A stretch of DNA of 64,000 nt, taken from contig NW_026783070.1 in assembly GCF_031769215.1 (NCBI RefSeq), forward strand, positions 1 through 64,000. Direction: 5' to 3'. Under the pieces are notes generated by a model. It saw only the letters and a list, made by a program, of their open reading frames with translations. It searched no databases and was not told the origin of the DNA. Source of the DNA: Ylistrum balloti (lineage: Eukaryota). Every line of letters starts with the position of its first letter. Position 1 is the stretch's first letter. Of the stretch, positions 1-64,000 are shown piece after piece. Both the position numbers and the translations under genes were made by a program.

Positions 1-3000
1 ACGTTGTACAGATCACATGAGCACAGTGATTATAGCTTGTAGAAACGTTGTACAGATCACCTGAGCATAGTGATTATAGCTTGTAGAAACTTTGTACAGA
101 TCACCTGAGCACAGTGATTATAGCTTGTAGAAACGTTGTACAGATCACATGAGCACAGTGATTATAGCTTGTAGAAACGTACAGATCACCTGAGCACAGT
201 GATTATAGCTTGTAGAAACGTTGTACAGATCACCTGAGCATAGTGATTATAGCTTGTAGAAACGTTGTACAGATCACCTGAGCACAGTGATTATAGCTTG
301 TAGAAACGTTGTACAGATCACCTGAGCACAGTGATTATAGCTTGTAGAAACGTTGTACAGATCACCTGAGCACAGTGATTATAGCTTGTAGAAACGTTGT
401 ACAGATCACCTGAGCACAGTGATTATAGCTTGTAGAAACGTTGTACAGATCACCTGAGCACAGTGATTATAGCTTGTAGAAACGTTGTACAGATCACCTG
501 AGCACAGTGATTATAGCTTGTAGAAACGTTGTACAGATCACCTGAGCACAGTGATTATAGCTTGTAGAAACGTTGTACAGATCACCTGAGCACAGTGATT
601 ATAGCTTGTAGAAACGTTGTACAGATCACCTGAGCACAGTGATTATAGCTTGTAATCCGGAAACGAAGAACAGATCACCTGAGCACAGTGATTATAGCTT
701 GTAGAAACGTTGTACAGATCACCTGAGCACAGTGATTATATAGATCTGAGCACAGTGATTATAGCTTGTAGAAACGTTGTACAGATCACCTGAGCACAGT
801 GATTATAGCTTGTAGAAACGTTGTACAGATCAGTGATTATAGCTTGTAGAAACGTTGTACCTGAGCACAGTGATTATAGCTTGTAGAAACGTTGTACAGA
901 TCACCTGAGCACAGTGATTATAGCTTGTAGAAACGTTGTACAGATCACCATGAGCACAGTGATTATAGCTTGTAGAAACGTTGTACAGATCACCTGAGCA
1001 CAGTGATTATAGCTTGTAGAAACGTTGTACAGATCACCTGAGCACAGTGATTATAGCTTGTAGAAACGTTGTACAGATCACCTGAGCACAGTGATTATAG
1101 CTTGTAGAAACGTTGTACAGGTCACCTGAGCACAGTGATTATAGCTTGTAGAAACGTTGTACAGATCACCTGAGCACAGTGATTATAGCTTGTAGAAACG
1201 TTGTACAGATCACATGAGCACAGTGATTATAGCTTGTAGAAACGTTGTACAGATCACCTGAGCACAGTGATTATAGCTTGTAGAAACGTTGTACAGATCA
1301 CCTGAGCACAGTGATTATAGCTTGTAGAAACGTTGTACAGATCACCTGAGCACAGTGATTATAGCTTGTAGAAACGTTGTACAGATCACCTGAGCACAGT
1401 GATTCTAGCTTGTAATCCGGAAACGTACAGATCACCTGAGCACAGTGATTATAGCTTGTTGTACAGATCACCTGAGCACAGTGATTATAGCTTGTAGAAA
1501 CGTTGTACAGATCACCTGAGCACAGTGATTATAGCTTGTAGAAACGTTGTACAGATCACCTGAGCACAGTGATTATAGCTTGTAGAAACGTTGTACAGAT
1601 CACCTGAGCACAGTGATTATAGCTTGTAGAAACGTTGTACAGATCACCTGAGCACAGTGATTATAGCTTGTAGAAACGTTGTACAGATCACATGAGCACA
1701 GTGATTATAGCTTGTAGAAACGTTGTACAGATCACCTGAGCACAGTGATTATAGCTTGTAGAAACGTTGTACAGATCACATGAGCACAGTGATTATAGCT
1801 TGTAGAAACGTTGTACAGATCACCTGAGCACAGTGATTATAGCTTGTAGAAACGTTGTACAGATCACCTGAGCACAGTGATTATAGCTTGTTTTCAGTAT
1901 TGTTCTCTCACTACAACTGAGCACAGTGATTATAGCTTGTAGAAACTTTGTACAGATCACCTGAGCACAGTGATTATAGCTTGTAGAAACGTTGTACAGA
2001 TCACCTGAGCACAGTGATTATAGCTTGTAGAAACGTTGTACAGATCACCTGAGCACAGTGATTATAGCTTGTAGAAACGTTGTACAGATCACCTGAGCAC
2101 AGTGATTATAGCTTGTAGAAACGTTGTACAGATCACCTGAGCACAGTGATTATAGCTTGTAGAAACGTTGTACAGATCACCTGAGCACAGTGATTATAGC
2201 TTGTAGAAACGTTGTACAGATCACCTGAGCACAGTGATTATAGCTTGTAGAAACGCTGTACAGATCACCTGAGCACAGTGATTATAGCTTGTAGAAACGT
2301 TGTACAGATCACCTGAGCACAGTGATTATAGCTTGTAGAAACGTTGTACAGATCACCTGAGCACAGTGATTATAGCTTGTAGAAACGTTGTACAGATCAC
2401 CTGAGCACAGTGATTATAGCTTGTAATCCGGAAACGTACAGATCACCTGAGCACAGTGATTATAGCTTGTAGAAACGTTGTACAGATCACCTGAGCACAG
2501 TGATTATAGCTTGTAGAAACGTTGTACAGATCACCTGAGCACAGTGATTATAGCTTGTAGAAACGTTGTACAGATCACCTGAGCACAGTGATTATAGCTT
2601 GTAGAAACGTTGTACAGATCACCTGAGCACAGTGATTATAGCTTGTAGAAACGTTGTACAGATCACCTGAGCACAGTGATTATAGCTTGTAGAAACGTTG
2701 TACAGATCACCTGAGCACAGTGATTATAGCTTGTAGAAACGTTGTACAGATCACCTGAGCACAGTGATTATAGCTTGTAGAAACGTTGTACAGATCACCT
2801 GAGCACAGTGATTATAGCTTGTAGAAACGTTGTACAGATCACATGAGCACAGTGATTATAGCTTGTAGAAACGTTGTACAGATCACCTGAGCACAGTGAT
2901 TATAGCTTGTAGAAACGTTGTACAGATCACCTGAGCACAGTGATTATATTGTACAGATCACCTGAGCACAGTGATTATAGCTTGTAGAAACGTTGTACAG

Positions 3001-5482
3001 ATCACCTGAGCACAGTGATTATAGCTTGTAGAAACGTTGTACAGATCACCTGAGCACAGTGATTATAGCTTGTAGAAACGTTGTACAGATCACCTGAGCA
3101 CAGTGATTATAGCTTGTAGAAACGTTGTACAGATCACCTGAGCACAGTGATTATAGCTTGTAGAAACGTTGTACAGATCACCTGAGCACAGTGATTATAG
3201 AAACTTTGTACAGATCACCTGAGCACAGTGATTATAGCTTGTAGAAACGTTGTACAGATCACCTGAGCACAGTGATTATAGCTTGTAGAAACGTTGTACA
3301 GATCACCTGAGCACAGTGATTATAGCTTGTAGAAACGTTGTACAGATCACCTGAGCACAGTGATTATAGCTTGTAGAAACGTTGTACAGATCACCTGAGC
3401 ACAGTGATTATAGCTTGTAGAAACGTTGTACAGATCACCTGAGCACAGTGATTATAGCTTGTAGAAACGTTGTACAGATCACCTGAGCACAGTGATTATA
3501 GCTTGTAGAAACGTTGTACAGATCACCTGAGCACAGTGATTATAGCTTGTAGAAACGTTGTACAGATCACCTGAGCACAGTGATTATAGCTTGTAGAAAC
3601 GTTGTACAGATCACCTGAGCACAGTGATTATAGCTTGTAGAAACGTTGTACAGATCACCTGAGCACAGTGATTATAGCTTGTAGAAACGTTGTACAGATC
3701 ACCTGAGCACAGTGATTATAGCTTGTAGAAACGTTGTACAGATCACCTGAGCACAGTGATTATAGCTTGTAGTAACGTTGTACAGATCACCTGAGCACAG
3801 TGATTATAGCTTGTACAGAAAGCACGTTAGAAACGTTGTACAGATCACCTGAGCACAGTGATTATAGCTTGTAGAAACGTTGTACAGATCACCTGAGCAC
3901 AGTGATTATTATAGCTTGTAGAAACGTTGTACAGATCACCTGAGCACAGTGATTATAGCTTGTAGAAACGTTGTACAGATCACCTGAGCACAGTGATTAT
4001 AGCTTGTAGAAACGTTGTACAGATCACCTGAGCACAGTGATTATAGCTTGTAGAAACGTTGTACAGATCACCTGAGCACAGTGATTATAGCTTGTAGAAA
4101 ACGTGAGCACAGTGATTGTACAGATCACCTCAGCACAATGATTATAGCTTGTAGAAACTTTGTACAGATCACCTCAGCACAGTGATTATAGCTTGCAGAA
4201 ACGTTGTACAGATCGCATGAGCACAGTGATTATAGCTTGTAGAAACGTTGTACAGATCACCTGAGCACAGTGATTATAGCTTGTAGAAACGTTGTACAGA
4301 TCACCTGAGCACAGTGATTATAGCTTGTAGAAACGTTGTACAGATCACCTGAGCACAGTGATTATAGCTTGTAGAAACGTTGAGCACAGTGATTATAGCT
4401 TGTATAAACGTTGTTCAGATCACCTGATCACAGTGATTATAGCTTGTAGAAACGTTGTACAGATCACCTGAGCACAGTGATTATAGCTTGTAGAAACGTT
4501 GTACAGATCACCTGAGCACAGTGATTATAGCTTGTAGAAACGTTGTACAGATCACCTGAGCACAGTGATTATAGCTTGTAGAAACGTTGTACAGATCACC
4601 TGAACACAGTGATTATAGCTTGTAGAAACCTTGTACAGATCACCTGAGCACAGTGATTATAGCTTGTAGAAACGTTGTACAGATCACCTGAGCACAGTGA
4701 TTATAGCTTGTAGAAACGTTGTACAGATCACCTGAGCACAGTGATTATAGCTTGTAGAAACGTTGTACAGATCACCTCAGCACAGTGATTATAGCTTGTA
4801 GAAACGTTGTACAGATCACCTGAGCACAGTGATTATAGCTTGTAGAAACGTTGTACAGATCACCTGAGCACAGTGATTATAGCTTGTAGAAACGTTGTAC
4901 AGATCACCTGAGCACAGTGATTATAGCTTGTAGAAACGTTGTACAGATCACCTCAGCACAGTGATTATAGCTTGTAGAAACGTTGTACAGATCACCTGAG
5001 CACAGTGATTATAGCTTGTAGAAACGTTGTACAGATCACCTGAGCACAGTGATTATAGCTTGTAGAAACGTTGTACAGATCACCTGAGCACAGTGATTAT
5101 AGCTTGTAGAAACGTTGTACAGATCACCTGAGCACAGTGATTATAGCTTGTAGAAACGTTGTACAGATCACCTGAGCACAGTGATTATAGCTTGTAGAAA
5201 CTTTGTACAGATCACCTGAGCACAGTGATTATAGCTTGTAGAAACGTTGTACAGATCACCTGAGCACAGTGATTATAGCTTGTAGAAACGTTGTACAGAT
5301 CACCTGAGCACAGTGATTATAGCTTGTAGAAACGTTGTACAGATCACCTGAGCACAGTGATTATAGCTTGTAGAAACGTTGTACAGATCACCTGAGCACA
5401 GTGATTATAGCTTGTAGAAACTTTGTACAGATCACCTGAACACAGTGATTATAGCTTGTAATCCGGAAACGTTGTACAGATC
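1..5482. repeat. 44-bp tandem satellite, ~124 copies, truncated by window start
   Basis: Unit ACGTTGTACAGATCACCTGAGCACAGTGATTATAGCTTGTAGAA repeats head-to-tail with few variants. Confidence 0.98.
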
Positions 5483-5519
5483 AGTGGAATAGATCAAAGG
5501 AAAACCTAGTGGTAGATGC

Positions 5520-6770
5520 AGTATATAGAAGTAAGGTTATAATCTGTGTTTTGAAGATGTCGGTCATGGCGGCTATGTTTGATTTCGAACAAAACCTACA
5601 ATAACCAACACTTTGTTAGAACTACATTGCATTGCAGGATAAATTCAGGCAACTTCAGCTCAATCCCAGTGACGGAACTCGAGAGGTTTGAAAGAGTTCA
5701 GGAAAACGATAGTAGCACAATCATTTGACAAATGGCAGCCGAGACTGTCATATCAAATTTTCGATAAGACCAAACAATAACTCTGTGTTGGCTTCCATTC
5801 CTTAACATCATCACCTATATTCAGCTAATTGGCACTTGAACTTGAAACGTTTGAAGTGTTTTTAAGGACGATGGCCATGGCGTCTATACTGGATTTTAGA
5901 CTGGCTCAAATGTTAATAGGTCAGAGCCACCTTAGGGTTGAGCTGAATCCCACGGGTGAAATCCGATAAGTTTGAATAGGTTTTGTTTAGGAAAACCATG
6001 GTTGCACAACTATATTACAAAATGGCCGCCGTGATGATCCTGTATACGTTTCAAGGAAGCCGAAACGTAACTGCAGTTTCTCCGCTTCCTTTCCTTAACA
6101 TCCCCACCAATTTTTAAATCAATGGTACCAGTGAAACTTGAGAAGCTAAAATATGTTAAGGATGGCCGCCATACTGGATTTCGAACCGACCCGAAAAATA
6201 ACACTTCGTAGGGACCATCGCGGAATCATTTCTTGCAAGTGTTCGTGAAGACCACAAGTAGAACTTAAGAAGTTTAGAATATAAAAAGTTTACGTACAAC
6301 GACGAACGAAACCCGATGGCTATATGTCACCATGGCCGTTCACGAAACCCGATGGCTATATGTCACCATGGTCGTTCACGAAAACCGATGGCTATATGTC
6401 ACCATGGTCGTTCACGAAACCCGATGGCTATATGTCACCATGGCCGTTCACGAAACCCGATGGCTATATGTCACCATGGTCGTTCACGAAACCCGATGGC
6501 TATGTGTCACCATGGCCGTTCACGAAACCCGATGGCTATATGTCACCATGGCCGTTCACGAAACCCGATGGCTATGTGTCACCATGGCCGTTCACGAAAA
6601 CCGATGGCTATGTGTCACCATGGCCGTTCACGAAACCCGATGGCTATATGTCACCATGGCCGTTCACGAAACCCGATGGCTATATGTCACCATGGCCGTT
6701 CACGAAACCCGATGGCTATATGTCACCATGGCCGTTCTTGTCAAATGGCCTTTAACCCAACTTAAGAGTG
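5520..6770. mobile_element. Possible degenerate non-autonomous Helentron-associated (HINE-like) element
   Basis: Recurrent degenerate ATGGC(C/G)GCCAT...GGATTT motifs (~5565, 5870, 6020, 6160), then a GACGAACG microsatellite-like stretch and a GATGGCTATATGTCACC sub-terminal-like motif. The class is inferred from recalled mollusc repeat structure only. Confidence 0.3.
6307..6736. repeat. 36-bp minisatellite, ~12 copies
   Basis: Unit CCCGATGGCTATATGTCACCATGGCCGTTCACGAAA; it explains the three overlapping repetitive ORFs. Confidence 0.97.
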
Positions 6771-6796
6771 AAAAAATAATGAGAGGAGAACGTGTT

Positions 6797-6965
6797 CAAA
6801 AAGAGCTAGCCAAATATAGATAAAATAATTTCAAGGTAGGAAGTGTTGTAAAAGAGCAAGCTAAATACAGATAAAAACATTTCAAGGTAGAAGGTGTTGT
6901 AAAAGAGCAAGCTAAATATAGATAAAAACATTTCAAGGTAGAAAGTGTTGTAAAAGAGCAAGCTA
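6797..6965. repeat. 51-bp tandem repeat, ~3 copies
   Basis: AAAAGAGCAAGCTAAATATAGATAAAAACATTTCAAGGTAGAAAGTGTTGT repeated. Confidence 0.85.
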
Positions 6966-7190
6966 CATCCAATAAAGGAGTTATCACTATATCGGTGTGA
7001 ATTTGGGCAGTCTCAATTAGCAGGCTTTGATATGGTGTGATAAAATTTGGAATAAATAAGTGACTATCGTCTACTATCTACTTTTCCTGGAGTACATTAT
7101 ACTATGTCTCCTGTTCCCCATTTTTCTGTTTGATGATTAAAAAGGTCACGCTTTCAATGAAATACGCGACTAATATATATTTATCTTAAA

Positions 7191-7303
7191 TCTTGTTTTT
7201 ATATATTTGGTACTTGTTATACAATGATAGCCTTGATAATTCAAGCAGTCAGGTTCATGATGCTAACACTATTCACTGTGACATACAAGACACTACAAGT
7301 ACT
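7191..7303 (+). pseudogene. Orphan fragment of the nAChR-like gene 3' end (last codons, stop, 3' UTR, first minisatellite unit)
   Basis: Near-identical to 8781-8893 (TCTTGTTTTTATATATTTGGTACTTGTTATACAATGATAG...CACTGTGACATAC). Confidence 0.85.
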
Positions 7304-7620
7304 ATCATCTTTCCAGGAGTACATTATACTATGTCTCCTGTTCCCCATTGTTCTGTTTGATGATTGAAAAGGTCACGCTTTCATTGAAATACGCGACTAA
7401 TATATCAATGTTCAACAGCAAATGCTGTTTATCTACGAATCCCTACATCGACCACACAATAGTATTAAGCGGTCACTGTGTACCATCACACAAAGGCCAC
7501 TTCACCTTTCCTGGGCATTGTCAAACACTCCTTTAACTGCTCTTGCTATGTTTTATATATTCTGTGTTTGGAGTATAACGTTATTGGTGGTAGAACTACA
7601 ACTGTGAATAAAAACTAGAA

Positions 7621-8817
7621 ATGTGTAGAACATCGGCCATACTACCGCTCGGAATATTAACTCTTGTTGTTCTCTCTAGTGCCTACGTACAAAATACTCA
7701 CGAGTTGTATACGACGCTTTTTGAGAACTACACGAACATATTGAGGCCTGTGCAAAACGAACAAGAAACTGTTCGAGTTTCTGTTAAATTTCTTCTTCGA
7801 GGAATTAGCGAATTTGACGAAGTGCGTGGCCAGTTGTCATTGGCTACTGCTGTGGACTTACGGTGGCGGGACACAACTCTAAGCTGGAATAGGACAGAAT
7901 ACAGTCCGCGCGTTCTGGTCCTGCCCGAAACACAAATTTGGACACCACGATTAGCTCTGTCCAATCCCACTAACCGAATACTTCTATTCTTTGAAGACTC
8001 GTTTCCAGTTCGGTTATATTCGGATGGCTCCGTGATTTGGGTGCAAGGCGGTACTATTATTTCTACCTGTGTGCCCAATGTGGAGAAGTACCCTTTCGAT
8101 GTTCACAAATGTTACTTGGTTATACTAGTAATACCTTACACCCGTGCTGAGGTCCAACTTTACCCGTCAATCGGTCTGTCCACCTTCGAGAAGTTTGGTG
8201 AGTGGGAGCTCGGTAATAATAGTATCGAAGAACAATTATATGGCGGATTTTTCTCCTCTATTGTGATTAGTTTAGAAATCAAAAGGAGACCGGAATTTTC
8301 TCTCTTAAGCACAATCTTGCCTATACTGTTCCTAGGTGTTCTCAACGCTTGTGTGTTCCTTCTACCACCAGAGCAAGGGGAGCGCGTGTCCTATGCCCTC
8401 ACTGTCCTTCTATCCTTTGCGGTCTTTCTGTCCATTATCAGTAGTGTCATGCCAAAGAACTCCGAGCCTGTACCTATTCTATGTTATATCATCACTGCCA
8501 TGATGGCCATGAGTGGACTCAGCACTATATGTACTGTATTGTGTCTCCGCTGGTACTTCGCCGATCAGAAACAATCAGTTCCTTATCTACTGACCATAAT
8601 GTGCCGAAAACGGAAAGGAAAACGGAGACACCAGAATTGTGACATTACCAGTGACACGGCACCTCACAAAGAGAACCAAACAGAGTCAACACAACTCGGG
8701 GAATGTCGAGTCACGTGGAGGGACGTGTCTGCGACCTTTGATATTGTATGTTTTGTTTTTTACTTAGTAGTGGTTTTTGTTCTTGTTTTTATATATTTGG
8801 TACTTGTTATACAATGA
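7621..8817 (+). CDS. Intronless Cys-loop ligand-gated ion channel subunit (divergent nAChR-like, non-alpha), copy 1, 398 aa
   Basis: Signal peptide, LRPV motif, IWTP motif, Cys-loop CVPNVEKYPFDVHKC, KRRP pre-M1, four TM helices, M2 GERVSYALTVLLSFAVFL; no vicinal Cys pair. Confidence 0.95.
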   Translation: MCRTSAILPLGILTLVVLSSAYVQNTHELYTTLFENYTNILRPVQNEQETVRVSVKFLLRGISEFDEVRGQLSLATAVDLRWRDTTLSWNRTEYSPRVLVLPETQIWTPRLALSNPTNRILLFFEDSFPVRLYSDGSVIWVQGGTIISTCVPNVEKYPFDVHKCYLVILVIPYTRAEVQLYPSIGLSTFEKFGEWELGNNSIEEQLYGGFFSSIVISLEIKRRPEFSLLSTILPILFLGVLNACVFLLPPEQGERVSYALTVLLSFAVFLSIISSVMPKNSEPVPILCYIITAMMAMSGLSTICTVLCLRWYFADQKQSVPYLLTIMCRKRKGKRRHQNCDITSDTAPHKENQTESTQLGECRVTWRDVSATFDIVCFVFYLVVVFVLVFIYLVLVIQ

Positions 8818-8863
8818 TAGCCTTGATAATACAAGCAGTCAGGTTCATGGTGCTAACCCTATT

Positions 8864-9345
8864 CACTGTGACATACTAGACACTACAATTACTCAGGTAC
8901 ACCGGCTTACACCAATCACTGTGACATACTAGACACTACAAGTATCCAGGTACACCGGCTTACACCAATCACTGTGACATACTAGACACTACAATTACCC
9001 AGGTACACCCACCGTCTTACACCAATCACTCTGACATACTAGACACTGCAAGTACTCCGGTACACCGTCTTACACCAACCACTGTGACATACTAGACACT
9101 ACAAGTACGCAGGTACACCGTCTTACACCAATCACTGTGACATACTAGACACTACAAGTACCCAGGTACACCGTCTTACACCAATCACTCTGACATACTA
9201 GACACTACAAGTACGCAGGTACACCGTTTTTCACCAATCACTGTGACATACTAGACACTACAATTACTCAGTTACACCGTCTTACACCAATCACTGTGAC
9301 ATACTAGACAATACAAGTACTAAGGTACTCTGCCTAACACCAATC
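8864..9345. repeat. 53-bp minisatellite downstream of nAChR-like copy 1, ~9 copies
   Basis: Unit CACTGTGACATACTAGACACTACAAGTACTCAGGTACACCGTCTTACACCAAT; the same family lies at 31680-33125. Confidence 0.95.
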
Positions 9346-9495
9346 ATTGTGTACTTGATATTTTAGGTAGTCACGTGCACCGCCTTACACCAATCATTGT
9401 ATATTTAATATTATAGGTAGTCACGTGCACCGCCTAACACCAATCATTGTATATTTAATATTATAGGTAGTCACGTGCACCGCCTAAAACCAATT
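9345..9495. repeat. 50-bp tandem repeat, ~3 copies
   Basis: CAATCATTGTATATTTAATATTATAGGTAGTCACGTGCACCGCCTAACAC repeated. Confidence 0.8.
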
Positions 9496-9635
9496 ACCGC
9501 TATACAAGAAATAAACAGAGAGTCTGGCACACCATATTAACATCAGTAATTGTGATATATTAGACATTACTGATGTAACCAATCACACACCGTGTAGTGT
9601 TTCAATTATTTATCAGTCAAGTGTGGCCTTCAATA

Positions 9636-10810
9636 TATTTACTTATGTATGCAGATGACATGGTTACTTTATCTGAAACACCCGATGACTTATGAAAATG
9701 TTAGATTCATTTGCAGAGTATAGCAGAAAATGGAGTTATATTAGTAGGACCAAAAATAGTCATCTTTACGAATGGTGGTTTAATATGTCCGACCGAGAAA
9801 TGGTTTTACGATAATAAGGATATTGAAATAGTCGGTGATTTTAATTTCTTTAAATTTAAATGGAAATTTATAAAAAAAAAAAAAACTCAAAATAAACTTG
9901 CAGGACACGGTCGAAAAACATTATACGCGGTGAATAATGTTTGTAGAAAGAATGTTTTTAATATTGAATCTCGTCTTGCTGTTTTTGACACTTATGTAAA
10001 TAGTATTTTAATGTATGGTTCTGAAATCTGGGGTTACCACAAAGCTCCAGATATTGAAAAACGCCGTATCTCATTTCTTAAGCCATCAATAAGAATACGA
10101 CAAACAACAAATACTGCCTTTTTTTAGACACTGAGTGGGCAATATTTCCCTTGGAAATGTTCAGAAAAATAAAAAAAAAAAAATCAAATATTGGCTAAAC
10201 CTGAAATGTTCTAATAATTGTGTACTCCAATAGTGTTATGATGATATGGTGGAAAACAATGACCCTTGGATCCTTAATTTAAAACGTGACTTTTCAACTG
10301 TCGGCCTTGAACACATGTTTGAAGATACCAATAACAGTTCTGCTAGATTTCATAGTTATTTTTATAAACAACGTTTATTTGACAATTTTCATCAAGAATG
10401 TCTTACGAAAGCTAATTCTTCATCCACAGGATTTCTTTACCAACATCTGGTTGAAAGTATTAAACTACAGTCATACCTATATATGCCAGTGAATTTAATT
10501 CTCAGAAAATTATTTACAAGATCCTACATGATTAAGCAATTGAACGTGGGCGATACAGTGACGTACCAAGGGAAAAAGAAAGTATATTTTATGTAAATAG
10601 AACCATATAGAAGACAAATATCATTTTATTATTGATGTACGTGTTCTGCAGATATTCATGGCAATTTTATGAAGCCACAATAGCTTAATAAGCCTAGTAT
10701 GTTTAAATTCATTCAGTTACTCAATGTCGAAAATACAGAACTTTATAATTCAGGAAAGTATCTAACATCAGCAAATGAACGTAGGAAAGATTTATTGTCA
10801 CAATTTAATT
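9636..10810 (+). mobile_element. 5'-truncated, frameshifted non-LTR retrotransposon (LINE) ORF2 fragment: RT YADD motif and C-terminal region
   Basis: LLMYADDMV at 9639-9665, then KIVIF...WFYDNKDIEIV and FDTYVNSILMYGSEIWGYHKAPDIEK; multiple stops and frameshifts. Confidence 0.85.
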
Positions 10811-10979
10811 AGTATTTTCGTGGTTTCCTCCAAAAATATTATACCAACATTAAGAATGATAAAATAGTGTGTTTGATGGTAAGAGTGTGAGTGTCTTTGT
10901 CCTTTTACCTGTTACTTATCCAATAAGTTGTATAACTTACGGAAATTATTTGAATTGAAAAGTGTACCTCTACCGTATC

Positions 10980-11142
10980 GATCAGTCAAGTGTGACCATT
11001 GATGTACCGTGTACCGTCTCCTGTATAAATCAGTCAAGTGTGACCATTGATGCACTGTGTACCGTCTCCTATATAAATCAGTCAAGTGTGACCATTGATG
11101 CACTGTGTACCGTCTCCTATATAAATCAGTCAAGTGTGACCT
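10980..11142. repeat. 48-bp tandem repeat, ~3.3 copies
   Basis: ATCAGTCAAGTGTGACCATTGATGCACTGTGTACCGTCTCCTATATAA repeated. Confidence 0.9.
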
Positions 11143-11619
11143 ATAAATCTTTTAAACTTTGAAACAGATTATATTTGTAAAACAAATGCTGATCGATTTC
11201 GGGTTAAGTCATATTTGTTCTTTTCAAAATATAACTACTATGAACAAAACAGATTTACATTCTCTTTCTAAAAAACCAAGATGGCTGCCAGAGAATACAG
11301 TCATCGTGAACAAAGCATCATGGAAACGAAGTTATAAGAAACATTCTACTTGCCGAACTTTTCTAGATTGTTATCTCGTAATCTTGAGAAATATAAGTCT
11401 ACTTTCTCTTGATTAAAATACTCTTGGGATTCTCAGGACTAGGTGGATCAACAGGAGCAGAAGGAAACCATCCCATAATACAAACCTCTTTCAAGATGAC
11501 GTTGTGAAAACTAACCTGACAGTCTAAATACACACGTTACAAGCATGCCAGAACTCCGTAACGTCATTAGAATTAACTGACAGTCCAAATACACCATCTC
11601 AGGTAACATCATCCAAGGA

Positions 11620-12222
11620 GTCAGTTATCTCAAGTAACATCCTCCCAGGAAGACCACTATCTCGGGTAACATCCTCTCAGGAAGACCACGATCTCGGGTA
11701 ACATCCTCTCAGGAAGACCACGATATCGGGTAACATCCTCTCAGGAAGACCACTATCTCGGGTAACATCCTCTCAGGAAGACCACTATCTCGGGTAACAT
11801 CCTCTCGAGAAGACCACGATCTCGGGTAACATCCTCTCAGGAAGACCACGATCTCGGGTAACATCCTCTCAGGAAGACCACGATATCTGGTAAAATCCTC
11901 TCAGGAAGACCAGGGTCATGGGTAAATTCCTTTCAGGAAGACCAGGGTCATGGGTAAATTCCTTTCAGGAAGACCAGGGTCATGGGTAACATCCTCTCAG
12001 GAAGACCACTATTTCGGGTAACATCCTCCCAGGAAGACCAGGATTTTTGGTAACATCCTCACAGGAAGACCGCTATCTTGGGTAACATCCTCTCAGGAAG
12101 ACCACTCTCTCGGGTTCATCCGCTCAGGAAGACCACTCTCTCGGGTTCATTCCTCAGGAAGACCAGTGTCATGGGTAACATCCTCTTAGGTCTTCGCTAC
12201 CTCGGGTTCATCCTCTCAGGAC
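11620..12222. repeat. 32-bp minisatellite, ~18 copies
   Basis: Unit CTCAGGAAGACCACGATCTCGGGTAACATCCT with variants. Confidence 0.95.
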
Positions 12223-14555
12223 TAGTCAAATCTGGTTCTATTTTTTAAAACACTCCTCTTAGAAGAGATTCAGCATCTCCAACCTCATGAGAATATTACA
12301 ATCAACAGTAAGTGGAATAATATTTCTCAAGATAACAATCTAGAAATGTACAATGGGATCTAATGTTTCATGTGGCATACGACCATCTTGAATGATGCAC
12401 CATAGGAGCGAAAAATATACTATAGAATCATCATACCTACTATTTGGACATACTATTATAGATACCAGAATCTACAAGAAGGACATGTGTACTTTCAATT
12501 TGTAATTACACTTACTAAATAATGTCAGTAACTTTATTGAAAAATTAGCTTAATTACTATAAGCATTTAAATTTTTGAAATATTACTTTTTTTAGAGTAG
12601 TAAAACACCCGTACAATTTTTGCTGTTAGGAATTATTTGTGGTGTTCTTTGGTCTGTTTTGGTATGTTTTTCCTACCAATGTATAAAATGTAGCATCAGA
12701 CCATTTGTATAGAAGATGACCTCTTACAGTACATACATATGCCTGCGTGAAGTCCTAATTGTTAACATTGATGTACTAGACACCGTCTCTTAAATTGGCC
12801 AGTCCCAAGTGACCTATAACAGTGTACAGTCTCGTGTGTCGATATCGTATGATCCATCATTTTGGCTTTGTGTGATAACATTTACTTTTGAATTCAATCT
12901 TGTCCGATGTTGTTCTGGCTTTAAATTTGTAAAATAATGATATTCCTCATAAATCAAATTGAAAGGTTTTAAACTTTGCTTACAAGAAAGGCCATCAAAC
13001 TTGTGGAATCAGTATCATTTACCAGAACGTCACCTGAAAGTTTACAATTTTGTTAAGAATAGATCATCTTCATATATTTAACAATGTATGATTTGACAAG
13101 TAAGACAGATATTAAAACATGGAATACATTTGTAAAAAAAATAACAAAAATAGCCCACCATTTTAGTATATATAGATGTGACTCTTGTAATGTTTTACAA
13201 AACCCGAGTTATGCCAGATCGTGGTTTTTGTGTTGTATATAAATGTTGTTGATCATGCATATAATGATATATTACAGACTGTACAACAGACGCCTAAGTA
13301 TATAAGTATTCACATGTGAGATGGTGTCAGTGTACTTCCGGTCTGTGTTATCTATGCCGACATTAGACCTACAATGCGGGACAATATCCAGACGTCATCA
13401 TTTCTGTGCATTTTTCGACGGAAGTGAATTAAGTATCAATGTTGATGTATATTAATGAAAGCCAATAATTTTATCATTTGCTTGCTGAGGACAAGCGCTG
13501 ATTGGTCAAAAACATACAATTTTATCCAATCCCGGAATATGCTTCTGGATTGGGTGATGAATGTACCATCTTATAGTGTAAATTAAAGAAATCCCAATGA
13601 AATGATGTCATAACTGAATCCCCTTCATGTAATAAACATTCATATTATGAAACTGGTCTGAATATTTTTCCTGTCGATGCAAACGAAGAAACCTAATATT
13701 GTTTTATAAATGCAGAAAAAACTCCTGATTTTTTCACTGTAAATAACACTGTTGGTCTGTTTGTGCTGTTCGGAACAATGACGAAGTGTTCCTCAGTTTA
13801 GGCCCTTTCACAAACTCTCATAACATCTGCTGTTATCAGTTGGAAAGCCGTGTGTAAGTCACTGAAATATATCTGCCATCTATAAATTAAAAAACTCTTT
13901 TTTATCAGGTTAACCTTCACCATCGCCAATCTATAAAGGACTTGGAAAGCTACTCTCAAACCTCAAGACACCGACGCAGTTCTATTTACTAAACAGTGCA
14001 ACAGCTAGCTGTTGTATACCATAGTGTAGAGTGTTATATAAGTGACAGAACGTTATAAATTGTTACTTTGTATGTAGAATATGACTGAGAAATTCACGCC
14101 ATATCATAGATGTCTTAACACTTGTCATTTTTGCCCTAAAATTCTACATCAGAGAAGTATTTAGTTGCATATAGATGATGCTTGTGTTTGATATCAATTC
14201 TACATTTGTGTTGTCATGGTAATACGTTTGGACTATCTATCGATTGTTAGAATAAATATTTCGATCTGGAAAACCTCTTTGTTTTATTTGACAAGTCGTT
14301 CAATTATATCAAATCATATCTGTGTTCCTGCTACAAAATCCTACAAAAGCTACATGTGTTTGTTCATATCACCAAGATTGAGCAAACACGTGTTAATTAT
14401 AGTTATCCATAACTAATTAACTTAATCCTTAATTTTAAATGTGTGTTGAGATGCCCATAGATCGATAAATGCATTCTATGGGTTTTGTTATAAAAGCGCG
14501 ATTAGGTTTGGTGGTTTTTTTCGTTCGACGAAAGTGCTGCCGAAGCTACGCTACT

Positions 14556-15226
14556 GCGGCTACAGGAAAATCCCGACTAAGTACAGACTCCGTCGTACGT
14601 AACCGCGGCTATAGGAAAATCCCGACTAATTACAGACTCCGTCGTACGTAACCGCGGCTACAGGAAAATCCCGACTAAGGACAGACTCCGTCGTACGTAA
14701 CCGCGGCTACAGGAAAATCCCGACTAAGGACAGACTCCGTCGTACGTAACCGCGGCTACAGGAAAATCCCGACTAAGGACAGACTCCGTCGTACGTAACC
14801 GCGGCTACAGGAAAATCCCGACTAATTACAGACTCCGTCGTACGTAACCGCGGCTACAGGAAAATCCCGAGTAAGTACAGACACCGTCGTACGTAACCGC
14901 GGCTACAGGAAAATTCCGACTAATTACAGACTCCGTCGTACGTAACCGCGGCTACAGGAAAATCCCGACTAAGTACAGACTCCGTCGTACGTAACCGCAG
15001 CTATAGGAAAATCCCGACTAATTACAGACTCCGTCGTACGTAACCGCGGCTACAGGAAAATCCCGACTAAGGACAGACTCCGTCGTATGTAACCGCGGCT
15101 ACAGGAAAATCCCGACTAATTACAGACTCCGTCGTACGTAACCGCGGCTACAGGAAAATCCCGACTAAGTACAGACTCCGTCGTACGTAACCGCGGCTAC
15201 AGGAAAACCCCGACTAAGTACAGACT
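14556..15226. repeat. 49-bp CpG-rich minisatellite, ~13.5 copies
   Basis: Unit GCGGCTACAGGAAAATCCCGACTAAGTACAGACTCCGTCGTACGTAACC. Confidence 0.97.
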
Positions 15227-15665
15227 CGCACGCAAAACCAGCTTTCAGGATCTGATTCAAGATTTAATTGGCATTCGTCACACTAGTGTGTAAAATAAGA
15301 AGTTAAAACAGTCTACAGGTTGGAACAGATCGTGTCGGAATGTTTGATATACATTGATAAAGAGTTTGTAGAGTTCAGCGAGCTGAATCATAAAAAAAAC
15401 ATAGAAAAACAAAGTTAGGCTGTCTTGAACACCTTCTATAGATAACCAAGAAATAAATTACATGTCGTTAATAACCACTTATTACGTCATTGTAGCCGAG
15501 TTTAATTTGTGTTATCTGTACAGTTCGTACCCGTGTATGTATATACTGCGATTCACGTGTTCAGATCGCGTAATAAGACAATTTGTTACTATGATGGTGT
15601 CGAGAATTTCTAGCTATCTATCACTACAACTTCCAAACGTCTTTTTTCTTTCTTTTTTTTTGTAT

Positions 15666-15760
15666 GTCGTAGTGGTGTAGTGGTAAGGCAGTTAAAGGAT
15701 TTCTTGGCTAGGCAATTTGGAGTCGAAGACCGTGAGTTTTAAGCCCGGTAAGGGCGTGGG
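15666..15760 (+). mobile_element. Possible degenerate tRNA-derived SINE head
   Basis: A-box-like TGGTGTAGTGGT and B-box-like GAGTTTTAAGCCC with tRNA-like spacing; no complete cloverleaf evident. Confidence 0.35.
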
Positions 15761-15986
15761 TGAAAACGATCTTACTTCAAAAATTGCGTGCAAATATATA
15801 TACATTGTTTATATTTGTATAACCTATATAAACCATATACTTACATATTCCAAAGCTTCCTTTTATCAGTTTAACAGGTACTCTCTTCTGTAGTTACCAA
15901 TATTTAGCTCGAAGATTCCGTATCAAGACACGCACAATGAGACAAAAATGGCTTAAACACATGGGGGAGGGTTAGCATAGAGAAAT

Positions 15987-17054
15987 GTGTTGCAAATACT
16001 GAAACTTGGAAAGGCCTCGGGCCAGGATGAAATTAGTCATTATATGCTAAAAAATGTTTGTAATACTGTTTGTAAACCACTTGAGTTACTATTTAATATG
16101 TCACTCTCTGTTGGTGTTTATCCCAAAGTATGGAAATTAGCTAAAGTTATGCCGTTGTTTAAAAAGGGTGATAGACACTCTCCTTCTAACTACAGGCCAA
16201 TATCTCTACTGTCTACTGTTGGCAAAGTTTTCGAACGTGTAGTTTTCAATCATATCTATAATTATTTCATAGAAAATTCGTTGTTTTATCAATATCAGTC
16301 TGGTTTCTTGCCCGGACATTCTACTTTATATCAACTGATTGAAATGTATCATAATACATGTCTAGCACTCGAAGAAAAAAAAACATACATGTATCGTCTT
16401 TTGTGACATCTCAAAAGCTTTTGATAGAGTTTGGCATAAAGGTTTGTTTATTAAGTTAAAATCCTATGGAATAGACGGAGAGCCATTGGCTTGGTTGAAA
16501 GACTATTTACATCAGAGACATCAAAAAGTGTGTTTTAATGGGTCTTTTTCTAAATTAGGTTTTATAGATGCTGGGGTTCCACAGGGTTCTATTCTTGGCC
16601 CTCTTTTATTTCTAATTTATATTAATGATATAGTAGATGTATTCGATTCAGCTTCAAGACTTTTCGCAGATGACACTTCTCATCAATGTTCTTCTTCCTC
16701 CTATCAAGAAATTCAAACTATCCTTAACAAAGACCTTGAATCTCTTAATTCATGGGCTAAAACATGGCTTGTAACTTTTAATCCTGACAAAACGGATGTA
16801 CTTTTCATCTCTAATAATAATGAAATAGAAGGTTTATTAGAATTAGAATTTGATGGAAATATTTTAGATTTCACTGATAGTCACAGACATCTAGGTGTTA
16901 TTCTCAACTCAAGTATTAACACATTGTGATTTAGATTTGATATTGTATGGTAATAATGATCTTTCTCTTGAAACAAACTCGAAAATTGTTTTGAATGTCC
17001 AAAACTTTATTAAATCTAGTAATAGGTTCACTTGACGTCATCCGCCTAAACTAC

Positions 17055-17108
<54 letters not shown>

Positions 17109-17281
17109 CCTCCCCGCAAAATATGTAGTTAGTGTATTTGTTGCCATATGGCTATTGCGTTGTCTAACTATATTTTGTTATATATTGGGGAAAGGGTGTT
17201 TCATAAGTTGTAATAACTTGTACCTAATCCTCTGGTAATAATTTCTGCAATAAAATATGTTTAATTAAAAAAAAAAAAAAT
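15987..17281 (+). mobile_element. 5'-truncated CR1-like LINE with internal deletion, poly(A) tail and 11-bp TSD, copy 1
   Basis: RT motifs NYRPISLL, QSGF, (frameshift) CDISKAFDRVWH, GVPQGSILGPLLF, LFADD; ORF2 C-terminus LILYGNNDLS...FIKSSNRFT*; AATAAA at 17249; A-tail; CATAGAGAAAT at 15976-15986 and 17282-17292. Confidence 0.92.
17047..17103. repeat. (CT)n microsatellite in LINE 3' UTR
   Basis: Direct reading; the second copy is at ~21098-21152. Confidence 0.95.
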
Positions 17282-17485
17282 CATAGAGAAATCTCATCAA
17301 TCTTTAAAATGTTCGCTTTTGAATCCTCCATCCCTCGACGGATTTCATCCAATAGTACACTTGCCTCAAATCAAGATTGAGGTGCGTTTTAAGAACTCTG
17401 GGACATGTGTATTTGGATTGTTAATTACGTCATCTTAACGATGACGTCATTATTACGTCATACAACTAGTGCGTACTGATGAAGC

Positions 17486-18238
17486 ATGGAACTGAGTGTC
17501 GTTTGTATATTTTCGTTTTTCCATTTGGCCGTTTCCACTATGGATATGAATATGAAGGAAATGGAATTTATTGCCAACGAGTTGTCGCCAAAGGAGTGTA
17601 AAATGCTGGCAGAGGCGTTACATAGAAAGAAATTTCAGTTGCGGCAACCTGTAACAGGCGTTGGCGAAGCAGATGGTACTTGTCTGAGCAAGTTACTCCA
17701 TTGGGATAGCACGGAAGGCAAAGGTAAAACATTCAACATGCTTGCATTAAGACTTAGTCAAATTGGTAGAAATGATATTGCGGACAAAATTTCAAAAGAA
17801 ATATATCACGAACAAGCTGAAGCATTACATAAAAATTTCCTGGACGATCCATTTCGATCTATGATAGTCACCAACTCAATTCTACTGACCAATGATCAAC
17901 CTGTTGAAACTATTGGGAAGTCAAATGTGGTCGATAATTCTTTATCAACTACTGGGCTGGCGATGGTCATTATAGGGACTCTGTCTTTATTCTTGCTTAT
18001 AGTGGTCGTTTTTCGTAAATGTTGTCCTGGTTGTTTTTGTCGGACTTGGCGAAGATTGGCTCCAGATACCGTGGTCGATGTATGTGATCTTTGTTGTGGG
18101 GAAGTCCATGTGTGCTGTGTTGAGATGAAAAGAGATTATAAACAGTTTGTTGTTGGGGTAAAGCCAGTGGAAGAGGATGTTCTAGCACTACTGCCAAGTA
18201 TAGAGGAATCGGTAACGATACAGCCAAACGCCGAGTGA
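17486..18238 (+). CDS. TMDD1: Single-pass membrane protein with signal peptide, N-terminal death-domain-like fold and Cys-rich tail (TMDD1/C12orf81-like), copy 1, 250 aa
   Basis: Hydrophobic N-terminus; IANELSPKEC and CLSKLLHW...FNMLALRLSQIGRNDIADKISKEIYHEQA resemble the recalled TMDD1 death-like domain; TM ~157-179; CC-rich juxtamembrane tail. The family assignment is from memory, not from a search. Confidence 0.65.
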   Translation: MELSVVCIFSFFHLAVSTMDMNMKEMEFIANELSPKECKMLAEALHRKKFQLRQPVTGVGEADGTCLSKLLHWDSTEGKGKTFNMLALRLSQIGRNDIADKISKEIYHEQAEALHKNFLDDPFRSMIVTNSILLTNDQPVETIGKSNVVDNSLSTTGLAMVIIGTLSLFLLIVVVFRKCCPGCFCRTWRRLAPDTVVDVCDLCCGEVHVCCVEMKRDYKQFVVGVKPVEEDVLALLPSIEESVTIQPNAE

Positions 18239-19232
18239 GCTTGTTAACTAATTACCAAATAAAGAGGACTCGGGAACTGTACAACAAAACACCGATTGAA
18301 CTTGTTAATTACTACCAAATAAAGAGGAATCAGGTACTGTACAACAAATCGCCGAGTAAGCTTGTTGACTTACTACCAAATAAAGAGGAATCAGGTACTG
18401 TACAACAAAACGCTGAGTGAACTTGTTAACTGACTACCAAATACAGAGGACTCAGGTACTGTACAACAAAACTCCGAGTGAGCTTGTTAACTGACTACCA
18501 AGTAAAGAGGAATCAGGTACTGTACAACAAAACACCGAGTGAAGTTGTTAACTGACTACCAAATACAGAGGACTCAGGTACTGTACAACAAAACGCCGAG
18601 TGAACTTGTTAACTGACTACCAAATAAAGAGGACTCGGGAACTGTACAACAAAACGCCGAGTGAACTTGTTAACTGACTACCAAATAAAGAAGACTCAGG
18701 TATGTACAACAAAACGCCGAGTAAGCTTGTTGACTTACTACCAAATAAAGAGGACTCAGGTACTGTACAACAAAACGCCGAGTGAACTTGTTAACTGACT
18801 ACCAAATAAAGAGGACTCGAGAACAACAAGACGCCGAGTGAACTTGTTAACTGACTACCAAATAAAGAGGACTCAGGTACTGTACAACAAAACGCCGAGT
18901 GAACTTGTTAACTGACTACCAAATAAAGAAGACTCAGGTATGTACAACAAAACGCCGAGTAAGCTTGTTGACTTACTACCAAATAAAGAAGACTCAGGTA
19001 TGTACAACAAAACGCCGAGTAAGCTTGTTGACTTACTACCAGATAAAGAGGACTCAGGTACTGTACAACAAAACGCCGAGTGAACTTGTTAACTGACTAC
19101 CAAATAAAGAGGACTCAGGTACTGTACAACAAAACGCCGAGTGAACTTGTTAACTGACTACCAAATAAAGAAGACTCAGGTATGTACAACAAAACGCCGA
19201 GTAAGCTTGTTGACTTACTACCAAATAAAGAG
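18226..19232. repeat. 60-61-bp minisatellite, ~16 copies, beginning inside the TMDD1-like 3' end
   Basis: Unit AAAACGCCGAGTGAACTTGTTAACTGACTACCAAATAAAGAGGACTCAGGTACTGTACAAC. Confidence 0.96.
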
Positions 19233-19758
19233 ACACAGTACTGCTTAGGATATGTTCTGCCACCACCAATCCGATAATGAATTCAAACCGCAGAATTGCA
19301 CAGAGGCGGCCGCCAGCCTTGTCATCACCATCATCCTTTAGATGGTCAAGGCTGCTTACAACAACTGATAAGGATGCTTTGAACGTTTTGAGGGCATCTG
19401 CCCTGCTCGACCATCTAGTTTCGCAGAGAGTCCTTAATTTAGTCCTTTTTTCCATTTCGTACCGTGCGTTTTCGTTCGTAGCAAGATCGTTCTTGAATTG
19501 GAGAAGTCGTTTTGCAGAATAGTCGAAAGAAAACGCGATATCTTGGACAGTTGCCATCACATTCCGTACACAAGCCAAAGAGGAAGAATGTACGAGAGCT
19601 AAGTTCAATTGGTGAGACTTGCAATGAACGTAGGTCGCGTAAGGTGCTGTTTCTTTGATTATTGCTTGGACACCTTGAACTTTCCCGACATGTTTGCAGC
19701 ACCGTCGTAGCCCTGGGCCCGAAGTTTGTTGATATCAAAGCCGTTCTGCTGCAACACG
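19229..19758 (-). mobile_element. 530-bp internal fragment of the hAT transposase, copy of 25863-26392
   Basis: Constant offset 6634; apparently identical sequence (YDGA-MSGK...HCKSHQLNLALV...RWSSR). Confidence 0.95.
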
Positions 19759-20024
19759 AGTCGAAGACCGTGAGTTTTAAGCCCGGTAAGGGCGTGGGTG
19801 AAAACGATCTTACTTCAAAAATTGCGTGCAAATATATATACATTGTTTATATTTGTATAACCTATATAAACCATATACTTACATATTCCAAAGCTTCCTT
19901 TTATCAGTTTAACAGGTACTCTCTTCTGTAGTTACCAATATTTAGCTCGAAGATTCCGTATCAAGACACGCACAATGAGACAAAAATGGCTTAAACACAT
20001 GGGGGAGGGTTAGCATAGAGAAAT

Positions 20025-21094
20025 GTGTTGCAAATACTGAAACTTGGAAAGGCCTCGGGCCAGGATGAAATTAGTCATTATATGCTAAAAAATGTTTGTA
20101 ATACTGTTTGTAAACCACTTGAGTTACTATTTAATATGTCACTCTCTGTTGGTGTTTATCCCAAAGTATGGAAATTAGCTAAAGTTATGCCGTTGTTTAA
20201 AAAGGGTGATAGACACTCTCCTTCTAACTACAGGCCAATATCTCTACTGTCTACTGTTGGCAAAGTTTTCGAACGTGTAGTTTTCAATCATATCTATAAT
20301 TATTTCATAGAAAATTCGTTGTTTTATCAATATCAGTCTGGTTTCTTGCCCGGACATTCTACTTTATATCAACTGATTGAAATGTATCATAATACATGTC
20401 TAGCACTCGAAGAAAAAAAAAGATACATGTATCGTCTTTTGTGACATCTCAAAAGCTTTTGATAGAGTTTGGCATAAAGGTTTGTTTATTAAGTTAAAAT
20501 CCTATGGAATAGACGGAGAGCTATTGGCTTGGTTGAAAGACTATTTACATCAGAGACATCAAAAAGTGTGTTTTAATGGGTCTTTTTCTAAATTAGGTTT
20601 TATAGATGCTGGGGTTCCACAGGGTTCTATTCTTGGCCCTCTTTTATTTCTAATTTATATTAATGATATAGTAGATGTATTCGATTCAGCTTCAAGACTT
20701 TTCGCAGATGACACTTCTCATCAATGTTCTTCTTCCTCCTATCAAGAAATTCAAACTATCCTTAACAAAGACCTTGAATCTCTTAATTCATGGGCTAAAA
20801 CATGGCTTGTAACTTTTAATCCTGACAAAACGGATGTACTTTTCATCTCTAATAATAATGAAATAGAAGGTTTATTAGAATTAGAATTTGATGGAAATAT
20901 TTTAGATTTCACTGATAGTCACAGACATCTAGGTGTTATTCTCAACTCAAGTATTAACACATTGTGATTTAGATTTGATATTGTATGGTAATAATGATCT
21001 TTCTCTTGAAACAAACTCGAAAATTGTTTTGAATGTCCAAAACTTTATTAAATCTAGTAATAGGTTCACTTGACGTCATCCGCCTAAACTACCC

Positions 21095-21157
<63 letters not shown>

Positions 21158-21330
21158 CCTCCCCGCAAAATATGTAGTTAGTGTATTTGTTGCCATATGG
21201 CTATTGCGTTGTCTAACTATATTTTGTTATATATTGGGGAAAGGGTGTTTCATAAGTTGTAATAACTTGTACCTAATCCTCTGGTAATAATTTCTGCAAT
21301 AAAATATGTTTAATTAAAAAAAAAAAAAAT
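20025..21330 (+). mobile_element. CR1-like LINE with 11-bp TSD, copy 2
   Basis: Same as 15987-17281; TSD CATAGAGAAAT at 20014-20024 and 21331-21341. Confidence 0.92.
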
Positions 21331-21534
21331 CATAGAGAAATCTCATCAATCTTTAAAATGTTCGCTTTTGAATCCTCCATCCCTCGACGGATTTCATCCT
21401 ATAGTACACTTGCCTCAAATCAAGATTGAGGTGCGTTTTAAGAACTCTGGGACATGTGTATTTGGATTGTTAATTACGTCATCTTAACGATGACGTCATT
21501 ATTACGTCATACAACTAGTGCGTACTGATGAAGC

Positions 21535-22287
21535 ATGGAACTGAGTGTCGTTTGTATATTTTCGTTTTTCCATTTGGCCGTTTCCACTATGGATATGAAT
21601 ATGAAGGAAATGGAATTTATTGCCAACGAGTTGTCGCCAAAGGAGTGTAAAATGCTGGCAGAGGCGTTACATAGAAAGAAATTTCAGTTGCGGCAACCTG
21701 TAACAGGCGTTGGCGAAGCAGATGGTACTTGTCTGAGCAAGTTACTCCATTGGGATAGCACGGAAGGCAAAGGTAAAACATTCAACATGCTTGCATTAAG
21801 ACTTAGTCAAATTGGTAGAAATGATATTGCGGACAAAATTTCAAAAGAAATATATCACGAACAAGCTGAAGCATTACATAAAAATTTCCTGGACGATCCA
21901 TTTCGATCTATGATAGTCACCAACTCAATTCTACTGGCCAATGATCAACCTGTTGAAACTATTGGGAAGTCAAATGTGGTCGATAATTCTTTATCAACTA
22001 CTGGGCTGGCGATGGTCATTATAGGTACTCTGTCTTTATTCATGCTTATAGTGGTCGTTTTTCGTAAATGTTGTCCTGGTTGTTTTTGTCGGACTTGGCG
22101 AAGATTGGCTCCAGATACCGTGGTCGATGTATGTGATCTTTGTTGTGGGGAAGTCCATGTGTGCTGTGTTGAGATGAAAAGAGATTATAAACAGTTTGTT
22201 GTTGGGGTAAAGCCAGTGGAAGAGGATGTTCTAGCACTACTGCCAAGTATAGAGGAATCGGTAACGATACAGCCAAACGCCGAGTGA
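21535..22287 (+). CDS. TMDD1: TMDD1-like death-domain membrane protein, copy 2, 250 aa
   Basis: Differs from copy 1 by T135A and L170M plus one synonymous change seen. Confidence 0.65.
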   Translation: MELSVVCIFSFFHLAVSTMDMNMKEMEFIANELSPKECKMLAEALHRKKFQLRQPVTGVGEADGTCLSKLLHWDSTEGKGKTFNMLALRLSQIGRNDIADKISKEIYHEQAEALHKNFLDDPFRSMIVTNSILLANDQPVETIGKSNVVDNSLSTTGLAMVIIGTLSLFMLIVVVFRKCCPGCFCRTWRRLAPDTVVDVCDLCCGEVHVCCVEMKRDYKQFVVGVKPVEEDVLALLPSIEESVTIQPNAE

Positions 22288-23752
22288 GCTTGTTAACTAA
22301 TTACCAAATAAAGAGGACTCGGGAACTGTACAACAAAACACCGATTGAACTTGTTAATTACTACCAAATAAAGAGGAATCAGGTACTGTACAACAAATCG
22401 CCGAGTAAGCTTGTTGACTTACTACCAAATAAAGAGGAATCAGGTACTGTACAACAAAACGCTGAGTGAACTTGTTAACTGACTACCAAATACAGAGGAC
22501 TCAGGTACTGTACAACAAAACTCCGAGTGAGCTTGTTAACTGACTACCAAGTAAAGAGGAATCAGGTACTGTACAACAAAACACCGAGTGAAGTTGTTAA
22601 CTGACTACCAAATACAGAGGACTCAGGTACTGTACAACAAAACGCCGAGTGAACTTGTTAACTGACTACCAAATAAAGAGGACTCGGGAACTGTACAACA
22701 AAACGCCGAGTGAACTTGTTAACTGACTACCAAATAAAGAAGACTCAGGTATGTACAACAAAACGCCGAGTAAGCTTGTTGACTTACTACCAAATAAAGA
22801 GGACTCAGGTACTGTACAACAAAACGCCGGGTGAACTTGTTAACTGACTACCAAATAAAGAGGACTCAGGTACTGTACAACAAAACGCCGAGTGAACTTG
22901 TTAACTGACTACCAAATAAAGAGGACTCGGGAACTGTACAACAAAACGCCGAGTGAACTTGTTAACTAACTACTAAATACAGAGGACTCGAGAACAACAA
23001 GACGCCGAGTGAACTTGTTAACTGACTACCAAATAAAGAAGACTCAGGTATGTACAACAAAACGCCGAGTAAGCTTGTTGACTTACTACCAAATAAAGAA
23101 GACTCAGGTATGTACAACAAAACGCCGAGTAAGCTTGTTGACTTACTACCAGATAAAGAGGACTCAGGTACTGTACAACAAAACGCCGAGTGAACTTGTT
23201 AACTGACTACCAAATAAAGAGGACTCAGGTACTGTACAACAAAACGCCGAGTGAACTTGTTAACTGACTACCAAATAAAGAGGACTCGGGAACTGTACAA
23301 CAAAACGCCGAGTGAACTTGTTAACTAACTACTAAATACAGAGGACTCGAGAACAACAAGACGCCGAGTGAACTTGTTAACTGACTACCAAATAAAGAAG
23401 ACTCAGGTATGTACAACAAAACGCCGAGTAAGCTTGTTGACTTACTACCAAATAAAGAAGACTCAGGTATGTACAACAAAACGCCGAGTAAGCTTGTTGA
23501 CTTACTACCAGATAAAGAGGACTCAGGTACTGTACAACAAAACGCCGAGTGAACTTGTTAACTGACTACCAAATAAAGAGGACTCAGGTACTGTACAACA
23601 AAACGCCGAGTGAACTTGTTAACTGACTACCAAATAAAGAGGACTCGGGAACTGTACAACAAAACGCCGAGTGAACTTGTTATCTAACTACCAAATAAAG
23701 AGGACTCGGGAACTGTACAACAAAACACCGAGTGAACCTGTTAACTAACAAC
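22275..23752. repeat. 60-61-bp minisatellite, ~24 copies
   Basis: Same unit as 18226-19232. Confidence 0.96.
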
Positions 23753-25090
23753 AGGAATGATACATTAAAATGCCGCCTGCCAGAATTGTCTATATACTGC
23801 CAGGTCGCCATATGATTTTTTTTCAGCCAACTACAATGTTGGAGGAATCGGGATCAGGACAACGAAACGCCTTGGCTGATGAGGTTATGTATAGAGAATA
23901 GCACAGTAACAAAGCGTCATGTAAACGTGTCCGTTTACTGTTAGATAGAGAGCAATAGTATAATACACATAGCACTTGTCAATCTATCAACGAAACCCTG
24001 TTTGTCTATTGAAAACAGTGTTCAATACAACGACTCTTTAGATCATGGATATATTTCTAAACACACACAAGATCAAGAAAAGACACAAATGAACTCTAGA
24101 TGATGTGATAAATTATCGTTTTTATTTTCTTCTTTTTTATAGATTTTGTCCGCAAGGATTATCTGCATCAAATAAAATGCATAAAAGCAATATCAAACGA
24201 GTGCGGGGTTTCTCATAATTTTGTTAGTAGTAGGCTGTGTAGTGAAAGTAGGAGGCTGGCGAAGCAAGCCGACCCGAGCTGCAACGCTGCGAGGTGCGGG
24301 TGGCCTGCCGTGTACGTTAGTCGTGTACGGAACGTTATTACGGAACATGATTGGTGTAGGCGACCACATGATCGAAGAAGCCGGTCAAATTGGCTGACGA
24401 CCGGCTCTTATGGAAAACCCTGGAGTGTCAATGCACATCGTTTAACTGTCACGTCTTTGCAAATTTGAGCAATAGATAAGCTACTATTGAAAACTGTACG
24501 TAAATCGACTCTTCTGTGACGTCACTCTTTTTATACGGTTCTTTTTATATTATGCGCTGTCTATATCCGGTTTTGGAGTTTACCTTGCACCTTGGCGTTT
24601 TTAATGTGTTTGCTTATCACAAGAATGAAGCTTAGGAATAAGGCTGGGAATTTTGTTAACGAGGTAAATCTAATAAGGACGGTATACTAACTACGAGAAG
24701 AAACGCACGACGGAGGCTCAGCAGAGCTATGGACACGGATATTGTATTATTATAATCCATTTCGTGCCACTTACAATTTGATCAAGATTATTAATGATTG
24801 TGCAGAAAGTAAACGCTCGTAACAGGACAAAATATAGACAGAACAGCCAGTGGCGTAGCAAATGTTTTTTTAAGAGTATATGTTTTTAAGAGGAAGCCCA
24901 GGGGTAAAGCTCCAATGGGTGTGTGTGTGGTGGGGGTGGGGAGAGCCCCCTGAAGCCGTCGGGATTTAGCTTATCAGAAATATCTATTCTATTTACACCA
25001 ACACATTTTTTATTCAACAAAAACAACAAAATGCAGTAATTATTTTTGCTAAAAATACATAATCCCTGTTTCATCAACTATATGTCAAAC

Positions 25091-28000
25091 TTAGATAAAG
25101 TGTGCCAGTCTCTTGCCCGATTTCGCGTTAGCAAAGGTTTCCACTGCCCTGCAAATATCTACTTCCTGCTCTCTATGAATATTCAACGTTGCCAGTGATG
25201 CTAATCTCTCCGTTGTCATTGTCGACCGAAGGTAGGTCTTTACCCTTTTCATACTACTGAACGACCTTTCTGCAGTGGCAGTTGTCACAGGCATCGCCAG
25301 CAGAAGTGATGGTATGTTTGTAATATTTGGATATAGCTGAGGGTCAGTGTGATTTAGACAAGTGATGATGTCTGCTGGCCTTTCGTCAGTTGGCACCATT
25401 GACCATCGAGCCTTCCAACGTTCGATTTCTTGCCGGAAAGTGTCAGGATCGGTCAGATCGGCATCGTAGGTGTTGGCATCGTATATTGCTTGAATCATTT
25501 CTGCATTAAGATGCGTATCAAGCTTTTCAGGAAGAAGGGCTTCACCTTTGAACCTGCCCTCACTGTCAACCAGTCTTATTTCCAGTTCGGTTATCAGGTG
25601 ATCCAGGAAGGCAAGGTACAGTGTTACTTTCCAATAGTCCTTTGTGTTGTTCACGACTGGATTAGCGCGTTGACGTTGTATTCCAGCCCTTCGTAGTGTT
25701 GATGGTGTAATATAAAACTCGGCGGCAATTGTAACTGCTTCATCGTATAGTGCGTCCCAGACCGTATCATCTGCGCGTTCATTACGTAACAACTGAATGA
25801 TAACTTTACTTTCTTTCAATGCCTGCAATAGATTGCACTTCGGTGTCTGGAGATAATTTGACAGAGACACAGTACTGCTTAGGATATGTTCTGCCACCAC
25901 CAATCCGATAATGAATTCAAACCGCAGAATTGCACAGAGGCGGCCGCCAGCCTTGTCATCACCATCATCCTTTAGATGGTCAAGGCTGCTTACAACAACT
26001 GATAAGGATGCTTTGAACGTTTTGAGGGCATCTGCCCTGCTCGACCATCTAGTTTCGCAGAGAGTCCTTAATTTAGTCCTTTTTTCCATTTCGTACCGTG
26101 CGTTTTCGTTCGTAGCAAGATCGTTCTTGAATTGGAGAAGTCGTTTTGCAGAATAGTCGAAAGAAAACGCGATATCTTGGACAGTTGCCATCACATTCCG
26201 TACACAAGCCAAAGAGGAAGAATGTACGAGAGCTAAGTTCAATTGGTGAGACTTGCAATGAACGTAGGTCGCGTAAGGTGCTGTTTCTTTGATTATTGCT
26301 TGGACACCTTGAACTTTCCCGACATGTTTGCAGCACCGTCGTAGCCCTGGGCCCGAAGTTTGTTGATATCAAAGCCGTTCTGCTGCAACACGTCTAAAAT
26401 GAGCACAGCGATGGTTTGGCCTTTCGTGTTTTCAGCTGTAACAAAACAGAGGAAGTCCTCTCGGACTGATACCAAAGGACCTTCATAGACAAGATATCTT
26501 ATACAGATCGAGAGCTGTTCCTTTGTGGCGGTATCGGTACATTCGTCGGCTAAAACAGCAAAGTAGCGCGATCGTTGAATAGATTCTGATATTTTTCTGA
26601 CTATCTGAGCAGCGCAAATATCAAGTAGTTCGTTTTGAATATCTGAAGATGTATATTTATATACTACATTCGGGTTCTTCAAGTGGTTTTCTAAAATGAC
26701 GTCCCCTTTACTCAACATGGTCAAAGTGGCTATGAAGTTACTCTTCCTCAGTATGACCACGAATGGCAATATTTTGTCTGCCACATAGTAACAGTACCTC
26801 GATAATACGGCCAATGATATGCCTGGTATTCTTAACATCACTTTTGTGTGACGAGGAAAGTTTCGAAATGATTGAATCTTTATTGCCGGTAACAACATCC
26901 ATAAAATTTTCTGCACGTGTTTTGCTTTTTTTTTTTTTTTTTAATTTTTTCCCCTCAGCTCAGCAATCATTATTAGGGGCTGCCAGAGTTGAGGAGCTCT
27001 GGGTTGTGCACGTGTTTTGCAGTTATTGTGAATTTCGGAACACTCATGGCGTTTCACTAACATGGATAAGTTCACCCAGTCTGATACTCCTGGCTTTACG
27101 AAGAGACGAGTTTTATCAGCCTTATCTCCAAACAATAAACAACAAGCACAGAACACAGAGTCATCCGATACTGAGTATCTCATCCAGCTGTGGTCATTTA
27201 ACCAGCTATGATTGAATTTTCTGTCTCGTCCATAAATCTTTCTGTAAACAAACAAACAAAAATAACAGTCACACCGTCCCCTAATATATGTATATCCAGG
27301 CAGTAAGATTTTTTCCCCGCAGATTATTAATTGAATGGCAATGCACAGTGAAACTTCATCTTTAGACCACTTCAAAATCAAAACAAATTAGTTCAGTCTC
27401 TGAAAGCCTTGTTCTAACGCATTTTGTAATAATTCGGCAAAATGTAATGTTACAATTTGCGTTAAAGCAAATAATGCATATTGTAATACAACGCATTTTG
27501 TAATAATTCGGCAAAATGTAATGCGTTGTAACAAAGCCTTCTATACGTCTTCTTACTAAATAACACCAACTCAGAATTGAGAATAACTCCAAAACCAATT
27601 TACCACCGAGTATACCTGTCAGATATGTGACCAATCAACAATACATGTATTCATGTACATGTACTGTATTTGTGCAATTTTTAGAGCTCTAAATATGTTA
27701 CACGACAGTCGTCTGTACTACGTATACGTCATGTGCTCTTGTATATAGCAATGTTTTTTTTTTTATAAAATTGGTATTCTAATTTCAATGCTTTCGATAT
27801 GCACTTTATTTCAAAATTCTCAGTGGGGACTAAATAGGGTCGGCAACATGCAATATGTACGTAAGCAATGTTTCATACCAGTTAATGTAAAAAACAACAG
27901 AACCAATACTTGTATTTACATTTATTGTCGCCATACGAATTTTCAAAAACTTCAATTTTGTCGAGTCTTACAATTACCGTGACAAGATACAAGAACCTTT

Positions 28001-28746
28001 ATTTAACGTCGTGTTTACAACAATATAACTTTAGTTCAGTAGAGCTATTCTTACGACGAAAGCTAGATTCATTTTTATTATGGAAAAAAATATTATCCGT
28101 TCCTTGAATTCACCTTACATGACAGTATTACTCCCTTTCCGTTTATGTGGGTCCGGTCGGCAGGAGTGGTGAGTGATTGGGGCCGAGGGTTTGGTGTACT
28201 AATTTAGTGATTCATCGATGGAAATCTAATCATGTTTTGAGTTCTTCTATCTTTTCCAAGTTTTATTTCCCCTTGTTGAAGAAAAAAATATTTCCGAGCA
28301 TTGCATCCGCATTACAGTGCATGGATATATTTGCTACGCGATTTTCATGCTAATAGTTATTTTTTGCATTTAACTTAAACTGAGTCTGTGCGAATCACAA
28401 AGAATTGGTTTTAGAGACATACAAATAACAGTATATTAGGTATTGTTTAATAAAATCATCAACTTGTTTACCTGACTGGAAAATTGAATTTGTTAGCAGT
28501 ATCCCACTTTGTCGCCAAAAGAGAACGACGAACACTGTCATCCTTCAGTTCGTTTTCTGACATGACGTTGATATCAGAATAAGGAGGTTTATACTCGGAA
28601 GGCTGAGAGTTGTCTTGAGATGTGTCACTAGACATAATTTCAGAAAGGCTGGTCTTCTTGTTTTCACTTCCTAAATTGTCTTGTGATACCACAGATCCAC
28701 ATGTCCGGTTTACGTTAAAAAGTTCGGTAATTTTACGCTGTGCCAT
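25091..28746 (-). pseudogene. hAT transposase pseudogene (TTF-type zinc finger, DUF4371-like core, hAT dimerisation domain), two exons
   Basis: Exon 1 is 28746-28472 and GT-AG intron 28471-27242 joins in frame (FPVR-KIYG). Motifs WMRYS...FCACC, LCGRQNIAIRGH, DECTD, YDGA, HCKSH, RWSSR, TTATAERSFSSMKRVK. Frameshifts at ~26742 and ~26310, insertion at 26926-27006. Confidence 0.92.
26926..27006 (-). mobile_element. 81-bp polyadenylated retroposed insertion with 14-bp TSD inside the transposase
   Basis: TGCACGTGTTTTGC at 26912-26925 and 27007-27020; T-tract next to the left copy; removing the insertion plus one TSD restores the transposase frame (CKTRAENFMD). Confidence 0.88.
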
Positions 28747-30436
28747 TTTTTAAGTTTAGCGGGTACAAACTATATAAACCAGAAATAGAATTGTTACAAC
28801 AATAACCAGAACCAAATATATTGAAGGGCTAAATATTCCGTATCGTAATGTATATATATAGATATACTGCATACGGTCGGAAAAGAAAAAATGATAGTTT
28901 GATGCTATATATATATATTTGTTTTTTTGTACTTTTATTTCAAACTTTTATTTTAACGTAAAAATAAAAGTAAGAAAAAATTTCTCAAGCGAATTTGAGT
29001 GTAAGCTCAAGCATACAAGCATACATTATTGCTACGCCACTGACAGCGCTCGTTTTGTTTTCTTTGAGAGCGTAGTTATATCATATTCTAGATAGAACTT
29101 GTGAAGTGCTGAACATAGGTAATGGAGAAGTACAAGGCCTTTCTGATGTAGCTACCCGGAATCCTCCTTAAAGTATAATGTCATTTCCAATACTACTAGC
29201 AGTATAACCGATCATGATCGCAAAAAAAAGTATGGTGAGGTCTAATTTTATGTCAAAGTTTTAATGAAATTGAAAATAATGGGTGATTATCCCATTAAAG
29301 GTGAAATATTAAGGGAAAACATGGGTTTTGAAGACAATTTTGCAAATAAAGGAGACAAGATTTGACCAAAAAAAGTCGACAATCATTTTCAAATTACCAA
29401 AACATATAAAATCCAAATCCAAACAGAGAGTATCGCTCTGACGTCTTCCAAATATTTAAAATATCGATTTAACGAATATAACACAAAACGAGTTCAGTGA
29501 TTACTCCTTGTTATAATCACTCTGAACGTTGTTTAATAAAGCCACAAGTAAGAACATGTTTTTGTTCAATAAAAGTAATTTACTAAATAAAAAACAGACT
29601 AATTTTAACAATATTGATTTGAACCTGGTATATGTCAACTAGATACAGCGATGAACAAAGTCACAATGTTCAAAAATTCGTTTTACCTTTTACAGAAATA
29701 TTCATCTAATTTCCTCCTGAATGTCGTCAATGAATTCCTTACATTTGTTTTACATTTTCAAGACAACAAACGTGACGGACATTGAAACTATAAAGATCTC
29801 TCCTGTTCGAGCGTGCTCTACTGAATTATTCAGAAGATACCAGACGATTCATTACAGACTCTATAATACATGCAATTTGGAATTCTGGTATTGTAAATCT
29901 TACACGAAACACGACGCTATAATAAAAGAGTTATTTTGATAACCACATCAAGTTATCTCGACATTATCTTTTCAGACTTTCAGTACTAAAGATGTTTAAA
30001 TATTACACCACGTGGCGATGTGTAATCAGCCAGGCAGGCGTATGTACCAGTAATATCGCAGGCCTGCGGAAGGCATTCTAATGTTCTGTGTGATGAGGCT
30101 CCGAATGTAATGTTAGGCCATGATATGTATCTATCGGTGATAAAATATTTTCATATCAAAAGGGGCTATTTTCACCGAAATATGCAACTACAAACACGCG
30201 CGGAGAGAGCAGCAGTCCCCCCAACCCCACCCCCTGGACTGATATCCTGGTAACTTCAACACAAAACGATATATCATCTACTGCTCGCTTCTCTACATGT
30301 AACACCGTAACCTGGTTCATTCACGTTTCATCTGTACACCGACAACAGCAGCAGTCTTTTTTGTAAATTCGCCTGTTATGTGTTTGGAGTATAACGTTAT
30401 CAATGGTAGAACTAAAACTGTGATGAAAAACCAGAA

Positions 30437-31633
30437 ATGTGTAGAACATCGGCCATACTACCGCTCGGAATATTAACTCTTGTTGTTCTCTCTAGTGCCT
30501 ACGTACAAAATACTCACGAGTTGTATACGACGCTTTTTGAGAACTACACGAACATATTGAGGCCTGTGCAAAACGAACAAGAAACTGTTCGAGTTTCTGT
30601 TAAATTTCTTCTTCGAGGAATTAGCGAATTTGATGAAGTGCATGGCCAGTTGTCATTGGCTACTGCTGTGGACTTACGGTGGCGGGACACAACTCTAAGC
30701 TGGAATAGGTCCGAATACAGTCCGCGCGCTCTGGTCCTACCCGAAACACAAATTTGGACACCACGTTTAGCTCTGTCCAATCCCACTGACCGAATACTTC
30801 TATTCTTTGAAGACTCGTTTCCAGTTCGGTTAAATTCGGATGGCTCCGTGATTTGGCTGCAAGGCGGTACTATTATTTCTACCTGTGTGCCCAATGTGGA
30901 GAAGTACCCTTTCGATGTTCACAAATGTTACTTGGTTATACTAGTAATACCTTACACCCGTGCTGAGGTCCAACTTTACCCGTCAATCGATCTGTCCACC
31001 TTTGAGAAGTTTGGTGAGTGGGAGCTCGGTAATAATAGTATCGAAGAACAATTATATGGCGGATTTTTCTCCTCTATTGTGATTAGTTTAGAAATCAAAA
31101 GGAGACCGGAATTTTCTCTCTTAAGCACAATCTTGCCAATACTGTTCCTAGGTGTTCTCAACGCTTGTGTGTTCCTTCTACCACCAGAGCAAGGGGAACG
31201 CGTGTCCTATGCCCTCACTGTCCTTCTATCCTTTGCGGTCTTTCTGTCCATTATCAGTAGTGTCATGCCAAAGAACTCCGAGCCTGTACCTATTCTATGT
31301 TATATCATCACTGCCATGATGGCCATGAGTGGACTCAGCACTATATGTACTGTATTGTGTCTCCGCTGGTACTTCGCCGATCAGAAACAATCAGTTCCTT
31401 ATCTACTGACCATAATGTGCCGAAAACGGAAAGGAAAACGGAGACACCAGAATTGTGACATTACCAGTGACACGGCACCTCACAAAGAGAACCAAACAGA
31501 GTCAACACAACTCGGGGAATGTCGAGTCACGTGGAGGGACGTGTCTGCGACCTTTGATATTGTATTTTTTGTCTTTTATTTAGTAGCGATTTTCGTTCTT
31601 GTTTTTATATATTTGGTACTTGTTATACAATGA
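30437..31633 (+). CDS. Intronless Cys-loop receptor subunit (divergent nAChR-like), copy 2, 398 aa
   Basis: 10 amino-acid differences from 7621-8817; same motifs. Confidence 0.95.
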   Translation: MCRTSAILPLGILTLVVLSSAYVQNTHELYTTLFENYTNILRPVQNEQETVRVSVKFLLRGISEFDEVHGQLSLATAVDLRWRDTTLSWNRSEYSPRALVLPETQIWTPRLALSNPTDRILLFFEDSFPVRLNSDGSVIWLQGGTIISTCVPNVEKYPFDVHKCYLVILVIPYTRAEVQLYPSIDLSTFEKFGEWELGNNSIEEQLYGGFFSSIVISLEIKRRPEFSLLSTILPILFLGVLNACVFLLPPEQGERVSYALTVLLSFAVFLSIISSVMPKNSEPVPILCYIITAMMAMSGLSTICTVLCLRWYFADQKQSVPYLLTIMCRKRKGKRRHQNCDITSDTAPHKENQTESTQLGECRVTWRDVSATFDIVFFVFYLVAIFVLVFIYLVLVIQ

Positions 31634-31679
31634 TAGTCTTGATAATACAAGCAGTCATGTTCATGGTGCTAACACTATT

Positions 31680-33125
31680 CATTGTGACATACTAGGCACT
31701 ACAATTACTCAGGTACACCATCTTACACCAATCACTGTGACATACTAGACACTACAATTACTCAGGTACACCGGCTTACACCAATCACTGTGACATACTA
31801 GACACTACAATTACCCAGGTACACCGTCTTACACCAATCACTGTGACATACTAGACACTACAATTACCCAGGTACACCGGCTTACACCAATCACTGTGAC
31901 ATACTAGGCATTACAATTACTCAGGTACACCGGCTTACACCAATCACTGTGACATACTAGGCATTACAATTACTCAGGTACACCGGCTTACACCAATCAC
32001 TGTGACATACTAGACACTACAAGTACGCAGGTACACCGTCTTACACCAATCACTGTGACATACTAGACACTACAAGTACGCAGGTACACCGTCTTACACC
32101 AATCACTGTGACATACTAGACACTACAAGTACGCAGGTACACCGTCTTACACCAATCACTGTGACATACTAGACACTACAAGTATTCAGGTACACCGTCT
32201 TACACCAATCACTGTGACATACTAGACACTACAAGTACGCAGGTACACCGTCTTACACCAATCACTGTGACATACTAGACACTACAAGTACTCAGGTACA
32301 CCGTCTTACACCAATCACTGTGACATACTAGACACTACAAGTACTCAGGTACACTACACCGTCTTACACCAATCACTGTGACATACTAGACACTACAAGT
32401 ACTCAGGTACACCGTCTTACACCAATCACTGTGACATACTAGGCACTACAATTACTCAGGTACACCGTCTTACACCAATCACTGTGACATACTAGACACT
32501 ACAAGTACTCCGGTACACCGTCTTACACCAATCACTGTGACATACTAGACACTACAAGTATTCAGGTACACCGTCTTACACCAATCACTGTGACATACTA
32601 GGCACTACAAGTACTCAGGTACACTACACCGTCTTACACCAATCACTGTGACATACTAGACACTACAAGTACTCAAGTACACCGTCTTACACCAATCACT
32701 ATGACATACTAGACACTACAAGTACTCAGGTACACCGTCTTACACCAATCACTGTGACATACTAGACACTACAAGTACTCCGGTACACCGTCCTACACCA
32801 ATCACTGTGACATACTAGACACTACAAGTACTTCGGTACACCGTCTTACACCAATCACTGTGACATACTAGACACTACAAGTATTCAGGTACACCGTCTT
32901 ACACCAATCACTGTGACATACTAGGCACTACAAGTACTCAGGTACACTACACCGTCTTACACCAATCACTGTGACATACTAGACACTACAAGTACTCAGG
33001 TACACCGTCTTACACCAATCACTATGACATACTAGACACTACAAGTACTCAGGTACACCGTCTTACACCAATCACTGTGACATACTAGACACTACAGATA
33101 GTCGGGTTCACCGTCTTACAACAAT
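31680..33125. repeat. 53-bp minisatellite downstream of nAChR-like copy 2, ~27 copies
   Basis: Same unit as 8864-9345. Confidence 0.96.
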
Positions 33126-33269
33126 CATTATTATATATTAGACAGTGCATGTAGCCAGGTACTAATCATTGTGATTTGCTAGACACTGCCAGCACCATCA
33201 TAGCAATATACCATACACTGTGTTTCGTGATATGTTCATCTCCTATATTGACCAGTCGAGTGTGACCTA

Positions 33270-33270
<1 letters not shown>

Positions 33271-33300
<30 letters not shown>
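33271..33300. repeat. (TA)n microsatellite
   Basis: Direct reading. Confidence 0.9.
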
Positions 33301-33708
33301 CTATGTACATCTGCATGGACCAGAAGACAAATGTGATCTATAATGTATTATATACATCCTCTGTATTGACCAATGAAATGTGAGACTAGGTGGGTTCCCT
33401 GTAATAATGTCAAGCGTGACCTGAGATGTTAACCGTCTCTTATGATTTATAATTAAACTGTGTTTCTATCGGGATGCGTTTACAGTGTTACGTTTTCTTT
33501 AAACTTTAATGCTACTAAAGTTAATGAGAAACTGTTGGTATCTTCTACATTGATGATCTAGAACGACTTACTCGTGGTAAACACATTCTGCTATCAATGT
33601 TGTAAAGGCGTGCTGCGTTCAATTTTGTTAAAACGAACGGTGTTGTTTACCCACTTAAGTTTATCTATGTGCGCTCGTACATGTATAGACCTAAAATTAC
33701 AAGGCTTT

Positions 33709-33870
33709 TACACGTACCAATGTTAACTATGTAGACGTACCAGTGTTAGCTATGTACACGTACCAATGTTAACTATGTACACGTACCAATGTTAACTATG
33801 TACACGTACCAATGTTAACTATGTACACGTACCAGTGTTAGCTATGTACACGTACCAGTATTAGTTGTGT
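33709..33870. repeat. 23-bp minisatellite, ~7 copies
   Basis: TACACGTACCAATGTTAACTATG repeated. Confidence 0.9.
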
Positions 33871-33878
33871 ACCATTTG

Positions 33879-34000
33879 ACATTTCAGAATGATAACACTA
33901 GGTCACACATTGCAAAGAGTTTGTAAGGACTTTCTTGCATCTCGGGACCTACTGACTGGCCTCCACATAGCCCCGATTTGCCCCCAGTCGAACACTTAAT
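33879..34000 (+). mobile_element. Degenerate Tc1/mariner DDE transposase fragment
   Basis: With two frameshifts it reads FQNDNTRSHIA-VCKDFLA...DWPPHSPDLPPVEH, matching the Tc1 FQQDNA...WPxxSPDLxPIE motif. Confidence 0.75.
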
Positions 34001-35037
34001 GAATGTATGGAATAACATTTGAACTCTATGTCACGCAGGATTAGAGACACCATAGCTGTTCGGGGAGGGCACACATTAGGGTACCCTAATTCATGACGGC
34101 CAAATGAAATTCTCGTTTGTTAAAAATTTCAGAAAATTTGAAGACGGATGGTCCAATATTCGGAGTTTACTGTTGTATTTCATATTTAGATAATTACACA
34201 TAATATAACAGTAACCCGTTAAGTTGAATATATACACAAAAATATGTAAATTTACACGTGTTTGGCTTGTTTCTGAAATAACGTGTTGCTGCTTGGAATC
34301 TGAGATCGAGATACTCCAAATCAGCAGATGCCGTCAAGCATGTGGCACGTGCATTTTAATATGAACGGGAACTATTCACTGAAAACCTGCCAGCGGGATT
34401 TGATCATTTAGACTCTAAAACTCCCCATGCTAGAATTTTGATTTTCGTTTCAGTTTGTCATTAAAATAATGAGCAGGTTGCAACTTCACACGATTCATTC
34501 AGTTAGTCATTCATTATTATAATCATAACATGGTTACCCCAGGTTATACTATGACTGTTAATTTAAACTACGGATGTCGCACCACAGCATTTGCTCATTT
34601 GGCAATTCTATCCAGGTAGTTTAAAATTACTGTCAAAATTTTAAGAAAGGAAAGTTGAATTCGATATTTTTAAGTATCAGGATTATAAGATTAGACAAGA
34701 AGTAACACAATTACCGTTGGTAGGGGAAACCGATCTGTAAATAACACGCGCACCACTGACGCTGACAATCTCTCCATCGGGGTTGGTGGAGCAATTCAAA
34801 CATCACGCGACTAGAGATAAGAGTATTCACATTAGTATCATGGGGCAATCTGGGAATGATTAGGCATGAAGACACAACCATATAACAGCAGGCCTTTTCT
34901 TGTCAAAGATGATGAAACTACTGGAATATTTTGGTAGATGCCTCAATATCACGTTGTTCTTTGTTTGGATAAGATTTCTTAGTAAGCAATCAGATTATAC
35001 AATTAACTATACTCCGAAAAATGAACTACTGTCAAAA

Positions 35038-35900
35038 TCAGACAGACACTACCTATTACCGGACTGTAGACTTCCTGGTAAACCTCCATCAGACAGACAC
35101 TACCATTACCGGACTGTCGACTCCCTGGTAAACCTCCATCAGACAGACACTACCATTAACGGACTGTCGACTCCCTGGTAAACCTCCATCAGACAGACAC
35201 TACCATTAACGGACTGTCGACTCCCTGGTAAACCTCCATCAGACAGACACTACCATTACCGGACTGTAGACTCCCTGGTAAACCTCCATCAGACAGGCAC
35301 TACCATTACCGGACTGTCGACTCCCTGGTAAACCTCCATCAGACAGACACTACCATTAACGGACTGTCGACTCCCTGGTAAACCTCCATCAGACAGACAC
35401 TACCATTACCGGACTGTCGACTCCCTGGTAAACCTCCATCAGACAGACACTACCATTACCGGACTGTCGACTCCCTGGTAAACCTCCATCAGACAGACAC
35501 TACCATTAACGGACTGTCGACTCCCTGGTAAACCTCCATCAGACAGACACTACCATTAACGGACTGTCGACTCCCTGGTAAACCTCCATCAGACAGACAC
35601 TACCATTATCGGACTGTAGACTTCCTGGTAAACCTCCATCAGACAGACACTACCATTATCGGACTGTAGACTTCCTGGTAAACCTCCATCAGACAGACAC
35701 TACCATTACCGGACTGTCGACTTCCTGGTAAACCTCCATCAGACAGACACTACCATTACCGGACTGTCGACTCCCTGGTAAATCTCCATCAGACAGACAC
35801 TACACATTACTGGACTGTAGACTCCCTGGTATATCTCCATCAGACAGACACTACACATTACTGGACTGTAGACTCCCTGATGATGTCCATCAGACATACA
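35038..35900. repeat. 50-bp minisatellite, ~17 copies
   Basis: Unit ATCAGACAGACACTACCATTACCGGACTGTCGACTCCCTGGTAAACCTCC. Confidence 0.96.
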
Positions 35901-36852
35901 CTAGTAAACATTGCTATACGTCAACCATACCAGGTTTATATTACAAATGTGTGAAAACTGAGTAGAAATCTGCAACAGTTTGGAAAGATAATGATTATTT
36001 TTTTAAAAAAAGGGGCAATAACTCTTCTAAAAATCACTGATCAGGAAAACATGCTTTCCTTTCACTAAGTCTACTTAATGAAAACTTACAGGGGATGTCT
36101 CTAGACAAGATCAAGACAGAAAAAACAGAAAGAAAAGCAGGAACAACACAAAAAAGTCAAATCAAACTGTTTCAATGCAAAACTTCATGTTTTGATGATA
36201 AAGTATACAAAGCTTGAAGGAGAGATGATGAAAACTAAGGGAGATCTCCAGGGATAATGCTAGACGCCATACCATAATATGTCTCATTAATTTTCATTGA
36301 CAAAGAAAAATGTCAACAGATTTGACTCTCATGAATGTTTCCAGACATGTTGCGGTGAGACAATGCCTAGCAATAGGAAGCCTAAGTTTCAGGAGAAGGA
36401 AAACCTCTAACTGACGAAGATCATCAATGGTCTTCAATATGGTCAAGGTTGCAAGAGGAAGTACTTTTAAATCTGATTGGTCTCAAATGAGTGAAATGAT
36501 CAAATCTTGTATTTTCATTCAGTGATAAGACACATATATTTGCATATTTAAACTTCATATTTCAAAAAATGTAACACTTTTCTGTAAATAAAGGTTTTTC
36601 ATGATAGACCAATACTCAGAACACATGTCATTTTTTCAATAATCTTAATTTAATTTAATATTAAAAGTTAGATATCATAAGCAAATGAAATTAAATTTCA
36701 TTATTTTCTTTAGCAAAACAAAACATATAACAAAATTTGTTATAAAAAAATATACAGGAATAATTCATTCAACATGGCACAAAAGCTACTTATCACAATG
36801 CTATTGAAAGTTTAGTTATCACTCACACATTGTCATGGTTATTACAAACATC

Positions 36853-37250
36853 GAGATGAACACTCCAGGTAAATCTTACACTAATTAATTTATAGATTAA
36901 TACCTCAGGTGTAATTTTACACTGTATTTCATATCTAGATAAATACCCCAGGTAAATTGTACACCATAAATTCATATCTGGATGAATACCCAGGTAAGTT
37001 TTACATAAATTCGTTTACAGATAAATATCCCAGGTAAATTTTACACTAATTGATATCTCGATAAATACACAAGGTGAATCTTATATTAATTTATTAATAG
37101 ATAAATACTCCAGGTAAATTTTACATTAATTAAATTATTGATAAATACTCCAGGTATTATTTTTCTTTGATTAATTCATGGATTAATACTCAATGTAACT
37201 TTTACATAAATTCATTTTGTAGATTACTCCAGATAGATTTTACATTAAAT
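36853..37250. repeat. Degenerate ~40-bp tandem repeat, ~10 copies
   Basis: GATAAATACTCCAGGTAAATTTTACACTAATT-like cores recurring. Confidence 0.7.
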
Positions 37251-37960
37251 GATATCCTTTGTGCTGTACATACATAGTGTATTACCTACTGAATACTCTT
37301 GGTCAATTAATATCTGGATTGATACTGCAAATGAATTGTCAGTCTCCAAGAATAAATATTTCACATAAAACATATTACAGTTTAATAAGTTATTTTTTGA
37401 AACATTAACTTGAAAATATAGAAAGGGCTTTTCAACATTCATTTTCATTCTTTTTCAAATGTATTTTGTCTTACCATGATCTGTGACTTAACCAATCATG
37501 TAACACAAAGACATTTAAGAGTTCAAGAATAAGAACACATCTCTGAAAAGTTAAATGAACAATGAGAATAGGTATAGATTTTAAACAAAAGGATTCTGTG
37601 GGTCTATGGTTTTTTAAACACTGATTTCATTAAAAAAAAGTTTTGGAAAATAAACACAATGGAACACTATAACTTTTTTTTATACTAATGAAGTTACATT
37701 TAACTTAAGGATAATCAGCAATTGCCTGGAGGAGTGCCAGGTGACACACCTGAAGCGAAATTCTTCCGTTTTGGGCTTGGCCATGGGTAAAGTTATAATT
37801 TATAAGTTAGTTACAAGACCCTAGATTGTTCACCACTATAGCATCACTATATATTTATTGATTTTTGATTAACTAGCACACCTAACTATATTTTTATTAC
37901 ATCCAACATGATACATTTTACATGTTAAAAGCTAATATTGAAAGCACTTTACATATATGT

Positions 37961-40900
37961 TCATAACAACAAACTATACATAGGCTTTGTTCGTGTAGGA
38001 TTTGACTGTTGTGGAGGACTTTGTGTAGGATTTGACTGTTGTGGAGGACTTTGTGTAGGATTTGACTGTTGTGAAGGACTTTGTGTAGGATTTGACTGTT
38101 GTGGAGGACTTTGTGTAGAATTTGACTGTTGTGGAGGACTTTGTGTAGGATTTGACTGTTGTGGAGGACTTTGTGTAGGATTTGACTGTTGTGGAGGACT
38201 TTGTGTAGGATTTGACTGTTGTGAAAGGCTTTGTGTAGGATTTGACTGTTGTGAAAGGCTTTGTGTAGGATTTGACTGTTGTGAAAGGCTTTGTGTAGGA
38301 TTTGACTGTTGTGAAAGGCTTTGTGTAGGATTTGACTGTTGTGGAGGACTTTGTGTAGGATTTGACTGTTGTGAAAGGCTTTGTGTAGGATTTGACTGTT
38401 GTGAAAGGCTTTGTGTAGGATTTGACTGTTGTGAAAGGCTTTGTGTAGGATTTGACTGTTGTGAAAGACTTTGTGTAGGATTTGACTGTTGTGAAAGGCT
38501 TTGTGTAGGATTTGACTGTTGTGGAGGACTTTGTGTAGGATTTGACTGTTGTGAAAGGCTTTGTGTAGGATTTGACTGTTGTGAAAGGCTTTGTGTAGGA
38601 TTTGACGGTTGTAAAGGAATAGGTTGTGTAGGAGGTGACTGGTTAATGACAGCTGATTGTGATACATCTTGCTGGGTGTTGTGTAGGAAAGTTGTATGAG
38701 CAGTGCCTTCTTCCCTTACACCAGGTATGTTGGAAGTTTGGTCTGTTCTCACTGGCATCAAGTCATTCAATATATCAGAGTCATCTCTATGAAGGTATTC
38801 ATAAGCTGAAGCTTCACGAGTACTAGTATAAAACACACTGTCTGGAGAAGGGTTGTCACTTTTTTTCCTAGTGACCTTGTCCGTATTTGCTTGTTTATGC
38901 AACTCAGTATCTTTAGTATGTGTATGACTGTGTGAAATTGGTCCTTCAGATACACTTGGTTTTGGATTCATCATCTCGTACTTGGGTCTATTATAATTTG
39001 AATACTCTGCTTTCTCTTTAACTGGGACAACAGTGTTAGAACCCAATTCAATGGCAGGAGCTGCTTTTGATTTGCGAACACGATCATCCACATCTTTTTT
39101 CAAAGTACTTGTCTGAGTGGGTGAAAACTGAGAAATATTCATTGCAGTTAAACAAAATGATCGATCGCTTTCTTTTCCTTTTGATGAATTTGGTGATACC
39201 TGAAGATGTTTAAAATCTGATGAAGCAGTTGGATAATTCATTGATTTTGGTGGGTAAGAAAACCTTGGTGGTTGACGGAGCTGCCTTTGTCTATAGTGAA
39301 CTGAATCAGAAACATTGTGGGGGCTGCTTTCTTTTGATAAAGCCAGATCAGGTGATTGTACAGGTTCAACCAAAACCCTTGTTTTTTGTAACTCACTCTT
39401 GACCACACGATTTTGAATACCAAGAGGCACAACCTCGTTATCAGACTGCACTTTTGGTCTGGCACCCATTCTAACATTAGTTTCTGACTTTGATTGTTTT
39501 GATGGGAAATCTTTCAGTAAATGCCAAGAAACCTCCGAGAATGGTGACACTGCCATTTCTGGCAACATTAGCTCAGCTGAAGGAGCGTATTGTATAGGAG
39601 GTCCTTCCTTTATGAATCGAATGTCTTTTGAGAGAGATGATGTAGAATCATTGCTATCATATTTATTTTGAAGGAAATCTGATCCTTTTTGCTGTAGTAT
39701 TTCATGCATGGTACAAGATTCATTCATACTTTGCCGAGGAGGTTTGGGCGGGGGTTGATAGGCCTCAGGTATCAAACAGAATTTTTGTATTTCCTCATTG
39801 TCCAAAGGAGAGATAAATGTTAATTTATCATCTTCTCTCTCAGAGTTATCCTGGACAGAGCTTTTCCCACTGGCACTCTTCGCACCCTCCTTAGCCATTG
39901 CGCGCTCCCTTACAAAACTTTGTGTCCTCTGTTTTTCCCTTCCCAGTATTTGATCACCATCTCTTGAAAATTCATGGTAAGACACACCTTGTGGATCACT
40001 TATTGCATTTTTAGTTTTGTCATTCTTGCCCTTGTGTCCAAATGCATTGTTTTCACTGCTTTCCATCACTTTTGAACCAATCGGCAGTGAAGAAGAGTCA
40101 GATAGCACAGAAACTGTAGGACAGTATTTAAATTTAACATCCGTTTCCTGTGCACAGTTAAGACTGGTAGGGCTAGTTGTACGATTCTGTATTTGAGATA
40201 CGCTGTCCCATGCTTGTACTTCTTCATCTCCTGATGAAATCGATGAACTACATGATGCATTTTCACTTATTGACATTGGAAACACGGATTCTTCATCAAC
40301 AGGCATTAATGTTGCCTCATAAGGAGGCAGTTCTTCATCTTCCTCTATAGGTAATGGAGGTTGTAAACTTTCAAACTCCTCGTCTGGTCTTAGAGAGTCA
40401 TACCCATTACTTCCAACAGTATGTGATGGTATCTCAGCACTACTGACACTCATTAAATTTGACCCAACTTCTGGGATTCTTGATGCATCAGATATGGGTG
40501 GAACATTTGCAGAGTTTGGAGCTTCAAGTCTACTCTCCCTTTTGTGACTCTGTCCATGTCTTTGCTCACCATGAATATTAATGTGTGACTCCTGATTTAC
40601 TGCAGGGTCATTTTCTTGACTGCTATTTTCTCGGCTTCTTCTCCTCCGTTTCCTTCGAGGTTTGCGTCTGTGATGTCTGTCATTGGGATTTTCTCCAGAA
40701 TTTGTTGTTGTTAACAGTGCACAACTGCTACTAGTGCTTGCACGATTTGCTCTATGTCTACTTGTTTTATTTTCCTCTTTTATCTGTCTAAGATGTCGTG
40801 CATGTTGCTTTTTAATTACCCATTCATTCCAGTATAGATGTTTCAAACAGACAAGAGTTGTTGCCAGACATATGGCAAATTGAATCACAGCCAATGCCAG

Positions 40901-41287
40901 TAAAAATCCATGGACAAGCTTTGTGGAACTGTAGTTAATTTCCACATACTCTTGTATATCACGGTAAAATCCACTATTTAAATCGAGTCCACCGGCTGAT
41001 AACACCACTACAGGAATCGACAGGAGACAAGATAGTACAGAAGCAATAAGAAATACCCTTACAATGTTTACACCTTTCTTATTTGCTGCCAAAATACCAG
41101 AAACACCAGCAACAGCAGCAGCGGCTCCACCCCATACACCTCCTCCCATCTCGTGGCCCCATATCTTCTGTACATAGCCAAGGACAGAAAGCACTATTTC
41201 ACTTAAACCTACCAGTGACAGAATTATTGTCAATGCAAGGATCTGATAATGTGGAAAGCTGAACAAAAGTCTTACACGAAGAGACAT
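37961..41287 (-). CDS. 1108-aa protein: N-terminal CD20/MS4A-like four-TM domain, long Ser/Pro/acidic disordered tail, C-terminal 10-aa tandem repeat (possibly FAM189/ENTREP-like)
   Basis: 3.3-kb uninterrupted ORF in AT-rich DNA; four hydrophobic segments in residues ~15-150 with GVWGG motif; LPPY and PPPKPPR motifs; upstream 5' UTR intron 41640-41332 predicted. Confidence 0.8.
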   Translation of the reverse strand: MSLRVRLLFSFPHYQILALTIILSLVGLSEIVLSVLGYVQKIWGHEMGGGVWGGAAAAVAGVSGILAANKKGVNIVRVFLIASVLSCLLSIPVVVLSAGGLDLNSGFYRDIQEYVEINYSSTKLVHGFLLALAVIQFAICLATTLVCLKHLYWNEWVIKKQHARHLRQIKEENKTSRHRANRASTSSSCALLTTTNSGENPNDRHHRRKPRRKRRRRSRENSSQENDPAVNQESHINIHGEQRHGQSHKRESRLEAPNSANVPPISDASRIPEVGSNLMSVSSAEIPSHTVGSNGYDSLRPDEEFESLQPPLPIEEDEELPPYEATLMPVDEESVFPMSISENASCSSSISSGDEEVQAWDSVSQIQNRTTSPTSLNCAQETDVKFKYCPTVSVLSDSSSLPIGSKVMESSENNAFGHKGKNDKTKNAISDPQGVSYHEFSRDGDQILGREKQRTQSFVRERAMAKEGAKSASGKSSVQDNSEREDDKLTFISPLDNEEIQKFCLIPEAYQPPPKPPRQSMNESCTMHEILQQKGSDFLQNKYDSNDSTSSLSKDIRFIKEGPPIQYAPSAELMLPEMAVSPFSEVSWHLLKDFPSKQSKSETNVRMGARPKVQSDNEVVPLGIQNRVVKSELQKTRVLVEPVQSPDLALSKESSPHNVSDSVHYRQRQLRQPPRFSYPPKSMNYPTASSDFKHLQVSPNSSKGKESDRSFCLTAMNISQFSPTQTSTLKKDVDDRVRKSKAAPAIELGSNTVVPVKEKAEYSNYNRPKYEMMNPKPSVSEGPISHSHTHTKDTELHKQANTDKVTRKKSDNPSPDSVFYTSTREASAYEYLHRDDSDILNDLMPVRTDQTSNIPGVREEGTAHTTFLHNTQQDVSQSAVINQSPPTQPIPLQPSNPTQSLSQQSNPTQSLSQQSNPTQSPPQQSNPTQSLSQQSNPTQSLSQQSNPTQSLSQQSNPTQSLSQQSNPTQSLSQQSNPTQSPPQQSNPTQSLSQQSNPTQSLSQQSNPTQSLSQQSNPTQSLSQQSNPTQSPPQQSNPTQSPPQQSNPTQSPPQQSNSTQSPPQQSNPTQSPSQQSNPTQSPPQQSNPTQSPPQQSNPTRTKPMYSLLL
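37990..38610 (-). repeat. 30-bp coding minisatellite (QQSNPTQSLS/QQSNPTQSPP), ~20.5 copies
   Basis: GGATTTGACTGTTGTGAAAGGCTTTGTGTA repeated, in frame in the 1108-aa ORF. Confidence 0.95.
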
Positions 41288-41634
41288 GGTTTCTGGTTTG
41301 TCAATTTATGATGCCGATTTGCAACCTTCACCTGCAATTAAATGCGTCGTTTTCACGTTTGCAAACATGGAAAAGCGTCCTTCAAATGTATGTAGATGCC
41401 TATATAATGTGTCCATATTTATGTCTTTACCATTAATCATAGTTGTCAACTGGTCGGCTGTCATTGCACTGTGACCACTGGCGAGCTTTCTTGCTTCTCA
41501 ACAATGTAGCTTTTCTGCCATGACAAATACGCAAAGGTTTTTGGCAGAGGTTGCACCTGTTCATTGCTAGTCATGACGTATCTGCTAGAGAAAACGATAC
41601 GCCTAATCAATTGTGTAAACACTTTCATGTTATT

Positions 41635-41782
41635 ACATACCTGTCCAGGTAAGTTAGTTTCATTTTAATGAAAGGTTTCTATTCATTGGTTGGCCAGTGT
41701 TTACAATAACCAATAAAAACGCACGTAACAATAAATACAAACGGAAGTACGGTACTCTAACCGGAAGTTTACAATATGGCGG
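41635..41782. promoter_or_regulatory. Putative bidirectional promoter between the tetraspan gene and PSMD10
   Basis: Head-to-head genes 488 bp apart; CCAAT/ATTGG (41685, 41710), ETS-type CGGAAGT (41742, 41762), YY1-like AATATGGCGG (41773). Confidence 0.6.
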
Positions 41783-44700
41783 GCAATGATGATGTTTGCA
41801 AATTGGCGTATGATGGACAACTAGAAATTTTGAAACAAAAGTTAAGAGACAACAATGAATTGGCAACAAAAGTCGACGAGGTAATAAAGGTGGTGCTAGC
41901 GATTTAAAGAAGTTCAACATTTACTGATGAATGACAGAAAATTACCGTGCAGTTTTAATTATATATCTGCCGTCTACGTTAGTACGTTATTTTCAATTTC
42001 ATGAAGGTTCTCTATTGTCAGAAATATGTCCTTTTGGTTTTGAGACATCAGAAAAACCAAAATGGCTATCAGGTGGGTATCCTGAATTTTGAATATGAAA
42101 GTTTGTTGTTGCTCCTTCTTGGGAAGCACTTGGATGTATTTGTCCCGGATTTCATCACGATTCACCCCTCATATGGGTAACAGTCCTGCATCAGAGAGAG
42201 ATAGTTACTACTAATCAGTTAGCTACTCAGGGTCATTTTGAAGAAGAAACACGAAGTTCTTTTTGAAAAATGCAACAAAGCGGGATGTCGTCTTTTATCA
42301 TGATGTAATAGCCTGGAAGAAAGTTGTATGAAAAGTTTTGCTGACTATAGGGATTTGCTCTAATAAGGCAAGATGGTCAGTGCCCTGATTGGCGAAATAG
42401 AAGTATTTTTCAAAGCCTTTCTTTCTAATGATAAAAGTTTTTTGACCATATTAAGGATACTAGTGTATGTACCATATTCTTTTGGGTCGGAAGAGAATGA
42501 CTCGGTATCGAAAAGAAATGTAGTAATTGATAAACGGGCCTGAATGAATGACAATTATCACTTTATTTTGATTTCATTCTCTCTATCATTTTACAGACAA
42601 ACAGGATGCCACTGCACTGGGCAGCTTCAGCAGGCCACTTGGGGATTGTGGAGTATCTCTTTAAATACAATGTTCCAGTAGATGCTAGGGATGAGGTACA
42701 GTAACGCTCAAACAATTAGGGTGTTCAAAATTTCATTTGATGAACATTTTAAAGACAATACATAAAATACAATAAGACTATGTTTGATGTTTTTATACTG
42801 ATGTTATTGACAGTCCTATAAACTGTTTGTTTTCTATTTGTTGATGTGGACGGAGAGGTTTCAAGTCTTCACTGATTATCATTCAATTGAAATTCAGTTT
42901 AGTAATTGTAAGTTGCTTTCCCTGTATTATCAACTCTTTAACTTTTATAAACCTACCAGATACATGATTTTTATCCTTTAATGATATTATAAAAAAATTT
43001 CTCAATTCTTAGATATCATCATTGGTTGCCACTTATTTTTGCCAGCCTGCCCTGGCTGTGAGTCACAATATAGAAGTGATTGAAGTTCCTTTCCAATATC
43101 AAGTTCTGGACATCAAGAAACTAACCAATTGGTTCCATGTTTAGCCATAGTGTTTGGCCATACATGTTCAAAAATTGTTTCTTGATCATTCTTTAGTTGA
43201 GATTCCTACCTTTCAATCATGCATGTTTCATGTTTTATAGGCCAGGGTTAATCCCAGAAAATTTTATTTCTTTTGATGAATGTCTTTTGCTGTTACATAT
43301 GTATTGCTTAGATAATTAAGAAATACAGACATGTTTCTTGTATATTATGATGTCACACTAAAGTTTACTAATTCATAAAAAATCTTCAATCTGGTATGTG
43401 TTCTCTATTTTGTCAGTCAAACTGGACTGCATTGATGATAGCGTCCTCCGCAGGAAGGGACCAGATTGTCTCCCTTCTGCTTGGAGCTGGGGCTCAGGTT
43501 AATGCTGTTAACCAAACAGGCCAGTGCTCACTCCACTATGCAGCCTCAAAGAACAGATACCAGGTATCAGCCTCATTAGAAAATCAAATTTGTACTTGTA
43601 TGAATATATTCTGAAAAATAAAAACATTTTTTCTCTCTGTCATTTTGTCTACATTTAGTCATTCGGTCTGACGGTGTAGAAGCTTTGATTGGACTTGTCA
43701 TTATATTACTTGTTGATTATAGTTAGTCAAGCCTTTTTGGGAAAAAAAGATCAAAAGACTGACCATAGACAGTGGTAAATGCCAAAGCTATATCATTTTC
43801 ATGCTGAAACTTTTCTTTGAAAAGTTGCTGGAAAAAATAAAATTTAAATATGATTTTCTGACAAATTGATCATTTGCATCTTATTGACATACAATGTTAT
43901 TACATTCTGTGATGTTTGCTTTTAAGATAGCCGAGATGTTGTTGCAGTATGGGGCTGACCCCAACATTGCTGACCAATACCTACATACGCCCTTACATAG
44001 GGCTGCTTCTAAAGGTCATGTGAAGCTGACTAAACTCTTACTCCAGTACACAGTAGATGTGAATTCCAGGGACTCCGAAAGAAATACTCCATTGTAAGAG
44101 CTTGTTGTGTTTTCTGTCCTACTGAACTTACTATCTTAATGTGATAAACTTATTGTCAGCTTATCATACATCATTTGTTCATCCTTAGTATACTTTACAC
44201 ATTTCTTGTCATATCTGCCATCTTAAGCAGGATTTTCCATGACTCTCAAAAAGCATTTTCACTCCTTAAACTGACAAAGGACCCCATACTTAATGAAGTT
44301 TTCAACTTTAGTAAAGTTCAAGTTTTTAATGAAATTGTGATGGTAGCACTATGATCCTTGGGGATCATTTGTCAGATTTTACTGTTAGAACTATGATCCT
44401 TGGGGATCATTTGTCAGATTTTACCGTTAGAACTATGATCCTTGGGGATCATTTGTCAGATTTTACCGTTAGAACTATGATCCTTGGGGATCATTTGTCA
44501 GATTTTACCGTTAGAACTATGATCCTTGGGGATCATTTGTCAGATTTTACTGTTAGAACTATGATCCTTGGGGATCATTTGTCAGATTTTACCGTTAGAA
44601 CTATGATCCTTGGGGATCATTTGTCAGATTTTACTGTTCGCGCCAGGATCCTTGGGGATCATTTGTCAGATTTCATTAATATTCCTGAGAAAAACTCTTT

Positions 44701-45970
44701 CTTGAACATGCCAGTATTAGTCATGCAGAATTTTGCACTTGATCAGATGTCCAAGATGGCCTCAGGCAGCTATTTTGGATTGATCATTTATATATCTGAT
44801 AATATACAAACATATTCTTTAAGGGTTTTTGTTGTTCATACCAAATGTTGAGTGTGTAAGGTTTAGAGGACAGTTAACTGTGTGGCCATTTTGTAATTTC
44901 ACACAATTCATTCCTTATTGATATCGCTGTTAAAGCAACAGAGAAAAAGTCAAACTAATATAGAGCCAATGAAAGTTATCAGATTGTGCACACAGTTCTA
45001 TGGTTACATCTCATGTTTCTGTAACTTTATCAACTTCTTAGTTAACTTCTTTTTTATAAATCTGTTAATTGTGACCCCATACTATCATAAAATTGTTTTT
45101 GGACATTTTAAGACACTTGGCATGTGAGGAGGAGAGGACAGAGGTTGCTTTGCTGCTAGTGGGACATGGTGCACAGATAGAACTCCTCAATAAGGTACAA
45201 GTAGATTTTACCTAAATTCATATACTAAACTACACTAATATGTGTAAAGAAACTGCTGACGTGTATAACTCATTCATCAATTTCATATTTGATACAGTTG
45301 GATAAGTGAAAAAAGTATTACATATTACCAGCAGATTTCCTTACGAATCATGGAAAACAAAGGAACTCGCTTTAGGTCTAAAAGGAATACATGTATTAGA
45401 AAAGAAGCGTAAAATGTTTTTTATAATTTAGAAACAAATTGATATTCTCTTTTGATATTTCTGTCAGACAGAACTAATTGCCTGTGGGAATACTGATATC
45501 TAAACTTAAGTAATGAAATTAAAAAAATGAAATGTTAGAATTTTAGAATTGGTAACAACGTCCTCAATAAGTTTTAAACTGACTGTCTACTATGTGTGCA
45601 CCTTCAATAAACAGTAAAATAAAAGCTCATTCTGTAATATTTTTTGTGTGCAACTTTGAATTGTTTTAGAACTTGGTAGGAACAGAAATAACAATTCTTT
45701 GGAATATATTGTATCACTTACAAGTGAATTTGTTTGGTTACTGTATCTTTTTAATTATAAATTACGAAGTTTATATATTTTATATGGTAATTTCTATGAA
45801 CACAATAACAATATGAGTTAACTGGTAGACAATACCAAGTATTCAGAAACTGTTTAAGGAATGGAAAACATCTCATGAAGTACTTCTTTATTTTTCAGGA
45901 AGAGAAATCACCTCTTGACTTGGGAAAACCAGGACTTCAGCGATCACTTCAAAATGCCAGTCAGTCCTGA
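41776..45970 (+). CDS. PSMD10: 26S proteasome non-ATPase regulatory subunit 10 (gankyrin), 223 aa, 6 exons
   Basis: Exons 41776-41880, 42597-42695, 43417-43563, 43927-44093, 45113-45194, 45899-45970, all GT-AG and phase-consistent. VCKLAYDG, LHWAASAGH, GAQVNAVNQ, LHYAASKNR, LHLACEEER match gankyrin. AATAAA at 46209. Confidence 0.95.
44348..44673. repeat. 42-bp intronic minisatellite (PSMD10 intron 4), ~7.7 copies
   Basis: ACTATGATCCTTGGGGATCATTTGTCAGATTTTACCGTTAGA repeated. Confidence 0.95.
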
Positions 45971-46859
45971 CAGTTACATTTTTTCAAATCATCATTTGTG
46001 TTCAAACTTGAATCAGCTCTGGGTAGTGGACATTTAAAGGACAAAACTAAAACTATTTTTGACCACATAGCTGAATAACATGGTGTTCTGTCTAGAACAA
46101 TGTATTTATAACTAGTACAGCCAGGTGCTAATGCTGACACTTACTGCTATGTGTAATTGTTACTGTGATACATAATTGTATTTACTTATTGATCATCTGC
46201 TTTTATGAAATAAAAGATTGAGATTTATAAAATTTGTGATTACTTTTTCTGAAGGAATGGCTTATTCAGATATTCAAGGTGGTCACTAACAGTACTAAAG
46301 GGCTCCCCTTGAAAGAATGGATATCTTCCATTGTGGGTGTATTTGTGCAAGCCCTATTTTGAACTATCTGATTTTCAAGTTGCTACAATCACCTATGTTT
46401 TAGCTCTACTGAACAGGCATCTTTGTAGTGTGGCATTTGTCGTTTGTCATCAACTTTTCCCTTTAACTAATTTTTCAATAACAAAGAGAAAAGGGTATTG
46501 ATGTTGAGTCAGTAGCATCCTGGAATGATTGGCTACCAAGTTTGTTCAAATGAATGATCTTGGCCGCTTTTTCGAGGTTAAAGGGGTCAAATGTGTTCAA
46601 ACTGCTAACTAACCAAGAACCCATTGGTCTTGATATTAGTTAAGTATGACATCTAATGAGATAAAGGGCTATGCAGTTTGTTCAAATGAATGACCTTGAC
46701 ACACTTTTAAGGTCATTTTGGTCAAATGTGTTAAAAATTTTCTTTTCAGTTAGAGACAAATGGTCAGGATATTTAAGCCAATGTCATAATCTGATCAAGG
46801 GCTTCCAAGTTTGTTTTGCATGAATTACATGTATTTGAAGGAACATGTTCATGGTTATC

Positions 46860-47015
46860 AGATATTTGGAACCCTTGGTGCCTATTTGTGATAGTGTCTG
46901 TTGATGATTATCACATATTTGGAACCCTTTATGCTTAATTGAAGCAAAGTGTCTAATTATGCTTATCATATATTTAGAACCCTTTATGCCTGTTTGAAAC
47001 AGTGTCTGTTAATGG
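46860..47015. repeat. ~53-bp degenerate tandem repeat, 3 copies
   Basis: ATATTTGGAACCCTT cores at 46862, 46915 and ~46969. Confidence 0.7.
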
Positions 47016-48265
47016 TTTTTACCTTGTGATCTATAATCCTTCTTATATGACTTACCAATGTGACATGAAGTTATATTTCCTTGAGCTGCATTTCAACTCA
47101 GCACACTGAATGAACTCCATTTTACTACCCATCACTGTTTCTAAGAACAGCATAGCTCTTCATTATATCATGTTTCAAGAAGCTTTCAGAGCCAAAATCC
47201 AACAACCAAAAACCAAAAGGGCACAACATGGGACAATGGGCAACCTCCATAGGAAATTTGAGGATGACCAATCCAATACTGCTTTCCAAGAAACAGTGAT
47301 AACTGGTGCACTTCAATATGTCGACAGAAAAAAATCATAAATAAAATAGACAAATGAAAATATATACATTTACAGATAGTACTGTAGAATTTTTATTCAA
47401 TATGCATATTTAATATTTACAACAGATGCTAATTGATAAATAATAAAATAAACACCTTTTTATCTTTTAAGCAGGGAATTGATATATGTACAAACAACAG
47501 GTATTTCTAACAAAACCTCAGAATTACATGTTGTTCTAACTAAGCATAGTACTGACTTAGTTATGTACAGCTCTGCTGTCACTGTAGGAATACATTATTC
47601 TTTGATAATTGTAGACCAGGGCAAACAGCATGCACATCTACGATTTAATTGACTCAGGAATGCATTATAATGTTTGAGATTTAGAAGATTCAGGAATGTG
47701 TTGCAATACAATGTGTGTCGTTAACATAAGAAAATTGATAAGTACATGTCTAATATTCATATGCACTTCCGTTCATTTTAGTTAAAAATCTTGTCTTGCA
47801 CTATGGAGATAAGCTTAAAAAGTTGCAAACATGTACAAAACTTGAAAATGCAAATTAAGGACACAGAAAAAATGCTTGTTCAAAATCAGGGTTTTCTGCT
47901 TTCATTTAACAATTCATATTGAGCTTGATTGTTTCTTTAAGGTACTGAGTTAACAATTTCTCAATAGCAGCATTAAAACTAATATTTCTAATAACTGTCT
48001 TTCTGTGTTTCTGATAATTTGTCTGACTGGTTCTTTACAATTTCATACCAAATTCTTCTTTGTTTTCTTTTCATTTGGAAATAAGTGACATTTTCTTGTC
48101 ATTAAGATAGTTTTGCACTTCTACCTTGTTACTTTATCCAACAAAGTACTTTGCATATGTCTGGTAATTACATCCCAACACAATTTCTCATCACATTGTT
48201 GGTGTTTCTGGTTGCTCACAGAAGACTGTAATGACAATGATGTGTTTTGATAATGAAGTCAATGT

Positions 48266-49972
48266 TTATGAACATTTCCAGATCATGATTGCCATATTTC
48301 CTCCAAAGAACATATATAATAAGTTCTTTACTTCATGTGTGATTTCAAATCCATAACCTTCTCCTACTATTGCATGCCATGATGCTCCAAATTTTTTATC
48401 CATCGTCTCTTTAATCATTCTTGCAGCAGTCTGGAAAAAAAGGGGAAATATATATATATATGTATGTGACTTTTGGTTGGCATGCTTGTATGATGAAATA
48501 ATAAAGAAAACAATTCTATAATTTTTAACATACTATGAACTACCTGTTCATGGGCAATAGTTAAAAACTGGGCCCAAATTTATCATCAAACCAAAACCAT
48601 GGTGGCAAATTAAAATTCTGAAATGTATCTATAATGAGAAACTCTATGTATATGGTCTTGGAAGAGAAGGAGATAATATAAATTCCTATCAGTTGCATGT
48701 ATTTTCTGAAATTGTTTTGTTAAAATTGGATAACTGAGAAAAACAATCATCGATCCAAAGAAAAACAATCAGTCTGAAGTTTAATACATCAGTTATTCTA
48801 TCAATGAAATACACATTGTTTCATGCTTTTGTTAATATGACACTAACCTCATTATTACTGGAAAACTTTTCACAAGCTGTCACACATAATTCCATGGCTT
48901 CTGTCTTCATCTCATCATTCATGTCTGAATGCTGAAATCAGAAAACAATAATCACAATAATCATATTATACTACCACACTTATCAACCATTTCTGTGATT
49001 TCTAATTTAGAAACATTCTTGGGCCAGGGGTATTTTGAGGCAGGGTCTCCTTTTCGTGGTTGGTGGCTACCTCACTGAACAACATTTGAGATGCTTGTCA
49101 CATGACATTCAGAACAATTTGAATAAAGTAGCCTTCCCAAGAAGTAATAGATGATGTCAGGTTTTGCATCAGCAACATACAATTTTATAATTTGATAAAT
49201 GTCATCCTTAGAAATATCATTAAAATTTTCAAACAGCATCTCTAAAATTATTCTTTTTAAGAATCAAGTATTTATCATATATCATACTGGATATTATAAT
49301 CTATAGCAAAGTTATCATAATTATGAAAGTAAGCGTGTGCCATATACACAAATAGAATACATGATTTTGATGTAACACAACCTAAAAAAGGATTTCTCTT
49401 GAAAGGTATGTATAGTCAGATCAACAGTTATATTCTCTTTCTTTCACTTGTATCCCTGTACTTTTAACATCCAGGAGACAGACACAATCATATTCATACT
49501 CAAATTCCTTTATCCAAATGCATCAATAGGAGCAAATGAACAGCTTAATTTGGGAAATGACACTATGTGATATGATCATCACGTTGCACAGTCTGAATAT
49601 ATGTCTGAGCGTTTACTCATTTAATAAACCTGTGGCAAAACAATAATGAACATCAGATCTACTGGTCGCGAAGGTCTACTAATCGTAGGTGAATATTGCT
49701 ATGTAAGTATTTATGGAATTCTTGCGCTGAAATGTCAAAGTAAAAGTCGATACACAGCTGAAAAGGATATAACTTACACTCAGCAGGGGGAAACTGGGTT
49801 TAGTGTCTATGCCTAAGGCATGGAAACATATATTAACGCATGTATACAGTTGACAACAAAGAACGTAAAATACGTTCAACTCGTGATTGCTTCATATATT
49901 TACCCTGATAAGTGGATAGGTATGGACACGTTTAGAATCAGGCTCCTTCTTTTCTTCGACAGCCTCTGCCAT
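48266..49972 (-). CDS. DNAL4: Dynein axonemal light chain 4, 105 aa, 3 exons
   Basis: Exons 49972-49904, 48931-48848, 48430-48266: MAEAVEEKKEPDSKRVHTYPLIR/HSDMNDEMKTEAMELCVTACEKFSSNNE/TAARMIKETMDKKFGASWHAIVGEGYGFEITHEVKNLLYMFFGGNMAIMIWKCS. Confidence 0.96.
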
Positions 49973-50197
49973 ACTGAATGTTTCAGCTTTCTTTCGGTTA
50001 ACCTGTCAAAAAGATCTCAAATGCTGGCAATGAAGCTATGCAATGGTGGTTACCAAGCACTACTGCGCATGCGCATATTGTAAAAGAATTTATTTCCGTT
50101 TCCTGTTGCAAGCACATGTGTTTGTTTACAGTTTGCTTATCCTCAGCTGTTAATTTATGGAAAATATTGAGTTGATATTCATTTTTTTCTCTCTATC
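49973..50197. promoter_or_regulatory. Putative bidirectional promoter DNAL4/TELO2
   Basis: Start codons 225 bp apart; NRF1-type palindrome TGCGCATGCGCA at 50064-50075; forkhead-type TGTTTAC at 50123-50129. Confidence 0.6.
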
Positions 50198-53100
50198 ATG
50201 TCAGACATCAAAACAGAAGTAAGAAGATTTTGCAGGCTGTCAGAGAATACCATCAGTAATCCAAAAGGGGAACACGAGTTACTGCAAGCATTGAAAAATC
50301 TAAACTGTCTGGCCCTGGACTTCGATGTGATTGCTAATGACGAATTATTTCAGTTCAATGACATCTCCGCCGCTAAACGTGTTTTTCGACAAACATTTTA
50401 CTGTCATACCGGATTGTTTCTTCTGGATAAATTGTCTGTAGATTGGATAAGAGTGTATTTAAAAAATGAAGCCATAAAACAGAACTTCGATGATTACTTT
50501 CTGAAGGCGGACAACCCTGGGACATTTATCGTCCTGTCCAAGTGTTTAACGGATTCGAGGTAGTCATGTAAATATAGTTCCTTATAGTTAATTTTCAATA
50601 CAGAAACATCCTAACCCCTGTTCACCAGACTCGTTGGAATGTTTGATTCCAGAGTAGTGTTAGAGGTCCTGGGTTTGTTTCCATTTGGAGGTATTGAAAT
50701 AAAGAATAACATCTGTTATCTTGGCATTGCATAAGGAATGATACTAAGCATTACTTTCACAAGCATCGCTGCAACTCCATAAAACTTGATGATGAGTATT
50801 TATCGGAAGGGGAAGTATATAACCGTGGTAGAAACTAGCTAAAAGATACTACCTGGCTAGAGAGATTTTCTCTTTAGCTTAAAGGGTTGAGTATAAGATA
50901 AGTGAACCAGAGGTCATCGGTTTAAATCCTAGTTGAGGCAATGACATTTATAATGATTTTGGTAAAATATAAGCTGGAATAGCTAAAGAACCTGGGTTGT
51001 GGTGACCTTACAATTTTTGTTTGGACACTTGTGAAGCATATATATGGATAGGAGGAAATGTTGACATGTCACTTTACTGACTTTGTCTGATTGGAACTTC
51101 CCTTTATGTCAGTGTTAGGACATGTACTTTCAAGACCCTTATTCAAGCCTTATGATGGGAAACTCATTTTCTGTGATTCTTTCCAGTTATAAAGTTCTTG
51201 TCAAAATATGTTCATTACCCCTGCCAAATTACAGATTTAATGATATTGACCTCTCCAAATGTATAGCCAGCTAAACAGCTTGAAGGAAGCCAGGATTATT
51301 GTTGTCTTTAGGATTGAGGACATGTGAAGGAGGGAGTAGTATAACAATTTTGAACATTAGCTGTCTTTCTAAGCCTTTTTGAAGTTTGACATTTAAAGTT
51401 TGTGATCTCCAATCCTCAAACACTATGTGTTCATGACAAGGATTCTAGATGTTCATGGCACATTTTGGTCTGTTGTTCAGGTTGGCTGCCAACAGCCATT
51501 TTGGAATTGCATATTTGATGCTTTTGACAACTATATTTATCAAGAAATATAAATGAATATTTTTAGATATCAAAGCAAGGTCAGCATGAATTCTTGGGAA
51601 GGAATAAGCATGTCGTACATGGACATTGTCCAGATACTCCAGATAGCGAAAAGTGGCTATTTTAATTTTGATATTTTAAGTTTATTACTGCTATTTCCCC
51701 AGAACTACTGACAGTCCTCTCGCCCCACTGAAAATATATGTTTTAGTCAGAAACTATACTTTAAGACTGAACAGAAGACCAAAAGGTTTTTCAGGCAACA
51801 GAGCTTTAAGTTTAAATTATCAAACTTGTTACCATGTATGCTCACATGTAATTCACTATAAAAGCATAGTCAATACGTCAGACGAATGAGAAAAAATAAA
51901 AGAGAAAAGTTGGAACTTGTATAACTCTGATGAGGATCATACCATGGTTCATAAGGGCCTCTTGAGATCTCCTTTATTGGGCATTATTCTGTTTGCTATC
52001 AATTGGTGACAATATAAAAAAGGTGAAGGGAGATAAATACAATGCTAGCAGTTTAAAATCACATTGAAATATATGTATTATTCTTTTGATGATGATGCTA
52101 ATGTTCATCTTATCGAAGGGTGATAAAAATGTATTTACAAAAGTCTTTTCCAGATACATGTAGATTTTTCCATTTTTTATAGGCCTGTGATATATTTGTG
52201 TATAAAACAAATGGAAATTTTAACTGATATTTGTCTAATTGATAATTTTACTGACACAGTGCTGGAGTGAAGCAAAACAAGTGTGTGAAGCTGCTGGAAG
52301 GTTTACTGCAGAAAAGATGTCTTGATCGGGTGATGGTGGAGTACTGTAAGGGAATCATCCAATCAGATGAGCAGTTCATTGTAGATGAATTCATAGCAGC
52401 TCTAGTATCATTCCCTGATAAAGCAGCAAATGTTCTACAGACTCAGAACAGGTAACAACAGTTATGACAATTAAGGTGAAAGCATTTGTCAACGATAATT
52501 TAGGAAGAACATATACAGAAATATCTATTGAACATCAGTAATTTTACTGTACTGTAGTAAGTATGTAACAGTGACGTGTTCCTACCACAGCAGTGTGTAC
52601 CACTGATAAGACAGACCATCAGTGTTATATACATCAGGTATTGTACTGTGGTCTGTTTGTTACAGTGACATGTTCCTACCTCAGCAGTATATACCACTGA
52701 TAGGAGAGACCATACTTTCCAGTCTGGGACATGCCAGTGACTGCATCAGGAAGGGAAAAGACATCAGTCTACAATTTGCTGGACAGTTGTGTGCTAAGTT
52801 CTCCTTGTCAGGGTTTGCAGGTAAGGTGTATTTCAGTTACATTTTAGATAAAAACTTTTGGAAACTCTGATGTCATTTGAAATTTGTTGAGATGGAAGTA
52901 GGATATTGTAGCATTAAATGTACTAATCAAAGACCCCTTCTTGCTTATTTTTTTTGAGTATTGTTCTTATGTGTCTATTGATATTTAAATAGAGCTGCTG
53001 TGGAAGACATTGATGTTGGTTATGATGCCAGAGGTGCAAAGAGACTTCATATGGAGTCGAGTATGTGAGAGACTTATCACAGGTATTCCAGATCGAGGAT

Positions 53101-56100
53101 TAGATGTTGTACTTAGTACAGTGCTGAGGATAACCCCATGGTATGTTACCACCAAAGTTTGCTATCTTTTTATCCCTACTTCATCTGAACAGAAAAGTTG
53201 TATCTAGACAAAACTTCTACTAATGAGTTGTGTATGATCACAATCAATCAATAGCTCTTGATAAAATTGAGAACTTTGCCATATTCAAGATGGCTACCAT
53301 GGCTGTCATCTTGAAATTGATATCATCACTACTTCCCTATTAAATGAGGGGGCAGGAGGGGTAGAGGTTGGGTTGAGTAGTATTTGTGTGTCCTTAGTGC
53401 AAAACTTGTGTAAAGGAATATGTAGTTCATATTCATGCCATATCATTACACCATATGAACCTGATTAGATTTTGATGGTCATTTTTCAAGGTCAAAGGTC
53501 ATAATTGAACACTTTTCATATTAAAACCTCGTGTACAAGATATCTCATAAACTCCTCAACAGGTTTACTTCTAAATCATTTATTTTTGTGGGGGATTTAT
53601 TTTATGGATTTCATGGGTACCCTTGATCCACCAATTCCTGTTTCCATGCATTTTCAATATTAGTGTTGGATTCATTGAGGTTATTTATCAACAAAATTAA
53701 GTATCCACAAAAAAAGTAAGATTTTGAAAAAACCATGAAAACCGAGCCCAACAAAAATAGATGTTTTTACAGAATTTTGAAAAAGATGAAGATCAGTGTC
53801 TGAGATATAGATGTGAGCACTTAATCACTTTGTTTTTGTAAGACTTTGTTCCATATTCCAGATAGCTATAACCAAGGCTGTCATCCTGAACATATTGTTA
53901 TACATCAGTATGTATAACCTGGGGACAGAAAATTTTACCGAAATTTGACTTTGAGCTTAAAACCTTGAGGAAAGTTCTAAAATAGTCTGGTAAAAACCAG
54001 TATCATAATCCTGTATTTTACAAAGCAGGACAAACTATTTGACACCAGTAGCATCAGTGTGTGTTTTTCATGAAGATGTGTACTCTAGGTACTATAATAT
54101 GTTTCCATCAGTGTTTTTGATGATATATATTGTATAGGTATGGTTTTGTGGACAAATTACTTGGCGACTGTATCCTGGCTAAACACAGAGTTGAATATCT
54201 TATGTGTACCAAGATGTTATTACTACAGTACACAGACAAGGTTAGTACAAACAGTTCTGTAGTGGTATACTACAGTACACAGACAAGGTCAGTACAAACA
54301 GTTCTGTATTGGAATACTACAGTACACAGACAAAGTCAGTACAAACAGTTCTGTAGTGGAATACTACAGTACACAGACAAGGTCAGTACAAATAGTTCTG
54401 TAGTGGAATACTACAGTACACAGACAAGGTCAGTACAAACAGTTCTCTGTTGTATAATATGGCAGTACAAACAAGTTAGGTTTGTTTATTGAGTGATCAG
54501 AAGAAAGTGAGATATTTGGGATAGTTACCAACACTTATATTGACTATTAAACTGTTTTTGAAAACAATATTTCAATTTAAGAAGAGAACCTAGGTTTAGG
54601 AATTATGTAGATCTTCATGCACTTGTTTAAACATATGAAATTGGACATTCAGAAATCATACAAGTGTGACACTTGATAAGAATGTCTTTGTTCCAGTAAA
54701 TAAATCTCCAGTTGAATATTTGATTTTTGTAGGTACTAGTTGTTCACAACATACTTGGTTACCTGGCCAGCTCACACACCAGACACCATTTACTCATCAA
54801 GGTAATCATTTCTGACAAACTAAAACTACTGGTACAACATGATAAATGTTTTATGGAAATTACTTAATGTTGAATGTAAATGCTTAATGATGAATGCTGA
54901 ATGTGAAATGTTTTGATGAAGTAGTCTTATTGGTGATAATCCAGCTGGAATGTCCATAGCTGCCTGTAAGCCTAGAGCAGCTGTAAAGTATTTAGCATCT
55001 CTATCTACATATAGTGTACTAGGACCTATTTCATTAAACATATTCCTTTTTAAGTATTTTGCTTGAAGCGTATTGAATTTTACATAAAACAATTAGCATA
55101 ACACATTTCATATCAAGCCTTAAACTTAGTAATCAGTTATGTCCTAAACAATATAAACCATTGGCAACAACTCTCAACAGTTACAAGTCAATATGACAAC
55201 AAGTAATACTCAAATCATGAAACAATATTTTTGTAGATATCTTTAAGTGAATTACAGAATTTGTCAAGATGTTTTTCACACAAAAAATTCAGAATTTGGC
55301 ATAAAGCGATCCGTATATAGCATTGGAAAAATACATGTGAAGCTGTGTGAAGAGATTAATGTTGTGACAGCAAATTAAGGCAGATTGGTAATTAGTTCAC
55401 ATGCTGAACCATTAGATACAGCTTAGTGAACTTACAATGTTAATGCATCACCCCTGGTTGGAATGTAATGAAATGAGGTCAGGTGAAGTTCAAAGGTCAA
55501 ATAAGTCCCAAATTTTCAGTAAACCATGACCAGGCCACAACTCTTGGGTCATTAAAATGTTTTGATGTATATTGTGAAACTGACTGACATAATCAGCAAG
55601 AGTGGAGCAAAACTCTGACGTAAGGTCAATGTCACAAGGTCAGAGGCTCAAAGGTCAAAGTCGAATTTAGATATTTTGTTACTGAACATTTTGTATGACT
55701 TAAGAAAGCATAGTTGACCTGAGAGTTCCTAATCTGAATGTGTTTATTTCTGTCGTCTATTCATTGACATGATAACAAGTTTTTGTTGGATAATAAATGT
55801 AGACATGGTTTTGTTTACAAAAGCAAATATCTTGCGGTAGTTTAGGTTTGATACTGAAGTCAAATTCATAGCACAATTCAAAGAGTAAAACAATGATATA
55901 GAAATGAAGTTATTCTGTAAATGTTCCTTATGTTTTAAGACACAGAAGTATATTGTCTTTTACAGACGATGAAGGAGCTATTGAGGGTTTGGGGAGATGA
56001 AAGTGCACTGCGCCATACTTCAGGAGAACAGCATTGCTACATCACCAAAGCCCTACTTATCTGCTGTCACCATCTCTCTGAACAGGATGTTCAGAAACAC

Positions 56101-59100
56101 AAAGATGGTAAACAGGGATGAAAATCTTTAATTACTTACCTTGATCTATCACTACAAAATAGAGCCATCAGTTTGCTTCTGACTGCTTTAAGTTCTGTGT
56201 ACCATCAATGACTGGAACAAAATATTGTAGCAGGTATTTCTCCCAGTATGCTGTATCTGAAACAGACTCCATATTCCTCTCCAAATGTTGTTCAGCAAAA
56301 GAAGTTATCACTTATAATGGTAATGGAGGGGGAATTACGACAGTGTCACTGTTATTTGGTGCTTGTTATCAAGGTATAAATTAGATATAGGTGTCAGTAT
56401 CAGTTGGCTGGAATGTGATTACAGAGTTAACTTTCCATATTAACTGGCGGGGATACTTTGTTGTCTATTTCTGAAGTATAGATGGTAGCATTGTGTTTTA
56501 ATTGGTTGATAGAACTGATGCAAATGCTGTTGCCTGGAGTACAGTGCCATCTTGGAATATCTGACCATGACACACGCTGTTTAGGGATGCTTGTGGCCAA
56601 AACGATGACACAAGTGCTTGACCCTAAAGGACCACAATTGGACTATGAGGTAAATGACAAAACATATTGTAGTGCCTTTGTTATTGTGTCAGTCTAAAGC
56701 TAGAATAATTTGTTAATTTAAGGGGTACTGTTAATCAGAGAATCATAGATAAACTTATCACGCAATCACTGACATCACAGACTAGATAAAGATTTCATGG
56801 CTATGACATCACTGACTAGATAAAGATCTCATGGTTATGACATCACTGACTAGATAAAGATCTCATGGTTATGACATCACAGGTCATAACTATCATATAT
56901 CATAATAAGACAGTAGTTTCATCAGGACAGAATTACATTTTAGAATGACTATAAATTATGAAAATTCTCAGTTGTTAAATAACAGCTGTTCAGTAGTGCT
57001 TACCTTTCAGAAGTGAATGTTGTTGATCACTTACATTTTAACAGCTTGATGAAAATGATGAGAATGTGAAGTGCCTTCTGTTAGAGACATCTATACCTGA
57101 GAATCCTGATGTCACATACTGTACAAGGTAAGTCACACTCTGTACTCATTATGTCACACACTGTACAAGGTAAGTCACACTCTGTACTCATTATCTCACA
57201 CACTGTACAAGGTAAATCACACTCTGTACTCTTTATGTCACACACTGTACAAGGTAAGTCACACTCTGTAGTCATTATGTCACACACTGTACAAGGTAAG
57301 TCACACTCTGTACTCATTATGTCACACACTGTACAAGGTAAATCACACTCTGTACTCATTATGTCACACACTGTACAAGGTAAGTCACACTCTGTTCTCA
57401 TAATGGCACACACTGTACAAGGTAAGTCACACTCTGTACTCATTATGTCACACACTGTACAAGGTAAGTCACACTCTGTACTCAGTATGTCACACTCTGT
57501 ACAAGGTAAGTCACACTCTGTACTCAGTATGTCACACATTGTACAAGGTAAGTCACACTCTGTACGTCACACACTGTACAAGGTAAGTCACACTCTGTAC
57601 TCAGAATGATACACACTGTACAAGGTAAGTCACACTCTCTACTTAGAATAGATTGATATTGTACCACCTAAACCACGACTGATATTGCTCACCGTTTCCA
57701 AAACTAGAGAAAATTACAGGAATGACTCTGGAAAACTTATCATGTTAGATATTATTGGCGTTTTTCAGAAACATTGAGAAGACTGATATTTCATCGGCAA
57801 CTACCTCCATGGATAAAGAAACATCTCCTGGCCAGTCTCAACCACCATCTGATCTTGATAGGTAAGTTAATTTTACCTAATGAAATGTAGGTTTATACTG
57901 GAAAGCTAATATATGATAGTAAGATGTATAGTTGTTTTGTTTCTGAAAACTTTACCTTTTTCTTGCAGTGATGATGACTTGGAACCATATGACATGTCAA
58001 ATGATGTTAAGGTCACCAAAGTTAAACGTCCTAAATACCTCAGAGATTGCATGGAAGGTAAGACCACCACAGGTCGATGTCACCAACTAGTTTTGGTTTG
58101 AGATCTTCTTGAGATAGCAGAGAGTTATATATTAAAATTGAGTCATAAACCCAAGTACTTACAGAGTTAGGGCCCCTTTTCAGTTTTAAATTCCAAAGTT
58201 TGTTCCTGAATTTAGTTTTTGTTGGATTCTCTGCAAGATGCTGCTATTAATTGGCTGTTTTTGTAATGTCTGTTTTTGTTCCAAGGTTTGATGTGTGGTG
58301 ACGACCCAGACAGGACAGAAACTTGCCTGGAAGCTGCAGAGGGACTTATACGGGCCTTACCTGATGGTCTTGCTGAGGTAATAAATGAGAATTTAAAGTG
58401 TTATTCTTGCTGAGGTAGAAATAAAGTTGTAGCAGCCAATCTTGTAGGTGATGATGTCACTGGTGTATAGGGGGAATAGATTTGTGTTGTAGGTGATGAT
58501 GTCACTGGTGTATAGGGGGAATAGATTTGTGTTGTAGTGATGTCACTGGTGTAAAGGGGGAATAGATTTGTGTTGAAGGTGATGTCACTGGTGTATAGGG
58601 GTAATAGATTTGTGTTGTAGGTGATGATGTCACTGATGTATATGGGTAATAGATTTGTGTTGTAGGTGATGTCACTGGTGTATAGGGGTAATAGATTTGT
58701 GTTGTAGGTGATGATGTCACTGATGTATATGGGTAATAGATTTGTGTTGTAGGTGATGATGTCACTGATGTATATAGGTAATAGATTTGTATTGTAGGTG
58801 ATGTCACTGGTGTATAGGGGGAATAGATTTGTGTTGTAGGTGATGACGTCACTGGTGTATAGGGGGAATAGATTTGTGTTGTAGGTGATGACGTCACTGG
58901 TGTATAGGGGTAATAGATTTGTGTTGTAGGTGATGACGTCACTGGTGTATAGGGGTAATAGATTTGTGTTGTAGGTGATGATGTCACTGGTGTATAGGGG
59001 TAATAGATTTGTGTTGTAGGTGATGACGTCACTGGTGTATAGGGGGAATAGATTTGTGTTGTAGGTGATGATGTCACTGGTGTATAGGGGTAATAGATTT

Positions 59101-62100
59101 GTGTTGTAGGTGATGTCACTGGTGTATAGGGGTAATAGATTTGTGTTGTAGGTGATGATGTCCCTGGTGTATAGGGGTAATAGATTTGTGTTGTAGGTGA
59201 TGATGTCACTGGTGTATAGGGGTAATAGATTTGTGTTGTAGGTGATGATGTCACTGGTGTATAGGGGTAATAGATTTGTGTTGTAGGTGATGATGTCACT
59301 GGTGTATAGGGGTAATAGATTTGTGTTGTAGGTGATGACGTCACTGGTGTATAGGGGGAATAGATTTGTGTTGTAGGTGATGATGTCACTGGTGTATAGG
59401 GGTAATAGATTTGTGTTGTAGGTGATGTCACTGGTGTATAGGGGTAATAGATTTGTGTTGTAGGTGATGATGTCCCTGGTGTATAGGGGTAATAGATTTG
59501 TATTGTAGGTGATGATGTCACTGGTGTATAGGGGTAATAGATTTGTGTTGTAGGTGATGATGTCACTGGTGTATAGGGGTAATAGATTTGTGTTGTAGGT
59601 GATGATGTCACTGGTGTATAGGGGTAATAGATTTGTGTTGTAGGTGATGACGTCACTGGTGTATAGGGTAATAGATTTGTATTGTAGGTGATGTCACTGG
59701 TGTATAGGGGTAATAGATTTGTGTTGTAGGTGATGATGTCACTGGTGTATAGGGGTAATAGATTTGTGTTGTAGGTGATGACGTCACTGGTGTATAGGGG
59801 TAATAGATTTGTGTTGTAGGTGATGACGTCACTGGTGTATAGGGGTAATAGATTTGTGTTGTAGGTGATGATGTCACTGGTGTATAGGGGTAATAGATTT
59901 GTGTTGTAGGTGATGACGTCACTGGTGTATAGGGTAATAGATTTGTATTGTAGGTGATGTCACTGGTGTATAGGGGTAATAGATTTGTGTTGTAGGTGAT
60001 GATGTCACTGGTGTATAGGGGTAATAGATTTGTGTTGTAGGTGATGACGTCACTGGTGTATAGGGTAATAGATTTGTATTGTAGGTGATGTCACTGGTGT
60101 ATAGGGGTAATAGATTTGTGTTGTAGGTGATGTCACTGGTGTATAGGGGTAATAGATTTGTATTGTAGGTGATGTCACTGGTGTATAGGGGTAATAGATT
60201 TGTGTTGTAGGTGATGACGTCACTGGTGTATAGGGGGAATAGATTTGTGTTGTAGGTGATGACGTCACTGGTGTATAGGGGTAATAGATTTGTGTTGTAG
60301 GTGATGATGTCACTGGTGTATAGGGGTAATAGATTTGTGTTGTAGGTGATGATGTCACTGATGTATATGGGTAATAGATTTGTGTTGTAGGTGATGACGT
60401 CACTGGTGTATAGGGTAATAGATTTGTATTGTAGGTGATGTCACTGATGTATATGGGTAATAGATTTGTGTTGTAGGTGATGATGTCACTGGTGTATAGG
60501 GGGAATAGATTTGTGTTGTAGGTGATGACGTCACTTGTGTATAGGGGTAATAGATTTGTGTTGTAGGTGATGATGTCACTGGTAAGAAATGAATTATGGG
60601 TCTAGATCAATTTTGATGGCTGTAAGGTTTTTGGAGTATTGATAATATTTGCATTCTAATTTCTTGAGCTTTCTTGACACTAGATCATTTTGCTATCTAG
60701 TTTTTGGAGCCCTTTGGCACTTTTTTTATTAACATCCTTTCTTACTCTGAATACCGATCATGTGGTAATTTGTTATCTATTTCAAGGTGTGTGAAGAGTT
60801 TACTAAGATTCTCTTACACCTGTCAGACAAATCGTCCAACCCAAATTTCACCAAACACAGATTTAGTGCTATGGTAGCTCTGGCTGTCAATTCACCTGTT
60901 CAGGTAAGTTTTCATTTAAAATAAAACCAGGTCACACTTATTCAAATTATGAAATTTTAACTAAATTTCACAAACATGTTTTCTAAATATTTCTTATAAA
61001 ACCATTTTCCTAATCTTGATCAATTCAGATCTTGAATCAATTGATGTAGCTAATCTTCTTTCCAGCTGATGTGACTTGACCTAAAATTAAACACTTTTCA
61101 AATAATGATATGAATACCTCCTAAAATATCTATAATGTTTGTACTATAAGAACACAATCAGTGCCTCCTGACAGCTTTCCTTTAATGCATTTGTCAGTCA
61201 TGATCAGAGATTTAGGGTTTATTTTGTTGTATTGCATGCACTTGGATATTTCAGCCGATGACAACACCTTACCTCATCTTATCGGTCATGAAAATTGTTT
61301 TCAATTTTTCATAAATCTAATTTTTATTTCATTTTTATTCAGATTTTATCAATATTTCATTTATCATTTGAAATAATGGTACAATATTTAATTTTTATTT
61401 TCTTTTTCGTCTTTTTCCCATGATTTATGTTTTAATATATTTGTGTTGCAGTGCTCTAAATATCTAACTTATGAATTTTATGAGAGAAACTATAATCTAC
61501 GTCAGCGAATGGATATCTTGGAGGTGAGAGACTTTATACCATACATCAATAGGCCTATACTTTAGATGTAAGGGACACTGTTACTCACATCAGAGAATAA
61601 TATCATAGAGATAGAAACAATGTATCACAGGTTGTGGATATTTTATCGGAGAAAAATGTCTAAATACATTTTCCATAATATTTAATGATGTTGTTATGTA
61701 AATTCTGTAGAAATGATGCACAGATTCTCCAGATAAAGCACAATATTTCATTTGAGCCAATTTTCCAATATCTACAGAAAAAGTTTAAATTCAGATACCG
61801 GGGGTATGTGCTGGATTGCTTGTCTTCACTCTTTTATTGTTGTAATAGTTTCCATGCACTCCGTTTTCAAGCCTATTCAGATAAAGTGCAAGTATATCTT
61901 CATTGATTTAAGGTTTTAGCTGCTGGTGCTCAGGAGTTATCTCAGCCTAACCAGCCTTCTCCTGCACCTTCCTCCAAGGCCGCAGCCCAGACTCCTGCTC
62001 TGTCCTCAACACCCACCCCTGAGGACTGGCATAGCGTTGTACAAAAAAGGATTGAGAGTAAAACCCGACGATTTGTGAAAGGCCCCAGTAGACCTATTCC

Positions 62101-63035
62101 TGCCCCACAGATTAATAAGTTTACAGGGGTAGCTGGACAGTTTTTCTACCCTCTAATGAAACATTATGACAGGTAAATAGATAATAAGTTTACTAGAGTA
62201 GCTGGACAACTTTTCTACCCTCTAATGAAACATTATGACAGGTGAATAGAGGAGATTTATGCTCTCACATTTAATATCATGCAGTTCCATGAGTATGACA
62301 TAACATCATGAGTGAAAAATATATCTACAGTCATACCCATGCATTATATATACTGAACAGGAAAACATTCATTTTTGTTTTATTTGAAAAAAAAAACACA
62401 AATAAATTGAAAAATCTTATCCAAACATAGAATACCAGTAAGTCTTGTTAAAAATATTTTGGAAGTTTGGGAAATAGTAGCATTTTCTTTGTGATTGGGT
62501 AGTTTGATTTTACACTTGTAAATAAGATTCGACTAGTGAAGATAAATCATCACGGGAAGGTTTGATATCTTCACTACAGTATTGATAGGAGTCTTTATCT
62601 TATTGATCAGTCCTTTCATTAACAAAAATGTAATGACAGCCAATTACACTAGCTAGAATTACTTCAGATAAACTCTGCCAATTCAGTGTCCCAGTGTACA
62701 ATGTAAATTTCACAGCAGCATCTGTGATTGTCATGAAAAGGAAATCAGTAATTATAGCTAGACTAAGAATTTACAAACTTAGAGCTGTGTAATCAGTAAG
62801 GGGCAACTCATACCTGTATAAACCCTAGAAAGTGATAGTCAGGAGGAAAGTATACAATACAACTCTTGTGATTTACCTCCAGTGACCATGAGCAGGAATG
62901 TAATTGATTAAAGTTATTCTTTTATTCTTTAACAGGAGAGAAAATACGTTTGACTTGATAGGGGAGGACAGTCTTGTCCTTGGAAGGTTGATATACACAC
63001 TTGGGGTCATCATGTACTGTGCTATTAACACAATG
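50198..63035 (+). CDS. TELO2: Telomere length regulation protein TEL2 homolog (TTT complex), 16 exons visible, 3' end beyond the window
   Basis: Phase-consistent exons 50198-50559, 52260-52451, 52666-52820, 52993-53140, 54138-54240, 54733-54801, 55966-56107, 56513-56649, 57045-57127, 57769-57861, 57969-58057, 58286-58377, 60787-60903, 61452-61523, 61913-62172, 62936-63035. Motifs LGYLA, WGDESALRHT, SDLDSDDDLEPYDMSND (CK2 site), YNLRQRMDILE, KRIESKTRRF. Confidence 0.94.
54224..54445. repeat. 47-bp minisatellite spanning the TELO2 exon 5 end and donor, ~4.7 copies
   Basis: TACAGTACACAGACAAGGTCAGTACAAACAGTTCTGTAGTGGAATAC repeated. Confidence 0.9.
56770..56880. repeat. 34-bp intronic tandem repeat, ~3 copies
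   Basis: TGACATCACTGACTAGATAAAGATCTCATGGTTA repeated. Confidence 0.85.
57109..57645. repeat. 42-bp minisatellite spanning the TELO2 exon 9 end and donor, ~12-13 copies
   Basis: CACACTGTACAAGGTAAGTCACACTCTGTACTCATTATGTCA repeated. Confidence 0.95.
58441..60582. repeat. 45/42-bp intronic minisatellite (TELO2 intron 12), ~48 copies
   Basis: GATGTCACTGGTGTATAGGGGTAATAGATTTGTGTTGTAGGTGAT repeated. Confidence 0.97.
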
Positions 63036-63349
63036 GTAAGTGGTAAATATGAGATAGCATGGTTGCTTGGTTGCTTGGTTGACAGATTTTTTGTCTCCAT
63101 GACTCCTCCTTGTTCAGGTATCATCTCACCAACGACCATCAAGTGTTAGGGCGACCTACAAACCCCTTATTGGGAAGGAACAGTCTGTCGCTTTGATTTT
63201 AAGTTATACTAGTCTTAGAAGATTTTTTCACGCCAACTTTCCTTACAAAAAGTCTCAGGTAGATCTTTAGCATGCGAGAGTGGACAACCCTCACACAGGC
63301 CACCATTTCAAGGTCTTGTATAGTGTTTATTTGGTTTATATGTTTGTGC

Positions 63350-64000
63350 CTTGAGTTGTATGTATTGTTGTGTGCTATGTTGTATTGTATTGTATGTATG
63401 TTTGTGTGTTGTATTGTATTGTATGTATGTTTGTGTGTTGTGTTGTATTGTATGTATGTTTGTGTGTTGTGTTGTATGTATGTTTGTGTGTTGTGTTGTA
63501 TTGTATGTATGTTTGTGTGTTGTGTTGTATTGTATGTATGTTTGTGTGTTGTGTTGTATGTATGTTTGTGTGTTGTATTGTATGTATGTTTGTGTGTTGT
63601 GTTGTATGTATGTTTGTGTGTTGTGTTGTATTGTGTGTATGTTTGTGTGTTGTGTTGTATTGTATGTATGTTTGTGTGTTGTGTTGTATGTATGTTTGTG
63701 TGTTGTGTTGTATGTATGTTTGTGTGTTGTGTTGTATTGTGTGTATGTTTGTGTGTTGTGTTGTATTGTATGTATGTTTGTGTGTTGTGTTGTATTGTAT
63801 GTATGTTTGTGTGTTGTATTGTATGTATGTTTGTGTGTTGTGTTGTATGTATGTTTGTGTGTTGTGTTGTATTGTGTGTATGTTTGTGTGTTGTGTTGTA
63901 TTGTATGTATGTTTGTGTGTTGTGTTGTATTGTATGTATGTTTGTGTGTTGTGTTGTATGTATGTTTGTGTGTTGTGTTGTATGTATGTTTGTGTGTTGT
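63350..64000. repeat. TG/TGTAT-rich compound low-complexity repeat, truncated by window end
   Basis: (TGTAT)/(TGTGT)/TGTTTG modules repeated. Confidence 0.95.

What the first reader, a model, noticed from the sequence alone, without database searches (positions are those of the whole stretch)
15720..26392. Complex A-C'-A duplication whose junction is a 530-bp piece copied from the nearby dead transposon (template-switch signature)
Seen: 15720-19232 is repeated from 19758. Between the copies lies 19229-19758, an apparently exact copy of 25863-26392 from inside the hAT element 6.6 kb downstream. The junctions have 4-bp (AGAG) and 1-bp (G) microhomology and no TIR or TSD. The copied piece carries the same inactivating frameshift (~26310 / ~19676), so it was templated from this dead copy or a sibling, not from an active element. 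Inference: two replication template switches (FoSTeS/MMBIR-like) duplicated an intact TMDD1-like gene. The left junction lies in the minisatellite, which may have stalled the fork.
Basis: partly seen in the sequence, partly recalled or inferred. Interest (0 to 1): 0.72.

Follow-up and report, generated by a model that had tools for sequence, protein, structure and literature searches.

The report
Tandem duplication with templated hAT insert
In this scallop assembly a 3.5-kb segment carrying a small death-domain membrane gene is present twice in tandem, joined by 530 bp copied from a dead transposon 6.6 kb away; this is the known signature of replication template switching, but four other sequenced samples lack it and the reads behind the assembly could not be checked.

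Summary
A1 (15720-19232) recurs from 19758. The spacer 19229-19758 is 530/530 identical to 25863-26392, which lies inside a hAT element (24848-29042). The junctions share AGAG and G.

The spacer carries the local copy's private 1-bp deletion and two private substitutions. The other genomic hAT copies are only about 98% identical, so the local copy is the donor. No TIR, TSD, flanking repeat or TE edge lies at any breakpoint.

The structure fits a two-switch, microhomology-mediated copy-and-paste event (FoSTeS/MMBIR-like). A 10.7-kb tandem duplication followed by a 6.6-kb deletion would give the same product.

New negative evidence: in Logan contigs of four runs from two studies, contigs run from each native context straight through the breakpoints. 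Depth at the right junction is fully accounted for by the two abutting contigs. A has the same depth as its upstream flank. The duplication is therefore not fixed and was not detected in these samples.

It is either a private or polymorphic variant of the assembled animal or an assembly/library artefact.

The copies differ by about 0.3% plus repeat-unit indels, so the event is not brand new, or else haplotypes were mixed.

The scan had already noted this same stretch once (s1-232118). This is an ordinary kind of event; interest is low to moderate.

The parts
15228..15719 (.). Native upstream flank (X) of the duplicated segment, outside the duplication
   Evidence: Unique in the genome apart from a distant 73% match that runs across 15720. 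In run X1 a contig runs from this flank straight into A; its loose end matches 15690-15719.
15720..19232 (.). Copy A1 of the duplicated segment: unique DNA, a LINE fragment, (CT)n, the 250-codon ORF, and the truncated minisatellite
15985..17275 (+). 5'-truncated LINE fragment inside A1 (RVT_1 ORF pieces 15987-16406 and 16444-16929). Its twin lies in A2 at about 20023-21324. It belongs to a young family with 95-99% copies on many contigs.
   Evidence: Pfam RVT_1. Genome-wide matches start at query position 736 = 15985 and end near 17275. The left edge of A (15720) is therefore not a TE edge.
17486..18238 (+). 250-codon ORF, copy 1: signal-like N-terminus, weak death domain, one TM helix, Cys-rich tail. 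The last 16 codons lie in the first minisatellite unit.
   Evidence: the ORF listing. Pfam Death, E 1.7e-4, 22.1 bits, just under the 22.6 cut-off. Atlas neighbours are 'Death domain-containing' 0.96, 'C12orf81-like' 0.91 and 'TMDD1-like' 0.89.
18190..19232 (.). 61-bp-unit minisatellite of A1, cut off by the left junction 16 bp into a unit
   Evidence: TRF; unit map; gapped alignment to the A2 array
19229..19232 (.). Left junction: AGAG shared by the minisatellite unit and hAT position 25863-25866
19229..19758 (+). C': 530-bp templated insert in direct orientation, identical to 25863-26392. It carries the 1-bp deletion at 19675/19676.
19758..19758 (.). Right junction: a single G shared by hAT 26392 and A 15720
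19758..23749 (.). Copy A2 with the full-length minisatellite (22239-23749). The part matching A1 ends near 23460 in the gapped alignment (23282 ungapped).
21535..22287 (+). 250-codon ORF, copy 2. It differs from copy 1 by T135A, L170M and one synonymous change.
24848..29042 (-). hAT-superfamily element with 14-bp TIRs (CAGTGGCGTAGCAA). The transposase is broken into ORFs 26941-27381, 26293-26916 and 25091-26242. No clean 8-bp TSD was seen.
   Evidence: Pfam DUF4371 and Dimer_Tnp_hAT. Limits come from comparison with the copy on contig C289. Only the 14-base identity of the two ends was read off, not how far complementarity extends beyond them.
25863..26392 (+). Donor segment C inside the transposase coding region, 1,015 bp from the left TIR and 2,650 bp from the right. 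It carries the private 1-bp deletion at 26309/26310.

Best explanation
A real but non-fixed germline structural variant carried by the assembled scallop. It is a 4,038-bp net gain made in one replication or repair episode by two microhomology-primed template switches (FoSTeS/MMBIR-like copy-and-paste).

Proposed course, all of it inferred: a nascent strand copying X-A ran about 1.2 kb into the 61-bp minisatellite and disengaged. It re-primed on AGAG 6.6 kb ahead, inside the neighbouring dead hAT, and copied 526 more bases. It disengaged again, re-primed 10.7 kb back on a single G at 15720, and then copied A, the whole minisatellite and everything downstream.

The product is X-A-M'-C'-A-M-Y-hAT, with a second open copy of a 250-codon TMDD1-like ORF.

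Shown: the anatomy, the donor identity, the absence of TE ends or long homology, and absence of the variant from four other samples.
Inferred: that the junctions exist in the animal's DNA, that the event was a single one, and that it was replicative.
For: - The structure and junctions are exact.
- The donor is the local hAT copy. The insert is 530/530 identical to it and shares a 1-bp deletion plus two substitutions that are absent from the copies on C71 and C289 and from the hAT contigs of four runs.
- The insert is internal to the element. The left edge of A lies in unique DNA 265 bp from the LINE fragment. There is no copy of C upstream of A1.
- A graph assembler cannot make these joins, because they overlap by only 4 bp and 1 bp. 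Random ligation chimeras would not bring together three pieces from one 11-kb neighbourhood, all in direct orientation (inference).
- A1 and A2 differ by substitutions, not homopolymer indels, so two distinct sequences were really read.
- Zero differences in 530 bp of C' is compatible with the ~0.25-0.3% A1/A2 divergence (expected 1.3-1.6 differences, P(0) about 0.2-0.27; own calculation).
- Germline and somatic copy-and-paste events with local templates are an established class (PMC7025897). Bivalves show massive presence/absence variation (PMC7653742), so absence from other animals is not surprising.
Against: - No independent read or contig supports either junction. In runs X1, X2, X4 and X5 (two studies) contigs pass through 15719|15720 and 26392|26393 without branching. 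Depth in bin 19730-19834 equals exactly the two abutting contigs. A has the same word depth as the contig that is mostly X flank.
- The source reads of the assembly were not among the runs offered.
- C1213 is a small (111.8 kb), satellite-rich contig, the kind where errors concentrate.
- The 0.3% divergence between copies means the event is not brand new, which sits a little uneasily with absence from all four samples. Those samples carry nearly one shared haplotype, so they are few independent chromosomes.
- One junction has only 1 bp of microhomology.
- No structure-forming potential was found at the breakpoints.
Confidence: 0.5

Rival explanations
1. Assembly or library artefact. The animal has one copy of A, and the A-C'-A path comes from a chimeric long read (for example in-vitro polymerase template switching) or from an error in threading two haplotypes. 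On this reading A1 and A2 are the two alleles.
For: - The junctions are absent and A is single-copy in four other samples.
- The contig is small and repeat-rich, and it begins in a satellite.
- The left junction lies in a minisatellite, where long-read alignment is weakest.
- The A1/A2 divergence (4 differences in the 1,185 bp that are comparable) is of the same order as the distance of either copy from the runs' haplotype (7-9 differences). That is what two alleles would look like.
- No second contig represents this locus, so both haplotypes may have been forced into one path.
Against: - Overlap-based assemblers need real overlap to join. Here the joins share 4 bp and 1 bp.
- There is no N or gap between the copies, unlike typical haplotype false duplications.
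- Two breakpoints 530 bp apart, all three pieces local and co-oriented, are not what ligation or in-silico chimeras look like. A single chimeric read rarely survives consensus.
- No other near-identical large duplicate exists in the contig.
Confidence: 0.27
2. A real variant made in two steps. First came a simple tandem duplication of 15720-26392 (10,673 bp; junction 26392|15720 with 1-bp microhomology). Later a ~6.6-kb microhomology-mediated deletion in the first copy, from the minisatellite to 25862 (AGAG), left only 530 bp of the duplicated hAT.
For: The final sequence is identical to that of the one-step model. Both junction types are ordinary for end joining. The ~0.3% divergence between copies leaves time for a second event.
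Against: This route needs two independent rare events confined to the same 11 kb on one lineage. No intermediate (full 10.7-kb duplicate) is present in the assembly or in the four runs. C' shows no difference from C, although that is also expected under the one-step model.
Confidence: 0.17
3. A transposon- or homology-driven rearrangement: hAT alternative transposition (as with maize Ac/Ds), unequal crossing-over between repeats, or LINE-mediated transduction.
For: A hAT element and a LINE fragment both lie in the affected region.
Against: - The inserted piece is internal coding sequence, 1.0 and 2.65 kb from the TIRs.
- There is no TIR or TSD at either junction.
- There is no copy of C upstream of A1, as unequal crossing-over would require.
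- The LINE fragment starts 265 bp inside A and ends 900 bp before the array.
- The local transposase is broken.
Confidence: 0.02

Closest known systems
FoSTeS / MMBIR complex duplications (Lee, Carvalho and Lupski 2007; Hastings et al. 2009, cited from my own knowledge). The class is summarised as germline 'copy-and-paste' events from fork stalling and template switching in PMC7025897.
   Same: A tandem gain whose junction holds a short segment templated from nearby sequence. All pieces are in cis and local. Microhomology at the joins is 4 bp and 1 bp, with no long homology and no TE ends.
   Different: Single-event origin and a replicative mechanism are inferred only. The insert is co-oriented, whereas many described cases include inversions. 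One join has only 1 bp of microhomology. The variant is not validated by independent reads.
'Local 2-jump' / templated-insertion structural variants of cancer genomes (PMC7025897)
   Same: Two local rearrangement junctions are phased on one derivative chromosome, with low-level copy gain of local templates.
   Different: Those are somatic human events at kilobase to megabase scale. This would be a germline (or at least assembled) 4-kb event in a bivalve.
Tandem duplications made by alternative transposition of hAT elements (maize Ac/Ds; own knowledge)
   Same: A hAT element sits next to a tandem duplication, and hAT sequence lies at the duplication junction.
   Different: In those cases the junction carries element termini and target-site duplications. 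Here it carries an internal 530-bp coding piece with no TIR or TSD, and the element is dead.
Heterotype false duplications in long-read assemblies of heterozygous genomes (own knowledge)
   Same: Two ~99.7% identical copies lie side by side in a small contig of a heterozygous bivalve, and the locus is single-copy in other samples.
   Different: False duplications usually sit at contig ends or gaps, or are joined through real overlap. Here there is a gap-free novel junction with a templated insert.
Gene presence/absence variation in bivalves (PMC7653742)
   Same: A gene copy is present in one individual's assembly and not detected in others.
   Different: That work describes the pattern genome-wide in a mussel. 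It gives no breakpoint mechanism, and this case is unvalidated.

Membership tests
FoSTeS/MMBIR-type complex tandem duplication | Two or more breakpoint junctions in cis on one derivative, with copy gain | tested here: met
   In the assembly, junctions at 19229-19232 and 19758 lie 530 bp apart between two copies of A.
FoSTeS/MMBIR-type complex tandem duplication | Junction insert templated from nearby genomic sequence | tested here: met
   530/530 identity to 25863-26392, 6.6 kb away. The 1-bp deletion and two substitutions it shares with that copy are absent from the other copies.
FoSTeS/MMBIR-type complex tandem duplication | Microhomology, not long homology, at each junction | tested here: met
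   AGAG and G. No extended similarity lies around any breakpoint. The 1-bp case is no more than chance would give.
FoSTeS/MMBIR-type complex tandem duplication | The rearrangement exists in genomic DNA (independent reads, raised depth) | tested here: not met
   There is no junction contig and A is at single-copy depth in four runs from two studies. These are other animals. The source animal's reads were not available, so this does not refute presence in that animal.
FoSTeS/MMBIR-type complex tandem duplication | All junctions formed in one replicative event | not testable with these tools
   The two-step route (duplication, then deletion) gives the same sequence. Population long reads are needed.
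hAT alternative-transposition duplication | Element termini (TIR) and target-site duplication at the duplication junction | tested here: not met
   The TIRs are at 24848 and 29042. The piece is 25863-26392, with no TIR or TSD at 19229 or 19758.
NAHR / unequal crossing-over duplication | Direct repeats flanking the duplicated unit, with a recombinant repeat at the junction | tested here: not met
   There is no copy of C upstream of 15720. C lies 2.1 kb beyond the end of A2.
Haplotype (heterotype) false duplication | Halved read depth over each copy in the source individual; a gap or contig end between copies | tested here: inconclusive
   There is no N or contig end between the copies.
TMDD1 (C12orf81) family, for the duplicated ORF | Signal peptide, death domain, single TM helix; sequence similarity to TMDD1 | tested here: inconclusive
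   Pfam Death scores 22.1 bits against a cut-off of 22.6. Atlas neighbours are death-domain, C12orf81-like and TMDD1-like clusters at 0.96, 0.91 and 0.89. No alignment-based homology search or RNA evidence was run.

The most novel reading that the evidence does not exclude
The junction is real and segregating. It would then be a base-pair-resolved germline copy-and-paste (template-switch) event in a bivalve that created an extra, still-open copy of a death-domain membrane gene. That would point to replication-based switching near minisatellites as one concrete source of the heavy gene presence/absence variation seen in bivalve genomes.
Probability: 0.45. Interest if true: 0.35.

Novelty: new member of a known kind. 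Interest (0 to 1): 0.25.

Why it matters
If real, this is a clean single-locus example of how a bivalve gene copy is gained. The donor of the junction insert is identified to the very element copy, which is rarely possible. It would also give a testable marker (two junction PCRs) for asking how often replication-based switching, rather than transposons or unequal crossing-over, underlies bivalve copy-number polymorphism. If it is an artefact, it is a useful warning: gene-gain calls from this assembly, including the 'recently duplicated' TMDD1-like gene noted elsewhere in the scan, need read-level support. Either way the mechanism class is well known, so the general significance is modest.

Tried and rejected
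- Exact-protein look-ups in public assemblies were blank for both 250-aa ORF versions and for the two chimeric ORFs that span the junctions. It was then closed, and I did not try it again.
- Searches for an allelic contig lacking the duplication found none. These used the A unique part, 7000-14500, and 23700-24900. C1213 is the only representation of the locus.
- Other hAT copies were tested as better donors and rejected. C71 has 7 differences and one gap. C289 has 8 differences and one gap. C120 is 81% identical.
- Single-strand DNA folding of all native and derived breakpoints gave z-scores of -1.0 to +1.1, which gives no support for hairpin-driven stalling.
- A self-comparison of the whole contig looked for further near-identical duplicates, as a sign of systematic false duplication. 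It found none above 98%.
- Two literature searches for the assembly's sequencing method found nothing usable.
- Transposition, NAHR and LINE-transduction models were rejected on junction anatomy.
- The big protein searches were not used, because they could not bear on the junction question.
Full report
**What is in the sequence**

The window is the first 64 kb of a 111,767-bp contig, C1213, of a 648.5-Mb assembly in 1,372 contigs. Earlier notes of the scan call the organism a saucer scallop; I did not verify that.

- 15720-19232 (A1) recurs at 19758-23282 (A2).
- 19229-19758 (C') is 530/530 identical to 25863-26392.
- The window has no N.

A contains the following, in order:
- 265 bp of unique DNA.
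- A 5'-truncated LINE fragment of a young family (15985 to about 17275, RVT_1 pieces).
- A (CT)n run.
- A 250-codon ORF (17486-18238).
- A minisatellite of 61-bp units that starts 48 bp before the ORF's stop codon.

The ORF has a signal-like N-terminus, a borderline Pfam death domain (22.1 bits against a cut-off of 22.6), one TM helix and a Cys-rich tail. Its nearest language-model clusters are death-domain, C12orf81-like and TMDD1-like. Both copies are open and differ by two residues and one synonymous change.

**How alike the copies are**

In the non-repetitive 2,467 bp the copies differ by six substitutions and an 11-bp microsatellite length change. The first ~590 bp of the arrays are identical.

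The unit maps are as follows.
- A1: 1-8, 9, 10, 9, 8, 11, 9, 8, then a 16-bp stub.
- A2: 1-8, 13, 9, 14, 8, 11, 9, 14, 8, 11, 9, 15, 16.

With unit-sized gaps allowed, the A1 tail aligns to A2 22726-23460 with four substitutions, one small indel and gaps of 56 and 117 bp. A1's array is therefore essentially a prefix of A2's, and the break lies about 290 bp before the array's end.

The differences are substitutions and repeat-unit changes, not homopolymer errors, so two distinct sequences were really read. Overall divergence is about 0.3%. At that rate 1.3-1.6 differences are expected in 530 bp. The perfect identity of C' and C (P about 0.2-0.27) is therefore unremarkable.

Short-read polishing or allelic exchange could have introduced some of the A1/A2 differences, so I would not date the event from them.

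**The junctions and the donor**

On the left, the minisatellite reads ...AAATAAAGAG and the hAT reads ...TTTGACAGAG, followed by ACACAG.... AGAG is shared.

On the right, the hAT reads ...CAACACG and A reads G AGTCGAAG.... Only G is shared.

The hAT element runs from 24848 to 29042 and has 14-bp TIRs (CAGTGGCGTAGCAA). These limits come from comparison with a 98% copy on contig C289. Its transposase (DUF4371 plus the hAT dimerisation domain) is split into three ORFs.

The copied piece lies 1.0 kb from one end of the element and 2.65 kb from the other, so no element end is involved.

Genome-wide, the piece has only four other matches:
- C' itself.
- C71, with 7 differences and a gap.
- C289, with 8 differences and a gap.
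- An 81% relative on C120.

C' and the local copy alone share a 1-bp deletion (19675/6 = 26309/10) and two substitutions. The C289 copy reads through this point in one 549-codon frame.

It holds as far as the assembly can show.

**Independent samples**

One run search returned five DNA data sets from two studies, all held as Logan contigs. I laid four of them (X1, X2 and X4 from one study, X5 from the other) on 19100-22230. They are not the source of the assembly: all differ from both A copies at shared sites (19888, 20009, 21459, 21680, 22122 and a 1-bp gap at 21366).

No listed contig bridges either junction.
- Contigs covering C' stop at 19758 and continue with TCTAAAATGAGC..., which is the hAT sequence after 26392.
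- Contigs covering the start of A are about 820 bp long, with 295 bp on A. They continue leftwards into the native X flank. This is shown explicitly for X1, whose loose end equals 15690-15719.
- At 19229 the loose ends are hAT upstream sequence.
- At 19231 the minisatellite simply goes on.

For the right junction the absence can be made rigorous. In each run the mean depth of bin 19730-19834 equals the length-weighted sum of the two abutting contigs: 25.2, 24.3, 23.1 and 12.0 observed against 25.2, 24.3, 23.1 and 12.0 computed. Nothing else is laid there.

The contig that is two-thirds X flank has the same word depth as the contig lying wholly inside A. The figures are 19.2 against 17.9, 19.2 against 17.3, 16.9 against 20.1, and 8.6 against 5.3-7.6. 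A is therefore not at double dose.

At the four A1/A2 differences in unique sequence, each run shows a single state. It is A1-like at 21400 and A2-like at 21937, 22026 and 22042.

The runs' hAT contig carries the extra C at 19675, that is, no frameshift.

Caveats:
- Contigs drop minor variants, so a heterozygous duplication, especially in X4, cannot be excluded.
- The four samples share almost one haplotype, so they represent few independent chromosomes.

Conclusion: the duplication is not fixed and was not detected outside the assembly.

**Real variant or artefact**

Several points favour a real variant.
- Joins with 4-bp and 1-bp overlap cannot be produced by overlap or graph traversal.
- Ligation and in-silico chimeras join random loci. 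They do not join three co-oriented pieces from one 11-kb neighbourhood.
- There is no gap or contig end between the copies.
- The contig holds no other near-identical large duplicate.

Other points count against it.
- There is no independent support.
- The contig is small and satellite-rich, and it begins in a 5.5-kb satellite.
- The left breakpoint lies in a minisatellite.
- The A1/A2 distance is of the same order as the allelic distance to the other samples.
- No second contig represents the locus, so both haplotypes of the animal had to be accommodated here.

I put reality in the source animal at roughly 0.7.

**Mechanism**

Given a real variant, unequal crossing-over is excluded because there is no copy of C upstream of A1. 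hAT alternative transposition and LINE transduction are excluded because no TE edge lies at any breakpoint.

Two routes remain.

(i) One episode with two template switches. Synthesis leaves the minisatellite and primes on AGAG 6.6 kb ahead. It copies 526 bases, then primes 10.7 kb back on G and continues. This is the standard FoSTeS/MMBIR reading. It matches the 'copy-and-paste' class with local templates described for germline and cancer genomes (PMC7025897).

(ii) A tandem duplication of 15720-26392, followed by a 6.6-kb microhomology deletion in copy 1.

The sequence cannot separate the two routes. I favour (i) about 3:1 on parsimony, and because no intermediate was seen.

The suggestion that the minisatellite stalled the fork is untested. 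Predicted single-strand structures at the breakpoints are no stronger than shuffles.

**Comparison, novelty and verdict**

This is a new instance of a well-known kind of rearrangement. The donor is pinned down unusually well, and the taxon is one in which gene presence/absence variation is extensive (PMC7653742). It is unvalidated and absent from four other samples.

The same stretch was already noted once by the scan from the gene's point of view (s1-232118). That note's 'recently duplicated' gene inherits the same uncertainty.

- The reads tools allowed one search and one lay, both used.

Noticed in passing
window 1-5483: The contig begins inside a ~5.5-kb tandem array with a period of about 44 bp (self-matches at 44-bp offsets, 92-98% identity). 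The assembly probably broke here. Another array lies further along the contig at C1213:95911-99178, with a period of about 28 bp.
   Followed up: partly
window 7560-9494 and 30376-32315: An older intrachromosomal duplication at 94% identity contains the intronless nAChR-like ORF (7621-8817). Partial tandem repeats of its 3' part follow at 31785-33096 (83-92%). The locus has therefore duplicated before.
   Followed up: partly
window 18190-18238 and 22239-22287: The last 16 codons and the stop of the 250-codon TMDD1-like ORF are encoded by the first unit of the 61-bp minisatellite, so the array supplies the protein's C-terminus.
   Followed up: no
window 22692-23746: The A2 minisatellite has a 359-bp higher-order repeat (about three copies at 97-98%) that A1 lacks. 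The arrays have changed by unit-scale gain or loss since they separated.
   Followed up: partly
window 24840-24847 and 29043-29050: The hAT element has perfect 14-bp TIRs but no clean 8-bp target-site duplication (AGAACAGC against ACAGCGCT; only ACAGC recurs). The C289 copy also shows none.
   Followed up: partly
window 19675 / 26309 (runs X1, X2, X4, X5): In all four public samples the hAT contig laid on this region has the extra C (no frameshift) and about twice the depth of single-copy DNA. Whether the frameshifted insertion at this locus exists in those animals at all is unknown.
   Followed up: no
window 14556-15227: A 49-bp-unit minisatellite (13.7 copies, 95% identity) lies 490 bp upstream of the duplication. 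Together with the 61-bp arrays and the satellites, this makes the contig unusually rich in tandem repeats.
   Followed up: no
window 58001-64000: There is a very strong GC skew (up to +0.62 in 58001-60000) with negative AT skew. Repeats at 58452-58946 and 60086-60583 match at 92-94%.
   Followed up: no
window 24203-24423: A ~220-bp dispersed repeat (SINE-like) has hundreds of 86-91% copies across the genome. It lies between A2 and the hAT.
   Followed up: no
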